Shown here piece by piece: positions 1-64,000 of a stretch of 64,000 nt of DNA. The notes beneath the pieces were generated by a model that was given only the letters and a program-made list of their open reading frames with translations, was not told where the DNA came from and searched no databases. The position numbers and the translations under genes were made by a program. Numbering within the stretch: position 1 is the first letter of the stretch; each line of letters starts with the position of its first letter. Source of the DNA: Candidatus Cloacimonadales bacterium (lineage in GTDB: Bacteria; Cloacimonadota; Cloacimonadia; Cloacimonadales; JAIOQZ01). The DNA lies in NCBI GenBank assembly GCA_963674825.1, contig OY771587.1:2528001-2592000 (forward strand), in the 5' to 3' direction.

Positions 1-246
1 CGCCTTCCGGTTGATCTCTTTCAGATTGCCTTCTATTAGCCGATGTCGGTTTGCGCCGAAAGTATTCGTGCCGATAATCATGCTGCCGGCATCGACGTAC
101 GATTTCGCGATTGCCAGAACGCGATCCGGTTGCTGTATATTGGCTGTCTCCACGCAGCCGAGATCCAGCAATTGGTATCCCCAGCCACCATCCAGGAGAA
201 TAATCCGGTTTTCCTGTAGCAATTGCTCGAGTGTTGGTTTCTTCAT
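1..246 (-). CDS. Homocysteine S-methyltransferase family protein (MetH N-terminal-like), 5' part only, runs off the window
   Basis: Manual translation from ATG at 246: MKKPTLEQLLQENRIILLDGGWGYQL...YVDAGSMIIGTNTFGANR. The LLDGG.G and Y.DAG...I.TNTFGAN motifs are typical of the family. Not in the ORF track. Confidence 0.85.
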   Translation of the reverse strand, partial: MKKPTLEQLLQENRIILLDGGWGYQLLDLGCVETANIQQPDRVLAIAKSYVDAGSMIIGTNTFGANRHRLIEGNLKEINRKA

Positions 247-314
247 AAGTGCAGAGGAAATCATGCGCGGAAGATTGTCGAGAAAAACCAGTAGATATAA
301 CATTTTGAAGAAAT

Positions 315-343
315 AGAGAAACCCGTGCGTGACGGGTTTCTCT
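315..343 (-). terminator. Intrinsic terminator-like hairpin after the ABC permease-peptidase gene
   Basis: AGAGAAACCCGT-gcgtg-ACGGGTTTCTCT, a perfect 12-bp stem just downstream of the stop at 370. Confidence 0.7.
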
Positions 344-369
344 GGGGATTTTATGAGAGTTGGGGAGGT

Positions 370-3300
370 TTATTCAATTTCGATGAGATTATCGTCCGGC
401 TTGGGATCAATCAAGATGTGATAGGGATCGATACCGGCAAGGTCTGGTTTCTCATCGACGGTCAGAGTAATGCTGCCCTCGAGGTTACTGAGGAGCCTTT
501 TCTGCATAAAGATCGGGCGGCCGGGTTTGATACCGTCGCTGTCCGCGAATAGCGCAACATCGACCATTGTATCCATCGGCGTTATTGTTTTGCTTCCAAG
601 GCTGTCTGAAACAACTCTTTCAGCGCTGTACTGTAATGTAACCTGCCACTTTCCGTCATCGAGCTGTGTCGCTTCCACATTTGTCGCTTTGTTGTCGTAG
701 AGCACAATACGGCGGAAGAGGTCGTCCATTGTCGATTGTAGTGAATCAGGTGTTACGGCATCAAGCAGCGCCAGATATTCCAGCGAATTGGTGTAGGGAG
801 GTTCCTGGTAGCCAACCTGCCGAATGTATTCCTGCATCGTCTGGTTCACGACATCCTCTCCCAGGTAATCCTGTGCGGCGTACATGACCAAAGAACCCTT
901 GTTGTAGTGGATATACGCCTGGTTTTCCACCAGGTAGAGTGGCATCTCTTTTTTGCTTTCCGAGCCGCGTCCGTCCATATAGTCATCCAGCTCGTAGCGC
1001 AGGTATTTATCCATCTTGTCCGCGCCCAAGTGCTGCTTCATCACCATCATGGCGGTGTATTGAGCGAAGGCTTCCGCCATCATGACCGATCCCTGTACAT
1101 TACCGCCTATCACCTCATGAGCCCACCATTGGTGTCCCATCTCATGTGATGTGACGTAGAAGGGATAGTCGAGATCCTCGTCGCGCACATTGGCGATGAA
1201 ACCGATCGATTCAGAGAAGGGAATCAGCGTCGGGAACGACTGCGCGTAGCTGTGATAGCGCGGGAATTCTGCGATACGCACCACGCGATGTGGGTATGGA
1301 CTGAAGTTTTTGCTTCCGTACTCGAGCGTGGTCTTTATTCCGTCGATCATACGCTGTACGTTGTAGGGATGATGTTTGTCGTAATAGATCTCGATCGCGA
1401 CATCGTTCCAGTGATCGCGCTTGACCTCGTAGCGTGCCGACATCACCGGGAAATAGTAGAGGATTGGCATATCCATCTTGTACTCGAAATAGTGCCGGCC
1501 TTTCTCCATCCAGTCCATCTGAAGATAGCCCGGTGTAAGCGCTGTCTGGTCTGCTTCTGTGCCGATTACAGCATGGTAATCGATCCAGTCGCCGTCGTCC
1601 GAGACGTAGTTTGACATGCGAGCCTGTATGTCGTCAACATCGGCCATGCGTGGCTTGGGAGGAAGATCGAATTTTCGTCTCGATTTATCGGACGACAGCT
1701 CGTATCCTTCTTCGTAACCAAAGGACGGCAGCACCCGATCCATCGTGAAGAATGTTCCGTTGTATGTCAGGCTGGTTTCCGGACTGCCCTCTCTAAATCC
1801 CTTTTCTTGATAGGAGGCATCAAAGTGGAGTGTCATTTCCTCGCCGGGTTCGAGAGGCGGGTTCAGCTTGAAGATACGATAGCCGTATTTTTTATCGTAT
1901 ATCGCCATCTTATATTCGCGTGAGAGAGAAAGTTCGTTGATGTCCATCTCGGTGTTGATTGTCACGTGCAGTGAATCGATTGTAGCATCAGTTTTGTTTT
2001 TCAGGATCATATCGGCAACAAAATCAGCGTGATTCTCCGATGGGTACAAGTCGACATTCCAGTCCAGTGCGATGACTTTCGGCTGCGGAACGCCACGGAA
2101 CTTGCCGTAATTCTGTTCGTACTCGAACGCGTCTTTCTGATCCTGGCGTGAAGTGGAAAAGTCGTTCAGGATACAGGTGTTGTAGTAAATCCAGCTACCG
2201 GAAAGGATGAACATAGCCAGCAGTGTGGCTGTCGCCCAGCGAAGTTTGCCCTGAAAGCGTCCCGCGGCTACTTTCAGCCGGTTTTTAACATTGTCATCGG
2301 TTCCGCGTACGAAAAACAAGTAGGATATGATTATCATGATGCTCATTGCGATGAGCCAGTGGATCTTGTAACTGAAGTAACCGGGAAGGAATTCGCCGAA
2401 ACCGTTCATATCTGAGTAGGTCAGCCTCGGTGTGCGTCCATAAGCCCATAGTTTGTGCTCAAGCCCGAATTGCGGCATATAGCTGAGCAGCATGTAAACA
2501 GCCAGCACCACCAGATGCGCGACGAATTTGCGGTTGATCAGTATGTGGATCAGAAAGACCATCGACGCTAGCGTGATAAAAGTAAGAAGCTCCAGCGAGA
2601 AAAACTCTGCGTAGAGCGCGAAATTGATCTCGAAGTATCCGCGAAATACCTGCGCGCCGAGTCCGACAAGTGATATCATGATCCACAGCACGACCGGGAT
2701 TACGATGACCGCGATCATCTTGGAAAATAGATAGACACCGGTTTGTACAGGCTGTGAATCGATGAGCAGGTGCATGTTGTGCTCTCGATCGCGCCAGAGG
2801 AGTTCGCCTGTATAGATTGTTAGCAGCACGATCCCCACGAACATGAAAAGCTCGCGAAGTACGCCGATAATCATGTAGGTGACAGGCAACATCGGCGTTC
2901 CGTAGATTGACCCAGTATAGATCACACTCTGGATGAAGAGGAACGCTCCCGCGATGCTGATCACGATAAACCCGGAGCTGCGCATAATGGTCTTAGCTTC
3001 CATCTTGGCAAAGCTGAAGGTCTGCTGGATTGTGTTCCAGAAGGTGAATGTCCTGCTGGGATGGGGAAGAGGAATATCGGTGGAAATCGCGGCTTCAGTT
3101 TGCACTGCCTGATTCTTCTTTGATGAAGCCGTGGTCATGGAAAAACGGAAGTAGGATATTGCCAGGAGCGCTACGGAGAAGGCCAGCCAGACCAGCCTGT
3201 TGATCAGGTAAATCCCGCTGAAGGTCAGGTACCGTGTGTTCTGCTCCGCGACAGACCAGTACTCGGTCATGCGGACCATCGTACTGAAGCCAAAGGGATC

Positions 3301-3966
3301 GAGAATTGCAGCGATATCTTTGGTATCCAATGTCGCTTCCATCAGGTTAATACCGATCAGGTATGCGATGAAAAGTACGATTCCGCCTACATAAACAGGC
3401 ATCATCTTTTTACGCCAGACCACCAGCGCGAAGAAGATTGCACCGGTTGTCAGAACATTGGGAATCACGCTGATGTAATATGGATTCAGGAACGCGAGCA
3501 GATTGAATTGTCCGAACGCTTCCTTGTCCAAACCAGGAAATAGCATCGCGATTCCGAATCCGAATCCGATACCAGTCATGATGAAAGACGATACCAGGAG
3601 ATTCGCGGTAAAACGGCCCATGAGGAGGCTGAAACGCGAGATGGGCTTGGAGAAAAATAGCGGGAAGCTACGTCGTTCATAATCGCGATAGAGAGCATTG
3701 CCCATAAGCGACGCCGTGATAAACAGGCCGAATAGACTCAAGATGCTGGTGATCATCGACATAAAGAAGGGGCTGTTGAGGTGAAGTTTGTCCCCAGTAG
3801 CCGATATCTGGACAGTGATCGCACCGAATTTACCTGCTGCCGAGAGCATGACCATCAGGCCGATAGCCAGCATCACAAGGAAGAAAACCCAGGTGTTACG
3901 CGCCTTGAAGCGGTAGGCGAGTTCGAATCGGAAGATTTCAGCGAAACCTGCTAAGGAATTTTTCAT
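370..3966 (-). CDS. ABC-2 type permease fused to an M1-family zinc aminopeptidase domain
   Basis: N-terminal ~590 aa with two multi-TM ABC-2 permease halves. C-terminal soluble domain with HEMGH(x18)E (SHEMGHQWW...MAEAFAQY) and YNKGSLVM. Confidence 0.85.
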   Translation of the reverse strand: MKNSLAGFAEIFRFELAYRFKARNTWVFFLVMLAIGLMVMLSAAGKFGAITVQISATGDKLHLNSPFFMSMITSILSLFGLFITASLMGNALYRDYERRSFPLFFSKPISRFSLLMGRFTANLLVSSFIMTGIGFGFGIAMLFPGLDKEAFGQFNLLAFLNPYYISVIPNVLTTGAIFFALVVWRKKMMPVYVGGIVLFIAYLIGINLMEATLDTKDIAAILDPFGFSTMVRMTEYWSVAEQNTRYLTFSGIYLINRLVWLAFSVALLAISYFRFSMTTASSKKNQAVQTEAAISTDIPLPHPSRTFTFWNTIQQTFSFAKMEAKTIMRSSGFIVISIAGAFLFIQSVIYTGSIYGTPMLPVTYMIIGVLRELFMFVGIVLLTIYTGELLWRDREHNMHLLIDSQPVQTGVYLFSKMIAVIVIPVVLWIMISLVGLGAQVFRGYFEINFALYAEFFSLELLTFITLASMVFLIHILINRKFVAHLVVLAVYMLLSYMPQFGLEHKLWAYGRTPRLTYSDMNGFGEFLPGYFSYKIHWLIAMSIMIIISYLFFVRGTDDNVKNRLKVAAGRFQGKLRWATATLLAMFILSGSWIYYNTCILNDFSTSRQDQKDAFEYEQNYGKFRGVPQPKVIALDWNVDLYPSENHADFVADMILKNKTDATIDSLHVTINTEMDINELSLSREYKMAIYDKKYGYRIFKLNPPLEPGEEMTLHFDASYQEKGFREGSPETSLTYNGTFFTMDRVLPSFGYEEGYELSSDKSRRKFDLPPKPRMADVDDIQARMSNYVSDDGDWIDYHAVIGTEADQTALTPGYLQMDWMEKGRHYFEYKMDMPILYYFPVMSARYEVKRDHWNDVAIEIYYDKHHPYNVQRMIDGIKTTLEYGSKNFSPYPHRVVRIAEFPRYHSYAQSFPTLIPFSESIGFIANVRDEDLDYPFYVTSHEMGHQWWAHEVIGGNVQGSVMMAEAFAQYTAMMVMKQHLGADKMDKYLRYELDDYMDGRGSESKKEMPLYLVENQAYIHYNKGSLVMYAAQDYLGEDVVNQTMQEYIRQVGYQEPPYTNSLEYLALLDAVTPDSLQSTMDDLFRRIVLYDNKATNVEATQLDDGKWQVTLQYSAERVVSDSLGSKTITPMDTMVDVALFADSDGIKPGRPIFMQKRLLSNLEGSITLTVDEKPDLAGIDPYHILIDPKPDDNLIEIE

Positions 3967-3974
3967 GGTGACTC

Positions 3975-4856
3975 CTATACGATCTCGCTGGTGGGGATGG
4001 TGTGGAAATATACATCTTCCAGCGTTGGCTCCGTCTCCACGAATCCGTCGCCGGGATGCTCTTCCGAATATGCGTGCAGCAGCAGATGACCGCCGTACAG
4101 CCGGTGCGAGATAACCTGATATCGATCCTGGAACGCTGCCAGATCATCCTTGTCGATCTCGACGCGCCAGATTTTACCCTGAAGCTTCTCTACTGAATCG
4201 TGTGGTCTTTCCACCAGTACTACCTGGCCTTTGTGAATAATGGCCATTTCCTGGCAGAGGTTGCGCACATCATCCACGATGTGCGTGGAGAGGATCACGA
4301 TCATGTTTTCGCCCAGCTCGGATAGCAGGTTGTGGAAGTGATTACGCTCTTTAGGGTCGAGTCCCGCGGTGGGTTCGTCTACGATCAGTAGTTCAGGTGA
4401 ACCGAGTAGAGACTGCGCGATGCCGAATCGCTGTTTCATACCACCGGAATATTCCCCTAGCTTTTTCCTGCGATGCTCCCACAGGTTGGTTTTCTTGAGC
4501 AGCGTTTCAACAGTATCCTTGCGCTCACCTCGATTGGATATCCCCTTGAGAACCGCGAAATGATCGAGGAGGTTGAGTGCGGTGACTTTGGGGTAGAAAT
4601 CAAATTCTTGCGGCAGAAAGCCGAGGATTTTTCGCACTTCATGTTTGTCCTTCAGCACGTCGATTCCGTTGAAGTTAATGGTGCCTTCATCTGCTTCCTG
4701 CAGTGTTGCGATGGTGCGCATGAGCGTGGATTTTCCAGCTCCGTTGGGACCGAGTAGCCCGAACATGCCAGGCTTGATGGTGAGGGATACACCCTTGAGC
4801 GCATGGACGCCGTTGGCGTAAGTCTTACTTAATTTATCGATTACGAGTTCCTTCAT
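3975..4856 (-). CDS. ABC transporter ATP-binding protein
   Basis: Walker A GPNGAGKST, signature YSGGMKQR, Walker B LLIVDEPT. Start moved to MKELVID (ATG 4856), which follows GGAGGT. Confidence 0.92.
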   Translation of the reverse strand: MKELVIDKLSKTYANGVHALKGVSLTIKPGMFGLLGPNGAGKSTLMRTIATLQEADEGTINFNGIDVLKDKHEVRKILGFLPQEFDFYPKVTALNLLDHFAVLKGISNRGERKDTVETLLKKTNLWEHRRKKLGEYSGGMKQRFGIAQSLLGSPELLIVDEPTAGLDPKERNHFHNLLSELGENMIVILSTHIVDDVRNLCQEMAIIHKGQVVLVERPHDSVEKLQGKIWRVEIDKDDLAAFQDRYQVISHRLYGGHLLLHAYSEEHPGDGFVETEPTLEDVYFHTIPTSEIV

Positions 4857-5125
4857 GAGTACCTCCAATGCAGCAGTTTTAGTGTATGGGTCAACCATTA
4901 CACCACAACTCTTAATGTCAACACAATTCTTGAAATTTATAGATGTTAAGGATCGTGTGCTTTTTTTTAGATCAACATAATGTATTGCGCAGCAATGACA
5001 AAGACGAAGTCGAATCGGCTTCATACATTATTCTTGATCTCTCATTAATACAAAATACTTGGCAGGTGGGAATTCGAAGATAGATTTTTTTTATTGGCAA
5101 AATAAAATACAATCGGAGGATTTTC

Positions 5126-7396
5126 ATGAAAAGATTGCTTAGTGTGTTTATAATCATGTTTCTTCTTGGCTGCATCCTATACGCAGACTGGAATGAACAG
5201 AAGCTGGTTTCCAGCGATTTGGAGTTATACGACGGTTTTGGGTATGATGTCGCGATAGACGGCAACTTCGCAGTCGTTGGGGCATACAATGAGGGCGCGG
5301 ATTGGTCAGCTTATGGAGCTGCATACGTGTTCCAGAAAGTCGATGGTTCATGGACGCAGATGCAAAAATTAACTGCTTATGATGCTGATCTATACGACAT
5401 GATGGGATATGCCGTTGCCATTTCTGGTGACTATATCGCTGTCTCATGCTATATGGACGACGACAACGGGACAGATTCCGGTTCCGTGTATATTTTTCAT
5501 TTCAATGGATCTACTTGGGTATTTCACCAGAAACTGATCGGTACGGAGGTTGACGCCGGAGACCAGTTCGGTAATAGTTTATCGATGAATGGTAGTTATC
5601 TTGTCGTTGGCGCATTTGCTGATGCTACCGGTGGGACGAACATGGGTGCGGCTTATATCTTTGCTTTAAACGGTACGATCTGGACCCAGACAAACCGATT
5701 GACCGCATACGACGGAGAAGCCGGGGACAACTACGGCGTTGACGTTGGTATCGATGGCGACACGATAATAATTGGTTCTTCTGGCGATGATGATGTCGCA
5801 ATCACGGCTGGTGCCGCATATGTGTATATCAATTCAGGAAGGGGTTGGAACTTTCAGACAAAGATTCTACCGGTTGGGCTTGGATACAACAGTGCATTTG
5901 GCAAAAAACTGAGCTTATCCGGCGATTTTGCAGCCTTCGGTATTGATACAGATGACACATATGCGATAAATGCCGGTTCTGTACATATCTGGCATCGAAA
6001 CGGTACCGCTTGGAGTCACTATGCAGTTCTGTATGCGGATGTTCCAGGAGAAAGCTACAATTTCGGTTCCGATGTAGCGATCGATGGTAATTATCTCGTC
6101 GTGGGTGAATGGGAAGATGAACTAGAAGGTACATTATCCGGTTCTGCGTTTATTTTCAACTACAACAACTCACAATGGACACAGGTAAAGAAATTATACT
6201 CTGCGGATGGATCATACAATTCATGCTTCGGGTATGCTGTTGCTATAAGTGACAAAAGCGTCCTCATCGGGGCATTTGGTCAGACGACCGGAACACTAGA
6301 ATATTCCGGTGCTGCATATGCATACGAAGGGCCAGCTGCCGGTACCGGCAATGACAGTGGAACGCCTGGTGATGACGAATCGCTTCAGGTCAATGTCGAG
6401 CCGCTTGATGCCTACGACTACGACGGTGGTGGTGCGGTGGTGGTCGATCCCAATGTCGATATCAATCCGGACGAACCCGGCGCAACAATCACTGTAGATA
6501 TTGTCGTTACAATCGGAAACAATGACGTGTATGTCCCTGTGAATGCTTGCCTTACATATGATGTGTCCGTCTTTGGCACGAATCAGCAGGTTGAGGTTGT
6601 TCTTCATTTTGACGGGCTGCCTTTTGCCCCGGATGAACTGGTTTGGGATAATGAAGGAACCTGGCAGACGGTAAGCGGTGTAACCTGGGATTATCTCGCG
6701 GAAACTGCGACCTTCTACTGGACGTTCGTCGGCCCGATTCGAGATGGTGCGGAAACTTTCGTTATGAACGAAGGCGATGGCTCTACTTTGCCAGTGGAAT
6801 TGAGCAGCTTCATGGCGAGTGTGACCAACAGCAACACCGTTATGATTGAGTGGACAACCCAGTCAGAATCGGATATGATGGGTTATTATATCATGCGTAG
6901 CGATCATGATGATATCGAAGAAGCAAGCTTCCTCAATTCCTCGCTCATTCCAGCTCAGAATAGCAGCATGCAGACCGATTATCAGTTCGAAGATATCGAA
7001 GTTACAGCCAACCAGACCTATCGCTACTGGTTGCAATCGATCGATTACAGTGGCTCAGTGAGTTTCTTTGGTCCGGTTATCTGCACGGTGACACCGGGAG
7101 AGGAAGATCCTGACGCTCCGGATGTCGAGATGATTACAAGCCTTCGTGGCAATTTCCCGAATCCTTTCAATCCCAGCACCACGGTTAGTTTCAGCCTTGC
7201 AAAAGACTGTGACGTAACGATCGATGTATTCAACGTTCGTGGTCAGAAGGTTGAAACGCTTGCTTATAACGCTCCAATGGCAGCCGGAGACCATAGTATT
7301 CTGTGGGATGCTGTCGATATGGGAAGTGGTGTTTACTATGTGCGACTAACCGTAGCTGGAGAAACGTTCATCCATAAAATGATGCTGATTAAATAG
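5126..7396 (+). CDS. Secreted FG-GAP-repeat beta-propeller protein with T9SS type-A/FlgD-Ig C-terminal domain
   Basis: Signal peptide; about 7 repeats of FGxxVAIxG..VVGA...GAAYVF; LPVELSSF motif; ends NFPNPFNPST...SGVYYVRL...KMMLIK. Confidence 0.88.
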   Translation: MKRLLSVFIIMFLLGCILYADWNEQKLVSSDLELYDGFGYDVAIDGNFAVVGAYNEGADWSAYGAAYVFQKVDGSWTQMQKLTAYDADLYDMMGYAVAISGDYIAVSCYMDDDNGTDSGSVYIFHFNGSTWVFHQKLIGTEVDAGDQFGNSLSMNGSYLVVGAFADATGGTNMGAAYIFALNGTIWTQTNRLTAYDGEAGDNYGVDVGIDGDTIIIGSSGDDDVAITAGAAYVYINSGRGWNFQTKILPVGLGYNSAFGKKLSLSGDFAAFGIDTDDTYAINAGSVHIWHRNGTAWSHYAVLYADVPGESYNFGSDVAIDGNYLVVGEWEDELEGTLSGSAFIFNYNNSQWTQVKKLYSADGSYNSCFGYAVAISDKSVLIGAFGQTTGTLEYSGAAYAYEGPAAGTGNDSGTPGDDESLQVNVEPLDAYDYDGGGAVVVDPNVDINPDEPGATITVDIVVTIGNNDVYVPVNACLTYDVSVFGTNQQVEVVLHFDGLPFAPDELVWDNEGTWQTVSGVTWDYLAETATFYWTFVGPIRDGAETFVMNEGDGSTLPVELSSFMASVTNSNTVMIEWTTQSESDMMGYYIMRSDHDDIEEASFLNSSLIPAQNSSMQTDYQFEDIEVTANQTYRYWLQSIDYSGSVSFFGPVICTVTPGEEDPDAPDVEMITSLRGNFPNPFNPSTTVSFSLAKDCDVTIDVFNVRGQKVETLAYNAPMAAGDHSILWDAVDMGSGVYYVRLTVAGETFIHKMMLIK

Positions 7397-7429
7397 GCCA
7401 GCTAAGCTGAGCTTATAGAGCTACATTGG

Positions 7430-7460
7430 AAAGCCGGAAGTTTTTGCTTCCGGCTTTTAT
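7430..7460. terminator. Bidirectional intrinsic terminator
   Basis: AAAGCCGGAAG-tttttg-CTTCCGGCTTT followed by T-rich sequence, between convergent genes. Confidence 0.75.
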
Positions 7461-7517
7461 TATTCTCGCCTGAGAATGGTTGAGGAGTCTGCGGCGAATC
7501 AGAATTTCTGTTTTGTT

Positions 7518-7735
7518 CTACGATATTCGATAATATACAGCCGTGGAAGATTGCAACGGCTTACTGCATTTAGTGTGGATTTTTACCTCGAAAGGGCAGT
7601 TCTTCTCAATGGCACCACAATCGATGCAGTTGCTGGCATTGCTTTCCAGTTCGAGATAGTGCTGCTTCGCCAAGTTGTCTCCAACTTGAAAGAGGCCCAG
7701 GAACTTATGCACAATGGCGATCTCTTTTATGGTCA
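7518..7735 (-). pseudogene. Remnant of the C-terminal 4Fe-4S domain of an aldo/keto reductase
   Basis: IAIVHKFLGLFQVGDNLAKQHYLELESNASNCIDCGAIEKNCPFEVKI. The CxxCxxCxxxCP motif has its third Cys replaced by Ile, a frameshift/stop follows, and the catalytic barrel is absent. Confidence 0.55.
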
Positions 7736-7737
7736 TT

Positions 7738-8748
7738 TCAATCATCGAGTCTGATAAGTGTGTAATTCTGTGTTCCAAGGCCGAGTTGTTCGCTGTAATC
7801 GAGTTGATGATTGCCACTGACGTTATTTACGTCTAAAAAGGCGTCTTGGGTTTTAGCCGCTTCATTGACCATATCCAGGCTTGCTTTGTCGATTGACACA
7901 GGGTCGGTGGAGGCCATGATGCCGATATCGTGCACGAAAGGATCATGCGGATGCCCGAAGCAATCGCAGTCTTTCGATATATTGTTGATGAAGTTGATAT
8001 AGACCATGTTTGCGTTGTCCGCTACGCTTTTTGCGTACTCGGAGAGCTTCTCCATGAATAACTCTTTTTCCTCTTTGCGATCAGCCATTCTGAAGCATCC
8101 CTGGGGGCAGGCTGAAATGCACTTACCGCAGCCCACGCATTCAGCCGGATGTACACGTAACGGGTTAAGTGTGATTGCATCCGCAGCACAGCTCTCCAGG
8201 CACAGACCACAACTGATACAATTTTCAGGAGTTGTCTGCGGATAGTGTGAGCGATGCATGGCGTTCTTTCCCGAGCGGGAGGCCATTCCCATGGAGATGT
8301 TCTTGATAGCTCCTCCGAAGCCCGACATGACATGCCCTTTGAAATGAGTGCATACGATGTATGTGTCATAATCGTTTAAATGGGTTCCAACCCAGGCTTC
8401 ATTGATATGGCTGAAGCTGACTTCGAGGGGCATCTCGCCTTCGCTGTCGAGGATGTCGATCGGTGCGTAATCGAATCCGTGCTCTTTAGCCAGCGCGATG
8501 TGGCTTTCGGTCTTCTGGCGTCTTCCGGGGTAGATAATGTTCGTCTCGACAAACGTCGCGTTGGTCTGTCGCTGTAATTCTTTCAGAAAATCCGGCCGGA
8601 TATGATAGTGGTTACCATCTTCGCCGAAGTGAAGTTTGATGCCGACTTTGCCGGTAATGCTTTCGTTGATTTTCTCATATAACCGCATAACGGCTTCTGG
8701 ACTGAACTCGCGAGTAAAGTAAACGATTGCAGCGCGTTGCTCTTTCAT
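7738..8748 (-). CDS. DUF362 domain Fe-S protein with 2x[4Fe-4S] ferredoxin insert (cytoplasmic copy)
   Basis: KVGIKLHFGE, HFKGH..SGFGGAIKNISMG, CISCGLCLESC, CVGCGKCISACP, DCDC, ASTDPVSID. Start at MKEQRAA after GGAAGG. Confidence 0.85.
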   Translation of the reverse strand: MKEQRAAIVYFTREFSPEAVMRLYEKINESITGKVGIKLHFGEDGNHYHIRPDFLKELQRQTNATFVETNIIYPGRRQKTESHIALAKEHGFDYAPIDILDSEGEMPLEVSFSHINEAWVGTHLNDYDTYIVCTHFKGHVMSGFGGAIKNISMGMASRSGKNAMHRSHYPQTTPENCISCGLCLESCAADAITLNPLRVHPAECVGCGKCISACPQGCFRMADRKEEKELFMEKLSEYAKSVADNANMVYINFINNISKDCDCFGHPHDPFVHDIGIMASTDPVSIDKASLDMVNEAAKTQDAFLDVNNVSGNHQLDYSEQLGLGTQNYTLIRLDD

Positions 8749-8804
8749 ACTACCTTCCTGATAGGCTTGTGATGTGCGTTTAAAATCCATATGTGCCGGC
8801 ATGG

Positions 8805-9932
8805 CTATTTATTGAGCTCTACCAGCGTGTATTGCTGCGTTCCCAGCCCGATTTTCTCACCGTAAGTAAGTTGGTGGTTTCCACTCACACGATTGACTTT
8901 CAAGAATGCGTCATCGGAACCGACTGCTTTATTTACCATGTCGAGGCAAGCCTTATCAAGCGCAACAGGATCGGTCGATGCCAGAATGCCGATGTCGTGA
9001 ACGAAAGGATCGTGCGGATGTGAGGAGCAGTCGCAATCGGGGGAGACGTTGTTGATAAAATTGATGTAGACCATGTTGGTGTTTTCAGATATCCCTTTGG
9101 CGTATTCGGAGAGTTTTTCCATGAAGTACAGGCTGCCTTTCTGATCTGCGACAGCAAAGCATTTTTGCGGGCAAACCGCGATGCATTTACCACAGCCCAC
9201 ACAGGCAGATGGCTTGACTCTTAGAGGATCCAGCGTGATGGCGTTGGTGGCACAGTTTTGCACGCAAAGGCCGCAATTGATACACTTTTCGGGATCTGTG
9301 AGCGGGTAGTGCGAGCGATGCATGGCTGTTTTACCGGAGAGCGATCCCATTCCCATGGAAATGTTCTTGATCGCGCCACCGAATCCCGCCATCATGTGTC
9401 CCTTGAAGTGGGAGACCATGATATAGGTATCGTAGTTGCTGAAGTGTGTGCCGACCCATACTTCGTTGAAGTGATTCATATCGGTGCGCACAGCCATCTC
9501 GCCTTCGCTGTCGAGAATGTCGATCGGTGCGTAACCGAATCCGTGTTCCTTGGCGAGCTCAATATGGCTGTCCGCCGATTGCCGTGGTCCCGGGTAGAGT
9601 GTGTTGGTCTCGACGAATGTGGCGTTGGTCTTCTGCTGGAGTGCTTTTAGAAGTTCCGGGCGAACATAGTACTTATTACCGTCTTCACCGAAATGAACCT
9701 TGATGCCTACTTTGCCTGTCACGTTTCCATTGATCTTCTCATAGAGTCGCATGACACCCTCGGAGCTGATGTCGCTGGTGAAGTAAACAATTGCCGGCTT
9801 TTGCTCTTTTACAGGTTCCTTCTGAAATGCGCTGAGATTGACGATATGGAAAAGCCCGATTGCGAAGCAGACCGATAGTACGATCCAGAATGCGGGTCGG
9901 TGATAAAGATTTTGCACAAAACGAAGACGCAT
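8805..9932 (-). CDS. DUF362 domain Fe-S protein with N-terminal hydrophobic anchor or signal (paralog of 7738-8748)
   Basis: Same motifs as its neighbour, plus an extra N-terminal segment FWIVLSVCFAIGLFHIVNLSA. ATG 9932 follows GGAGGAG. Confidence 0.85.
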   Translation of the reverse strand: MRLRFVQNLYHRPAFWIVLSVCFAIGLFHIVNLSAFQKEPVKEQKPAIVYFTSDISSEGVMRLYEKINGNVTGKVGIKVHFGEDGNKYYVRPELLKALQQKTNATFVETNTLYPGPRQSADSHIELAKEHGFGYAPIDILDSEGEMAVRTDMNHFNEVWVGTHFSNYDTYIMVSHFKGHMMAGFGGAIKNISMGMGSLSGKTAMHRSHYPLTDPEKCINCGLCVQNCATNAITLDPLRVKPSACVGCGKCIAVCPQKCFAVADQKGSLYFMEKLSEYAKGISENTNMVYINFINNVSPDCDCSSHPHDPFVHDIGILASTDPVALDKACLDMVNKAVGSDDAFLKVNRVSGNHQLTYGEKIGLGTQQYTLVELNK

Positions 9933-10066
9933 AACTCCTCCCGGTATTGTTGTTGATTCTGTGAACTGATCTGAAGCCATTGATCGATAACGTTCTGAGC
10001 GTTGATACTGTAGAGAACGATGGCAACAGCGATAACAGCAAGTGCGCTGAGAATGATTTTTTTCAT
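9809..10066 (-). other. Short signal-peptide-bearing ORF, probably a truncated gene
   Basis: MKKIILSALAVIAVAIVLYSINA after AGGGG. The tail runs out of frame over the next gene's start. Confidence 0.35.
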
Positions 10067-10087
10067 TGATCAGGCCCCTTCTGCTAA

Positions 10088-11026
10088 TTATTGGCTGTCA
10101 CTCGAGATTTGAAGGATATTGCGGATGTCCCGCATGGGCGGTGCGCCGAAGAGGCGACTGTATTCCCTGCTGAACTGCGAAGCGCTTTCGTATCCAACTT
10201 CTATCGATGCGCTGGCGGCGTCCATCCTTTCCATCAGCATCAGGTGACGTGCTTTGTGCAGGCGGAGCCATTTCTGGTATTGAAGCGGTGTCATGGTGGT
10301 GACAGTGCGAAAGTGGTGGTGAAAGCTCGATACGCTCATCCCAATATCGCTGGAGAGATCTTCGATGCGGAACGCTTGTGTGTAATTTTCCTTCAGCCAT
10401 TCGATCGCACGCGCGATCTGATGCCCATGGCTTCCTGCCGTTGCCATCTGACGAAGGCGTGGTCCCTGGTCGCTCATCAGAAGGCGATAGATGATCTCTT
10501 TTTGAGCCAGCGGTGCTAATAGAGGGATGCTTTCCGGTTCGTCCAGCAAATCGACAAGTCGCTGGAATGCTTTGATCAGCGGTGCGTTTACCTGGGTGAT
10601 AGCCATTCCAGGTCCGATCTTGACCTGCTTCGGTTTGGGAAGGTTTTCTTTGATGATCATCTGCGACACTTCGTTCAGGTCGAGCGTGAAAACCAGGCCG
10701 AGGCATGGTTTCTTCCAGCTCGCCTCAACAACCTGTGAGATTGTCGGCAGGTTGACCGATGTCAGCAGAAAGTGCTCAGAATTGTAAGTATAAGCTTCAT
10801 CTCCCAGCACAACACGCTTTGCGCCTTGGGTAATCAGGCAAACACTTGGGGCATACATACCGGTTGACGGTTCCGTCGGTTTTGTGTATCGGAATGCTGC
10901 CAGATCAGGAATCCTGGTATTGATGAAATCTTCTGATCGCAGTGTTTTCAAAATGCTTTCAGACAAGTTCTTTCTCTCAATCTCGCACAATGCAAGCTCT
11001 GGTATCTCATACGACATATTTTGCAT
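10088..11026 (-). CDS. AraC family transcriptional regulator (YqhC-like, AraC_N domain)
   Basis: N-domain YAPSVCLITQGAKRVVLG; C-terminal double HTH MSVSSFHHHFR..T.MTPLQYQKWLRL...VGYESASQFSREYSRLFG. Confidence 0.93.
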   Translation of the reverse strand: MQNMSYEIPELALCEIERKNLSESILKTLRSEDFINTRIPDLAAFRYTKPTEPSTGMYAPSVCLITQGAKRVVLGDEAYTYNSEHFLLTSVNLPTISQVVEASWKKPCLGLVFTLDLNEVSQMIIKENLPKPKQVKIGPGMAITQVNAPLIKAFQRLVDLLDEPESIPLLAPLAQKEIIYRLLMSDQGPRLRQMATAGSHGHQIARAIEWLKENYTQAFRIEDLSSDIGMSVSSFHHHFRTVTTMTPLQYQKWLRLHKARHLMLMERMDAASASIEVGYESASQFSREYSRLFGAPPMRDIRNILQISSDSQ

Positions 11027-11121
11027 ATTCGTTTGAACCCCCTTCCTTGATTCAATACGTATTACGAAGATACATTACAGAACGTGCAAATCGCAAGCAA
11101 GCATTATTTTACACCTATTGC

Positions 11122-11154
11122 AGGATCAGGCAATAATCAAATAGGATCGGTCTA
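11122..11154 (+). promoter_or_regulatory. Probable AraC-family binding site (direct repeat, 21-bp period)
   Basis: AGGATCAGGCAA at 11122 and AGGATCGGTCTA at 11143, between the AraC gene and the divergent cupin remnant. Confidence 0.6.
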
Positions 11155-11213
11155 ACACCCGTTGTTTTTTTTGAATAAACTATCTACGGGATCAAAATTG
11201 AATGGTGTTTGCA

Positions 11214-11479
11214 ATGATCCGAAGAGAAATTTTCATCGCTGTAATGGCTCTGGCATTAGTTGTTCCGTATTATTTCCATACAGATTCTCCGGAAAAGACC
11301 GATTCAGGGTCCTTAGTCCTGAGATAAGAAACGCAGAAAGAGATGAAGGCCGGTCCCGAAAACTTCACTGGAGACGTGGTCGTTTCAATGTTGCACACCC
11401 TACAGAAAACACGCATGTTCTTGCAGCAAATGTTACATTTCGATCCGGTCTTGAACATAGATACGGCATGCTCAGCTGA
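11214..11479 (+). pseudogene. Decayed secreted cupin-domain protein
   Basis: MIRREIFIAVMALALVVP..., in-frame TAA at 11325-11327, then KAGPENFTGDVVVSML; the continuation PTENTHVLAANVTF is in another frame. Resembles the 'ENFTG.V.V..L...VTF.PG' cupin family. Confidence 0.6.
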
Positions 11480-11842
11480 TTTTATTTCCAGAATCACAAA
11501 AAACTACTCAAGCATTGGGTGCAGTTTTTATCTTCTAGGTCACGGACACTCATCAGAAATCGTTGTTTCTTATAATAAAAATAGTGAATAATGCTCAAAT
11601 AAGTTTTTCTGAAAGAATCAATTAGCGAATTATTGCCCTGGAAATCATCATTGACGAGAACCCCTAAAAGAGAAAAATCAAGAATGTAAATTTTTTATGA
11701 ACAAACACATCTTTCGTACTCTTTTTCTTGTCGGCTCCGGTTTTTTTTCTTTACTGAATATCACGCAATGCTATGATAAGACTATGGATTCGACTTTTCA
11801 TGTCGAAATGAATTCAGATAAAACATTACTGAGGGAGAGAAT

Positions 11843-14800
11843 ATGAAAGCAAGATTGTTTGTTGTGATCTTAGCGCTTCTGTCACTGCATGTGAGTGCGG
11901 TTGTGCTCTTTGAAGAAAACTTTTCTGGCGATGTCTGGTCGGAATGGTCGAGGATTGGTGCCAATAATGGTCAGAACTGGATTATCTTTGGTTCCGACAA
12001 TGCCGGTGGATCATCCCCGGAAGCCCGTTTCCAATACGATCCAAGAATCGTTGGAGAACAGGAACTGATCAGTCCGAGTATCGATACATCCAAGTATCGG
12101 GATTTGAGCCTCACGTTCAAGTATATGGTCGATCATTTTGCAAACGGTGCATATACTGTCGGTGTAAAGGTCTATGGCTCTGATGGATCTGAAACCGTTC
12201 TCTGGAGTACTACTCCAGTGGGGAATATAACAGCGTCAGAGATGACGGTAGTCATAGATGACTCCATTGTCGATACAGACGATTTCACTATTTCGTTTTT
12301 CTTCTCGGGTGATTCATACTACATTGATTTCTTCTTCGTGGATGATGTCGTATTGGAAGCAGATGAGCAGCTTCTTTATGGTACCTACAATAATGGTGAC
12401 GAGCTGCACGTTCAGGCTGAAGCATCGGTCCCGGTCGGAGAAACGCTGATCCTCAATCCTGGATCATCTGTGCTCTACGATGGAGAATTCAATATTACGG
12501 TTGAAGGCGATATTATTGCAGCCGGTAGCGAAGTGACACCTGTCATGTTCTCGCCTGCTGTCGCTGGTTACCATACCGGCCATTTCGTGTTCTACAACCA
12601 TAATTCGGGCGGTACATCATTCGATTGGTGTGTATTCGACGGTTTATCCCTCAATACGAACGATCCATTTGATGGTGTTGGACCGGTAGCGGTTCTTTAC
12701 AACGCGTACGATATAACCTTCTCAAACTGCACGTTCTCGAATAACACAACGTTGGGCGCTGGAGGCGCTGTTGGACTCTTGTTGTCCGAAATCTCATTTA
12801 TCGACTGTAAATTTATGCACAACTCAGCACCAGGATTTGGTGGCGCTACATATTTAGGCTATTCAACCATCAATTACAACCATTGCCTTTTTGCTGATAA
12901 CTCAGCACAAGCCGGCAGTGTAATATACTGCGATAGCGATGGAGAACTCAATCTAACGAATTGTACCTTCACCGAGAATACAGATCCGCTGTATGGTACG
13001 GATATCTTATCGTATTCGAATTCCTCGGATGTCATCGACATCAACATAGAAAACACAGTTTGGTGGAATAGTAGCCCATACTTCATCAGAAGCGATGATT
13101 CGGGCACAACAAATGTCGATGCAGTTTATTGCAACTTGGCGAATCTTTCTGGAATCGTTGGAACGAACCTCAATCTGACTACGGAAAATATAATCTCAGC
13201 TGATCCGCTCTGGGACGCATATTATGCTCCGACCTGGAGCTCCTATCCTGCTCGAGACGAGTATCGTTCGCCTCTGATCGATGCCGGTGATCCTGAGAGT
13301 GATCCGGATGGAGATAACACGGTGTCCGATATAGGTTATACGTATTACGATCAGGGCCCGCATGTGATGGGAGAAGTTTCAGGAATATGGTCTGCATCGC
13401 AAAGCCCGTACAAAATTGGTGGGCCAGTTCTTGTTCCCATCGGATCGACACTTACTATCGAGCCCGGCGTGGAAGTCCTGTATAACGGGCCGTGGGTACT
13501 TACTGTGCAAGGTGCAATCGAAGCGAACGGTACCGATAGCGATCGCATCAGCTTCGGTCCTGTTGTTCCGGGTGTCGAGACCGGTAACATTTTTCTCGAT
13601 TCGAACGTTCCGGGTTCCAGTACTTTCAACGCCTGCGATTTCACCGGATTTAACTTGAGCTCAGATGACTTGTCATACAGTCATGGTGCTGCCATTGAGG
13701 CATATCTGTCGTATGATATCACCATCTCGAATTGTAACTTCACCGATAATTTCTCGGATGATGAAGGTGGAGCATTAGCATTGGTCGTTTCCAGTGCAAT
13801 GATTTCCGACTGTACTTTCACCGGAAATGCATCGACCAATCTGGGCGGCGCGATTTTCACTCAACGTTCTGATGTGGACCTTATTCGTTGTCTGTTCGCT
13901 GGTAACAGCTCACAGGCCGGAACATCCATATACTTCGGGCACAGCACGCAAAGTTCGATCACAAACTGTACTTTTGCCGATAATCATACGAATCTGTACG
14001 ATGGTGATCTATACTTGTATTGCCTTTCAGGATACCCAATGAACCTCACCGTTACAAATAGCGTTTGGTGGGATTGCGACAACACCTTCATTAAAAGCAG
14101 CGGTTCAGGGCACAGCACCGTGGATGTGTCTTATTGTGACCTTGAATACCCGTCTGGTTTTAGCGGTGCGAATATGACGTTGACTACCTCGAATATCAAC
14201 AATGAAGATCCGCTCTGGGATGATGATTATGCTCCAACATGGGCATCATGTCCGAATGAAGATGATAACAAATCTCCGCTGATCGACGCGGGAAACCTGG
14301 CATTCACCGACGAAGATGGTACAATTGCTGATATCGGTTATGTATACTTTGATCAGTCACGTCCGTTTATCGCGCATGTGAAGGATATCCCGGGTGATCA
14401 GGGGCATCAGGTTCAGGTGCTTTGGGCTGGAAGCTCGCATGACAGTAATTACGATTTTACAGCTTTCTACAGCTTGTGGAGACTCGACGATGTTGTACGC
14501 TCCAGCAACGATGTGATTTACGACAACGCGGAAGTCCTCATGGCGGCTGCTCAGTCAAGCTCACAGACGCTTTACCTGCGCCTCGATGACCAGTACTGGG
14601 CATTTATCGCGTCTATTCCGGCTACTTCCAGTGAGTTCTATATCTACAACGCACCGACGTTGGCCGACTCCTCCACAACCGGCACTCATGACGCGACCTT
14701 CATGGTTCGGCATCACCGCCAGGAAGGTCTGTGGACATCCGATACAGCTTTTGGGCATTCCGTCGATAATATCGCGCCGGATCGTGTGTCGCTTGTAACG

Positions 14801-15040
14801 ATCAGCTGCGTAGCTTCCATGATCGAGCTCGAGTGGTCCGCAGTTACATCCGGCAGTTACGAAGGTAACAGCTATCCGGAACTCAATGGTGTCTGGTATA
14901 AGGTATATGCCGGTTCCTCTCCAGATTTCGAGTGCAATCCGGACAGTTACCTCTTAACGACACAGGATCCTACTTCCGTATTCGATCCGGGAGCTGGGGA
15001 ACGTCTGTTTTTCAAGGTTATCGCCAGCGATCAACCGTAA
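11843..15040 (+). CDS. Large secreted protein with two tandem right-handed beta-helix (pectin-lyase-like) modules and a C-terminal FN3-like 'FFKV' domain
   Basis: Signal peptide; GGA(I/V/L) and CxFxxN repeats; DPLW...SPLIDAG...DIG module end occurs twice; ends RLFFKVIASDQP. Confidence 0.75.
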   Translation: MKARLFVVILALLSLHVSAVVLFEENFSGDVWSEWSRIGANNGQNWIIFGSDNAGGSSPEARFQYDPRIVGEQELISPSIDTSKYRDLSLTFKYMVDHFANGAYTVGVKVYGSDGSETVLWSTTPVGNITASEMTVVIDDSIVDTDDFTISFFFSGDSYYIDFFFVDDVVLEADEQLLYGTYNNGDELHVQAEASVPVGETLILNPGSSVLYDGEFNITVEGDIIAAGSEVTPVMFSPAVAGYHTGHFVFYNHNSGGTSFDWCVFDGLSLNTNDPFDGVGPVAVLYNAYDITFSNCTFSNNTTLGAGGAVGLLLSEISFIDCKFMHNSAPGFGGATYLGYSTINYNHCLFADNSAQAGSVIYCDSDGELNLTNCTFTENTDPLYGTDILSYSNSSDVIDINIENTVWWNSSPYFIRSDDSGTTNVDAVYCNLANLSGIVGTNLNLTTENIISADPLWDAYYAPTWSSYPARDEYRSPLIDAGDPESDPDGDNTVSDIGYTYYDQGPHVMGEVSGIWSASQSPYKIGGPVLVPIGSTLTIEPGVEVLYNGPWVLTVQGAIEANGTDSDRISFGPVVPGVETGNIFLDSNVPGSSTFNACDFTGFNLSSDDLSYSHGAAIEAYLSYDITISNCNFTDNFSDDEGGALALVVSSAMISDCTFTGNASTNLGGAIFTQRSDVDLIRCLFAGNSSQAGTSIYFGHSTQSSITNCTFADNHTNLYDGDLYLYCLSGYPMNLTVTNSVWWDCDNTFIKSSGSGHSTVDVSYCDLEYPSGFSGANMTLTTSNINNEDPLWDDDYAPTWASCPNEDDNKSPLIDAGNLAFTDEDGTIADIGYVYFDQSRPFIAHVKDIPGDQGHQVQVLWAGSSHDSNYDFTAFYSLWRLDDVVRSSNDVIYDNAEVLMAAAQSSSQTLYLRLDDQYWAFIASIPATSSEFYIYNAPTLADSSTTGTHDATFMVRHHRQEGLWTSDTAFGHSVDNIAPDRVSLVTISCVASMIELEWSAVTSGSYEGNSYPELNGVWYKVYAGSSPDFECNPDSYLLTTQDPTSVFDPGAGERLFFKVIASDQP

Positions 15041-15063
15041 TAGAGATTTCTGCCATACTACCC

Positions 15064-15098
15064 AAGCAGGCCGCATCCATTTGCGGTCTGCTTTTTAT
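15064..15098 (+). terminator. Intrinsic terminator
   Basis: AAGCAGGCCGCA-tccatt-TGCGGTCTGCTT followed by TTTATT. Confidence 0.75.
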
Positions 15099-15189
15099 TG
15101 GTAATCGTCAATAGCGATGAATGTAGATAACTCTGCTTGACATTTCCATTCGTTCTCGCGTTTCTAGCGGATCAAGAACCGGAGGAATT

Positions 15190-15738
15190 TTGGATACACA
15201 ACTTGTACGTCTCTACAACGACGAAACAATGCTGAAACAGTATTACCTGTGGCAATTGAACGAAGAGAACAGAGATCATTTCTGCTATACACCCGTAGGT
15301 AACGGAAAAATGCCATACACGGAAGAGGGATGGGAACGATTTCATGATGCAGCGCGCGAAAGATTGCTCAAGAAAGCCTACGTAGAGATGCTGCAAAACA
15401 GGGAGACTGGTGATTATCTTGGCTGGATCAGCCTTCAATCTTACAACATGCGCAACCAGTGCGCGGAAATAAGCTATTACATGCCACCTGAGCATCGCGG
15501 AAAGGGTCTTGGCTCAATCATGATCGATCATTTTCTACGCAAAGTTTTTTCGGATGACTTCTTCTGGTCATTGCATTCAATCATCGCGGAGACAGGTGAC
15601 TTCAACACGCCGTCCATACGTATCCTCGAAAAAGCCGGTTTCAAGCTCGACGGTCGTGTACGCGACCACTATTTTCTGAACGACACATTCCACGACCAGC
15701 TAATCTTCACGCTTCTCAAGTCCGAGTTCAATAAATAG
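15190..15738 (+). CDS. GNAT N-acetyltransferase, RimJ/RimL family
   Basis: AEISYYMPPEHRGKGLGS, FNTPSIRILEKAGFKLDG; TTG start after GGAGG. Confidence 0.88.
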   Translation: MDTQLVRLYNDETMLKQYYLWQLNEENRDHFCYTPVGNGKMPYTEEGWERFHDAARERLLKKAYVEMLQNRETGDYLGWISLQSYNMRNQCAEISYYMPPEHRGKGLGSIMIDHFLRKVFSDDFFWSLHSIIAETGDFNTPSIRILEKAGFKLDGRVRDHYFLNDTFHDQLIFTLLKSEFNK

Positions 15739-16717
15739 CTGATACGATCCAGAAGGTTGTTAACGAGATAACCACGAAGAGAATACTGCCCATTACCAGC
15801 GAACGTGCGCCGGATTTACGGATCGATGCCAGCTTCACGGATAGTCCCATCGCTGCCATCGCAATGAGGATAAACCAGCTACTTAGCTTCGACAGAATTC
15901 CCGTCAGCGCTTCCGGGAGGATGTTCAGGCTGTTCAGGACGCCTGCCAGAACGAAAAAGAGCACATAGAAGGGAAACTTGACCTTCGCCTGCGGGTCATG
16001 CGTTTCGTGGTTCTTGACGCTGAAGAACAATGCGACCGGTACCAGCATCAGCACTCTGCCCATCTTGACGATGGTTCCAAGTTCGCCAGCTCTATCTCCC
16101 CCCGCGAATGCCGCTGCCAGTGCGTGTGCCACGCCTTGAAGCGAGATGCCAGACCAGATACCGAATTGCTCAATGCTGATAAAATGCTGTGCCGCGATAA
16201 AAGAATAGGCCAGCACGCCGATTGCGCCCAGAAAGTTAACGATCGAGACAGCCACCACCGATTCTTCATCCTTTGCCTTCACGACATGTGACATCGCCAC
16301 GATTGCCGACGCGCCGCAAATCCCGGAGCCGATTCCAACAAGCAGGGGAATCTTGTCTTTGATTCGGAAGGCTTTACCCAACATATACGCCGCAAAGATT
16401 GCTGTTGGTGTGAAAATGACGATCAGCAGAATGGTCTTGAAGCCGAGGTGGAACACAGCGCTAAAATTGAGCTTGAATCCCAGAAGGATGATACCGTATT
16501 GCAGGATGTGATGTGAACTGAAACGCATTCCAAAGCTGGTCGCCTTGGGTAGCTTGAGCGTGTTGGACAGGATGATGCCCAATACGATGGCGATGGTCAC
16601 AGCCTCGAGATGCACTGTGTGTTTGATCGATTCATTGATGAAAAAAGCCGCGAGCGATACTGCCAGAACAAGCAGGAGGCCGGGCGCGTATCTTTTGATT
16701 GTGCCGGAAAATCCCAT
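15728..16717 (-). CDS. YeiH/UPF0324 putative sulfate exporter family membrane protein
   Basis: About 10 TM segments; GSGICGASAIVA, TIVKMGRVLMLVP, AMAAMGL motifs. Confidence 0.88.
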   Translation of the reverse strand: MGFSGTIKRYAPGLLLVLAVSLAAFFINESIKHTVHLEAVTIAIVLGIILSNTLKLPKATSFGMRFSSHHILQYGIILLGFKLNFSAVFHLGFKTILLIVIFTPTAIFAAYMLGKAFRIKDKIPLLVGIGSGICGASAIVAMSHVVKAKDEESVVAVSIVNFLGAIGVLAYSFIAAQHFISIEQFGIWSGISLQGVAHALAAAFAGGDRAGELGTIVKMGRVLMLVPVALFFSVKNHETHDPQAKVKFPFYVLFFVLAGVLNSLNILPEALTGILSKLSSWFILIAMAAMGLSVKLASIRKSGARSLVMGSILFVVISLTTFWIVSAIY

Positions 16718-16868
16718 GTGTTATTCCTCTCTTCTAGGATAAACGCTGCGTCATGGGAAATGTGTCAACCGGATAATCATGGATAAAAGAAAACACCCGG
16801 CACGTTGAGGTACGCACCGGGTGTCAATCGGGTCAACTACACGGGAAGATTAATACTGACTTTTTTTC

Positions 16869-19800
16869 TTATTGTGTAGCGGTTACCCGGAAAAACTTCT
16901 TTGTGCTACTGGGAGATGACATGATCCAAGTTCCGGTAGTGTACCAGTAGATTTCGTATTCACCGTTCGGAGCGTCGGACCAATAGATATTGTAACCGAT
17001 CGCGCCTGGGACTGCTTCCCAGGAAATGGTGAGCATCTCCCCCGACATGGTTACCGAGATATTGGCCGGGGCAAGAAGTACGAAGCCTTCGCGTTCATCC
17101 GCACCGATACAGGATGGATCGCTGCGCAGGTCGCCGTCGATGTCGGTAGTGATTTCCGTGATGGCTACGCCAGCGCCAATGGCCGGTGACGTATCGAGCA
17201 GATGCAGCATGTCAGCTACATCATAAAGCGGATCCGCGTTTATTGCTCCGGTCTCACCGGTTGCTGTGGTCCAGTCTGCAAGCGTGTTGTACCATGTGTA
17301 GGTGGCATCGTTATCAAAGTGAAGCGCGATGACGTTGTTGTCTGCGTTCGCGGTATAGTACAGGTTGTTCGAAATTTCGCTGAACGGCGGAGTATAGGTA
17401 CCTGTACTCCGGATATAGACAGCAGTTGCGTAAGTTTCGAGGTCATTACCAGTGCGCTCGCCGAGTCGGTTGTCGAAGATATTATTTTTCATGGTTATTC
17501 CCGTAGGGCAGATACCGCTGCTGTTATCGAGCATGATACCGGTACTGTATGTAAAGTCGCTGTCGTAACTCCCCATGCCATAGGTGTCGTCGTAGGGGAG
17601 ATAGACGGTATTGTAACATACCGAGATGCCACCAACCGAGTCACCATTGAGGCGGATACCGGCAGGTGTATAAGTCGGATGGTCACAGTCGCCGCCGAAA
17701 TGCCAGATCATGTTGTTGTGGATGTTGATATTCGGGTTTGATCCGGTAAGATTGCTGACGAAGATACCGCTTGAAGCCATACCGAATGAGCCGGAATAGA
17801 GTACATCATGGATTTTATTCGAGGTTACATCGACGTTGGTGACGTAGTAGAGGTCAACGCCACGCGGCGCCCATGAATCGGAGAGTGAACCGCCGATATT
17901 GTTACCAGTGATTGTCAGGTTGTTCTGGTAGCGTACGTAGATGGGCTCGACCAGGAAGAATTCATCTGTATTGTCGCTTCCGATACGGCTGTTCTGAATC
18001 GTGATATTCTCACAGTAGTCCAGGGAACTGCCGCTGATGTAGATACCGTAACCACAGGAATGGATATTGACGTTATCAATGAGCAGCTCATCGATTCCAC
18101 CGTTGCTGTTATAGATACCGTAAGCACTCGTATTGATAGACTCGTTCTGGATAAAGAAGTTACAGTTTCTGATGACGGTGTTGGATGTTCCGTCCTTGAT
18201 TTCGAGGCATCTTGCGCGGTAATAAATTGGTGCGAAGGTGAGCTCCATATTGTCTCCACCATCGATCACCACGTTATCGACATCGTCGATTGCGATCAGA
18301 GATCCGGAGAAATCACCTGTGATTGTTACAGGGTTACCTGGAACCGGGCAGATTGTGATTGTGTAACCACCCTCGCCATATTCATCGAGTGTGTCGAGCT
18401 CCGCATTATCTGGTTCTTCAATGTCACCGGTGATCCAGATGGTTGCGTCACCGCTGATACCACGCGACTCAGCATATGCGAAGAAATCGTAGAGTGATGT
18501 GTAAGCCTCGGTAGGCCCTACGTAGTAATCACCCGCAAGTGGTACAACGATTGAGTAGGTCGCGCTGAAGCCTGGTGCGGTTACTGGCGCTTCAACAGTA
18601 CCTGCCAAGCCTTCCGGCTTCGAAGCCACGTTGGGTGATCCCGGTTTATCATCCTGTGCGACGACGAAATACTGCACTACGTCGCTGTCTGTAAGCCCGT
18701 CATAGATGAGGCTGACATCCAGATCGAAATTCCACTCGCTGCCTGTATATGAGCCCTCTGCGTACTTCCATCCATCGAAAGTGGCAACATTGTCGTCCGG
18801 GTAGGTGCCGAATGCATCTGCATTCGAGCTTTTCTTGTAGTACATGCGTGGTGTGACGCTCATGCTGACCGCTTCTGTGATGGTTGCGTTCAGCGTGCGG
18901 CTGTCCGTGCTATATGGAGATGAAAGATAACTATAGCTGATCGCCGGAGCGGTGGTGTCGTCAGCAAGCCGCGAACCTTCCGGATCTGGCGTTGTGAGCG
19001 TGGTTGTATCGCCGGGTATATCAATTGCTGTAGCGATGGCATCGGCTGTCATGTCCAGATAGTTGTAGTCGCCTGGGATATCGTATGCAAGCCAGAAGTA
19101 ATTGCTGCCATCGGCGAGTTCCTGTGCGAAGGTAAAGGCCATGCTTTGTCCGGTTGTGGTGAATACAACCGCGTCACCAAGTTCGTTGGATGACGAGAAG
19201 GAGCTCGATGATCCGGTGAAATATACGTGCGCGGTGCCATGGGTCAGGGTGCCGCTGTTGGTGAAAGTCAAGCCGTTCACGCTGTAGGGGCTACCTGAGT
19301 TGGTCGTATTTACATCGATGCGCAGGATTTGCTGGTTAACGCTTCCCAGTTCAACGCCATTCGAACTGGCTTGCGTTACAACGGCGGAGTTGATGACCTG
19401 ATTCGCCGGGTTGTATGCAAGCCGGTAAACAAGGCCATTATAGAAGTATCCGGCTTCGCTTGCGCCGATTTCGTTATTGTCAACGGTCGTGCTGGCGGTT
19501 GCTGGATCGCCGGGTGTGATGCTTACAAACTGTGTTTCGCCGTTCTGGCGCATGTTCATGCCGACCGAAGCGCTGGCGGTTCCGCCCGGCGCCGTACCGA
19601 ATGTTCCGTAATGGAATTCGATATCGTTGGTCGTCTCGTAGAGCCATATCTGGTAATTCACGACGTTGATCGGATCCATGCTTTTATACCAGTACATATT
19701 GTAGAACTGGACTTTGAGGATGCGATTCGGAGCGCTACCTTCAACTGTATAGCTGATGGAGCCGGTGTCGTATCCGACGCGCTGATAGTCCCACAGTGCA

Positions 19801-20102
19801 CAGACAAGCGGGTAATAGAAATTGCTGGAAAGGTCGTTGCTTCGTGTACTCGTCGTGCCGTCACCGATGACCAGAAAACCGTTTGAGCAGGCACCAAACT
19901 GTGTGAAGACCTCGCCATTGTAGGTGAAATCGAATCCGATATCGATACCGGATGCCGTTTCGTTTGTTTCACTCTCTGCGACGAGTTCGACGCCGGTGAT
20001 TTCGGTATAAGTTGAAGAATCTACTGAGAATACGTAGTCTGTGGATGAAGCCCACGCACTGAACGTGAGCGAGAGAAGAAGAACCACGATAATGTTCCGC
20101 AT
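16869..20102 (-). CDS. Large secreted beta-helix protein with a BNR-neuraminidase-N-terminal-like domain and C-terminal 'FFRV' domain
   Basis: Start MRNIIVVLLLSLTFSAWA after AGGAGG; QQILRIDV...GSNYFWLAYDI segment; parallel beta-helix repeats; SPAIGAG...DIDG..R..CIGADE; ends KKFFRVTATQ. Confidence 0.75.
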   Translation of the reverse strand: MRNIIVVLLLSLTFSAWASSTDYVFSVDSSTYTEITGVELVAESETNETASGIDIGFDFTYNGEVFTQFGACSNGFLVIGDGTTSTRSNDLSSNFYYPLVCALWDYQRVGYDTGSISYTVEGSAPNRILKVQFYNMYWYKSMDPINVVNYQIWLYETTNDIEFHYGTFGTAPGGTASASVGMNMRQNGETQFVSITPGDPATASTTVDNNEIGASEAGYFYNGLVYRLAYNPANQVINSAVVTQASSNGVELGSVNQQILRIDVNTTNSGSPYSVNGLTFTNSGTLTHGTAHVYFTGSSSSFSSSNELGDAVVFTTTGQSMAFTFAQELADGSNYFWLAYDIPGDYNYLDMTADAIATAIDIPGDTTTLTTPDPEGSRLADDTTAPAISYSYLSSPYSTDSRTLNATITEAVSMSVTPRMYYKKSSNADAFGTYPDDNVATFDGWKYAEGSYTGSEWNFDLDVSLIYDGLTDSDVVQYFVVAQDDKPGSPNVASKPEGLAGTVEAPVTAPGFSATYSIVVPLAGDYYVGPTEAYTSLYDFFAYAESRGISGDATIWITGDIEEPDNAELDTLDEYGEGGYTITICPVPGNPVTITGDFSGSLIAIDDVDNVVIDGGDNMELTFAPIYYRARCLEIKDGTSNTVIRNCNFFIQNESINTSAYGIYNSNGGIDELLIDNVNIHSCGYGIYISGSSLDYCENITIQNSRIGSDNTDEFFLVEPIYVRYQNNLTITGNNIGGSLSDSWAPRGVDLYYVTNVDVTSNKIHDVLYSGSFGMASSGIFVSNLTGSNPNINIHNNMIWHFGGDCDHPTYTPAGIRLNGDSVGGISVCYNTVYLPYDDTYGMGSYDSDFTYSTGIMLDNSSGICPTGITMKNNIFDNRLGERTGNDLETYATAVYIRSTGTYTPPFSEISNNLYYTANADNNVIALHFDNDATYTWYNTLADWTTATGETGAINADPLYDVADMLHLLDTSPAIGAGVAITEITTDIDGDLRSDPSCIGADEREGFVLLAPANISVTMSGEMLTISWEAVPGAIGYNIYWSDAPNGEYEIYWYTTGTWIMSSPSSTKKFFRVTATQ

Positions 20103-20163
20103 TTTTGAGCCTCCTTGTGGAATATTATTCATGGGTCCGATTGAGCACAAGCTGGAAAATATT

Positions 20164-20380
20164 GTCAATATCTTTTTGACTACTCGATGAGAAACTGTGA
20201 AAAATACTTCTTGCATTGGCTGGGAGTAGGCGAAATGCCCTGGGGTCGATCCGAGTCATTCCGTGGTTCTATCGTGCTGTTATAAATAATATAATAAAGG
20301 TATGGTGCGCCGTTCGGGGAGCAGGCTTTCCGTGTATCGATTCCGTGCTGAATGAAATTATTGGTCAAAAAGTTCTTGAC
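20164..20380. promoter_or_regulatory. Divergent promoter region with two GTCAA-N7-TTGAC inverted repeats
   Basis: GTCAAtatctttTTGAC at 20164-20180 and GTCAAaaagttcTTGAC at 20364-20380. Confidence 0.5.
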
Positions 20381-20480
20381 TGTTAGTTGGGGATATGTGA
20401 AATTGAGTCATGCATTAATCGTTGACTTGTGTGCCGACCGATGGTTTTATCGTTCTACCATCAGTCACGAAGGAGCGAAC

Positions 20481-21845
20481 ATGATTGAGAACGTTTTCAT
20501 TATCAATAAACATACGCAGATCAAAGAGCTGGGCTCGGACATCAAGTTCAGGATTCTGAACGAACTGATTCTCAACTCCGCCACCTGTCAGCAACTGGCA
20601 GATATCCTCGGTGTCAGCAAGCAGAAGGTTCACTATAATCTGAAAGGACTCTTGGGTGAGGGGCTCATCCGAATCGAAGACGACGCGCCATATAACAATA
20701 AAGAGAAGTACTATCGTGCGTGTGCCTTGAATTATGTCATCGACTTCACACTTGGGAAAAACACCGCATCCAGTCCGATGAATAGCCGCGAGCTACTCAA
20801 CGCCATCCTTAAGGAAAACTACGGAATCAACCTCGATTTCCTGGCGGTGAAGCTGCTCAACGACTGTCTCAAGCTGCGTCCGCGTGACAAGCTCCTGGTG
20901 ACTACGGGAAAATACAACATGCCTTTGGTTGAAAAGCTCCTGGTGGAAGCAGGTCGTCGGCAGATCGACCTGACGTTGATCTACCAGCATGCCGATTTCA
21001 TCAAAGCAAAGAACAGCGAATATTCACTTTCAGCGCTGACCCATGATTACGAGCGATTCAATGCGCTTCTTCAAGAGCACGACGTGTTTTTGAACCTCAA
21101 TGGTGAAGCTCGTTATATCCCGATGGAAGGCGATGAACGTATGGCGATTCGGGCGCGCGGATTCGAGAAGAGCCGTGAGATCATAGCGAAAAATGGTGTT
21201 CGCGTTGCGATCATGCCCGGCCTAATGAAAGAGACTTTGCAGGAGAGCGACATACTCTCCGAGATTCGTTTCTGGAAAGCGCTGGATATCGATTACGCCA
21301 AACTTTATCAAGCTACTGACGCTGTAGGAAGCAAACTCCAGAGTCACCGCTTTATGGAGATCAAGGAACAAGGGGCGACACTGCGGTTCGAAATCGATAA
21401 GGTTGTGTGCGAATACGGCTCCTTCGGTGATAGCCCGAGGCAAAGCCCGATCATCAATCTCCCCGGTGGCAAGGTGCTGATCCTTCCCAAGCCCGGGACA
21501 TTGACCGGAACATTCTCTTCGAAAGTAGGGCAGGCGTTTGGTGAGCATATTTTCCAGCCGCGCCTGACATTCAAGAACGACCGCGTTGTCGATTACACCG
21601 CAGATAATCCCGAGCTGATCACAAAAGCGATCGAAGCTGGTGGAAAGGATGGCGGTATGGCGGCGCTGATCTGCATCAATACCAACTACAACATGAGCGG
21701 CGGAGCGATCGACACATCGTTGCAGCATAAAGCACCTGGAATTTTGTCGATCTACTTCGGCGAGAACGTATCATTTGGCGGCACCGTGGAGGGTGAACTC
21801 GAGTGGACCGTCAATTTCGATTCTCCAGAAATTACCTTGCATTAG
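20481..21845 (+). CDS. ArsR-like winged-HTH regulator fused to a degenerate M29 (aminopeptidase T-like) domain
   Basis: N-term RILNEL...ATCQQLADILGVSKQKVHYNLKGL..EGLI...EKYYRA; C-term IDY..L, NLPGG, LTFKN.RVV, GG-N-type M29 scaffold. ATG 20481 follows AGGAG. Confidence 0.75.
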   Translation: MIENVFIINKHTQIKELGSDIKFRILNELILNSATCQQLADILGVSKQKVHYNLKGLLGEGLIRIEDDAPYNNKEKYYRACALNYVIDFTLGKNTASSPMNSRELLNAILKENYGINLDFLAVKLLNDCLKLRPRDKLLVTTGKYNMPLVEKLLVEAGRRQIDLTLIYQHADFIKAKNSEYSLSALTHDYERFNALLQEHDVFLNLNGEARYIPMEGDERMAIRARGFEKSREIIAKNGVRVAIMPGLMKETLQESDILSEIRFWKALDIDYAKLYQATDAVGSKLQSHRFMEIKEQGATLRFEIDKVVCEYGSFGDSPRQSPIINLPGGKVLILPKPGTLTGTFSSKVGQAFGEHIFQPRLTFKNDRVVDYTADNPELITKAIEAGGKDGGMAALICINTNYNMSGGAIDTSLQHKAPGILSIYFGENVSFGGTVEGELEWTVNFDSPEITLH

Positions 21846-21863
21846 TACTAACAGGAGGCATAA

Positions 21864-24800
21864 ATGAAAAAGATGTGGTTTGCGGTTGTTATGATCGCGT
21901 TGTTGAGCACGGTTAGCGCGGAATGGGTGGTACAGGAAAACTTTGAGACAGGCGCGGTTCCCAATGGGTGGACGATCCTCGACGAGGATGGTGACGGAAA
22001 CCAGTGGTCGGTCATTGAAAACGCGGATTACGCGCATAGCGGCACTCATGCGATGTTCTGCCAGAACTACTTCCCGAACGAAAACGAAGATTGGGTCATC
22101 CTTCCTCAATTCACCGTTTCGGAAGGCGATTCGCTTCACTTCTACGCCCGATCCTGGGTGAGTTCAGAAAACTTGCAGGTTTTACTATCCAATGAAGACC
22201 CAGAGATAAACGATTTCGATTATACCTTGCTCGATACGGATGATGTGGGCAATACCTATGAACGCTACAACATTTCATTGGAAAGCTACGTTGGGCAGTC
22301 AGTCTATCTGGCATTCTATTGGGAAGCAGATACTTATGGTATTCTGATCGACGACGTACTCGTCGGCTCGCTGGATGATGTCAACCCCGAGATCGACCTG
22401 CCGGAAAGCTTCAGCTTTGTGCAGGGCGAGGAACTTGTGGTCGATTTCAGTCAGTACATCGATAACGCTCAGCCTGATGACGCCAGCCTGGCAGTTACAG
22501 GCAATACCGATATCAATGTAGTGATTGATGATTTCGACGTGACGTTCTCATCTCCTGACTGGTATGGAACTCAGACACTCACATTTACTGTGACCAACGA
22601 GAACAGCTCTGCCAGCGACGAGGTTGATGTTATCGTCGAGCAAGCCCCGGAGATTGACCTCATCGCACAGCGTATCCTCGCGCCGCAGGTGATGACCTAC
22701 CTCGAAGGAGAACTCTATCCTGCTCTATCCATCTTCAATGATGGAACTGGTACGATATCCAGTTCGTTCGACGTCAGTTGCCTCATCATCGATTCTGGTG
22801 AGGAAGTGTTCTTCGACGAAACAGCGAGCTGCACGGAATCGATCCCGGGTGGTGACTCTATTGCCTTTACCTTCCCGATCTCGTGTACGCCGGATATGGA
22901 AGGCGAATACACCATCACGTTCACAATCGACCTGGAAGATGGCGACCAAACCAACAATGTGATTACTGATGATTTCATAGTAGCCGAGCATTTCGGCGAG
23001 GGTGGGCCGGACAGCTTCAGCTACATGTGGACGGATAGCGAAACCGATGGCGGTCCGACATACAACTGGATCGATATTTCCGAGACCGGCACATCCGCGA
23101 TCATGGCGGGTGTTGATTCTTTTTCCGGTGACGATAACTTTTCCGAACCGCTCGAGTTCGGATTCGACTTCCCATTCTACGGGATCATGTACTCCTCCTT
23201 CTACGTTGACACAAATGGAGAAATGCTCCTTGGCGAAAACACCTGGTACCAGCCCTATCCGAATAACGGCTGGGGCAATGACGGAAACGTCTTCAACTGG
23301 ACGTACCCAATTCCCGGATACTCCCAGATGCCGGGTCTTATCGCCGTGTTTTGGGATGACCTGGAGGCTGACGAAGGTGTTGGTGATATCTATTACCAAA
23401 CCTTCGGCACAGCCCCGGATCGCTACTGCGTGATTCAGTGGCACGATTTCCGGTTCCACTCCGGAACCGACCTTGCTGAGTACCTCAATTTCGAGGTTGT
23501 TCTATACGAAAACGGCGATATCCTCATGCAATATCAGAATGTCACAACCTACCAGACCGGAACACAAGCGCCGCATGATTTTGGCCAAAGTTCCACAATT
23601 GCCATCCAGAATGAATCCACCGATGTGGGTCTCTGTTACCTGCGCGAACTGGTAACCGGAAGCGTCTGGCAAGGTTTCGAGCCGGAAGGAAACCTGCCAC
23701 ACGACGAGCTGGCGATCCGTTTCTACCCTTCAGAGGACATGCAAGCTCCGGTTATCACGCATGAAGCGATGGGCAATACCTTCGATTCATACATCGGCTT
23801 CGATGTAACCATCGTGGATATGAGCGCGGTCGATTCGGCTATGCTGTATTATCGCTACGGCGGTGAATGGATCTCCACATCCTACGACAGCGTTGATGGA
23901 ACCACGTACCATTTTACTACTGGAGATATCCCGCAGGGTTCGAGTGTCGAATACTATCTGGAAGCTTCAGATGAAAATGGATATACTTCGACATTACCTA
24001 ATGGTGCGCCGGATAACATCTATACCTTCAATACGCTGCCTATGCAGGATGTGACGGTGCTGCTCGCCTATTCCGGTACGCAGGACTGGCAGAACATCGA
24101 GTATCCAGTTTACATCGATATACTCGATGATCTCAACATCGATTACGACATCTACGATTGGCAGGAATACGCATCATTCAGGTTCCCGGGTCAGTATTCC
24201 AGTATCATCGTTTTCGCAAGTTCGGGTGCTCCTGGTGAAGACAGCGACACACTCTCCACAGCGCTTGTGGAATATCTCGATTCCGGAACCGAAACAGAGC
24301 CGAAGAACGTTTTCTTCGCGTCGGATGGATTCGCGTATTCTCAAAGCGGAACACCCAACTCCGATCCGCGCAAGCTGCTTCTGACTGCCTACTTCCGTAC
24401 ATCCTACATCGGGACAACGATCGGTGGCGGAACCAACGGCCTGGCCGGCCCCGACTACATCGGCTATGCAGAAGGTACGATCGTCTGTCTGGAAGATTCC
24501 CCCGTGGGAACTCAGGGTGATGAGCTCGATGTTTATGCCAATAGCCCGGATTGTATCTTCGAAAAGGACGCATGCCCTTCCTGGTACGAGGATCAGGTAC
24601 AGAATCCCGGTATTGGCTCTCATAACGCATATATTTTCGAAGATGGTCCGATCAACGGACAAGCATATCTTTATCACGGTGTCTGCGCGACATGGATCGA
24701 TAACCTCATTTATAAGGCGTTCTATTTCTCCTTCGATCTCTCGCAGGTCAGCTCGGACGAAGCGCGCATGGAAATGCTCGCCGATGCACTGGACTGGTTT

Positions 24801-25121
24801 GGAGAAGATATGGGAGAATCGGATGAAGATCTCATTCCACCCACGAATCTAACTCTGCTGCAAAACGCCCCCAATCCTTTCAATCCAGACACCGTGATTC
24901 ATTTCTCGCTGCCGCAGGACGGTAAAGTAGAGCTCAGCGTGTACAATATCAGAGGACGTAAGGTCAAGACGCTGTGTGAGGAAAATCTCACGGCCGGTAA
25001 CCACAGCGTAACCTGGAACGGTACCGACGATGATGGGAAATCCTGCTCATCTGGCGTTTACCTGTATCGAATCAACACGCCAAACGATAGCCGGACCCGC
25101 AAGATGATCCTGCTAAAGTAA
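21864..25121 (+). CDS. Secreted cleaved-adhesin (choice-of-anchor J-like) multidomain protein with T9SS type-A/FlgD-Ig CTD
   Basis: Signal peptide; ENFE...PNGWTILDEDGDGNQW...DWVILP...IDDV; GGPD.F.Y.W.DS; ends QNAPNPFNPDT...WNGTDDDGK..SSGVYLY..RKMILLK. Confidence 0.85.
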   Translation: MKKMWFAVVMIALLSTVSAEWVVQENFETGAVPNGWTILDEDGDGNQWSVIENADYAHSGTHAMFCQNYFPNENEDWVILPQFTVSEGDSLHFYARSWVSSENLQVLLSNEDPEINDFDYTLLDTDDVGNTYERYNISLESYVGQSVYLAFYWEADTYGILIDDVLVGSLDDVNPEIDLPESFSFVQGEELVVDFSQYIDNAQPDDASLAVTGNTDINVVIDDFDVTFSSPDWYGTQTLTFTVTNENSSASDEVDVIVEQAPEIDLIAQRILAPQVMTYLEGELYPALSIFNDGTGTISSSFDVSCLIIDSGEEVFFDETASCTESIPGGDSIAFTFPISCTPDMEGEYTITFTIDLEDGDQTNNVITDDFIVAEHFGEGGPDSFSYMWTDSETDGGPTYNWIDISETGTSAIMAGVDSFSGDDNFSEPLEFGFDFPFYGIMYSSFYVDTNGEMLLGENTWYQPYPNNGWGNDGNVFNWTYPIPGYSQMPGLIAVFWDDLEADEGVGDIYYQTFGTAPDRYCVIQWHDFRFHSGTDLAEYLNFEVVLYENGDILMQYQNVTTYQTGTQAPHDFGQSSTIAIQNESTDVGLCYLRELVTGSVWQGFEPEGNLPHDELAIRFYPSEDMQAPVITHEAMGNTFDSYIGFDVTIVDMSAVDSAMLYYRYGGEWISTSYDSVDGTTYHFTTGDIPQGSSVEYYLEASDENGYTSTLPNGAPDNIYTFNTLPMQDVTVLLAYSGTQDWQNIEYPVYIDILDDLNIDYDIYDWQEYASFRFPGQYSSIIVFASSGAPGEDSDTLSTALVEYLDSGTETEPKNVFFASDGFAYSQSGTPNSDPRKLLLTAYFRTSYIGTTIGGGTNGLAGPDYIGYAEGTIVCLEDSPVGTQGDELDVYANSPDCIFEKDACPSWYEDQVQNPGIGSHNAYIFEDGPINGQAYLYHGVCATWIDNLIYKAFYFSFDLSQVSSDEARMEMLADALDWFGEDMGESDEDLIPPTNLTLLQNAPNPFNPDTVIHFSLPQDGKVELSVYNIRGRKVKTLCEENLTAGNHSVTWNGTDDDGKSCSSGVYLYRINTPNDSRTRKMILLK

Positions 25122-25222
25122 TTTCGGCTTTGGCGAAGCCAAAACGAAATCATGAGCGATGTGAGTTCGCGTAGCGAATTCATGTTAGTGGATCGTCGGC
25201 TTTGGCTTTGCCAAAACGAAAT
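25121..25222. repeat. REP/BIME-like cluster of three hairpins
   Basis: TCGGCTTTGGC-NNN-GCCAAAACGAAAT occurs twice (25124-25150, 25196-25222) around ATGTGAGTTCGC-GTA-GCGAATTCATGT (25159-25185). Confidence 0.65.
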
Positions 25223-25309
25223 GGCATATAAAAAACTATTTGACTGAACACAATCGAAAGAGTAAGCTTGGCTTACTCTTTCTTTATATTCAGGAGGTTT
25301 TATGCGAAA

Positions 25310-26749
25310 ATGTTTATTGCACTATTGGCAATGATGTGCTTGAACCTGATCGCGGGTGACAATCTACCATCTCTTATTAAACGATTCGAGCGCGGAAAAT
25401 GGGGTTATCATGAGCTGAACGTCGATCTTGACGGGCAATATTCTCTGTCGAACCAGAATTCCAATTTTCCGGCTCTTGAAACGACTGATTCGGAAATCTA
25501 TGGCTATAAAAACGATTCATCGATCTACGAACGAGAGAGTTACGGATATGGCTTTGGATTTCGGTATGACAGAGAGCTTGAAAGTGAAGGCACTTGCTAC
25601 GATCTCATGCTCAATCCATCGTTCAGCTGGTCTCGAAATGAGCAAGAATATAGTCAGTACATCAACGATAGCGGTGATACGGAAGTGTACAACAATAGCT
25701 ATAACAGAGATTATTACCTGAGGGTAAGGCAGAGCCTTGCTAGTCAGCACTATGTCCGTGATGACTATTACGTCGCTATGAATACCTATATTGATGGATA
25801 TTTGAACGATGACAAAAAGAACGATGATTACTCCAATTCTAAGACCGAGACCAAAGACCTTGAGGCGTCGATTTCTGTTGGTTTTGGTCACGGGAGACTC
25901 CATGATGTGACCAACGTCGTTCGGGCGAAATGGATGGCGGATCGGCTGACTGATCTGCACAATATAAAGCTGACTGACGAACAGATTCTTCAATTGGCGC
26001 AATACCTCGACAGCAAGACAGCTTACGTCAACGCGCTCGATTTCTACAATAACGCCTACGAGACCACTTTCTGGCGCGATGTGATGGATGGCTTGGGGCT
26101 ACAGCTCAGCTACGATCAATTCCTGGATATGACACGTGAAGCACGTAGCGGAACGCTTATGAGGAGGTATCAGGGTTTACGTTATGAGCTCGATGGGTTC
26201 TACGAGTACGGATATTATCACTATGAGCGAACGTACAATTCAAGCTACGAGAGCAAGAAAAAGCTGATATCGGAGAGCCCTTGCTACGGCCTTAGTGGCT
26301 CGGTGAATTACTGGGACAATACCTCGACCCGCAGCCAGATAAACGTGACATTTCCTGTCAAATACTCTATATCGCATGTAAAAAATACCGATGAGGATAT
26401 TGATTATGATGAGCATGATAAGACTGAAGAGACGACTGACTTCACCGTTCTGTCGATAACGCCGGGCGCTTCGTACCTGTATCAGATTACCGATCGCCTT
26501 GCATGCGAGCTTCAGGCCAACATCGGCTACTATCTCTTCGATAAGGATGTTGACTACAGCTACCTCGACTATGAACTGGGAACGGAAGTCACAAACTATC
26601 TCAGCGATTCGATGTTGCTCGTTTTTGCCGCAAGATATACCCGTACCGATTACTTTGACGACGATGCTATCGAAGACGGCGGCAGGCAGTCGGATCGGCT
26701 TAGCTTTGGCCTGAATCTTGAGTGGCGTCCATACGCTTCGATGTTCTGA
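25310..26749 (+). CDS. Hypothetical exported protein, probable outer-membrane beta-barrel
   Basis: Hydrophobic signal; Tyr/Ser-rich alternating strands; C-terminal LSFGLNLEWRP. Start is ambiguous (see findings). Confidence 0.6.
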   Translation: MFIALLAMMCLNLIAGDNLPSLIKRFERGKWGYHELNVDLDGQYSLSNQNSNFPALETTDSEIYGYKNDSSIYERESYGYGFGFRYDRELESEGTCYDLMLNPSFSWSRNEQEYSQYINDSGDTEVYNNSYNRDYYLRVRQSLASQHYVRDDYYVAMNTYIDGYLNDDKKNDDYSNSKTETKDLEASISVGFGHGRLHDVTNVVRAKWMADRLTDLHNIKLTDEQILQLAQYLDSKTAYVNALDFYNNAYETTFWRDVMDGLGLQLSYDQFLDMTREARSGTLMRRYQGLRYELDGFYEYGYYHYERTYNSSYESKKKLISESPCYGLSGSVNYWDNTSTRSQINVTFPVKYSISHVKNTDEDIDYDEHDKTEETTDFTVLSITPGASYLYQITDRLACELQANIGYYLFDKDVDYSYLDYELGTEVTNYLSDSMLLVFAARYTRTDYFDDDAIEDGGRQSDRLSFGLNLEWRPYASMF

Positions 26750-26942
26750 TCGAGATATTTCTGCCCGCACGTCTCCTTATGTTGATATATGGAATAGCGA
26801 GATTTACATGATAGATCAAGAATAAGAGAGATGGAATGACTTGGGCACCGGCGCTCCGGAGCGCAGGCAGGATAAGGCATAAAAAAACTTGACGGGAAAG
26901 CTGCCCCGCCAGAAACTTAGAAAAAACAGTGTGGGAGAAAAC

Positions 26943-27392
26943 ATGATCCGTGACAGCCGTGGATTCAGCATCTACAAAGTTATCAGCATAATCTCTTTCC
27001 TGGCAATGATCTTCGTGCTTGCACTACCGCAATTCTTCGATCTTGAAGCGAAAGAAAAGTCAACGCAGTGCGTGAAGAACATGGAACAGATTTACTTCGC
27101 CGTTCAACGCTATATGATCGAGCGCAACCTTGAATTCAACGCCGATGGCAGTGAAGACACCGCCGATCTGAAGCGCATGGGCTACCTCGACGCTATCCTT
27201 GAATGCCCCGAGAAAGCCGCCGGCGATAAATATATCATCGAAGGCCTCTGGACAGAACAGGGCAAGAACATGGATCCCGAAACCAGAAAATTCTTACCCG
27301 AAGAGGAAAAGAAAAAACTGATCAAGATTATCGTACAATGCCCGTGGGAAAAGGAATATCCTAACCACGTACTTCCGGAGCAGTACCAGTAA
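26943..27392 (+). CDS. Pilin/pseudopilin-like protein (ComGC/GspG-like)
   Basis: MIRDSRG|FSIYKVISIISFLAMIFVLALPQF: class III signal, hydrophobic helix ending in Pro, then a C..NM..I..A..Y helix and CP motifs. Confidence 0.65.
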   Translation: MIRDSRGFSIYKVISIISFLAMIFVLALPQFFDLEAKEKSTQCVKNMEQIYFAVQRYMIERNLEFNADGSEDTADLKRMGYLDAILECPEKAAGDKYIIEGLWTEQGKNMDPETRKFLPEEEKKKLIKIIVQCPWEKEYPNHVLPEQYQ

Positions 27393-27411
27393 TCGAGTAT
27401 AAGAACGTTTT

Positions 27412-27442
27412 AAACCTTCAGGCTCCGCTTGAAGGTTTTTTT
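27412..27442 (+). terminator. Intrinsic terminator
   Basis: AAACCTTCAGGC-tcc-GCTTGAAGGTTT followed by TTTT. Confidence 0.75.
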
Positions 27443-27465
27443 CTTATCCTCTACCACTGAAAAGG

Positions 27466-28758
27466 ATGAAAATGGACTATAAAACCTTCCTCGATACCAT
27501 ATATCAGCGCCATTCAAGCAACGTAAAGCTTGGATTGGAGCGGATGGAAGCCATTCTGGAACGGATGGATTCACCTCATAAAAAATTGTCCGGACTGCAC
27601 ATCGCAGGCACCAACGGCAAAGGCTCCGTGTCTGCCATGTGTGAAGCGATGGCACTCGAACATGGACAGACAACCGGCATGAACACCTCGCCGCACCTGA
27701 TTGATTACTGCGAACGTTTCCGTATCAATGGGCAGAACATCGACTACCAGAAGTTGCTGGAGATCTATTTCGAATGGCAGAAGGATTTTGACGAAACCGA
27801 AGCCTCCTTCTTCGAGATCAGCACCGCGATGGCATTCTATATCTTCCACCGCGAGCAGGTCGATACAGCTATTTTCGAGGTTGGACTTGGCGGAAGACTG
27901 GACGGCACTAACCCGTTCAAGAGCACCGTCAGTGTCATTACCGGTATCTCGATCGATCACCCCAAAAGCCTGGGTGATTCCATCGAATTGATCGCACGCG
28001 AAAAAGCAGGGATTATCAAGCCACGTACGCCGCTCATCATGGGACGCATGCCTGAGATCGCTACCGATGTGATACTCGAATCAGCCCTGATGAAGCAGGT
28101 CCCCGTCCTGCAATATGGCGTGGATTTCACAGCGGAGAACATCCATGTCGATCTCACCGGAACACGGTTCGATTATCAGTCTGGCTGGATGGGTGTTGAG
28201 ATAAATGATATCCGCGTTAACCTTTTAGGCGAGCACCAGGCGACCAATGCCGCCACCGCGATCACAGCGTTTATCAACTATATGAACCGGCGTGGACTGC
28301 CCTACGATCTAGAGAAAATTCGCAGCGCGCTAAACAAGGTCAACTGGATGGGTCGCATGCAGGTTCTTCGCACAGAACCGACTGTTATCATCGACGGTGC
28401 ACATAACGAAGAGGGTGTCAAAGCGTTGGTCGATAACGTGCGCAAGATGTTCCCGGAAAAGCGCTTGCTGTTTGTCGTCGCCATTCTGCGGGACAAGAAG
28501 CTCGACCGGATGATCGAGGACATTTGCACCATCGCGAGCAAGCTATTTATCGCGAAGAATCAATCCGATCGCGCGGCCGATATCGAAGAGCAGGCGGATG
28601 TTGCACGTCAGACCAAGACACCGTTCGAAGTCGCTGATGGCGTGATGAAAGCGGTTGGAATGGCGATGAGTGAGGCGAGTAAAGATGACATTGTGATCGT
28701 TACCGGATCGCTTTATACCATTGCGGAAGTGCTGGCAAAGCAGGAGGAGCTGTCGTGA
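27466..28758 (+). CDS. folC: Bifunctional folylpolyglutamate synthase/dihydrofolate synthase
   Basis: HIAGTNGKGSV, TSPHL...ERF, FEVGLGGRLDGTN, DGAHN, TGSLY. Confidence 0.95.
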   Translation: MKMDYKTFLDTIYQRHSSNVKLGLERMEAILERMDSPHKKLSGLHIAGTNGKGSVSAMCEAMALEHGQTTGMNTSPHLIDYCERFRINGQNIDYQKLLEIYFEWQKDFDETEASFFEISTAMAFYIFHREQVDTAIFEVGLGGRLDGTNPFKSTVSVITGISIDHPKSLGDSIELIAREKAGIIKPRTPLIMGRMPEIATDVILESALMKQVPVLQYGVDFTAENIHVDLTGTRFDYQSGWMGVEINDIRVNLLGEHQATNAATAITAFINYMNRRGLPYDLEKIRSALNKVNWMGRMQVLRTEPTVIIDGAHNEEGVKALVDNVRKMFPEKRLLFVVAILRDKKLDRMIEDICTIASKLFIAKNQSDRAADIEEQADVARQTKTPFEVADGVMKAVGMAMSEASKDDIVIVTGSLYTIAEVLAKQEELS

Positions 28759-29405
28759 GTATCAGGGCATTCCTCTTCGATCTGGACGGCACGCTTCTCA
28801 ATACTCTTGCCGATATTGCTGAAAGCCTGAACACCGCGCTTGAGGATATCGGGTTGCAACCGCATCCTGTAGAAGCGTACCGGAATTTCGTGGGCGATGG
28901 TGCATTCGAGCTGGTTCGGAAAGCCGTTCCGCCAGCATATCAGGATGATGAAACAGTTGAACAGCTACTGGACAGCTTCCGCGAAAATTACGCAGAGAAC
29001 TGGAGCCACCAGACTTCGATCTATGCAGGTATAAAGGAACTACTTGAGGAACTGCGCGAGCAAGGCATACAGACCTGTGTTCTATCCAATAAACCCGATG
29101 ATTTCACCCGGGTCATGGTCGAGTATTTCTTCGGAGATCATCCATTCGATTACGTCATGGGGCACAAGGCGGATTTCCCGCCTAAGCCGGATCCCGAAAG
29201 CACGCTCTATATGCTCGAAATGATGGGTATCGAGCGTGAAGAAGCCGCGTATGTGGGCGATATGCACATCGATATGAATACAGCGCTAAATGCCGGAATT
29301 ATGCCCATTGGTGTCAGCTGGGGGTTTCAGGATGTCGATGAACTGCGAGATGCCGGTGCGGAACTGATTATATACGATCCGGAAGAGCTTCTCGATCTGA
29401 TTTAA
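28755..29405 (+). CDS. HAD-superfamily hydrolase (phosphoglycolate phosphatase-like)
   Basis: FDLDGTL, LSNK, KPDP, YVGD..ID, GVSWGF. Confidence 0.9.
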   Translation: MSIRAFLFDLDGTLLNTLADIAESLNTALEDIGLQPHPVEAYRNFVGDGAFELVRKAVPPAYQDDETVEQLLDSFRENYAENWSHQTSIYAGIKELLEELREQGIQTCVLSNKPDDFTRVMVEYFFGDHPFDYVMGHKADFPPKPDPESTLYMLEMMGIEREEAAYVGDMHIDMNTALNAGIMPIGVSWGFQDVDELRDAGAELIIYDPEELLDLI

Positions 29406-30163
29406 TTGTCTGCCCGGAACAATACGACGGTAATGTTGTCTTTGCCCCCGGCCTCGTTTGCCGACTGGACAAGCGTCGAAGCAGCCATGTCGAGGTCGGA
29501 CGAGTGCTTGACGATTGTCTTGATCTCTCGATCGCTCAAAAGGTCAGTAAGGCCATCACTGCAAAGCAGATAGGTAGCCTTGCGGCGCAGCATGGTCGTC
29601 TGGCTGAAGATGCTCAACTTGTAGTCGATCCCGACAGCGCTGGTCACCAGGTGATTCAGCGGATGACTACGCATCTCGTCTTTGCTGATGATACCCTTCT
29701 CATAGAGCTCCCACACTTCTGAGTGATCTTTGCTAAGCTGGAAGATCTGTTCTTCGCGGCACTCGTAGATTCGGCTGTCGCCCACCGAGAGAATATGCAA
29801 ATTCTGCCCATCAACCAAAGCGGCGATAAATGTCGTTCCCATGCTGTAATATTCTGGATTCTTGTAGGCGTAATCGCGGATGCGCTGGTTGATGTTGTCG
29901 ATATTGATTCGCATGACCTCGAGTGGCGTTCTGGGCATCTTGTTCATGGAGTACCATTCCATTGCAAACCACTGCGTAGCGAGTTTACTCGCCACTTCAC
30001 CTGCGCGATAGCCTCCGAGGCCATCCGCCACAATGAAAAGCTCACCAAGCTTCTTCGTATTGTGCGCAGGTAGTCCGGTAACAGAGGTGTTGTCCGGCAG
30101 GAAGAGGAAATCCTCGTTGTGCCCACGCATCATGCCCCGGTCGGTCAGTCCGAAATAATCCAC
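29402..30163 (-). CDS. PP2C-family Ser/Thr protein phosphatase (Stp1/PrpC-like)
   Basis: R.HNED, VADGLGG..AGEVAS, MGTT, VGDSR.Y, LLCSDGLTD, GGKDNIT. Confidence 0.93.
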   Translation of the reverse strand: MDYFGLTDRGMMRGHNEDFLFLPDNTSVTGLPAHNTKKLGELFIVADGLGGYRAGEVASKLATQWFAMEWYSMNKMPRTPLEVMRINIDNINQRIRDYAYKNPEYYSMGTTFIAALVDGQNLHILSVGDSRIYECREEQIFQLSKDHSEVWELYEKGIISKDEMRSHPLNHLVTSAVGIDYKLSIFSQTTMLRRKATYLLCSDGLTDLLSDREIKTIVKHSSDLDMAASTLVQSANEAGGKDNITVVLFRADN

Positions 30164-30164
30164 A

Positions 30165-31628
30165 TTATCTTCCTTCGGCTCGTTCGAGCTTCAATCGAAT
30201 CAGGTTTCCGATCTCTGAGAACAGTACATCTCGAGACGCCAGATTGGCAATGAAAAAATAAAGGACTACAGCGCCAGATGCTATTCCGATACCGATCCAT
30301 CGGCTCTGGTAATAGCTGAAAACCATCGCTGCGGCAAGCATCGCGATCAGAATGAGAATGAAACCAGTCTTGCGCAGGAGCATTGTCATATCTAGGCGCA
30401 CCATACGGAAGATGATACCGAGAAACAGGATATGCGTGAATGCTTTGGCGACCACGAATCCAGCAATCGAGTAGTAGAATCCGAAGTGTGAGCCAATGAA
30501 TAGCCCAGCACTGGTCAGGATCAACGACAGGATCCGCCAGAAAAGCTCAATCTGCGGTTTTCGGAATACCAGCGGGATGGAGCTCAGCGGATTCATCAAC
30601 AGTGTGGTGAGTGCGCTCAATCCCATGATAATCATCAACCCGGAGGTCTTCGTCCATTCGCCACCCAATGCCATTGGAACCAGCTTCGAAGCCAGCAGGA
30701 TGTAAAACAGCACCAGCGGCCACAGCGTGGAGAGGGTGAAGAACAGAAAGCGCTGGATGTTGCGCTGCATATCGGCCTGGTTCATACGTGCGAAAGAGGG
30801 GAAGAACACTTGCAGTGCCGATTCGGTCATGAGTGTGACTGGCAGCGAGACGACGTTCCAGGCGAGGAAATAGATACCGGTGTATTCGATACCGTGCTCT
30901 GGGAAGGCGATCCCCAGCAGGAAGATCGGTCCGATCCCCACGAAAGCGCCCATAAGGTGCATGGCAGTGGTGGTTGTTAGAAACCCAGCATTTTGCTTGA
31001 AGCGATCGACTTTCTCGTGAGCGGAGGTTCGTAACAGCGCATTTGCGACTTTCGACGGGAACTTGCTGCCTTTGCTGAACAGTACCAGCAGCATCTCCAG
31101 GATATCGCCGCAGAAAAAAGCGATCAGCACAATCCATATACTGTGACGGTAGAAGAGGAACAAGACTGTCGCGAGACAGTACAGAAGCACGTTTGCCGTC
31201 TCGAATAAGGAGGTTTCCTTGAATCGAAATTCTTTTTTCAAGCTGACTTTCAGAACCTGTCTGAGGACGTACACCATCAGGATTGGGAAGGTGTACAAAA
31301 TCAGGCTTTTAAGCTCCGGAGTCTTGTACAGTCCTGCGATAGGGCCTGCCAGAATAGGAAGCAAAATGGTCAGCGCCAGGCCGAGTATCAGTGGTAGCGA
31401 TATGAAGAGCGGAAACGCTTTAACAGGCTCTTTCTCGACGATATAGAACGCGTCCAGGCTGAATACTGCAAGCGTAGTCAACAGCGTTATCAGACGCGTG
31501 TAGGTTCCGAACAAGCCCAACGCCTCGCTGTCTATCATCCGTGCGATATAGAGGAACAGTACGATGACCAGCGCTCGTTTCAGAACGGTGGCCGAGAAAG
31601 TCCAGCGGACGTTGCGCAAGGTGCTCAT
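30165..31628 (-). CDS. Wzx-type oligosaccharide flippase
   Basis: 12-14 TM segments; N-term TLRNVRWTF....ARMI..EALGLF; VFFPSFA; start coupled (ATGA) to the upstream stop. Confidence 0.8.
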   Translation of the reverse strand: MSTLRNVRWTFSATVLKRALVIVLFLYIARMIDSEALGLFGTYTRLITLLTTLAVFSLDAFYIVEKEPVKAFPLFISLPLILGLALTILLPILAGPIAGLYKTPELKSLILYTFPILMVYVLRQVLKVSLKKEFRFKETSLFETANVLLYCLATVLFLFYRHSIWIVLIAFFCGDILEMLLVLFSKGSKFPSKVANALLRTSAHEKVDRFKQNAGFLTTTTAMHLMGAFVGIGPIFLLGIAFPEHGIEYTGIYFLAWNVVSLPVTLMTESALQVFFPSFARMNQADMQRNIQRFLFFTLSTLWPLVLFYILLASKLVPMALGGEWTKTSGLMIIMGLSALTTLLMNPLSSIPLVFRKPQIELFWRILSLILTSAGLFIGSHFGFYYSIAGFVVAKAFTHILFLGIIFRMVRLDMTMLLRKTGFILILIAMLAAAMVFSYYQSRWIGIGIASGAVVLYFFIANLASRDVLFSEIGNLIRLKLERAEGR

Positions 31629-33277
31629 GTCTGGTCGATTCCCAGCATTGCCGGAAGAAATGCGCAGCACATGATGCCATTGGGCGACATCTGCGAAATC
31701 TGCTGCTTACGCATCCATTTGAGATGATCGGCAGCCATCTTGCAGTGGGTGTTTCGGAGTACTGACTCGCATTCCTTCAGCTTTGGGAACTGCTTATCGA
31801 CGCGCGTCTTCATGAACTTGGTGAAGTTTACGGTTGCGAAGTAGCTCGTTGGCTCCCGCCATGCAAATTCCGACGGCAGCAACCACTTGCGCATGCGGTT
31901 GTGAGGGTCGGCCTGACGACGCGCGATCATGCGGTTCGATTTGACATGACCGGTTATCGAAGCCCCGCAGTTCTCCAGCATTCTCCCATTGACCGGGATC
32001 TGATCGACTTCTCGTGGCGTGTCGTGAATAAATGCCTGGGCCGCAAGGAAGTATCCTTTTTGCTTGTAACGTTCGGTGACGCGCAGCGAAAGGAAAGGCT
32101 TTACCACACTCGACTGATAGAAAGGATAAAACACCGGGAATCCTCGGCCGAAGTAGTTTGGGCCGGTATGGAACTTGCGTTTGGGGTTATCCAGCGACCA
32201 TCGTTCTGCGATGGCGGGGAGTTTGTCACCCGGTAACAGCTCGAGCGATTTGGCGACCTGTTCTTTTAGCAGTGCGGTGAAATCACGCGAAGAATGCGCC
32301 GTATTGTAAAAGGCTTTCCATGTGAGATACGCAGCCAGCTCTTCACGGTTGTTCATCTCCATGATTTCGTTGGTCAGCGCGTTCCCTGCTACCCAGTTAC
32401 CGCCATGCCCAGTTATAACCACTCTATTGCCGTCCTGCATTCGGTTGCTTGCGATCCAGCCCGATTCCTGCGGTACGCTTCGTCCGTGGAAGCCATACTC
32501 GACCAGCCGCATGATGCGCGATTCGGTGTAGGCGGGTTTTGCAGAAACGCTGTCGAAGCTGATATTGCGGTGAAGGGTCTTGGCCTTGAGAGCGAGCTGT
32601 GCAGCTGTAAGCATGTCCGGTTCGTCCTCGAGTCCATAGGTGAAGGTTTCGAGTCGGATTCCTTTGCGTAGCGCGTCGGATAGCACAAGGCGTGAATCGA
32701 GCCCGGCGGTAAGCGCAAGGTCGTAGCATGCATCGGGATCGTCGAGGATCGGAAGCAGGTTGTCGAATGGCGATTGGTCGGGAAGCTCATTTCGGTCGTG
32801 CGACACCGCATTATCAGACCATACGTGCTTGGTAAGCTTGCGGTTCAGCCTATCGAAGCAGTACAAAACGCCGGGCATGCACTCCAGCACGCCCTGATAG
32901 GCGGTACGGTCACCAACGGTTATCCCTCCTGCGAGAAGCGTGCACCAGGAGGCGTCGTTCAGGCGGAGGTCGTCTCGATGTTTCCATGGGTTGAAGAATA
33001 TCTCCAGCCTGTCCTCGAAGCGATAGAATAACGGCAACAGCCCGTAGCGATCTGTGCCGAAGTAGATGTTGTCGCCATCGTCTTTCATCACGAAATGGAA
33101 CATTCCTTCAACTTCCGAAAGCCACTGTATGGGGGGCTCTCGATGGGACAGTTCCTGGAATTTCGATGTTGCTGCGTCACCGTGATAGAGTCGGTTCCGG
33201 TGAACCAGAGTACCCTCGAAAACACAGAATGATTCGGTTACATATAGCGGTATAGCCTTTCCGCTTGAATGGATCAT
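31625..33277 (-). CDS. Asparagine-synthetase-like (ATP pyrophosphatase) protein, probably polysaccharide-modifying
   Basis: GTDRYGLLPLFY, RTAYQGV, LALTAGLDSRLV, FTYG, ITGHGG; no N-terminal catalytic Cys. Confidence 0.7.
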   Translation of the reverse strand: MIHSSGKAIPLYVTESFCVFEGTLVHRNRLYHGDAATSKFQELSHREPPIQWLSEVEGMFHFVMKDDGDNIYFGTDRYGLLPLFYRFEDRLEIFFNPWKHRDDLRLNDASWCTLLAGGITVGDRTAYQGVLECMPGVLYCFDRLNRKLTKHVWSDNAVSHDRNELPDQSPFDNLLPILDDPDACYDLALTAGLDSRLVLSDALRKGIRLETFTYGLEDEPDMLTAAQLALKAKTLHRNISFDSVSAKPAYTESRIMRLVEYGFHGRSVPQESGWIASNRMQDGNRVVITGHGGNWVAGNALTNEIMEMNNREELAAYLTWKAFYNTAHSSRDFTALLKEQVAKSLELLPGDKLPAIAERWSLDNPKRKFHTGPNYFGRGFPVFYPFYQSSVVKPFLSLRVTERYKQKGYFLAAQAFIHDTPREVDQIPVNGRMLENCGASITGHVKSNRMIARRQADPHNRMRKWLLPSEFAWREPTSYFATVNFTKFMKTRVDKQFPKLKECESVLRNTHCKMAADHLKWMRKQQISQMSPNGIMCCAFLPAMLGIDQT

Positions 33278-33300
33278 ATCCTCTCCGTTACATGAAAATA

Positions 33301-33320
33301 AGGGTGAGCGAACTCACCCC
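33301..33320 (-). terminator. Terminator hairpin after metK
   Basis: Minus strand GGGGTGAG-ttcg-CTCACCCT followed by TATTTT. Confidence 0.65.
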
Positions 33321-33370
33321 TAACGAAATTATCTGACGTAGCAACAATCAACATCCAGAAGTTGATGGTT

Positions 33371-34546
33371 CTACAGTTTACTCAGCAGTTCTTTGACCTT
33401 GTCGGTTTTTTCCCATGTGAATTGCGGAAGCTCGCGTCCGAAGTGGCCGTATACCGCCGTGAGCTGATAAATCGGCCGGCGAAGCTTGAGCTGCTCGATG
33501 ATATCTTCCGGGCTGAGCGGGAAGATCTCGCGAACCACTTTGACAAGCTGTTCATCCGATACCTTACCTGTATCAAATGTGTTGATCATGATGGATACAG
33601 GTTCTGCGACGCCGATCGCGTAAGCAAGCTGTACTTCGCATTCGTTTGCCAACTCGGCTGCGACGATGTTCTTTGCGATATAGCGTGCCGCGTAGGATGC
33701 GCTACGATCAACCTTTGTCGGGTCTTTACCGGAGAACGCACCGCCGCCGTGGCTGCCTTTGCCGCCATAAGTATCGACGATAATTTTACGTCCGGTGAGT
33801 CCCGTGTCCGCGTGCGGTCCGCCAAGCACGAATTTTCCGGTTGGGTTGATGTAGAACTTGGTGTTCTTATCGATCATTTCCGCCGGGATAATCGGCTTGA
33901 TAACGTGCTCGATCATGTCCGCCTGAATCTGATCATGCGTCGCTTCCGGGTTGTGTTGGGTCGAGATTACGACGGCTTCCACGCGATGGGGCTTTCCGTT
34001 GAGGTACTCGATACTGACCTGTGATTTTCCGTCGGGACGAAGGTATTTGATCTGCGGTGGGCAGTCTTTGCAGCCTTTGCGAACGGCTGCAAGATGCTTA
34101 ACCAGCTTGTGTGCCAGCATGATGGGCATCGGCATGAATTCAGGGGTGTCGTGGCAGGCATAGCCAAACATCATGCCCTGGTCTCCAGCGCCGATCATGT
34201 TGTGGGTAGAGGTTTTATCCACACCCATTGCGATATCGGGTGACTGTTTGTCGATCGTGGTGATGACAGCACATGTTTTATGGTCGATGCCGTAATCGGC
34301 ATTGTCATATCCAATCTTCTGGATCGTCTCGCGTACGATCTCCGGGATATGTACGTAGCAATCGGTGGAAATTTCTCCGCCGACCAGCGCCATACCGGTA
34401 GTGAGGAATGTTTCGCAGGCGACCCTTGCGTATGGGTCTTTCGCGAAGATCGCGTCAAGAACCGCGTCTGAAATCTGATCCGCCATTTTATCCGGATGCC
34501 CTTCGGTTACGGATTCAGACGTGAAAAGATGCTTTTCGTCCTTCAT
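33371..34546 (-). CDS. metK: S-adenosylmethionine synthetase
   Basis: [35 protein letters not shown]. Confidence 0.98.
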
Positions 34547-34556
34547 GGGCTTCTCC

Positions 34557-35579
34557 TTATATGTTGCTTTTCAAGTAGTTGATATAGTTTATTGCCGTTG
34601 CGTTCGTGTCGTTCAGGATCGCCAGGTAGTAGCTGATCATGTCGCCCAGATAAATCAGGGAGAACATCTGCTCCATCAATGTTTCTCCTTCGGCATAGAA
34701 GACCATCGATGGTACCGAGTCCCGGGTGAACAGATCCTGCATGGCGCGAATTCGTTTTAAATATTTCTCATCTTCCCGCATGTCCTGCAAGAAGATAGGC
34801 AAGAGATTCTTGCGAAGTTTTTCTGATTCCCACCCTTCGATTTCATTGTGGTTCATCTCGGGTAGCGTGTGGCTGAAGGCGGGAATTTTCGCGTTTTCAT
34901 TGAGCTGACATTTCCAGCGATACGCCACTGGATTCAGCTTCGGGTTTGCCGAATAAACCACCGGGATCTTCCCATCGAGGTCCATCGCGGCCTGTTTGGC
35001 GAAATTATATTCCTGATCGACACTGGTAGCAATTGCGCCGGCTTTCTTGATCAGCATCGCGATAACACTTTTGACAGCTGCCTCCTGTGGCTCGATCAGC
35101 TTGAAAGTCTCCAGGATACGGATCGCTGAAAAGAAGAGGTACGCGATTGCGGCTCGTGGAGGGTAACCGTCCTGTACCTTGACCCACAAGTCGTTGGGAA
35201 GAAGCGCTGCCTGGAGCGAACCGCCGGTCGTAATTGCTGCGATATACGCGCCCTTTTTGCGAGCGATATCCACGCAAGAGAGGGTTTCCTCGGTGTTACC
35301 CGAATAGCTGATGGCGATCAGCAGAGTCTGATTATCGACGTAGTTGGGTTGATAATCCTTGATCACTTCGACGGGGAAAATGCTACTGAAAAGGGCGGCA
35401 ATCAGGTCGCCGGTTATAGCGGAGCCGCCCATGCCGCTTACGACGACACGGTTAATATTCTCTGGTGCCTGAAATGCTTCCGGCAACCGGATATCGGCGT
35501 TATGATACGCCTTGATCACCTGCTCGGGCAGATGAATGATGTTTTCGTACATTGAATCGTTTGTGTTGAATTTACTCAA
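34557..35579 (-). CDS. Bifunctional phosphoglucose/phosphomannose isomerase (SIS family)
   Basis: [42 protein letters not shown]. Confidence 0.92.
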
Positions 35580-36943
35580 AGTATCTTTCCTTTCTCCGCT
35601 TTGGATTTCATGAATGCCTCGATGTCAGCTCTGCGTTGCTCGAAGCCCTTCTTGCCCATCATGGCGTAGGTGGCGATCTTGCCTGCTTCCACGCCCGGCT
35701 GGTCCAGCGGATCGATATTCAAAAGCTTGCCGGCGAATACGGTCTGCACCTCGTACATGAAGATGAATTCGCCCAGATGGTACTCGTCCAGTGTGGGGAA
35801 GAGGATAGTGCAGTTTGGACGCCCAGCGTCGGTGAGTGCGATCTCGGTCGCCTGACGTTCCACGTTGAGCAGGTGGCTCAAGCTCTGGCCTCCGAGGTAG
35901 TTGACTTCATCGCGTTCGGGATAGATGCCCGGGATCTCATAGTCCCAGGTGAATTTTTCCAGTCCGAGGAAGGTGGTTACCTTGTCGTTCGGACCTTCCA
36001 CGTAGAGCTGCACCTGTGAGTGCTGATCGGTTGTCCCCAGCGCTTTGACTGGTGTTTGGCCGGTGAATACCTTGTTTCCGTTCAAATCGTTCATCTTACC
36101 GAGGCTTTCCGCCCAAAGCTGGCGATACCAGTCTGCCATGTCATAGAGCGGATTGGAGTAGGGCATCATCACGGAGATGTTCATTCCCTTCTCCATGTAG
36201 AGCACATGCAAGAGCGCGTTGAGATAGCCTGGATTCTTCAGCACATCGTCGTTTTCGCACCGCGTGCGCATGGCCTTGGCTCCGGCGAGTAACTTGTCGA
36301 TATCGATACCGACAAACGCCGACGAGACCAGTCCTACATCGGTAAGGACGGAGAATCTTCCGCCCACGTTGCCCGGAACCTCGAAGTCGCGGTATCCTTC
36401 CTTTTTGATAAGCTGTCGCAGGAAACCTTTTTCGGCATCGGTGGTGACAACCACATGTTTTTTATACTTCGGGCCGAATACATCGCGAAGCATGTTGAGC
36501 ACAATCAGGTACGTGCTCATCGTCTCAGCGGTCGTTCCGCTCTTGGTGATTACGTTGAATAGTGTACGTGGGAGCTCGACCTGATCCAGGATATCTTTCA
36601 TCATATAGGGATCGACGTTGTCCGCGATAAAGAGTTTGCGATCAAGGCCCTTCTCCGTCTTGAGGGCGGTATAGAGCGCACGGTTACCAAGCGCGGAGCC
36701 ACCGATTCCCAGCACGACCATCGTGTCGAATTCTTCGCGAACCTCATCGACGAACGCGCGGATTTTGCTGGTGTCGAAATCGGGTAGTTCATAGAAGCCA
36801 AGAACGTTGTTCTTGCGGTCTTCCAATATCTTGCGGTGCGCGTCTTCGCAACGGGCACGGCTGTTTTCTAATTCTTCCGGCTTGATTCCGGTCTGGATTT
36901 TATTGGAATATAACAGGTGGGTGTAATCAAATTTTAATGCCAT
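35576..36943 (-). CDS. pgi: Glucose-6-phosphate isomerase
   Basis: GIGGSALG, TKSGTTAET, VGGRFSVL, QLWAESLGK, DQHSQVQ, DQPGVEAGK. Confidence 0.96.
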   Translation of the reverse strand: MALKFDYTHLLYSNKIQTGIKPEELENSRARCEDAHRKILEDRKNNVLGFYELPDFDTSKIRAFVDEVREEFDTMVVLGIGGSALGNRALYTALKTEKGLDRKLFIADNVDPYMMKDILDQVELPRTLFNVITKSGTTAETMSTYLIVLNMLRDVFGPKYKKHVVVTTDAEKGFLRQLIKKEGYRDFEVPGNVGGRFSVLTDVGLVSSAFVGIDIDKLLAGAKAMRTRCENDDVLKNPGYLNALLHVLYMEKGMNISVMMPYSNPLYDMADWYRQLWAESLGKMNDLNGNKVFTGQTPVKALGTTDQHSQVQLYVEGPNDKVTTFLGLEKFTWDYEIPGIYPERDEVNYLGGQSLSHLLNVERQATEIALTDAGRPNCTILFPTLDEYHLGEFIFMYEVQTVFAGKLLNIDPLDQPGVEAGKIATYAMMGKKGFEQRRADIEAFMKSKAEKGKIL

Positions 36944-38657
36944 ATTTCTCCCTCCATTTCACAATAATCTTTTTAACATTTTTCGATGTGATCTGATCGA
37001 GAATATCCAGAACCAGCTCCACAAGGACACAGGAATCGATCTTGCTGATAAATTCCTTGATGGTGAGAACCGAGCCCGGATTGACGCTGAGTTCGGTGAT
37101 GCCGAGACCAAGCAGGATTGGGATGAAGTCGCGATCCGAGGCCATCTCGCCGCAGACCGATACAGGAAGGTTGTATTTCCGTGCATTCTGGACGATCAGC
37201 GTGATCAGATGCATCATGGCTGGGTGATAGGGGTTGTAGTAGTCTGTAACATTTTCGCTGGTACGGTCCACAGCCAGCGTGTATTGAATTAAATCGTTGG
37301 TTCCGATGCTGAAGAAATCGCAGTGCTGCGCGAGCGTGTCGGATATCATAGCCGCGGATGGTACTTCGATCATCACGCCCAACTTGATATCGTCGTCGAA
37401 AGGAATCTCGTTTTTACGCAGTTCGTTCATACACTCGTTGATATGTTGTTTGGCGCGCAGGAGCTCATCCAGACTGGATACCATGGGAAACATGACGCGG
37501 ATATTGCCGTAATGGCTCGCACGCAAGATTGCCTTAATCTGCGCGTGAAACATCTCCGGGTGGCGAAGCGAAAGCCGTATGCCACGACAGCCCATATTGG
37601 GATTGTCTTCATGTCGGAGGTTGATCAGATTATGGAGCTTGTCTCCTCCGATATCGACAGTGCGTACAATTACCGGTTTAGGGTTAAGCTCTTCCGCGAT
37701 CATTTTATAGATCTCGAACTGCTCATCCTCGGAAGGAAGCTCGTTATCGCTGATATACAGGAACTCGGTGCGGAATAGCCCGATACCATCGGGATTAATG
37801 CGCTTGACGTGCGCGAGTTCGTCCGGCAGCTCGATGTTGCAGCGGAGATTGACGCGGACACCATCTTTGGTTCGAGAAGGTAGATCGACCAGCTTCATCA
37901 GCTCCAGGGAACGGTGCTTTTCCTGCTCGATCATATGCTTGTATAGCTCGATCTTCTGGTCGGTTGGGGTGATGATCACTTCGCCGGAATAACCGTCGAT
38001 GATCACTTCATCACCTTGGCCCGTAATTTTACGTATGCCTTCAACGCCCACCACAGCCGGGATTCCCAGCGCTCTGGCGACAATCGAGCTGTGCGAAGTA
38101 CGGCTGCCGATTTCAGAGATGATACCGGCGATGCCCTGTTTGGCTACTTTTGTCAGCAACGACACGGGTATTTCTTCTAGAATCAAGATCGTGTCCTTGC
38201 TCAGGTTGCTCATCATGTCTTCTTCGTATCCCATCATATGTCCAAGAAGACGATTCGCGATCTCGCGGTAGTCGGAAACCCGTTCCGCGTAATACTCGTT
38301 ATCCATTTTCTCGAAGATACCAATGGCATAGGAGAAATGTTTGTGGACTGCATTTTCGAGCCCTATAAGCTCTTCCTCCAGAATGCGGACAACGTTTTTC
38401 CTCAGCTCCGGATCCTGCAGGATGAGCTTATGGGAATGGAGGATTTCCTTTTCGACATCCGAGAATGAGAATTCATTGATCAGTCGATCGATATCAGATA
38501 CTACTTTCTCAATAGATGCTTCCAGCCGTGCGATCTCTTTTTCAATTCTCTGCTTCTCGATACGTCGTTCGGGTATCGTCATCGGCCGGCTTTCTTTAAG
38601 AGCCGCTTTTCCGATAGCAATACCCTGGGAAACGCCCAGTCCTTTCAAAGTCTGCAT
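36927..38657 (-). CDS. ptsI: PEP-protein phosphotransferase, PTS Enzyme I
   Basis: SRTSHSSIVARALGIP (phospho-His), GIGLFRTEFL, MIEVPSA, FSIGTNDL.QY, CGEMA. Confidence 0.96.
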   Translation of the reverse strand: MQTLKGLGVSQGIAIGKAALKESRPMTIPERRIEKQRIEKEIARLEASIEKVVSDIDRLINEFSFSDVEKEILHSHKLILQDPELRKNVVRILEEELIGLENAVHKHFSYAIGIFEKMDNEYYAERVSDYREIANRLLGHMMGYEEDMMSNLSKDTILILEEIPVSLLTKVAKQGIAGIISEIGSRTSHSSIVARALGIPAVVGVEGIRKITGQGDEVIIDGYSGEVIITPTDQKIELYKHMIEQEKHRSLELMKLVDLPSRTKDGVRVNLRCNIELPDELAHVKRINPDGIGLFRTEFLYISDNELPSEDEQFEIYKMIAEELNPKPVIVRTVDIGGDKLHNLINLRHEDNPNMGCRGIRLSLRHPEMFHAQIKAILRASHYGNIRVMFPMVSSLDELLRAKQHINECMNELRKNEIPFDDDIKLGVMIEVPSAAMISDTLAQHCDFFSIGTNDLIQYTLAVDRTSENVTDYYNPYHPAMMHLITLIVQNARKYNLPVSVCGEMASDRDFIPILLGLGITELSVNPGSVLTIKEFISKIDSCVLVELVLDILDQITSKNVKKIIVKWREKYGIKI

Positions 38658-38923
38658 TATTCCTCGTCGAATCTGGTCTCGAACAGGTGATCGATCTCCT
38701 GGATGAGGTATTCTTCATCCGGGCCGTGAGCCCAGAGCTTCAGCTCTGTGCCACGCGTCGCGGCGAGTGTCATGACACCCATGATGCTCTTGCCGTTGAC
38801 TTCCATGTCATCCTTGATAATCTTGAAATCCGAGCGAAACTTGTTCGCTGTCTTAACAATAAGCGTGCATGGTCTGGCATGCAAGCCCAGTTTATTTTGT
38901 ACGATCGTTGTTTTTTCTGTCAT
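38657..38923 (-). CDS. ptsH: Phosphocarrier protein HPr
   Basis: GLHARP (His15) and NGKSIMGVM (Ser46). Confidence 0.95.
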   Translation of the reverse strand: MTEKTTIVQNKLGLHARPCTLIVKTANKFRSDFKIIKDDMEVNGKSIMGVMTLAATRGTELKLWAHGPDEEYLIQEIDHLFETRFDEE

Positions 38924-38960
38924 CCCGATACTGCTTTCGATCCTGATTTCAGGTCAATCT

Positions 38961-39908
38961 TTATTTCCTCATCGCGAGGGTTTTTTGTCTGATTTCTTCC
39001 TGGAGGCGTCTGGTGTACGCTTCCGCCGCGTCATAACCGAAGCTTTTGAGGATATGGTTCATCGCGATTACTTCGATAATCACGGAGACATTCTTTCCGG
39101 GTGATACCGGAAGATAGATCACGGGAATATTCACTCCGTGGTATCCGACATAATTGTTTTTCAAGCCGATACGCTCGTAGTCCATGCTGTCGCGCCAGGG
39201 CATCAGCTCCACCTGTACCTCGATCTGCTTGCTTTGTCGAACCACCTGAATACCGAACATACGCTCGATATCAATAATGCCAACTCCACGCACTTCCATG
39301 AACCAACCCGCGTCACGAGCAGGCGTGCCGATAATGGTGTCGTTGGAAAGCGCGATCTTGACCAGATCGTCCGCGATCAACCGGTGACCGCGTTCTACAA
39401 GGTCCAGTGCACACTCACTCTTTCCGATACCACTTGCACCGGTCAGCATCACGCCCACCCCGAAGACATCGACCAGCGTAGCATGGATGGTCTTCTTGGG
39501 CGCGAAAAACTCGTTCAGGTAGCGGTTCAGATTGTTGAACAGCTTCTCTGTTGTGAGCCGGCTGGAGAGCAGCGCGATGTTCATCTCGTTTGCCAGGTAA
39601 TCGATGTGATGCGGTACTGTGAGACCTTTGGTGACGATAATGCATGGGATGCTGTACTCGAAGATGGTTTTGATGCGCTCGTAGAGAGCGTCATCTCCGA
39701 GTGTTTGCAGGAAACTGATCTCGGTTTCACCCAACACCTGAATCCGTTTGTAGGCGAATCGGTCCAGATAGCCCGAGAGGGCCAGACCCGGACGGTTTAG
39801 CTGGGAATCGGAAATCATGTTGTTCAGCGTTTTCTTGCTGCTGATCAGGGAGAGCGCAAGGTCTTTCTTTTTTCTTTCGAAGAGCTCTTTTACGGATAAT
39901 TCAACCAT
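38961..39908 (-). CDS. hprK: HPr(Ser) kinase/phosphorylase
   Basis: NRPGLAL, RIQVLG..E, GASGIGKSECALDL..RGHRLIADD, MEVRGVGII. Confidence 0.96.
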   Translation of the reverse strand: MVELSVKELFERKKKDLALSLISSKKTLNNMISDSQLNRPGLALSGYLDRFAYKRIQVLGETEISFLQTLGDDALYERIKTIFEYSIPCIIVTKGLTVPHHIDYLANEMNIALLSSRLTTEKLFNNLNRYLNEFFAPKKTIHATLVDVFGVGVMLTGASGIGKSECALDLVERGHRLIADDLVKIALSNDTIIGTPARDAGWFMEVRGVGIIDIERMFGIQVVRQSKQIEVQVELMPWRDSMDYERIGLKNNYVGYHGVNIPVIYLPVSPGKNVSVIIEVIAMNHILKSFGYDAAEAYTRRLQEEIRQKTLAMRK

Positions 39909-39927
39909 AGTTCCTCGCCAGGTGAAC

Positions 39928-39955
39928 AGGTAGCCGTCCCGAAGGACGGCTGCCT
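39928..39955 (-). terminator. GC-rich hairpin between hpf and hprK
   Basis: AGGTAGCCGTCC-cgaa-GGACGGCTGCCT; no clear U-tract on the minus strand. Confidence 0.5.
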
Positions 39956-39977
39956 ATTTATGAAGTTGAGAACGTTG

Positions 39978-40514
39978 TTACGGCATGAGAAGTTTGAAGT
40001 ACTGCTCGTCGCGTTTGACCAGAACGTTAATCCGGTCTGTCTCAACGTTTTTGAAGATCAGGTAAGGATCTTTCATCTTTTCAATCTGATCCATCGCTTC
40101 TTCCACAGTCATGGTTTCAGCGATGATACGCTTGGTCTTGATACGCTTTCTTGGATTAGAGTCGTCGCCATAGCGTTCGATGAGATCAGCTTGAACGAAA
40201 TGCAAATCTTCCTTCAATCTTTTTTTCTGGTGATCAGTCACCTTGTCCTTCAGCTTCTTGATCTGAGTTTCCATCTTGTCGATCACGGTGTCTACTGCAA
40301 GATACATATCGTGGTCTTCGGCTTCGCTCTGTAAGCTGAAGTGGGATGCGTGAAGTGACATTTCAACGTGGTTCCGGCTTCCTTCGAGGGAGAGCGTCAG
40401 ATGTACGTTGATGATATGATCGAAGTACTTTTCCAGCTTTTCACAAGCTTCTTCAACGTGGTCACGGATCGCGTTGGTCAGATCAAAGTGGCGTGCAGTG
40501 ATTGTGATTTGCAT
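39978..40514 (-). CDS. hpf: Ribosome hibernation promoting factor (long HPF)
   Basis: MQITITARHFDLTNAIRDHVEE...DMYLAVD..IDKMETQIKK.K; C-terminal MTVEEAMDQ...INVL domain. Confidence 0.93.
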   Translation of the reverse strand: MQITITARHFDLTNAIRDHVEEACEKLEKYFDHIINVHLTLSLEGSRNHVEMSLHASHFSLQSEAEDHDMYLAVDTVIDKMETQIKKLKDKVTDHQKKRLKEDLHFVQADLIERYGDDSNPRKRIKTKRIIAETMTVEEAMDQIEKMKDPYLIFKNVETDRINVLVKRDEQYFKLLMP

Positions 40515-40535
40515 AATGTAACCCCTTTCTTTGGT

Positions 40536-41477
40536 TTATTGGAAAGAATCGGCTAATGATGTACTGCCGTCAGACCTCCTTTCTTCTATTTTCTCAACGT
40601 TATTTTCCAATGATGTTTCAACATCCTCGAACGCTTTTTCCGCCAGGTAGCTGCTGCGCACCAGAGGCGCGGAACAGACAAGCTTGAACCCCAGCTTTTC
40701 GCCCTCGACCTGGTAGTATCCAAAGGTCTCTGGCGTAACGTATTCATGCACCTGGAAATGTCGTGGCGTAGGCATCATGTATTGCCCGATGGTCACGATA
40801 TCCACCTTGTGTTCGATTATTGTCCGTAGAAGCTCGATCACTTCTTCTCGCGTCTCGCCAAGCCCCACCATGAAACCACTTTTGGTCAGCATGTCGGGTC
40901 TGATATCTTTGACACGTCTCAGGAGGTCCAAACTGCGATGAAAATCGGCCATTGGGCGAACTTGCGGGTAGAGTCGCTCAATTGTTTCAACATTGTGGTT
41001 CAAAATATCGGGTTCGGCCTCAACGACCGTCCGCAAAGCTTCTTCATTTCCTTGAAGATCCGAGATGAGCACTTCGATGGTTATGCCACGGTTCGCTTGT
41101 AATGAGCGGATAACTTTCGCGATGTGTTCCGCGCCACCGTCCGGTAAATCATCGCGAGTAACCATGGTGATCACCACGTGCTTGAGTTTCAGGACGCGTG
41201 CCGTCTCGGCTACGTGTTCCGGCTCTTTCGGATCGGGAGCGGGAAGGTTCGAAGTGGTTTTGTCCACCGCGCAGAACGTGCAGTTGCGGGTGCAGTGATC
41301 TCCAAGGATCATGAGGGTAGCGGTTCCGCGCTCGAAGCACTCGCCGCGGTTGGGACATTTCGCGCTTTCGCAGACGGTGTTCAGCTCCAGTCTGCGTAGC
41401 ATCCGTGTAATCTCGCGGGTTTTGCGCGATCCGAGTGAATCGGCCTTAAGCCATTGTGGTTTTCGAAGTTCGTTCAT
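40536..41477 (-). CDS. lipA: Lipoyl synthase
   Basis: RKPQWLK, CESAKCPNRGEC, CTRNCTFC, HNVET, TIGQY, VRSSY. Confidence 0.96.
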   Translation of the reverse strand: MNELRKPQWLKADSLGSRKTREITRMLRRLELNTVCESAKCPNRGECFERGTATLMILGDHCTRNCTFCAVDKTTSNLPAPDPKEPEHVAETARVLKLKHVVITMVTRDDLPDGGAEHIAKVIRSLQANRGITIEVLISDLQGNEEALRTVVEAEPDILNHNVETIERLYPQVRPMADFHRSLDLLRRVKDIRPDMLTKSGFMVGLGETREEVIELLRTIIEHKVDIVTIGQYMMPTPRHFQVHEYVTPETFGYYQVEGEKLGFKLVCSAPLVRSSYLAEKAFEDVETSLENNVEKIEERRSDGSTSLADSFQ

Positions 41478-41496
41478 CTCAAATATCTCAATCCAA

Positions 41497-42891
41497 TCAA
41501 ATCTTGTGAAGTGCCATGCCCTCCAGGTCTTCAACTGCTTCCGCAACCGCTTCAGACAGTGTCGGATGGGCATAAACGATCTCGGATGCCTGCTCGATGG
41601 CGATTCCCGCTTGAATCAGGATTCCGCCCTCGGCGATAAGCTCGGTCGCGTTCGCGCCGATGATGTGCATCCCGACAATCTTGTGGCTCCTGGCGTCGGC
41701 GATCGTCTTCACGAAACCGAACGACTGCCCGATGCTGAGCGCTTTTCCGTTTGCGCTAAACGGGAACTTGCCTACAAGAATCTCACCGTACTGCTCTTTT
41801 GCCTGTTCCTCGGTGAGTCCGGCGGAGCCGATCTCGGGATGAGTGAATGTGCAGCGTGGGATGTCTGTGTATTGAATTTCTGTATGTGATACTTCTTTAT
41901 TTTCGATGCGATTGCGTATATCCTGCACCGCACGTAATCCCTGCTTGCTTGCCACGTGTGCGAGCTGCATCTTGCCGGTCACATCGCCAATGGCGTAGAG
42001 CTTCGGCTGGTTGGTGCGCATGTTCTCGTCGATTACGACGCTACCTTTGACAGTCTCCGGCTGGCAGTCGATAAATTCGATTCCCAGGTGTGGTTTGCGT
42101 CCTACGCTGACAAGCACCTTGTCCGCGGAGAGTTCTTTTCCATCGGAAAGGGTCAGGATTGCCTTGCCGTCTTCGATGCGGCAAGCTTCCACAGCTTTTT
42201 TCAGATGCACTTTGATGCCATCTTTTTTAAATGCCATAGCCAGGCGTTTGGAAACCTCTTCGTCTTCCGTATTGACCAGCCGTGGAAGGAATTCCACGAT
42301 CTCCACTTCTATGCCGAATTGATGCATGACGGACGCGAATTCGCATCCGATCACGCCGCCGCCCACAACGATCATTCGCTTGGGAAGCTCGGTCATACTG
42401 AGGATGTGGTTGGAAGAACAAACGATCTCGCCATCGAACTTCATGAAGGGAAGCTCGACAGGTTCGGAACCGGTGGCGAGGATTACGTATTCAGCCAGGT
42501 AATCCTGATCGGCGGTTATGGTATATCCATCATCAGTCTTTCGGATTGATGTTACCGCGTGATTGATCACAGATATATTCTTCTTCTTATAAATAAACTC
42601 AATACCGCCCACGAGCTGTTCGACGACCTTCTGTTTTCGATCGGCAACACTCGAATAGTCAACAGACGGATTATCGGTACGAAGGCCGTATTCTTCCGCG
42701 TTTTTCATCTCGGAAAGAAGTTCGGCGGGTTTGACCAGCGCTTTGGTGGGGATACAGCCCCAGTTAAGGCACACACCGCCCAAACGCTCTTTTTCGAAAA
42801 CGACTACATCAATTCCATGACGTTCCAGCTTCAGCCCTGCGACGTATCCGCCGGGTCCGCCTCCAATAACTGCTACCGTTGTTTTCTTCAT
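41497..42891 (-). CDS. lpdA: Dihydrolipoamide dehydrogenase
   Basis: GGGPGGYVA, GGVCLNWGCIPTK, GGGVIGCE, HPTLSE. Confidence 0.95.
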   Translation of the reverse strand: MKKTTVAVIGGGPGGYVAGLKLERHGIDVVVFEKERLGGVCLNWGCIPTKALVKPAELLSEMKNAEEYGLRTDNPSVDYSSVADRKQKVVEQLVGGIEFIYKKKNISVINHAVTSIRKTDDGYTITADQDYLAEYVILATGSEPVELPFMKFDGEIVCSSNHILSMTELPKRMIVVGGGVIGCEFASVMHQFGIEVEIVEFLPRLVNTEDEEVSKRLAMAFKKDGIKVHLKKAVEACRIEDGKAILTLSDGKELSADKVLVSVGRKPHLGIEFIDCQPETVKGSVVIDENMRTNQPKLYAIGDVTGKMQLAHVASKQGLRAVQDIRNRIENKEVSHTEIQYTDIPRCTFTHPEIGSAGLTEEQAKEQYGEILVGKFPFSANGKALSIGQSFGFVKTIADARSHKIVGMHIIGANATELIAEGGILIQAGIAIEQASEIVYAHPTLSEAVAEAVEDLEGMALHKI

Positions 42892-44381
42892 TACTCTTTT
42901 CTCCTCAAACGACTATTCAGAATGCCCAACCCCTCGCGGTATTTCGCGATCACGCGTCGTGATACGCTGATGCCTCGCTCCTTGAGGATATTCGCGATAT
43001 CTTGATCACTGATCGGCTTACGCTTGTCCTCATTCTCGATCATTTCGCGAATATTCCGCTCGACGAGTTGACGCGAGACGGCGTCGTAGTTCTTGTCCTT
43101 GCCGGCGGTAGATGTGAAAAAGTCTTTCAAGCACATCACGCCGAATGGCGTATCCGCATATTTGGAGCGTACGACGCGGGATATGGTCGATTCATTCACC
43201 TGGAGTTCCGCCGCGATGGTGGAGTAGGTAAGTGGTTCGAGGATTCCGGTTTCGTTGTAGAAGAATTGACGCTGATGCTGGATGATGGAGCGCATCACCC
43301 TCTCAAGGGTACGGTTGCGCATATACATCGATTTAATGAGAAACTTTGCCGAATTGATTTTGCTTCTCACGTAGTTCAGCGCGTCGCGATCCTTGCCCAT
43401 GTTTTTAATGATATCGCGATAACGGCGACTGATGATGATATTCGGCATGAAGGCGTCGTTGATGATCAATTCATATTCGTTGTCGATCTTCTTGATGATC
43501 ACATCCGGAACCATGTAGTTAGTCTCGCTGGTGACAAGGCGCAATCCCGGCTTGGGGTCGAGTACGGATATTTCTTCTTTAATTTCCAGAACCGCATCGA
43601 CTGTGATCCGGTACTTGGAAGCTATATTTTGATATCGTCTGTGGATGAGGTCGCAGAAATCTTCCTGAATGATTCCCGACAGAATTGGGTTTTCAAGCTG
43701 ATCGGGAGTAAGCTGCGCCATCAGGCATTCGGGAATGTTTCGCGCGGTTATGCCGGCCGGATCGAGGTGCAATACTATCTCGTGAATTTCGTCAGCGCGG
43801 TCGGGCTCGATGCCGTATTCGGAAGCCAGGCTGTAGATGTTGAAATCTTCTGCCAGATACCCGTGCGCGTTGGCAGTGTCGATCAAGTCGGTAGCGTAAT
43901 CGTGTTCATCTTCTGTCAGTTCGAAGTTATCGAGCTGATCGAGGTAGTCCTGTTTTTTGTCTTCCTGGATGCGGAGTGTGTTTTCATGATCGACCTCTTC
44001 AGGGCCATCACGGAAAGACATGCGCTCGTCCGTATGGTAGTCGTTCCAGGTATCCAGAATCTCACTGAGCTCTTTCGCTTCGTCGATGGTCTCTTTCAGA
44101 TCCTCGGTGTTGCTCTCCGTAACGGACTCGATATCCGTATCGGGCTCAAAATCCTGGTCGGATTCTTTCGATTCAGCGTTTTCTTTTTTCTCTGCTTCCG
44201 TTTCGTGGGACTCATCCTCTTCCTGCATTTCGAGCATCGGATTGGTAATCAATTCGTGCTTCATATGCATTTCGAGCTCGAGGATGGGCAGAGAAAGCAG
44301 GTGGAGCGACTGAAGCATTTTCGGCCTTAGCTCAAGCCGTTGCTCCTGCTTCTGTGATAGGATTTGTTGTATTCGTGCCAT
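42891..44381 (-). CDS. rpoN: RNA polymerase sigma-54 factor
   Basis: Gln/Leu-rich N-term, NPMLE, DPAGI.AR...ECL, ESTISRV, RpoN box SRRVIAKYRE; start taken at MARIQQ. Confidence 0.95.
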   Translation of the reverse strand: MARIQQILSQKQEQRLELRPKMLQSLHLLSLPILELEMHMKHELITNPMLEMQEEDESHETEAEKKENAESKESDQDFEPDTDIESVTESNTEDLKETIDEAKELSEILDTWNDYHTDERMSFRDGPEEVDHENTLRIQEDKKQDYLDQLDNFELTEDEHDYATDLIDTANAHGYLAEDFNIYSLASEYGIEPDRADEIHEIVLHLDPAGITARNIPECLMAQLTPDQLENPILSGIIQEDFCDLIHRRYQNIASKYRITVDAVLEIKEEISVLDPKPGLRLVTSETNYMVPDVIIKKIDNEYELIINDAFMPNIIISRRYRDIIKNMGKDRDALNYVRSKINSAKFLIKSMYMRNRTLERVMRSIIQHQRQFFYNETGILEPLTYSTIAAELQVNESTISRVVRSKYADTPFGVMCLKDFFTSTAGKDKNYDAVSRQLVERNIREMIENEDKRKPISDQDIANILKERGISVSRRVIAKYREGLGILNSRLRRKE

Positions 44382-44391
44382 AATTACTTCA

Positions 44392-45132
44392 TTATTCAAA
44401 AATCGGATTTAAAAAACGATCTCCGAGATAAACCTCTCTTGCCCTTTCGCTGTTTACCAGCTCTTTCGATGTTCCGGATAACAAAATTTCTCCATTGAAA
44501 ATAATATAAGCTCTCTGCGTGATTTTCAAAGTATCAAGTACGTTGTGATCCGTAATCAGAATCCCAATGCCTCGATCCTGCAATTTGATGATGATATCCT
44601 GAATATCCGCAACTGCCAGCGGGTCCACGCCTGCAAAGGGTTCGTCCATCAGGATAAACGACGGATTCGTGACCAGCGAACGAGTGATCTCCAGCTTTCT
44701 TCGTTCACCGCCGGAGAGTGTGTATGCCTTCTGCTTCGCCAGCTTTGTAAGGTTCAGTTCGGCAAGGTATTCTTCGCATTTGGCACGACGTTCCTTGCGC
44801 GGCATCTTCATCGTTTCCAGGATGGCCATGATGTTCTCCTCTACCGTCAGTTTGTGGAAGATCGAGGGAGCCTGTGCCAGGTATCCGATTCCGAGTTGCG
44901 CTCGCTTGTACATCGGTTTGCGCGTAATGTCCAGGTCGTTGAAATAGATGTTTCCTGCGTTTGCTTTTGCCAATCCGAGTATGATGTAGAATGTCGTCGA
45001 TTTTCCAGCGCCGTTCGGCCCAAGAATTCCGACAACCTCTCCCTGCTCGATCTCGAGGCTGATTTCCGTCAACACCCGGCGTTTGCCGTAAAATTTAACC
45101 AACTTTTCAGCGCGAATCCTGTTTTTTTCCAT
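44392..45132 (-). CDS. lptB: LPS export ABC transporter ATP-binding protein
   Basis: GPNGAGKST, PMYKRAQLGIGYL.Q, LSGGERR, DEPFAGVDP, ITDHNV; directly upstream of rpoN. Confidence 0.95.
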   Translation of the reverse strand: MEKNRIRAEKLVKFYGKRRVLTEISLEIEQGEVVGILGPNGAGKSTTFYIILGLAKANAGNIYFNDLDITRKPMYKRAQLGIGYLAQAPSIFHKLTVEENIMAILETMKMPRKERRAKCEEYLAELNLTKLAKQKAYTLSGGERRKLEITRSLVTNPSFILMDEPFAGVDPLAVADIQDIIIKLQDRGIGILITDHNVLDTLKITQRAYIIFNGEILLSGTSKELVNSERAREVYLGDRFLNPIFE

Positions 45133-45249
45133 TCCGTGTTTCCCATCTACATATGCATTATGAAATAACTACTGTCAACCGATATTTCACGAAAACTCGA
45201 AGTAACTGCTCGAGTCCCTTCACTTCGCCAGCTTTTTACTCAAGGGAGG

Positions 45250-46329
45250 CTACTTCTCCTCAAACCGATACGTGCCGGAGACATGCTTCTTCATCTCGAT
45301 CAATTCGATCTTGTTATCGTCGCCAAGCGTTATACGCATGATCTCGCCGATCGCCATGTTCTCGAAGTATTCCTTGTCTTGCTGGTGTTCTTGTTTGATG
45401 TGTGAGGTGATGTTCCCTTCGGCCTGGAAGCTTCGTATGCGACTTTTGTCGTCGAAGAAAAATCGCATAATATCGCTGGTGATACGGTTGTTCTTTTCCT
45501 GATTTTCACCTGCGGCGAAGAAAATGCGGCTCGAATCGATGAATGTCGCGTGATCGAGTTTATTGTCCTCGAAAAAGAGGTGAAACTCTCTCGCGAAGCC
45601 ATCGGCCGATTCGGTGTGAAACTCCGGTTTCCCTGTGAAAATCGCTTCTCCCTTCTCCGTGTAATAGATCAGGAAGTCGCTCATAGCGCGGTAGTCCTTC
45701 GATTCGGTTACCACGTCGAACATCGCCACCAGCTTCTGCTGATCGCGGTAATATTCCATCTTCTGCGAGCTGACTCGCATCGAGTCTTTTCCGGTGCGAT
45801 AGACCACCGGGTTCATGATCATGTAGCCGTAGCCGGTATTGATGTCGTAATCAATACGTCCGGCCTCTGCATGGAGACTGTCACGGGTATCCCAGGCTTT
45901 TACAAAACCGCTGGCCTGTACCTTGCCCATCTCGCGATACCAGTCCACACGATCGGCACGAACGATCTGTCGTGTATTGTCAGAGCGTTCCACCGTAAGT
46001 CGAACTCCGCCCTGGAGCTCCAGCTTGTCGTCTTTCCGATAATATACTGCCTGATCCGCCGTGAGGGTGAGGGTGTCTTCCACCACTTTCACCTTCTCGA
46101 TGAGATAGACGATCTTCTGTTCGTCCAGAATCCTGGCGCTCCGTGCGTAAAATTCAGTAGTACCGTAGAAAAAGTGGACATTTCCCTTTAATTCGCTGAC
46201 GTATTCGGTATCTTTTTTCACCGCAAGCAGCGAATCGGCGTGATCCAGCCGGTAGGGTCGCAGTTCTTCCTCGGCAAAGAGAGAAAAGGTTATCGCAACC
46301 AGCAGCAGGATCAGAAGGAGCCTATTCAT
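45250..46329 (-). CDS. LptA/OstA beta-jellyroll family protein (long form)
   Basis: Signal peptide; repeated GNV/ADxA.Y strands; lies between lptC and lptB. Confidence 0.75.
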   Translation of the reverse strand: MNRLLLILLLVAITFSLFAEEELRPYRLDHADSLLAVKKDTEYVSELKGNVHFFYGTTEFYARSARILDEQKIVYLIEKVKVVEDTLTLTADQAVYYRKDDKLELQGGVRLTVERSDNTRQIVRADRVDWYREMGKVQASGFVKAWDTRDSLHAEAGRIDYDINTGYGYMIMNPVVYRTGKDSMRVSSQKMEYYRDQQKLVAMFDVVTESKDYRAMSDFLIYYTEKGEAIFTGKPEFHTESADGFAREFHLFFEDNKLDHATFIDSSRIFFAAGENQEKNNRITSDIMRFFFDDKSRIRSFQAEGNITSHIKQEHQQDKEYFENMAIGEIMRITLGDDNKIELIEMKKHVSGTYRFEEK

Positions 46330-46885
46330 CGGGCAGTTCGCCTTTTTCGATCCTGCCTGAGCCGGTGACGTTGATCGAACGCAGTTCGCGGAAACTGGTG
46401 TCGGTTTGCATGTTCTGTCCATGGAAGATATTCTCGCCGCGGATGATCGTCACTTCTCCGCTGGCGAAGATAGCGTCGGTGTTACGATCCCATACCAGGT
46501 GCTCCGTCTTGAGGCTGTCGTTCTCGTCGTTTACGATGATTACATTGCCCTCTGCGGTGAGTTCGTTTTTAACGTCGTCCATGATAGCCTTTCGGCTGGT
46601 GAGTACCGAACGGAGCGCTCCGTTCTCGTCATAAGACTCAACCCGTACAGTGTCCGCATCGAGTAAGCGGCTGTTGTAAAAGCGTTGGATATGCCTGGCG
46701 TTGAGGATGTATTCGACAGTATTATTCTTCATGGAAACGATACGAACCGAATCGGATTGTTCGTCCGCAACGCCGGGTTGCGGATCGAAGGTGGCTGGTT
46801 CTTCCTGAGCACAGCCGATCAGCACGAAGCCGAAGAGGCTACTGAGCCATAAAGCGATCAAGAAGTGTCTGGACAGCTTCTTCAT
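46322..46885 (-). CDS. lptC: LPS export periplasmic protein LptC (lipoprotein)
   Basis: LIGC lipobox; AEGNV.I, LKTEHLVWD, V.I.RG...G..M.TD. Confidence 0.85.
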   Translation of the reverse strand: MKKLSRHFLIALWLSSLFGFVLIGCAQEEPATFDPQPGVADEQSDSVRIVSMKNNTVEYILNARHIQRFYNSRLLDADTVRVESYDENGALRSVLTSRKAIMDDVKNELTAEGNVIIVNDENDSLKTEHLVWDRNTDAIFASGEVTIIRGENIFHGQNMQTDTSFRELRSINVTGSGRIEKGELPDE

Positions 46886-47366
46886 ACCGGCCTTGCTCTT
46901 TCAAAATCCATTCTATGAATTCGCGAACTGCGCCTTTTCCGCCGTCGCGAGAAGTTACGATATCTACTTTTGCCTGCACATCCGGAAACGCGTCAGCCGG
47001 AGTCGCAGAGATCGCGGCTTTGTCCAGCATAGGCATGTCGTTCCAGTCGTCGCCCATGGCGGCGACGTTGTCCCAGGTGAGTCCGAGTGAACCGATAAGT
47101 TCGTCGGCAACGCGCAGTTTGTGTCGTACCTGCTGATAGAGGTGCGTGATGCCGATGTCTGCACAGCGCTGTTCGAGCAAATCACTTCTCCTGCCTGTGA
47201 TCACAGCCACCTCGATACCGAGGTTGAGGATCATACGCAAGCCGAGGCCGTCCTTCGCGTTGAAGTTCTTGGTCTCGATCCGTTGCTCGTTATAGATGAT
47301 TCCACCGTCGGTAAGCACGCCGTCGCAATCTAAAATGATCAGTTTTATATTTTTAGGGTCTTTCAT
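46839..47366 (-). CDS. kdsC: 3-deoxy-D-manno-octulosonate 8-phosphate phosphatase
   Basis: LDCDGVLTDG, FNAKDG.G, ITGR, MGDD.ND, GGKGAVRE. Confidence 0.93.
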   Translation of the reverse strand: MKDPKNIKLIILDCDGVLTDGGIIYNEQRIETKNFNAKDGLGLRMILNLGIEVAVITGRRSDLLEQRCADIGITHLYQQVRHKLRVADELIGSLGLTWDNVAAMGDDWNDMPMLDKAAISATPADAFPDVQAKVDIVTSRDGGKGAVREFIEWILKEQGRYEEAVQTLLDRFMAQ

Positions 47367-47643
47367 TGTAAAATCCTTTGGCACCGATAATGCATTGGGT
47401 TCTCAAGGCGTCAATGTTTATTTCTTTTGAAGCTCAACTTCTCTGTGTGCAGGTCTGGGTCTTGCTGATTTGCGGCGATAGTAAGGTGGATATGGGTGAA
47501 AGGGTTCGGAGTAAAACGGGAGTACTCGACTTCTGGGCGAGCTTCCTGGAAAAGCTGTCGGGACAGGGTAAAACGAAAACCGGTTGACAGAATTTCCACA
47601 CGCAACAATCTAAAACTTCAGATTATCCAACAAGGAGAAAACG

Positions 47644-47970
47644 ATGTTCCCAGGTGGAAAAAAAGGTATGAACGACCTGATGAAGCAGGCGAAGAAAATG
47701 CAACAGGACCTTATGAAGGCCCAGGAAGAGCTTGCAAACAAGGAAGTGGAAGCAACCTCTGGTGGCGGCATGGTTACTGTCGTCATGAACGGAAAATACG
47801 ACCTCAAGTCACTCAAGATATCCCCGGAAGCGGTTGATCCTGACGACGTGGAAATGCTCGAAGACCTCATCATCGCGGCGTTCCGCGAATGCGTCGATAA
47901 GATTTCCCGCAGCAGCGAAAGCGAGATGTCCAAGCTGACCGGCGGAATGAATATCCCCGGCCTGTTCTAA
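47644..47970 (+). CDS. ybaB: YbaB/EbfC nucleoid-associated protein
   Basis: MKQAKKMQ, SGGGMV.V..NG, DVEMLEDLI.AA. Confidence 0.95.
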   Translation: MFPGGKKGMNDLMKQAKKMQQDLMKAQEELANKEVEATSGGGMVTVVMNGKYDLKSLKISPEAVDPDDVEMLEDLIIAAFRECVDKISRSSESEMSKLTGGMNIPGLF

Positions 47971-47974
47971 AACA

Positions 47975-48571
47975 ATGCTCGAAGAGGTTTTACAATCGCT
48001 GATCGACAGCTTGAAAAAGCTGCCAGGCATCGGAACTCGTACCGCGCAGCGGATGGCGTTGCAGATGGTCAGTGGTTCCCGAGAGAACGCGCTGGAGCTC
48101 TCCGACTGTATCCGAAGCGCTGTTGAATCGATCACCACATGCAGCCAGTGCAACATGCTTACGCCCAGCGATCCGTGCGGTTATTGTACTGATCCGAGGC
48201 GCGACGATAAGTTCCTCTGTATCGTGGAGACGGCAGCCGACGTGCTCGCCATCGAGCGTTTGCACGAGTTTCGGGGGCGCTATTTCGTTCTTGGACGCCT
48301 GCTCTCGCCGATCGAAGGCATCGGCCCGGACGAGATTCACATCCCGCAACTACTCGCGCAACTGAAGCGACTGGAGCCGGAAGAGGTCGTCCTGGCGCTG
48401 AATCCCTCCACGGAAGGAGAAGCAACCATGGAATACATCGCGACCATGCTCCGCAATCGCGGTGTTGGCGCAACCCGGCTTTCGACCGGTATTCCCTTTG
48501 GCGGAGACCTCGAATACACCAGTCCCGTAACGCTCAGCACCGCCTTCAAGCGCCGGTTCCGGATGGATTGA
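47975..48571 (+). CDS. recR: Recombination mediator RecR
   Basis: LPGIG.RTAQR, CSQC..C.YC zinc finger, LSPIEGIGP, EGEAT, GGDLEY. Confidence 0.96.
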   Translation: MLEEVLQSLIDSLKKLPGIGTRTAQRMALQMVSGSRENALELSDCIRSAVESITTCSQCNMLTPSDPCGYCTDPRRDDKFLCIVETAADVLAIERLHEFRGRYFVLGRLLSPIEGIGPDEIHIPQLLAQLKRLEPEEVVLALNPSTEGEATMEYIATMLRNRGVGATRLSTGIPFGGDLEYTSPVTLSTAFKRRFRMD

Positions 48572-49203
48572 TGTTCACCGGAATCGTCGAGGAAACCGGG
48601 ACGATCCAGCGGATCGAGAACAAAGGCGCGAAGCGGTTCTTCACTATCGGCTGCAAGGTCGTTAATACAGGCGTTAAGCTCGGTGACAGCATAAGCTGCG
48701 ATGGAGCCTGCCTGACGGTTATAAGGTTCGATAGTAGCTCCATTACCGTTGAAGCTATGCAGGAAACGCTGAGCAAGACCACTGCGGGTGACTGGCGTCA
48801 GGGGCGCGTCCTCAATCTTGAGCGTGCCATGATGAGCGGCGGAAGGTTTGACGGGCACATTGTTCAGGGGCACGTCGATTGTCATGTCCGGGTGCTTTCG
48901 TCCGAGACGCAGCGTGACACGCGATACCTGGAAATCATGTTGCCGTCCGAATACAGTAAGCTGGTCGTTCCGCAAGGATCCATCGCGATCAACGGTGTCA
49001 GTCTGACCATCGCGAAGCTCAATGCTTCATCCGTGACTGTCGCCTTGATCGGACATACGCTGGAGATGACCAACCTGCGACTGCTGAAGACAGGCGATTC
49101 GGTCAATGTGGAATACGACATCCTCGGCAAATACATCGCGAGATACTTTGACCGGCAGTCCACCGGTATCACAGAGGAGTGGTTGATTGAAAAAGGTTTT
49201 TAG
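48571..49203 (+). CDS. ribE: Riboflavin synthase (alpha chain)
   Basis: MFTGIVE, GDSISCDGACLTV, LNLERAM, GHIVQGHVD, GSIAINGVSLT. Confidence 0.96.
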   Translation: MFTGIVEETGTIQRIENKGAKRFFTIGCKVVNTGVKLGDSISCDGACLTVIRFDSSSITVEAMQETLSKTTAGDWRQGRVLNLERAMMSGGRFDGHIVQGHVDCHVRVLSSETQRDTRYLEIMLPSEYSKLVVPQGSIAINGVSLTIAKLNASSVTVALIGHTLEMTNLRLLKTGDSVNVEYDILGKYIARYFDRQSTGITEEWLIEKGF

Positions 49204-50494
49204 CGCTTCGGCATCGATCATCGCGATGTTGCTATTTACGCTCCTACTGAGCAATTGCGGCAGCGATGGCTCTCCTTCCGGCGGACCGAAAGACACCGTT
49301 AAGCCAACGATCGTGAATGTCGATCCGGGTGAATACGAATCCATCGCGTCCGGCGATATCGAAATAACCTTCAGCAAGCCCATCGACCGCGCCACTGTAT
49401 TGACCGGCATTCATATCTACCCGGCAATCCTGAAGAAGAAATTCCGCTGGCCCGACGGCAATACGCTCGGTATTCGAATCTACGAAAAGCTGGAAGAGGA
49501 TACCAACTACTACATCATGTTCAGTAAAGAGATCAAAGGGATGCATGGCAACCCGCTCGATCAGGATTATCTCTACACTTTCAGCAGCGGAGAATTGCAG
49601 CGCTTGCGCTTGTCCGGCAATATCGAATACGAGAGACCGGGCGACATGGGCAGGCCAATTTCTTTTTCGCTCTTTGACGCCGATACGGTCAATGTCTATA
49701 AGACGGTCTTAACCGGCTCCAACTATGTATTGGAAAACCTCAATCCTGGTGGCTATGTCCTCGAGTCGTTCATCGATCTGTCCGGGAACAATAAATACGA
49801 CTATGGTACTGAGCCCTGGTTCCGGCAGGAGATTTCGCTCGATGGCAATATGACACTCGACTGGCAGATGGCATATGAAGACAGCCTGGCCCCGTCATTT
49901 GCCGATGTAAAAGCGCTCTCCGCGTCTCAGCTTCTGGTCAAGCTGAGCGAACCGCTTCAGGATTTTACTTCGATCCGAATCGAAGCGCAGGACTCGCTTC
50001 GTACCGAGCTTCCCATCATCGAATACAACGTTTTCGAGGACACCCTACACATCCTGACAAGCGCGCAGGATACGCTCAAATACAAGCTCGAAGCCCTTGG
50101 AATGCGTGACCTCAAGGACAACTTCAGCGAGATCGATTCCATCTTCTTCCAGGGCAAAGCAAGGCCCGATTCGACCGCTCCGCGCGTCGTTAAGACGATT
50201 CCGCGAAATGGTACTTCTATCACGACCCGCATGCCCGAGATTCAGATACGATTCTCGGAAATGATTCTGACAAAAGACATTCATCTCAGCATGCAGTGTG
50301 TTGAGACCGGTGACAAAATCGGAGTGGAGGTGGTTGAGGGTAATTCGAGCAGATACGTGGTCAAGCCGTCGCAGGAATTGACCAACTATAATACGTACAT
50401 TCTCACCATTGAGAAAATCACATCCGATCCAGCCGGAAACAGCATGGCTCAGCCCGTGGATGTTTCCATGATTCCAATTGTGAAAGAAGAGTAG
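49187..50494 (+). CDS. Lipoprotein with bacterial Ig-like (Big_5-type) domains
   Basis: LSNC lipobox; P.GGPKDT..P, IEITFSKPID, DSTAPRVV...P, I.FSE. Confidence 0.8.
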   Translation: MKKVFSASASIIAMLLFTLLLSNCGSDGSPSGGPKDTVKPTIVNVDPGEYESIASGDIEITFSKPIDRATVLTGIHIYPAILKKKFRWPDGNTLGIRIYEKLEEDTNYYIMFSKEIKGMHGNPLDQDYLYTFSSGELQRLRLSGNIEYERPGDMGRPISFSLFDADTVNVYKTVLTGSNYVLENLNPGGYVLESFIDLSGNNKYDYGTEPWFRQEISLDGNMTLDWQMAYEDSLAPSFADVKALSASQLLVKLSEPLQDFTSIRIEAQDSLRTELPIIEYNVFEDTLHILTSAQDTLKYKLEALGMRDLKDNFSEIDSIFFQGKARPDSTAPRVVKTIPRNGTSITTRMPEIQIRFSEMILTKDIHLSMQCVETGDKIGVEVVEGNSSRYVVKPSQELTNYNTYILTIEKITSDPAGNSMAQPVDVSMIPIVKEE

Positions 50495-50582
50495 CTTTTC
50501 AACTCTCGTAGACTGGCAATTGTGCCAGAATCAACTTTTTTCTACCTTTACGTTCCCCCAACCGCATCTTTACCCTATACGC

Positions 50583-50681
50583 ATAACCGGTTGTAAGAAA
50601 ACCTGATGGTGCAGAAGATATTGGTTGAATGCCCCTCAATTGTATAGAAGCGATTCTGAGAAAAAAATAAAAAAATTGACA
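50583..50681 (+). promoter_or_regulatory. Putative promoter of the alpha-glucan locus with two CG-centred palindromes
   Basis: ATAACCGGTTGT (50583-50594), AGAAGCGATTCT (50646-50657), TTGACA (50676-50681). Confidence 0.4.
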
Positions 50682-50756
50682 GCATCCATACGAGAAAGCA
50701 GAAATTAGTATTTTGTTGTGATTCCTTAATGAACAATGCACGGATGGTGGTTCGAG

Positions 50757-53114
50757 ATGAAAAACTCTGTACTAATAACGTTGCTTATTTTATTTGTTGC
50801 ATGTCAATCGCTCATTGCGGTTCAAAAAGTACACCTCTGGCACACCATGGAGCCGAACAAACGCCCTCTGCTGGCGGAAGTCGTCGATCAATTCATGCAA
50901 GACAACCCCGATATCGAAGTTATTCTGCTATCGAAGAATGTTGAAGAGCTTCGAACCGGTTACCAGGCTGCTGCTGCCTTTACCGGCGGTGGACCGGAAC
51001 TGGTTTACGGCCCCATGGATCAGATCGGACCTTTCGAGGTCATGAAGCTCAAGAATAGCGATAAAAGCATCATCATGCCGCTGGAAGAGGTGTTCCCCGA
51101 AGAGTTTTTCGAGAAATTCACGCCCAACGGGCTGATCCGCTACAAGGGTCACCTTTACATGATTGCAGACCGCATTGGTAACCACCTTGCTTTACCTTAT
51201 AATAAAAGACTTTTCGACGAAGAAGGTATCCCCGGACCGCCTCAGACCATCGAAGAGCTGATCGAATATGGTCAGAAGCTTACAAAGGATACCGATGGTG
51301 ATGGTAACATCGATCAGTGGGGCCTCGTCTGGAACTACACAGAACCATTCTGGTACATTCCGTTCTTCGGCGGTTACGGTGGAAAGGTTTTCGATGAAAA
51401 CGGCAAACCAGAGCTGGGCTCGCAGGCTGCTGCCGACGCCTTCCGTTTGATCAAGGACATGCGCGACGAATATAAGATCATGCCGCCTGAATGCGATTAC
51501 GATATCGCGGACAATATGTTTAACCAGGGCAACGCCGGTATGATCATCAACGGCGATTGGTCGTGGCAGAAATACATGAACTCACCTGAAGTCGATTTCG
51601 GACTGGCGAAGATGCCGTATGTCCAGGCGGCAGGTCACTGGTGTAGTCCGATGGTGTCCGCAACGGGCTATTCCATCAATTCCAACACCAAGCCCGAGGT
51701 GATGGAAGCCACCAAGAAGCTCCTGGCCTGGCTTACCGGCGAGGAAGTCCAGAAGCGCTTCGCTTCCGAATTCAAGTCGATCCCGTCCATCAAGACCCTC
51801 TACAACGATCCCGAATTTACCAACGATCCCATCGTCAAGACATCCGCCGCGCAGATCGAAGCGGGACAGCTCATGCCGATTGTTCCCGAGATGCGCGCAG
51901 CCTGGGATGCGATGCGTCCAGCGCTGCAAAGCGTCGTCGGTGGAAACATGACACCCGAAGAGGCCGCCGCCTACCAGCAGAAACTCTGTGTCCAGAAAAT
52001 CAACGACATGTATGAGGTCGCCGGTGAGGGTAGCGGAAGCAGTATTACAAAGTATATCATTTATATTGTGGGTATTGCATTGGGTCTTTACCTGACGTAC
52101 CTGCTCATCTTCAAGTTCATCCTGGCACTGCTCAGGAATCCTTACACCATGGACTCGCGCAACGCCCGGTTCGCAATCCTGATCTCGATTCCCGCCGCCA
52201 TCGTGATGTTCGGCGTGGTGGTCTATCCGTTCTTCTACAACATCGTCCTCTCGTTTTCCAACATGAACATGACCAACGTCAATTCGTGGGAAGTGATCGG
52301 CGTGGAGCAGTACGGTAAGGTGTTGTGGGATTTCGATATGAGCTTCGCAGATTACCGCAGTTCGCTCGGAGATAATTCCGGCGTAGTTATTTTCGACTAC
52401 CTCAAGTATTTCTTCTCGCACCATAAATTCATCACCGTATTTATCAAGACGCTCATCTGGACGATCGTCAACGTGTTCTTCCATGTGACGCTGGGTGTGA
52501 TGCTGGCGATGCTGATGAACAGGAAGCTGCCCGGAAAATCGATTTTCCGCGTGCTGCTGATCCTGCCCTGGGCGGTTCCGCAGTACATTGTAGCACTTAC
52601 CTGGCGCGGGATGTTCATTTCGGACACAGGCGCTATTAACCTCATCCTGGGGCATCTCGGTATAGCCCCTGTAAGCTGGCTATCCGAACCGACGATGGCG
52701 TTCATGGCGGCGATCATCACCAATATCTGGCTGGGATTCCCATTCATGATGGTCATCGCGTTGGGAGGCTTACAGTCGATTCCCAAGGAGCTCTACGAAG
52801 CGGCGGAGATCGATGGCGCGTCCTCGTGGAAGCAGTTCTGGAACGTTACGGTTCCGCTGCTCAAGCCGGTGATGGTTCCCGCGATCACACTGGGTACGGT
52901 GTGGACTTTCAACAACCTCAACGTGCTGTGGTTGGTGACCAACGGCGGACAACCCGCGGATCACTCGCATATCCTGGTGACGTACGTCTATCGGGCTGCG
53001 TTCAACCTCTACCGGTACGGCTATGCAGCAGCCTTCAGCGTACTGATCTTCATTTTCCTGGCAATCTTCGGATTGACGTTCATGAATCGCAGCCAGGTCG
53101 CGGAAAAGGCATAG
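50757..53114 (+). CDS. Fused sugar-binding protein + CUT1 permease (MalE-MalF-like fusion)
   Basis: Signal peptide; family-1 SBP (PPQTIEEL, FNQG.AGMIINGDW, MP.VPEM.AAW); then TM segments, LILPWAVP and EAA loop ELYEAAEIDGAS, all in one ORF. Confidence 0.9.
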   Translation: MKNSVLITLLILFVACQSLIAVQKVHLWHTMEPNKRPLLAEVVDQFMQDNPDIEVILLSKNVEELRTGYQAAAAFTGGGPELVYGPMDQIGPFEVMKLKNSDKSIIMPLEEVFPEEFFEKFTPNGLIRYKGHLYMIADRIGNHLALPYNKRLFDEEGIPGPPQTIEELIEYGQKLTKDTDGDGNIDQWGLVWNYTEPFWYIPFFGGYGGKVFDENGKPELGSQAAADAFRLIKDMRDEYKIMPPECDYDIADNMFNQGNAGMIINGDWSWQKYMNSPEVDFGLAKMPYVQAAGHWCSPMVSATGYSINSNTKPEVMEATKKLLAWLTGEEVQKRFASEFKSIPSIKTLYNDPEFTNDPIVKTSAAQIEAGQLMPIVPEMRAAWDAMRPALQSVVGGNMTPEEAAAYQQKLCVQKINDMYEVAGEGSGSSITKYIIYIVGIALGLYLTYLLIFKFILALLRNPYTMDSRNARFAILISIPAAIVMFGVVVYPFFYNIVLSFSNMNMTNVNSWEVIGVEQYGKVLWDFDMSFADYRSSLGDNSGVVIFDYLKYFFSHHKFITVFIKTLIWTIVNVFFHVTLGVMLAMLMNRKLPGKSIFRVLLILPWAVPQYIVALTWRGMFISDTGAINLILGHLGIAPVSWLSEPTMAFMAAIITNIWLGFPFMMVIALGGLQSIPKELYEAAEIDGASSWKQFWNVTVPLLKPVMVPAITLGTVWTFNNLNVLWLVTNGGQPADHSHILVTYVYRAAFNLYRYGYAAAFSVLIFIFLAIFGLTFMNRSQVAEKA

Positions 53115-53124
53115 GGAGGGTCGC

Positions 53125-53961
53125 ATGAATAAGTTCAAGAAAACCATGACAGCAATAATCGTTTACGCGATCGTCCTCTTATTCGTGGTCATCGCGGTAT
53201 ATCCCGTAATGCGCATCCTGACCATCTCGCTGCGGCCGGGCGACAATCTGCTCAACCGCTCACTGGCGATTATCCCGCAGGATGCTACGTTCGATAACTA
53301 CGTTCGCTTGTTCACCGAAAAGCCATTCCTGCTCTGGATCCGCAACAGCCTGATGATCTCCATCACGGTGACGGTGATCGGCGTGGCGTTCGCCTCACTT
53401 GCTGGATACGCGTTCTCTCGGTATCGGTTCCCGGGTCGTAAGGCTGGTCTTCTAAGCCTGCTGATCACGCAGATGTTCCCGGCGACGATGCTGCTTCTGC
53501 CGCTATTTATCATGCTTTCCAAGCTGAATCTGATCAACAGCTTCCTCGGCCTGATCATCATGTACAGCGCGACGGCTCTGCCTTTCAGCATTTGGCTGAT
53601 GAAGGGCTATTACGACACGATCCCGTTCAGCCTCGAGGAATCGGCCATGGTGGATGGTGCGGGACGGTTTTACTCATTCTGGAAGATTATTATGCCGCTG
53701 GCAGCTCCAGCGCTGGTCATCACAGCGCTGTTCAGCTTCATGGCGGCTTGGAACGAATACATTGTGGCAGCACAGGTGCTGTGGTATGAGGAAATGTTCA
53801 CAATCCCATTGGGGCTCAAGAGTCTTCAGGGCAACATGACCACCGAATGGGGTATGTATGCCGCTGGTTCGCTCCTGATCAGCATCCCGGTGGTAGCGCT
53901 TTTCCTGTTCCTCAGCAGGTGGCTTGTGTCGGGTCTCACGCTTGGCAGTGTCAAGGGTTGA
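53125..53961 (+). CDS. Carbohydrate ABC permease (MalG-like)
   Basis: GYAFSRYRFPG, QMFP, KGYYDTIP.SLEESAMVDGA, LVSGLTLGSVKG. Confidence 0.93.
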   Translation: MNKFKKTMTAIIVYAIVLLFVVIAVYPVMRILTISLRPGDNLLNRSLAIIPQDATFDNYVRLFTEKPFLLWIRNSLMISITVTVIGVAFASLAGYAFSRYRFPGRKAGLLSLLITQMFPATMLLLPLFIMLSKLNLINSFLGLIIMYSATALPFSIWLMKGYYDTIPFSLEESAMVDGAGRFYSFWKIIMPLAAPALVITALFSFMAAWNEYIVAAQVLWYEEMFTIPLGLKSLQGNMTTEWGMYAAGSLLISIPVVALFLFLSRWLVSGLTLGSVKG

Positions 53962-54131
53962 GATTTCATAATGTATTCTTGACGAAACAAATATACGTGG
54001 TATTTTATTAGAGGAGTCAGGAGCCATGAGAAAGTTTCTCCTGGAATCTGACGAATATCCTTTGATTGATTCGAGGGCATAACCTCGGGGTGATGTTTTT
54101 TGCATACTAAAATAACAACAGGAGGTTCATC

Positions 54132-55514
54132 ATGAGACGAATCGGTATCGTACTGATCCTTGTTTCATTTGCAATGATCTTGAATGCGGAAATTGGATGG
54201 AGTGGTAATATCTGGCCGAATTCGGCTACGTTCCACGTCCCCACGGAAGACTTAACAATTTACTACCAGATCTGGAAAGACGGAGTGACCCCGGGTGATG
54301 GCCAGGGCGAAGACCTTGAAGCCAATTTCTACTACAGGCTTTCCGGCGAATCTGAATTTGCTTCGATGGCAATGTCCTATCTTGGTGAAGTCGGCAACAA
54401 CGACGAATACAACGTCATTATCGAAGCCGGTACATTTACCACCGGCGACCAGGTCGAATTCTTCTGCGAAGGGCACGACCTTGCTGACGACACTTATTCA
54501 TATGGAACTGACCAGGCTGGTGCAGGTCCATTCACTTCCGATGCTCCGGGAACCTATATCTTCGGTTCACCGCTGCAGCAGAATGTGACGGTTACCTTCC
54601 AGGTCGATCTGACACTGGTTGGCGTACAGGGCGATGTCTCGGTTGCCGGTTCGTTTAACGACTGGTCTGCCGGTACGAATATGCTTACCGATCAGGGCGA
54701 CAACATCTATGCAGGTGAAGTTCTCTTTTTAGCTGGTACAACCCCGATGATCGAATACAAATTCGTAAACGGCGGTAGCTGGGAAGATGCAATCGGTAAT
54801 CGCACGCTTGAGATCGACGACACCAACTCCACAATGGTTCTTGATGTTGTCTATTTCAACGACGACGATCCTGCAAACTACACCACCCAGGATGTAACGG
54901 TTACCATCAACTGTGATGTTGCCGATTCTGTGAATGCTGGTGTCGATTTCACAACCCTTTCCATTTGCGGTAGCGCATCTCCGCTCGATTGGGATTTCAC
55001 CGCGAACACCAATCCTCTTACCGACCAGGGTGACAACATCTGGTCGATCGACGTGACCTTCCCGGCTGGTTCCGAGAAGAACGTCGAATTCAAGTTCGCA
55101 CGCAACAGCATGGACGTGGAAGCTCCCGCTTACACCAACCACACCATGACGATCGACGACGCGGCTGCTACCCAGACAGTCGATGTAGTGTACGGTCAGA
55201 TGACCAACGACGTTGATGGCGGAACCGTTCCCGAATTCCAGACCGTCAATCTGCGTAACTACCCCAATCCCTTCAATCCTGAGACAACCATTGCTTTCAA
55301 CCTTGAGAAAGCACAAAACGTCGAGCTCGCGATTTACAATCTGAAGGGCCAGAAAGTTCGTTCACTCTTCCAGGGCAAAGCTCCGCAGGGTGAAACTCGC
55401 ATCGTATGGCACGGCCTGGACGATAACGGCAAGTCTGTTTCCTCTGGTGTGTACCTGATGCGCATCAAAGGTGGAAGATTCACAGCTTCCGGCAAAGTCA
55501 TCCTGCTTAAATAG
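54132..55514 (+). CDS. Secreted non-catalytic starch-binding protein (two CBM20-like domains) with T9SS type-A/FlgD-Ig CTD
   Basis: Signal peptide; VTVTFQVD...VAGSFNDW...EYKFVNG..WE and a second VTVT..D...EFKF domain; ends NYPNPFNPET...SSGVY..KVILLK. Confidence 0.78.
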   Translation: MRRIGIVLILVSFAMILNAEIGWSGNIWPNSATFHVPTEDLTIYYQIWKDGVTPGDGQGEDLEANFYYRLSGESEFASMAMSYLGEVGNNDEYNVIIEAGTFTTGDQVEFFCEGHDLADDTYSYGTDQAGAGPFTSDAPGTYIFGSPLQQNVTVTFQVDLTLVGVQGDVSVAGSFNDWSAGTNMLTDQGDNIYAGEVLFLAGTTPMIEYKFVNGGSWEDAIGNRTLEIDDTNSTMVLDVVYFNDDDPANYTTQDVTVTINCDVADSVNAGVDFTTLSICGSASPLDWDFTANTNPLTDQGDNIWSIDVTFPAGSEKNVEFKFARNSMDVEAPAYTNHTMTIDDAAATQTVDVVYGQMTNDVDGGTVPEFQTVNLRNYPNPFNPETTIAFNLEKAQNVELAIYNLKGQKVRSLFQGKAPQGETRIVWHGLDDNGKSVSSGVYLMRIKGGRFTASGKVILLK

Positions 55515-55523
55515 CCTCATTTA

Positions 55524-55553
55524 TTCTCCCTCCGTCAGAAGGCGGAGGGAGAA
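55524..55553 (+). other. Strong intergenic hairpin inside the operon
   Basis: TTCTCCCTCCGTC-agaa-GGCGGAGGGAGAA with no immediate poly-U. Confidence 0.6.
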
Positions 55554-55575
55554 AATTTATTTATTGGACGCGTCT

Positions 55576-56673
55576 ATGAAGTGGTTTCTTACACTGACAG
55601 TTCTCGTATTTTCAATCGCACTCACCGCCGTCACTGCATCCGACCTTTCGGGACGTATCGTCATTGACGGCTATAGCGACGATTTCGCAGCAGATGAATT
55701 CATTCTGAGCGATTCCACCGGCGTACCGCTCGAGTACTACAATGACTCTCGCTGGGGCGAAAACAACGACGTACGGCAAATCAAGGTAACATGGGATCAG
55801 GATTTCCTCTACGTCGCCGTCGATGCAACCTGCTGGGATAATAACGTCATCCTCTACATCGATATCTACGACGACTATGGTATTGTAGATATGGATGACA
55901 TGAACACCTGGAATCGTCTCTTCCGTTTTTACAACCTCAATCCGGATTTCTTTCTCGCGACCTGGGACACCAACACCAACCCGCAATTCTGGGTAGTGGA
56001 TGAAGGTTACACCGACTATGCGATCGAAGGTGGAAGCGCCAGCCTCGGCTATGAGGACTACGCTACTTTCGATACAGGCGGAAGCGGTCGTGCCCTGGAA
56101 GCGAAAATCCCTTGGGCCGAGCTCTACTACAGCGAAGAACGCTCCATGCTCAATTACCCTACCATCAAATTCGTATCGGTTATTACCGGTGGCGGTGACC
56201 ACACAGCCGGTCCCGATGCTGCGCCTGATAACCAGAGCGGTATGCCCTCCGATACGCAGACCGTTGTTCTGGACAACTACGTGGAAGTTCCTGTAGATCA
56301 GAACGGCGATGGTGAGCCGGATATGGGGATTATGCCCAATCGTTACACAACGTTTTTCAAGCGTCCACCGTTTGAATCCGAGGCCCTGAAGGTAGAACGT
56401 GTCGTTTTTCATAACGGCAAAGTCTTTGCGCCAACGCGTGGAGAAGCGCTCTCATTCAGCCTGGAAAGCAACCGCGGATCGGTTTTCGATGTTGAGATTT
56501 ATAATCTTGAAGGCAAGAAAATCGGTCTGGCGCCGCTGGTCGATGAACTCGAATGGGAATGGGCCGGACGTGATGAAGACGGAGATGTGGTGCCTTTCGG
56601 AATATACATCCTGCGTTTTATCGCAGATTCTGGAGAGGTCAGTCACAAGGAGGCGGTTGTTCTGATCAAGTAA
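55576..56673 (+). CDS. Secreted DOMON/CBM9-like protein with a variant (type-B-like) FlgD-Ig CTD
   Basis: Start MKWFLT; I.IDG..DDF, TWD.DFLYVAV, LEAKIPW.EL; C-term VFAP..GE...IYNLEG..WAGRDEDG..VPFGIY...VVLIK. Confidence 0.65.
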   Translation: MKWFLTLTVLVFSIALTAVTASDLSGRIVIDGYSDDFAADEFILSDSTGVPLEYYNDSRWGENNDVRQIKVTWDQDFLYVAVDATCWDNNVILYIDIYDDYGIVDMDDMNTWNRLFRFYNLNPDFFLATWDTNTNPQFWVVDEGYTDYAIEGGSASLGYEDYATFDTGGSGRALEAKIPWAELYYSEERSMLNYPTIKFVSVITGGGDHTAGPDAAPDNQSGMPSDTQTVVLDNYVEVPVDQNGDGEPDMGIMPNRYTTFFKRPPFESEALKVERVVFHNGKVFAPTRGEALSFSLESNRGSVFDVEIYNLEGKKIGLAPLVDELEWEWAGRDEDGDVVPFGIYILRFIADSGEVSHKEAVVLIK

Positions 56674-56743
56674 TCGGGTTGTGAAACATCCGGTGATTGG
56701 ACAGATGACCATCAATACAAAGAGATAAGGTTTGTAAGTTTTT

Positions 56744-57628
56744 ATGAGAAAAAAGCTGATTAAATCCAGCCCTGTGCATGGGCTGTTTATGCCGTTACTG
56801 ATCATCTTGCTGTTGGTTCCGGCAATCTCCCATGCCGACTTCAAGGGCATGAACCACGGTGCCCGTGCCTATGCGCTCGGAAACGCCTATACCGCTCTCA
56901 GCGATGATCCCACCGCGCTCTTCTGGAATCCTGCCGGCCTCACAAAGGTCAAGCAATACTCATTCACCATGTCTCACCAGAATCTCTATGGAATCTCCGG
57001 ACTGAACAGCGAGATGATCGCGTTTGCGCTGCCATTCCCGTATGTTCGCACAGGATTCGCGTGGACGCAGGTCAATCTTGAGGGTGAATATTACGAAGAC
57101 GTGTTCCATCTTGGAGCTGCATCCATTTTATGGCTGGGCGAAGTCCCGGTTCGCTTCGGCGCGACGCTGAAATATTTCCGCGTAAGTGTTCCTGGCTATG
57201 CAGACGCTAAAGAAGTCGGCAATCCCGACCTCGATTTCGGTGTGCAGGTCGAGCCCGTAAAGGAGCTGACCCTCAGCGTGGTTACCCGCAATATCTTCCA
57301 GCCGGAATTCAAGCTGGTGGAAGAGGGAGAAAAGCTTGATCGACAGTACGTCGTGGGAGCCTGCTACAGTTGGCGGGAGCTCGTCAATTTCCTCGCGGAC
57401 TACAAATGGGAAGGTGACGAAAGCCAGATGAATTTTGGCTGCGAGATGTGGTTTTACGATGTCTTTGCGCCGCGTATTGGTCTGAGTGGTGAAAATCTTA
57501 CCGCCGGCTTCGGCTTGAAATCGAGCTGGTGGACCATTGACGGAGCGGTTTACCAGCACAATGAGCTGGGCAGTACCTATCGATTGACCTTCGGACTGCG
57601 GTTCGATATGGACGACTTTGAACTATAA
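56744..57628 (+). CDS. PorV/PorQ (UPF0164)-family outer-membrane beta-barrel
   Basis: GARAYALGNAYTALSDDPTALFWNPAGL; C-terminal H.ELG.TYRL.FGLRF. Confidence 0.85.
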   Translation: MRKKLIKSSPVHGLFMPLLIILLLVPAISHADFKGMNHGARAYALGNAYTALSDDPTALFWNPAGLTKVKQYSFTMSHQNLYGISGLNSEMIAFALPFPYVRTGFAWTQVNLEGEYYEDVFHLGAASILWLGEVPVRFGATLKYFRVSVPGYADAKEVGNPDLDFGVQVEPVKELTLSVVTRNIFQPEFKLVEEGEKLDRQYVVGACYSWRELVNFLADYKWEGDESQMNFGCEMWFYDVFAPRIGLSGENLTAGFGLKSSWWTIDGAVYQHNELGSTYRLTFGLRFDMDDFEL

Positions 57629-57638
57629 GGATTACTCA

Positions 57639-59147
57639 ATGAAAAAACGAACGATCGCATTGATTCTGATCCTGTTGGTTGCCGCATTGCTGAAGGCCGG
57701 TCCTATTAAAATGGAAGGTTACCTGGAGGGGCAGTTCGGCAGAACCTACGACTCAGATGAATACAAATGGAATATGTGGGATCCGAATTACTATATCGAA
57801 ACCCGCTTCTTTTCCAGTCCTTTGAAAAACGCCGAGATGTTCTTCAAGATCTATGCGGATAACGACAAGGGAACCGACACGTATAAAAACTCCGGACGTG
57901 CGGAAGCGTTGCTTGGCGAAGGCCATGTCCAGTACCTCTACGAGAAATACGGTTGGGGTGCAAAGAGTGTCTTGTTCACCCGTGAAAGCGGTCACTACTG
58001 GACGGACGGCTCCATGCTCGGTATCGTCAATACCGGATCGGTGAACAACGGCGGTAACGGACAGGGTGTCCGCTTCGATACGTGGTATCCGTACGGTGGA
58101 AGCTTCACCTATGTTTTCTCTGATTTCTCATCAGGTGAAGGCGACGATGTGCACCTCATGCGCTATCGTCAGAGCCTATCGGAACGCGTACGCTTTGGCG
58201 TATTCTATCAGAGGAAGAATTATTCCACTGCGCAAGAGAACGACTACAACGAAGTCGCCGCAGTTGATTTCCATGCGGGTATGGGACGCTATATCCTTAA
58301 CACCGAATTTGCATGGAGCGACGTACCTGCTGAGGAAGATGTTCAGGCGCAGAATGACGAATATTCCGGCTTCAACGATTTCTTCAAATCAAATGTCGCC
58401 GCGAAAGCCGAACTCATGGGATTCCGCATTGGAACGGCGAAGCTCGGCTACATCCTTATGAAACCGGGTGTCTGGTCATACGGCGATACGTATCGCAATT
58501 ACATGGGAGAGGATCACCGCAATGAATACGGCTACTGGCTGGATACGAAGTATCTGGTTCCAAACCGCGCTATAACCATTACGTTGAACTACTCTACATG
58601 GCGCAATCAGGTGGCGGATACTGTCTATGTTACGACGCTGCAAGATACTATGTATGTCAGCAAACCCAAGGAAGTTTACAATCCAGGAACCAACCTCTAC
58701 AGCGAGATGTATATCGAGTTTGTGAAAGGCTTCAAGGGTAAGGTTTTCTTCAACAAAAAAGACGAAGAAACCAACAACACATTGGAAAAACACTACGACC
58801 TTTTCATGGAGCTCTCTGTGGAAAACCGGCTCGCCAAGCTCCTTACCCAGTTCAAGATCAAGGACATGGGAGAGGATTCGGAGGTGCAGCTTACCGGCGT
58901 GGAGGTCAGCGTTAATCTCACCGACAAATGGAAGTTCTTCATGCGCGGCATGATTGCCACGGACGATGTGGGTTCGCGTCACAGTATCTTCGGTGAGATT
59001 CAATACCGTCTCAGTGGCAACACCGAGCTCTACCTGCAATACGGACCAAGCTGGTGGGGTCAGTACGGACTGGTCAACGACGACAGTTTTGCAACCGGTG
59101 GCGACATGCAGAAGGAAGTGAAGCTGATCCTCAAAGGATGGTTCTGA
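57639..59147 (+). CDS. Hypothetical outer-membrane beta-barrel (barrel A)
   Basis: Signal peptide MKKRTIALILILLVAALLKA; amphipathic aromatic-rich strands; terminal Phe (VKLILKGWF). Confidence 0.65.
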   Translation: MKKRTIALILILLVAALLKAGPIKMEGYLEGQFGRTYDSDEYKWNMWDPNYYIETRFFSSPLKNAEMFFKIYADNDKGTDTYKNSGRAEALLGEGHVQYLYEKYGWGAKSVLFTRESGHYWTDGSMLGIVNTGSVNNGGNGQGVRFDTWYPYGGSFTYVFSDFSSGEGDDVHLMRYRQSLSERVRFGVFYQRKNYSTAQENDYNEVAAVDFHAGMGRYILNTEFAWSDVPAEEDVQAQNDEYSGFNDFFKSNVAAKAELMGFRIGTAKLGYILMKPGVWSYGDTYRNYMGEDHRNEYGYWLDTKYLVPNRAITITLNYSTWRNQVADTVYVTTLQDTMYVSKPKEVYNPGTNLYSEMYIEFVKGFKGKVFFNKKDEETNNTLEKHYDLFMELSVENRLAKLLTQFKIKDMGEDSEVQLTGVEVSVNLTDKWKFFMRGMIATDDVGSRHSIFGEIQYRLSGNTELYLQYGPSWWGQYGLVNDDSFATGGDMQKEVKLILKGWF

Positions 59148-59206
59148 TGAATACGACAAACTATATACATGATAAATATTTGAAAAACGATGGAACAGGA
59201 GATAGA

Positions 59207-61279
59207 ATGAAAGCGCCCCAAAAGAGTCGGCTTGGTAAAGCAACACGATCACTAACGCTGGTCTTACTCATTCTTCTGGCAGCGCCATGTTTATGGCTCC
59301 ATGCCGCTGTGAAAGAGGTTGCCGGCGGTGTACAGTTCCTGTATGACGCGCCGGATGCGCAGTCCGTCTCGGTGGCGGGGTCGTTCAACGAATGGAACAC
59401 CTCGGCGTCACCGATGAGCATGAACGATGACGGTATCTGGACCGTCACCGTCAAATTGCCTCCCGGAAAGCATCAGTACAAATTTGTGGTCGATGGTAAC
59501 TGGTATTTCGATCCCGATCATAGCAACCTGATGGACGATGGCTACGGCGGATCGAATTCACTGGTGGAGATAGACGGTAAAGGTAAGATGGTCGCTGCTT
59601 CGCAGGTTGAATTCAAGCGTGACGGCATCGCCAGCATGATCAACCCGAAGGTCTTTTTCAATGGCCGTTACTATGCGAAGTACATCTTCGAGAAAGAAAA
59701 GGACGAATCGCGCTATATGCTCGACAAACCGTTGCATGTTATCGATCTCGGCCTGAAAATCCGTTTCAACGACCAGTTTGAAGGCTACACGGTGATGAAT
59801 ATAAACAACACCGATGAAGGCACCGATATGTGGAAAACGCATCTTACCTTCAAACGGACCTATCTCAAGCTTAAAACAGAATATTTCAAGCTGACCGCTT
59901 TCGATAAATACGGCTTCATCACCCTTGACGATCCACTGCACATGGTAGGTGACATCGGCCGCTATGGATATGCCTTCGGTTACGACCAGCGCGGTGTGTA
60001 TGCAAAGACGGCAGATGAATTCTTCGACAACCTCATGGGCAGTGTTCCGATCCGCTTCGAAGTGGAAGGACTCTACTCCGACGACGCAGGCGATTCCGAA
60101 AACGATACAGGTGCAGGTCGCCTGAAAACAAGCTGGCTGGTTTCGCAGCGTGAGAACAACGAAAAGACCCTCCGTCTTGGTGGTACGATGTACGGAACAA
60201 GGATCTCATCATCAACGCTTCTGCAAAAGCATGACAGCTACGGTTTCGATATTGCATACGAACACAGCATGATGGGATCGAACTGGAAAGCTCCCATGAA
60301 GTTTATGGTCGATGCTGAATATTACTCCTTCGAAAACCGTGATAACTACAAGAATTACGGTCAGGAAAACTACGAGTACATTACGGAAGAAGAAAACACC
60401 TGGATGGAAGGTAATGCCGGTTGGTTTGGCCTTCAGGTCGATTTCCCGGCAGCGCTCAAGCTGAACGCCAACGTCCAGACCAATACTGTCGAATGGACGA
60501 TCGGTACTGGTGCAAATCCGAACGGACTTGTGCCGAATCCCGAGACGACCAAAGAAGAAGTTACACGAAATCGTATCGGTTTCGGCGCAGATTTCGAAGC
60601 AGGTAATTTCACTGCCAACATCGGCATGAAATACTGGACCTACGAATTCCCTGATTCGCTCGTAAGCTGGTACGACTACTACCAGTATATGGAACGCACC
60701 GACGGTAATGGCCGCTGGTTCCAGCGCTACTCCGATGTCCCGTTCAATCGCTACACCGTGCTTGGCTACGAGGAAGCGCTCACCTGGAATCTCTCGCTGG
60801 GATACAAGTTTGATCTGCTGTTACCGATCGATATCGATTGGGATGCGAACTTCACTCACCAGGGCTTCATGCGAGAAGCGAAGTTCATCGAGAACGTGAT
60901 TGCGGTGGGTATTCATCTCACCGATCAGTGGATGATTTGGTCAAGCACACGTGTGCCGTACTACAACGATCCCTACATGGGCCTCGAAACTGATTTCGGT
61001 AACGACGAAGATGTTTGGGTAAGCAACTACTCAGAACTCGCCTATATCCTTTCGGATCAGGTGCGCATCTCCTTCGGCTGGGGCGTCAATCCGCGCGCAC
61101 TCAACGCTGTCACGGATGAGTTCTATAACGGCGGACGCGACGAATTCCTGACTGAAGCTTCCGACTACGAAGAATACACCGAAAGTGCATACCTTGGAAC
61201 CGGTGAGAAGATTCGCCAGGCCGAGCAAGCGCTCGAGAACGAAAAACGCTTCATGCTGGAAGCTACCTTGAGGTTTTAG
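59207..61279 (+). CDS. CBM48/AMPK-beta-like glycogen-binding domain fused to a putative outer-membrane barrel (barrel B)
   Basis: SVSVAGSFNEWN...LPPGKHQYKFVVDGNW..DP....DDGYGGSNS; then ~540 aa of beta-strands ending FMLEATLRF. Confidence 0.72.
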   Translation: MKAPQKSRLGKATRSLTLVLLILLAAPCLWLHAAVKEVAGGVQFLYDAPDAQSVSVAGSFNEWNTSASPMSMNDDGIWTVTVKLPPGKHQYKFVVDGNWYFDPDHSNLMDDGYGGSNSLVEIDGKGKMVAASQVEFKRDGIASMINPKVFFNGRYYAKYIFEKEKDESRYMLDKPLHVIDLGLKIRFNDQFEGYTVMNINNTDEGTDMWKTHLTFKRTYLKLKTEYFKLTAFDKYGFITLDDPLHMVGDIGRYGYAFGYDQRGVYAKTADEFFDNLMGSVPIRFEVEGLYSDDAGDSENDTGAGRLKTSWLVSQRENNEKTLRLGGTMYGTRISSSTLLQKHDSYGFDIAYEHSMMGSNWKAPMKFMVDAEYYSFENRDNYKNYGQENYEYITEEENTWMEGNAGWFGLQVDFPAALKLNANVQTNTVEWTIGTGANPNGLVPNPETTKEEVTRNRIGFGADFEAGNFTANIGMKYWTYEFPDSLVSWYDYYQYMERTDGNGRWFQRYSDVPFNRYTVLGYEEALTWNLSLGYKFDLLLPIDIDWDANFTHQGFMREAKFIENVIAVGIHLTDQWMIWSSTRVPYYNDPYMGLETDFGNDEDVWVSNYSELAYILSDQVRISFGWGVNPRALNAVTDEFYNGGRDEFLTEASDYEEYTESAYLGTGEKIRQAEQALENEKRFMLEATLRF

Positions 61280-61288
61280 GGAGGAAGC

Positions 61289-61705
61289 ATGAAAAAAATC
61301 CTGATTCCTCTGGTCATCATCCTGCTAGTTGCGGGATGCGATCTTAACTTCATCAAGAAACGTCTTCCGCCGCCCCATAAGTCGAAAGAAGGCGTGATAT
61401 TCCAGTACGAGGCACCTTCAGCGAGAATGGTAACCCTGGCCGGCGACTTCCCGGATAACCTCTGGGGTGGAACCGCCTCCACCAGCGCACAATACGATCC
61501 CAACATCGATAAAATGTACGACGACGGTACGCACGGCGACCTCGAAGCTGGTGATGGCATCTGGACGCTTGTGAAAAAGCTCCCGCCCGGAAGATACACC
61601 TACAAATACGTGGTCGATCGTAATTCGTGGTTCACGGATCCCAACGCGCTCGATTACACAGATGATGGCTACGGCGGAAAGAATTCCGTACTGGTTATCG
61701 AATAG
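61289..61705 (+). CDS. Small lipoprotein with CBM48-like domain carrying a 'choice-of-anchor X'-like acidic insert
   Basis: VAGC lipobox; VTLAGDF..N.W; MYDDGTHGDLEAGDGIWT; LPPGRYTYKYVVD..WFTDP....DDGYGGKNS. Confidence 0.78.
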   Translation: MKKILIPLVIILLVAGCDLNFIKKRLPPPHKSKEGVIFQYEAPSARMVTLAGDFPDNLWGGTASTSAQYDPNIDKMYDDGTHGDLEAGDGIWTLVKKLPPGRYTYKYVVDRNSWFTDPNALDYTDDGYGGKNSVLVIE

Positions 61706-61722
61706 ATTATGAGGAACGAATT

Positions 61723-62691
61723 ATGAAATGGATTGCAAGCATATTCGCCATATTGTTGATCTTCGCCGCATGCGAAGATACGCCCACTGATAGCCCCTAT
61801 TCTCACAACGCCTCGATAGAGGGTTATGTGCAGTTTGAAGAGGCTACGACTGATACGTTGTCCGCAAACGTTGAGGTATATTTTACCACCGACAGCGATG
61901 AAACCATCAAGGTCGCCGAGACAACAACCGATCAGACCGGTTACTGGCGTGTGGATGGACTGACCGCAGATGAATATTTCATCTACTTCTATTCGGACAC
62001 CTACGGTAGCACCAACGCCACGGCTACGGCTGTAGCGAACGAGATCACCATGGTCGATACGGTCACGTTCGAGTACTCCGAACCGATCGAATTTCGCGAG
62101 ATCACTGTGGACGGCGATTCTACCGACTGGGATCAGCCCATATACGAGAACAATCATGCTTCCGACTGGGGCCCGAACAACTTCGAAAACCTCTATATGG
62201 CTCAGAACGAAACCCACCTCTTCATCTGCCTGACTGGTGAATTCTCGTCATCGGACAACGCGGTCAATATCTACCTCGATACCGACTTCGTTGCAGGAAT
62301 CGGTGTAAGGGATTTCTCTACCATCGCGGGTGGCGATCCGGGTAATCAGCTAAGAAAGAATGTCGTGGTCAATGCACCTGAGGCATTCGGTGCGGATGTG
62401 GCCCTCACCAACTGGGCGCTGCAGAATCCACTTCTGGTAAGCCTCGCCGACCCGACAGCTGTTGATTCGAATGTACTGGAGGCTGAAGTAGCCATGACGG
62501 CAAGCTGTATCGAGCTTGCGATTCCGTTTGAGCAGCTTTATGGGAGCAGTAGTGCTCCGAGCGGACAGAAAATTGCGCTGGTTGCGATCATCGGTGGTGG
62601 CGGCGACGCTTATTTCGCCGGTGACTCAATTCCGCAGCAAACGAATGTCGCCAGTTTCCAGAGCGTCATCGAAGCCATGTTATCTGAATAA
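61723..62691 (+). CDS. Lipoprotein with prealbumin-like domain and DOMON/CBM9-like domain
   Basis: FAAC lipobox; TTTDQTGYW..DGL; ITVDGD.TDW, IELAIPFEQL. Confidence 0.65.
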   Translation: MKWIASIFAILLIFAACEDTPTDSPYSHNASIEGYVQFEEATTDTLSANVEVYFTTDSDETIKVAETTTDQTGYWRVDGLTADEYFIYFYSDTYGSTNATATAVANEITMVDTVTFEYSEPIEFREITVDGDSTDWDQPIYENNHASDWGPNNFENLYMAQNETHLFICLTGEFSSSDNAVNIYLDTDFVAGIGVRDFSTIAGGDPGNQLRKNVVVNAPEAFGADVALTNWALQNPLLVSLADPTAVDSNVLEAEVAMTASCIELAIPFEQLYGSSSAPSGQKIALVAIIGGGGDAYFAGDSIPQQTNVASFQSVIEAMLSE

Positions 62692-62712
62692 TCAAGCATT
62701 GGAGGAGAGTCC

Positions 62713-64000
62713 ATGAGGAATATATTCATCTCTGTATTGTTTGCTGTCGTGCTCGTCATAGCCGGCTGCGCCACCCTCGGTTTCGGTGATTTCGAAGGAG
62801 AGACCCGTCATGCCGATTCAGGTGCGACCGAGCAGGTGAGCGCTGGCACAACTACACTAACCTATATCAACCCGAGCGCTAATAGCGTTCACATAGCCGG
62901 TTCGTTTAACGACTGGAATTCAAGTGCCACGCCGATGAAAAAAGTCGGTGAAAAATGGCAGGCGAATCTCGATCTTGAACCGGGTGAATACATGTACAAA
63001 TTCGTGATCAACGGTGCTGACTGGATCGCTGATCCTAAAAACGACAACACCGCGGACGACGGATATGGTGGTGTGAATTCTGTGCTGACCGTTACCGGTT
63101 CGGCAAAGAAGACCGATCGCGATTTCAAACCGAAGAAGGCCGAAGCATCAGATGGAACCGTGGTTACCTATAAAGATGGTGGCGCGACATCGGTATCGAT
63201 CGCGGGTGAATTCAATAACTGGGATATGGCCGCTAACCCGATGACCAAAGACGGCGACACCTGGTCGGTAGCGCTCGATCTGGCTCCGGGAGACTATATG
63301 TACAAATTCGTGGTCAACGGCTCCGACTGGAAGGTTGATCCGAACAATCCCAATACTGCTGATGACGGTTACGGCGGACAGAATTCAGTCCTGACAGTCG
63401 GCGGAACCGCGAAAAAGGCAGCCAAGAAAGAAGCTCCCAAGCCGGTGATGACCGAAGGCGGTACTGTGGTAACCTACAAGGACGCGGGTGCTTCATCGGT
63501 ATCGATTGCTGGTGAGTTCAACAACTGGGATATGGCCGCAAACCCGATGACCAAAGACGGCGACACCTGGTCGGTAGCGCTTGATCTGGCTCCGGGCGAC
63601 TACATGTACAAATTCGTAGTCAACGGTTCCGACTGGAAGGTTGATCCGAACAATCCCAATACTGCTGATGACGGTTACGGCGGACAGAACTCAATACTGA
63701 CTGTCGGTGGAACCGCGAAAAAAGCAGCCAAGAAAGAAGCTCCCAAGCCGGTGAAGATTGAAGGCAGCACCATCATGACATACAAAGACGCAGGCGCAAC
63801 ATCGGTATCGATCGCGGGAGATTTCAATAATTGGGATATGGCTGCAACTCCGATGACCAAAGACGGCGACACCTGGAAGGTTGGGCTGGACCTGGCTCCG
63901 GGTGAATACATGTATAAATTCGTAGTTAACGGCTCCGATTGGAAAACCGATCCGAAAAATGACAACAAGGCGGATGATGGCTACGGTGGACAAAACTCGG
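62713..64000 (+). CDS. Lipoprotein with at least 4 tandem CBM48/AMPK-beta-like domains; runs off the window
   Basis: ATG 62713 after GGAGGAG; MRNIFISVLFAVVLVIAGC lipobox; four SV.IAG.FN.W...PM.K.G..W...LDL.PG.Y.YKFV.NG.DW..DP....DDGYGG.NS units. Not in the ORF track because it has no stop. Confidence 0.88.
   Translation, partial: MRNIFISVLFAVVLVIAGCATLGFGDFEGETRHADSGATEQVSAGTTTLTYINPSANSVHIAGSFNDWNSSATPMKKVGEKWQANLDLEPGEYMYKFVINGADWIADPKNDNTADDGYGGVNSVLTVTGSAKKTDRDFKPKKAEASDGTVVTYKDGGATSVSIAGEFNNWDMAANPMTKDGDTWSVALDLAPGDYMYKFVVNGSDWKVDPNNPNTADDGYGGQNSVLTVGGTAKKAAKKEAPKPVMTEGGTVVTYKDAGASSVSIAGEFNNWDMAANPMTKDGDTWSVALDLAPGDYMYKFVVNGSDWKVDPNNPNTADDGYGGQNSILTVGGTAKKAAKKEAPKPVKIEGSTIMTYKDAGATSVSIAGDFNNWDMAATPMTKDGDTWKVGLDLAPGEYMYKFVVNGSDWKTDPKNDNKADDGYGGQNS
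63160..64000 (+). repeat. 306-bp intragenic tandem repeat
   Basis: ATGACCAAAGACGGCGACACCTGG at 63241, 63547 and 63853. Confidence 0.9.

What the first reader, a model, noticed from the sequence alone, without database searches (positions are those of the whole stretch)
50757..64000. Candidate new alpha-glucan (starch/glycogen) capture-and-import system without SusC/D or LamB
Seen: ten co-oriented, closely spaced genes. They encode a fused SBP-permease, MalG, two CTD-bearing secreted binders, a PorV-like barrel, two unknown barrels and three lipoproteins. Together they carry at least six CBM48-like domains (all ending DDGYGG.NS), two CBM20-like domains and two DOMON-like domains. No TonB-dependent receptor, SusD, maltoporin, glycoside hydrolase or ABC ATPase is in the window. 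Known: diderms import maltodextrins through SusCD (Bacteroidota) or LamB plus MalEFGK (enterobacteria). Inference: this is a third architecture, in which surface CBM lipoproteins and T9SS-displayed binders hold glucan and a new barrel pair feeds a tethered ABC binding domain.
Basis: partly seen in the sequence, partly recalled or inferred. Interest (0 to 1): 0.88.

Follow-up and report, generated by a model that had tools for sequence, protein, structure and literature searches.

The report
Starch-uptake locus with undescribed outer-membrane barrels
A gene cluster conserved in some Cloacimonadota bacteria encodes starch/glycogen-binding proteins, an amylase-type enzyme, a maltodextrin ABC importer and two outer-membrane barrels of no described family, which likely stand in for the known SusCD or LamB routes that carry sugar chains across the outer membrane.

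Summary
The ten co-oriented genes are real (50736 to the window end). One correction matters: the last "lipoprotein" is cut by the window end. In full it has 1281 aa, with six CBM48 modules and an intact GH13 neopullulanase-type catalytic domain, so the locus does contain a glycoside hydrolase.

The genome is a complete Cloacimonadota (Cloacimonadales) chromosome. The gene order D (CTD protein), E (PorV-like barrel), F (barrel), G (CBM48 + barrel), H (CBM48 lipoprotein), then GH13 is colinear in all 17 loci from species-representative genomes, as far as each contig reaches. It recurs in metagenome loci whose F is only 28-33% identical. MalE-MalF and MalG are usually adjacent, and MalK follows the GH13 gene in two relatives.

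F and G are remote paralogues. Both give confident models of large barrels (22 or more strands). Neither has a Pfam or NCBIfam family, and their fold matches are generic. The genome has no LamB or SusD.

The MalE-MalF fusion is not new: its binding domain matches PDB 6FFL at E = 2.8e-102.

That F and G carry maltodextrins is inference. I judge this a new variant of a known kind of system, of moderately high interest.

The parts
50736..53114 (+). A: MalE-MalF fusion (792 aa). An N-terminal signal/anchor is followed by a maltodextrin-type solute-binding domain, then the MalF-type permease.
   Evidence: Pfam SBP_bac_1 8.3e-28 and BPD_transp_1 4.4e-19. NCBIfam MalF 1.4e-53 and MalE 1e-34, both below the equivalog cut-offs. 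The binding domain matches PDB 6FFL 'Maltose/maltodextrin transport permease homologue' at 2.8e-102. All 120 clusters listed are fused homologues.
53125..53961 (+). B: MalG-type permease (278 aa).
   Evidence: NCBIfam MalG 3.9e-48, below the cut-off. BPD_transp_1. 74-96% identical in the Cloacimonadota loci that hold it.
54132..55514 (+). C: secreted starch-binding protein. It has two X25 stretches, a CBM20-like module and a T9SS type-A C-terminal domain. It is a variable member of the locus.
   Evidence: Pfam X25_BaPul_like 4.9e-8 (2 stretches), CBM_20 1e-5 and Por_Secre_tail 2.6e-8. TIGR04183 at 40.3 bits, above the cut-off of 23. Present at coverage of 0.78 or more in 8 of 17 loci.
55524..55553 (+). 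Terminator-like hairpin (13-bp stem, 8 G-C pairs, T-rich tail) between C and D. It possibly separates A-B-C from the D-J unit.
   Evidence: Consensus scan. Function not shown.
55576..56673 (+). D: secreted protein (365 aa). Its N-terminal domain has no family. Its C-terminus is a T9SS-type CTD.
   Evidence: No Pfam hit. The C-terminal 90 aa are 31% identical to C's CTD, E = 8e-10. Orthologues pass FlgD_ig (32.8 and 28.4 bits against 27). The Atlas lead to CBM9_1 + Por_Secre_tail clusters is a lead only.
56744..57628 (+). E: divergent barrel of the PorV/PorQ family (294 aa).
   Evidence: NF033709 at 3e-16, 59.9 bits against a cut-off of 90. Always directly upstream of F (15 of 15 loci with upstream DNA). 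Elsewhere in the genome, CTD-protein + PorV-like pairs include a C25 (PorU-like) + PorV-like pair.
57639..59147 (+). F: large outer-membrane beta-barrel (502 aa) of no described family.
   Evidence: AF2 pLDDT 90.3, pTM 0.82, about 24-26 strands, C-terminal Trp-Phe. No family at threshold in Pfam or NCBIfam. Best fold matches are the PapC and FimD ushers (Z 15.6-17.1), MtrB (15.2) and a SusC-like chain (14.6), with no gap to the rest of the list. 103 cluster representatives in 1.84 billion proteins. Single copy in the genome.
59204..61279 (+). G: N-terminal CBM48 (residues ~35-122), a flexible linker, and a 22-strand beta-barrel (residues ~148-690) that is a remote paralogue of F.
   Evidence: Pfam AMPK1_CBM 6.4e-17 and CBM_48 2.3e-12. 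AF2 pLDDT 87.1. The CBM48 part matches amylase, branching-enzyme and AMPK-beta CBM48s at Z 10-13 with rmsd 1.6-2.5 A. The barrel matches only generic barrels at Z 10-14.5. hhalign of G against F: probability 87%, E = 3.8e-6, 394 columns.
61289..61705 (+). H: small lipoprotein (138 aa) made of one CBM48. Its tether after the lipidated Cys is conserved (LNFIKKRLPPP).
   Evidence: Pfam CBM_48 24.0 bits against 22.4, and LPAM_1. The alignment of 20 orthologues has 59% mean column identity and a conserved post-Cys motif. H follows G in 16 of 17 loci. The 17th contig ends at G.
61723..62691 (+). I: lipoprotein (322 aa) with a CarboxypepD_reg-like domain and a C-terminal domain weakly similar to D. 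It is an optional member of the locus.
   Evidence: Lipobox IFAAC. CarboxypepD_reg in the window protein is below the cut-off. 3 of the 7 orthologues scanned reach the CarboxypepD_reg cut-off of 32.3 bits (39.6, 32.5 and 32.4 bits). D against I gives E = 0.005. Found in 10 of 17 loci.
62713..64000 (+). J: lipoprotein with six CBM48 modules and a GH13 neopullulanase-type enzyme. It has 1281 aa and runs past the window end to window-equivalent 66558 (G000:C1:2590713-2594558).
   Evidence: Pfam AMPK1_CBM (6 stretches), Alpha-amylase_N, Alpha-amylase 1.4e-63 and Malt_amylase_C. Best solved relatives are TVAII/neopullulanase, maltogenic amylase and cyclomaltodextrinase at 5.5e-111. DVAFNH, GFRLDV, GEIW and SHD are present. 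A J-like gene follows in 13 of the 13 loci with enough downstream DNA.

Best explanation
This is a conserved Cloacimonadota locus for using alpha-glucans (starch, glycogen, pullulan-like chains), and its two paralogous large outer-membrane barrels, F and G, likely form the passage that carries maltodextrins across the outer membrane in place of SusCD or LamB.

Shown by calls or read from the sequence:
- The gene set is a MalE-MalF fusion, MalG, a T9SS-exported X25/CBM20 protein (C), a second CTD protein (D), a PorV/PorQ-family barrel (E), barrels F and G (G carries an N-terminal CBM48), a CBM48 lipoprotein (H), a second lipoprotein (I), and a lipoprotein with six CBM48 modules and an intact GH13 neopullulanase-type domain (J).
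- The gene order is conserved across Cloacimonadota and in a more distant lineage.

Inferred mechanism:
1. C and D would be exported by the T9SS. D would probably stay on the cell, held by its retained CTD in the PorV-like barrel E, as PorU-PorV and PorZ-PorQ pairs do.
2. These proteins, and possibly lipoprotein I, would hold the glucan at the surface.
3. Chains or large dextrins would pass through F and/or G. The long, aromatic-rich and unusually conserved loops of these barrels would line the path.
4. On the periplasmic side, G's own CBM48, the CBM48 lipoprotein H and the CBM48 array of J would catch the chain.
5. J would cut it to short maltooligosaccharides.
6. The MalE domain tethered to MalF would pass these to MalFG, driven by a MalK-type ATPase encoded elsewhere in this genome.
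7. A GH77 amylomaltase would process them in the cytoplasm.
For: Domain content.

Conservation in 17 loci from species-representative genomes (16 titled Cloacimonadota, Cloacimonadales or Neomarinimicrobiota, one 'uncultured bacterium'):
- E-F-G are adjacent in 15 of 15 loci with upstream DNA.
- H follows G in 16 of 17 loci.
- GH13 J follows in 13 of 13 loci with enough DNA.
- MalEF and/or MalG lie upstream in 8 of 17 loci.

Metagenome loci seeded with distant F homologues (24 found; the 17 of at least 3.5 kb were analysed; F is 28-33% identical to the window's F):
- E lies directly upstream of F in 14 loci.
- A CBM48-led G-like ORF lies directly downstream of F in 14 loci.
- H follows in 9 loci.
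- MalEF + MalG are present in 3 loci.
- A GH13 catalytic domain is present in 3 loci.

Other evidence:
- MalK (ABC_tran + OB_MalK) directly follows J in 2 relatives (L024, L031). The window's genome has one OB_MalK ATPase elsewhere.
- LamB and SusD_RagB find nothing in the complete genome. The 4 to 5 TonB-dependent receptors lie elsewhere.
- GH77 is present.
- F and G give confident barrel models, are homologous to each other and have no known family.
- In G, the long loops on the side opposite the termini are more conserved than most membrane strands. Loop 480-522 has 0.71 identity and 12 aromatic residues in 43. Strands 7-17 have 0.37-0.48.
- The T9SS is present: a SprA-like ORF, at least 150 CTD ORFs and a PorU-like C25 + PorV-like pair.
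Against: - No experiment or expression data exist. No RNA run holds the locus.
- Channel function rests on context and on the absence of alternatives. General porins were not surveyed.
- Fold matches are generic, so they say nothing about the substrate.
- I could not inspect model coordinates, so lumen size, plugging and the side on which the CBM48 sits are inferred from strand and turn lengths only.
- J's closest solved relatives (TVAII, cyclomaltodextrinase) are mostly enzymes of small dextrins and cyclodextrins. The polymer-capture part of the model is therefore uncertain.
- Which face of the outer membrane H, I and J occupy is unknown.
- The locus is patchy: the G barrel is in 26 of 232 Cloacimonadota genomes and 12 of 66 genera. 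It is an accessory trait.
- F shows a weak, unresolved similarity to a DUF6029 barrel that sits beside unrelated CTD proteins. This hints that such barrels may serve T9SS cargo rather than sugar passage.
Confidence: 0.55

Rival explanations
1. The locus is an alpha-glucan utilisation locus, but F and G are not sugar channels. They would be outer-membrane scaffolds or export and anchoring devices for the cluster's own proteins. Examples are flipping or docking the lipoproteins H, I and J (as Slam or LptD-LptE-type barrels do), or holding T9SS cargo. Maltodextrins would cross through ordinary porins.
For: - H and J carry strongly conserved peptide motifs directly after the lipidated Cys (LNFIKKRLPPP in H, TLGFG.FEG in J). 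These look like docking or sorting signals.
- H is the best-conserved small protein of the module. It is 46-52% identical where F is 28-33%.
- F's best fold matches are barrels that hold or pass proteins: ushers, MtrB and LptD.
- A possibly related DUF6029 barrel elsewhere in the genome sits beside CTD proteins with no sugar link.
- CTD-protein + PorV-like pairs recur in the genome.
Against: - F and G occur once in the genome and only in this alpha-glucan context, although the genome has at least 150 CTD proteins and, presumably, many lipoproteins (not counted here). A general export device would be expected elsewhere too.
- G carries its own glucan-binding module.
- No other candidate outer-membrane maltodextrin route was found.
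Confidence: 0.25
2. The true substrate is cyclodextrin or short linear dextrin made by other community members. On this reading the locus is a Cym-like pathway (outer-membrane channel, binding protein, ABC permease, cyclodextrinase) and not a starch or glycogen polymer system.
For: - J's catalytic region is closest to TVAII/neopullulanase, maltogenic amylase and cyclomaltodextrinase (E = 5.5e-111 to 2.8e-106).
- It has the N-domain and C-domain typical of that subfamily.
- Some homologues are labelled cyclomaltodextrinase by their sources.
Against: - The locus has eight CBM48 modules. It also has X25/CBM20 modules on a secreted protein. Relatives carry roughly 1200-aa proteins with two X25 stretches and a CTD or dockerin, one of them with a weak GH57 match. 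All this points to polymeric or branched glucans.
- No CGTase is in the locus.
- F and G are unlike the 14-strand CymA. CymA appears only as one of many generic barrel matches (Z 10.7).
Confidence: 0.12
3. The cluster handles the cell's own alpha-glucan, for example export or remodelling of a capsular or periplasmic glucan, and does not take up an external one.
For: - CBM48 and GH13/GH57 modules also occur in glycogen-metabolism enzymes.
- One relative has a GH57 branching-enzyme-like gene inside the locus (L032).
- Large barrels such as AlgE and PgaA export polysaccharides, and these appear among the generic fold matches.
Against: - The locus is built around a binding-protein-dependent ABC importer (MalE-MalF, MalG, and MalK in relatives). 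Such importers work inward.
- No glycosyltransferase or synthase is in the cluster.
Confidence: 0.05

Closest known systems
Bacteroides starch utilisation system (SusCDEFG plus periplasmic SusA)
   Same: Both cluster surface glucan-binding proteins, a lipoprotein GH13, a large outer-membrane barrel and an inner-membrane importer in one substrate-specific locus. J's catalytic type (neopullulanase) is that of SusA; this comparison is recalled, not tested here.
   Different: There is no SusC (no Plug or TonB_dep_Rec Pfam hit in F or G) and no SusD anywhere in the genome. Binding modules are CBM48, X25 and CBM20, some delivered by the T9SS. The inner-membrane step is an ABC importer, whereas Sus uses an MFS permease (recalled). 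No TonB coupling is evident.
Enterobacterial maltose system (LamB, MalE, MalFGK2, MalS)
   Same: Both have a MalF/MalG-type permease pair, a MalE-type binding domain and a MalK-type ATPase (OB_MalK), with a dedicated outer-membrane protein encoded in the regulon.
   Different: There is no LamB. F and G have 22 or more strands against LamB's 18 (LamB figure recalled), and there is no sequence relation. MalE is fused to MalF. CBM-bearing lipoproteins, T9SS cargo and a PorV-like barrel have no counterpart.
MalE-MalF fusion transporter whose binding domain is solved as PDB 6FFL (recalled as the Bdellovibrio bacteriovorus system of Licht et al. 2019; that paper was not seen here)
   Same: The binding domain of A matches the 6FFL chain over its full length at E = 2.8e-102. 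Both have the same fused architecture.
   Different: Only the A-B part of the locus is covered. The barrels and the CBM48 and T9SS proteins are not part of that description, as far as I recall.
T9SS attachment pairs PorU-PorV and PorZ-PorQ
   Same: D (a CTD protein) is always followed by E (a PorV/PorQ-family barrel). The same genome has a C25 (PorU-like) + PorV-like pair and another CTD-protein + PorV-like pair.
   Different: E scores below the family cut-off (59.9 against 90 bits). D has no protease or PorZ-like domains. Binding of D to E was not tested.
Large protein-conducting or protein-filled barrels (PapC and FimD ushers, MtrB, LptD)
   Same: They resemble F in barrel size and overall shape (Z 15-17 over 360-392 aligned residues, rmsd 4.5-7.8 A).
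   Different: Sequence identity is 6-9% and there are no shared accessory domains. The scores fall off smoothly into other barrels, so this is a likeness of shape only.

Membership tests
TonB-dependent transporter / SusC | N-terminal plug domain (PF07715) and a TonB_dep_Rec barrel (PF00593) recognisable by sequence | tested here: not met
   The Pfam scan of F and G at E up to 0.1 gives neither family. The 41 F-family members give none either. PF00593 finds 4 to 5 other ORFs in the genome but not F or G.
TonB-dependent transporter / SusC | 22-strand barrel fold | tested here: inconclusive
   G has about 22 strands. TBDT barrels align at Z 10-13 over 368-399 residues, no better than ushers or porins. 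Foldseek TM is 0.24-0.33 for G and 0.30-0.46 for F.
Sus-like PUL | Adjacent SusC/SusD gene pair | tested here: not met
   SusD_RagB has no match in the whole genome. There is no SusC-type gene in the cluster.
LamB maltoporin | Match to the LamB family (PF02264) | tested here: not met
   No match in the genome at E up to 0.01; the control rings in E. coli. None in F or G.
OprB carbohydrate porin | Sequence family match, or a clear fold match | tested here: inconclusive
   The scans of F and G gave no Pfam hit other than weak, below-cut-off ones (F: DUF5095, 17 bits; G barrel region: DUF3074, 14.8 bits). OprB was not among them. OprB (4gf4) appears at Z 12.4 among many generic barrels.
PorV/PorQ family (protein E) | Score above the NCBIfam NF033709 cut-off (90 bits) | tested here: inconclusive
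   59.9 bits, E = 3e-16, in two stretches. The genome search scores it at 37.5 and 22.4 bits, below four clear PorV-family ORFs.
T9SS type-A CTD cargo (proteins C and D) | C-terminal Por_Secre_tail domain (TIGR04183 / PF18962) | tested here: met
   C scores 40.3 bits on TIGR04183 against a cut-off of 23. D itself scores 13.8 bits, below the cut-off. D's tail aligns to C's CTD at E = 8e-10. Two D orthologues pass FlgD_ig at 32.8 and 28.4 bits against 27.
Maltose/maltodextrin ABC importer (MalEFGK2 type) | MalF- and MalG-type permeases, a MalE-type binding domain and a MalK-type ATPase | tested here: met
   The best NCBIfam hits are MalF, MalE and MalG, though below the equivalog cut-offs. 6FFL matches at 2.8e-102, with Thermotoga MalE1 and E. 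coli MalE next. The ATPase is not in this locus: one OB_MalK ORF lies at G000:2394017. MalK is adjacent to the locus in two relatives.
GH13 neopullulanase / cyclomaltodextrinase / maltogenic amylase group (protein J) | GH13 catalytic domain with conserved regions I-IV and the Asp/Glu/Asp triad, plus the N- and C-domains of this group | tested here: met
   Alpha-amylase 216 bits, with Alpha-amylase_N and Malt_amylase_C. Best PDB matches are TVAII and neopullulanase at 5.5e-111. DVAFNH, GFRLDV, GEIW and SHD are present. The CAZy subfamily number was not assigned because dbCAN was not available.
CBM48 | Pfam CBM_48 / AMPK1_CBM above cut-off, and the beta-sandwich fold | tested here: met
   G: 62.0 and 47.5 bits. 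J: 6 stretches. H: CBM_48 at 24.0 bits against 22.4. The G domain superposes on solved CBM48s at Z 10-13, rmsd 1.6-2.5 A. Sugar binding itself was not tested.
   No such Pfam hit in D or I, nor in the 11 D and 7 I orthologues scanned. The only support is a language-model neighbourhood in which 30-35% of members carry CBM9_1.

The most novel reading that the evidence does not exclude
F and G are a new class of TonB-independent outer-membrane glycan translocon. A glucan chain threads through a 22-plus-strand barrel lined by conserved aromatic loops. It is pulled inward by a binding ratchet made of CBM48 modules on the periplasmic side: G's own N-terminal domain, lipoprotein H and the six-module arm of the GH13 enzyme. 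The module D-E-F-G-H would then be a self-contained 'utilisome' of FCB-group candidate phyla that evolved independently of SusCD.
Probability: 0.25. Interest if true: 0.85.

Novelty: new variant of a known kind. Interest (0 to 1): 0.6.

Why it matters
Two routes for alpha-glucans across a diderm outer membrane are well understood: SusCD in Bacteroidota and LamB in enterobacteria.

Cloacimonadota are common in anaerobic digesters, including those that process starch (passage in bioRxiv 10.1101/2021.10.08.463351). They are uncultured and thought of mainly as amino-acid and propionate fermenters (recalled).

A conserved five-gene outer-membrane module is welded to a maltodextrin importer and an amylase. 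It includes a barrel with a fused starch-binding module. This gives a concrete, testable candidate for a third route.

It also marks which Cloacimonadota lineages can feed on starch or glycogen: 26 of the 232 genomes searched.

The barrels are small enough to test in E. coli lamB mutants or in bilayers.

Tried and rejected
No pairing (G+H, F+H, D+E, F+G) was tested.
- No RNA holder is listed for the locus. Three DNA runs from one study hold it, so there is no expression evidence either way.
- Foldseek and VIA searches of both barrel models gave only generic barrels. No family stood out.
- Pfam on all 41 F-family members gave nothing. One member had a stray DUF5095 hit at 0.0048.
- An Atlas lead from F to DUF6029 was followed. 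hhalign of the F profile against the genome's single DUF6029 protein gives probability 38% and E = 3.3e-4, which is not enough to claim kinship.
- PDB sequence searches with C, D and I gave nothing usable.
- Naming the distant F homologues by cluster look-up gave only 'hypothetical protein'.
Narrower alignments worked.
- The earlier-findings index had nothing for this place, sequence or these words.
- Seven literature searches found no description of this barrel pair or module. I saw search listings, plus passages of two papers.
- The library lacks most subscription journals, and the recalled paper on the MalE-MalF fusion was not in it. 'Not in print' therefore means only 'not found in these searches'.
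- Model coordinates are not exposed to scripts. Pore size, plugging and domain placement could not be measured.

Full report
WHAT IS THERE

The window is G000:C1:2528001-2592000 of a single-contig 3.89-Mb genome, 99.6% complete. Record titles of its closest relatives read Candidatus Cloacimonadales or Cloacimonadota.

From 50736 to the window end, ten + strand ORFs follow each other with gaps of about 10 to 170 bases. I call them A to J.

- **A (50736-53114)** is a fusion of a family-1 solute-binding domain and a MalF-type permease. **B** is MalG-like.
- **C** has two X25 stretches, a CBM20 match just above the cut-off, and a T9SS type-A C-terminal domain.
- **D** has no Pfam family. Its last 90 residues align to C's CTD at E = 8e-10. 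Two of its orthologues pass the FlgD_ig model.
- **E** matches the PorV/PorQ family at E = 3e-16, but below the curated cut-off.
- **F** and the C-terminal 550 residues of **G** have no family. G begins with a clear CBM48.
- **H** is a 138-aa lipoprotein consisting of one CBM48.
- **I** is a lipoprotein with a CarboxypepD_reg-like domain and a second domain weakly similar to D (E = 0.005).
- **J** starts at 62713 as a lipoprotein with tandem CBM48 modules.

THE WINDOW EDGE

J is cut at 64000. In the genome it runs to 2594558 and has 1281 aa. It carries six AMPK1_CBM/CBM48 stretches, then Alpha-amylase_N, the GH13 catalytic domain (E = 1.4e-63) and Malt_amylase_C.

Its catalytic half is closest to TVAII/neopullulanase, maltogenic amylase and cyclomaltodextrinase (E = 5.5e-111 and below). 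The GH13 signature stretches DVAFNH, GFRLDV, GEIW and SHD are all present.

The next genes downstream (rubrerythrin, a beta-propeller CTD protein, prenyl-transfer enzymes) look unrelated. Upstream lie a Big_5 protein, riboflavin synthase and RecR.

CONSERVATION

A search of 41 related genomes found full-length G in 7 of them, each beside a GH13 with CBM48 repeats.

tblastn of the window's proteins on four fetched regions showed the whole order A-B-(C)-D-E-F-G-H-I-J kept, at 37-64% identity, in two other families of the order.

A scan of species-representative genomes with a barrel-only alignment of G gave 17 loci. Fifteen are titled Cloacimonadota or Cloacimonadales, one Neomarinimicrobiota and one 'uncultured bacterium'. 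In these:
- E-F-G are adjacent in 15 of the 15 loci that hold upstream DNA.
- H follows G in 16 of 17. The 17th contig ends at G.
- A J-type GH13 follows in 13 of the 13 loci with enough downstream DNA.
- I is present in 10.
- MalEF and/or MalG lie upstream in 8.

Extra genes appear in relatives' loci:
- MalK (ABC_tran + OB_MalK) lies directly after J in two.
- A protein of about 1200 aa with two X25 stretches lies after J in three. Two of these proteins carry a CTD. The third carries a dockerin and is the only one with a weak GH57 match.
- A GH57 branching-enzyme-like gene lies inside the locus in one.

A metagenome scan seeded with distant F homologues gave 24 loci. I analysed the 17 of at least 3.5 kb and dropped the 7 shorter ones. 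F there is only 28-33% identical to the window's F, yet:
- E lies directly upstream in 14.
- A CBM48-led G-like ORF lies directly downstream in 14.
- H follows in 9.
- MalEF + MalG are present in 3.
- A GH13 catalytic domain is present in 3.

The core D-E-F-G-H module is therefore old and moves as a unit with alpha-glucan genes.

Within the phylum the G barrel is patchy. It is in 26 of 232 genomes (22 of 151 good-quality ones) and in 12 of 66 genera. It was not found in the largest family sampled (0 of 98).

THE BARRELS

With alignments of 49 and 41 homologues, AlphaFold2 gave confident models: G at pLDDT 87.1 and pTM 0.75, F at pLDDT 90.3 and pTM 0.82.

G shows a CBM48 sandwich (residues 35-122), a low-confidence linker, about 22 long strands and a C-terminal Phe. 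F shows about 24-26 strands and ends in Trp-Phe.

Profile comparison makes F and G remote homologues (87% probability, E = 3.8e-6, 394 columns).

Fold searches give only generic likenesses:
- Foldseek lists TonB-dependent receptors, LptD and ushers, at TM 0.2-0.33 for G and up to 0.5 for F.
- The exhaustive aligner puts porins, ushers, VDAC and TBDT barrels at Z 10-14.5 for G.
- It puts ushers, MtrB and a SusC-like chain at Z 14.6-17.1 for F. Scores fall off smoothly in both lists.
- G's N-domain, by contrast, superposes on solved CBM48s at Z 10-13 with rmsd about 2 A.

F's family has 103 representatives among 1.84 billion clustered proteins. The ten looked up are unnamed or 'hypothetical'. 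F occurs once in this genome.

Reading the G model's strands and turns gives a topology. The short turns and both chain ends fall on one side, by rule the periplasm. The long loops fall on the other side.

Those loops are better conserved than most of the membrane strands. Loop 480-522 has 12 aromatic residues in 43 and mean identity 0.71. Strands 7-17 have 0.37-0.48.

That pattern suits a sugar-contacting surface, and it places G's CBM48 in the periplasm. Both points are inference, because I could not see the coordinates.

THE REST OF THE PATH

- The binding domain of A matches PDB 6FFL, 'Maltose/maltodextrin transport permease homologue', at E = 2.8e-102 over its whole length. I recall this entry as the MalE domain of a natural MalE-MalF fusion from Bdellovibrio, but I did not see that paper.
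- All 120 clusters listed in the search with A are fused homologues (49-91% identity). Their source labels include Cloacimonetes, Marinimicrobia, Bacteroidota and Ignavibacteria. The tethered binding domain is therefore neither new nor special to this locus.
- The genome has one OB_MalK ATPase 134 kb away, a GH77 amylomaltase, two further GH13 ORFs, and 4 to 5 TonB-dependent receptors elsewhere.
- It has no LamB and no SusD.
- It has a T9SS: a SprA-like 2043-aa ORF, at least 150 CTD-bearing ORFs and four clear PorV-family ORFs.
- A C25 (PorU-like) protein sits next to a PorV-like barrel, and another CTD protein sits next to a further PorV-like barrel. The fixed D-E pairing resembles these.

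MECHANISM

Shown: the parts list and its conservation.

Inferred: the sequence of events.
1. T9SS cargo C and D, with D probably held by E, would bind glucan outside the cell.
2. F and/or G would pass chains or dextrins across the outer membrane.
3. The CBM48 modules of G, H and J would catch them.
4. J would cut them.
5. The tethered MalE would hand the products to MalFG-MalK.

I put about 0.9 on 'alpha-glucan utilisation locus'. I put about 0.55 on the whole model with F and G as the passage.

The main rival (0.25) is that F and G are scaffolds or export and docking devices for the cluster's own lipoproteins or T9SS cargo. Three observations favour it:
- H and J have conserved post-Cys motifs.
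- F's nearest shapes are barrels that handle proteins.
- F has an unresolved hint of kinship with a DUF6029 barrel that sits beside unrelated CTD proteins.

Smaller rivals are a cyclodextrin or short-dextrin pathway (0.12) and handling of the cell's own glucan (0.05).

NOVELTY

The kind of system is known: a substrate-specific glycan-uptake locus. The ABC part, the GH13, the CBM48s and the T9SS tags are members of known families.

What is new is the outer-membrane module. It is a pair of paralogous large barrels without plug, TonB box or any family, one fused to a CBM48. It is locked in synteny with a PorV-like barrel, a CTD protein and a CBM48 lipoprotein.

Seven full-text searches found no description of it. 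The library misses most subscription journals.

I rate it a new variant of a known kind, with interest 0.6.

NOT DONE

No complex prediction was possible because the tool's queue was full. There are no expression data. dbCAN subfamily typing was not available.

Noticed in passing
window 55524-55553: A strong terminator-like hairpin (13-bp stem, 8 G-C pairs, T-rich tail) sits between C and D. The conserved D-J core may be a transcription unit separate from A-B-C.
   Followed up: no
window 61337-61375 (H residues 17-29), and H orthologues in L020-L055: The peptide right after the lipidated Cys of H (C-[SDE]-LNFIKKRLPPP) is nearly invariant across very distant loci. J orthologues likewise share C-x-TLGFG-x-FEG. 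These look like docking or sorting signals of unknown meaning.
   Followed up: partly
G000:C1:85263-86759 (- strand; outside the window), locus L063: This is the genome's only DUF6029 barrel (498 aa). It lies next to three T9SS CTD proteins (Omp28-like and PKD). The protein-atlas search placed F near DUF6029 clusters, but hhalign gives only 38% probability.
   Followed up: partly
G000:C1:868076-874092 (L066) and 1443339-1446224 (L064), outside the window: A 1667-aa Peptidase_C25 + CTD protein (PorU-like) lies directly beside a PorV-like barrel. A second CTD-like protein of 667 aa lies beside another PorV-like barrel. 'CTD protein + PorV paralogue' pairs recur in this genome.
   Followed up: partly
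L024:16317-17405, L031:10931-11857, L028:15957-19544, L029:15685-19323, L036:9255-12662, L032:9801-11552: Relatives extend the locus. MalK-type ATPases follow the GH13 gene in two. Proteins of about 1200 aa with two X25 stretches and a CTD or dockerin follow in three, one with a weak GH57 match. One locus holds a GH57 branching-enzyme-like gene.
   Followed up: partly
window 49187-50494: A 435-aa protein with two Big_5 Ig-like domains lies just upstream of A. A homologue (73% identity) sits in the same place in one same-genus locus (L021). It was not seen in more distant loci.
   Followed up: no
window 36927-47384 (- strand): A housekeeping block holds PTS enzyme I, HPr kinase, a ribosome hibernation factor, lipoyl synthase, dihydrolipoyl dehydrogenase-like, RpoN, LptB, LptA/LptC-like and a KdsC-like HAD phosphatase. 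HPr kinase and enzyme I next to RpoN are the usual rpoN-operon neighbours.
   Followed up: no
L001:5226-8252 (window-equivalent 67226-70252): A 1008-aa secreted protein with a beta-propeller, a CarboxypepD_reg domain, an fn3 domain and a T9SS CTD lies two genes downstream of J, after a rubrerythrin. No link to the locus is evident.
   Followed up: no
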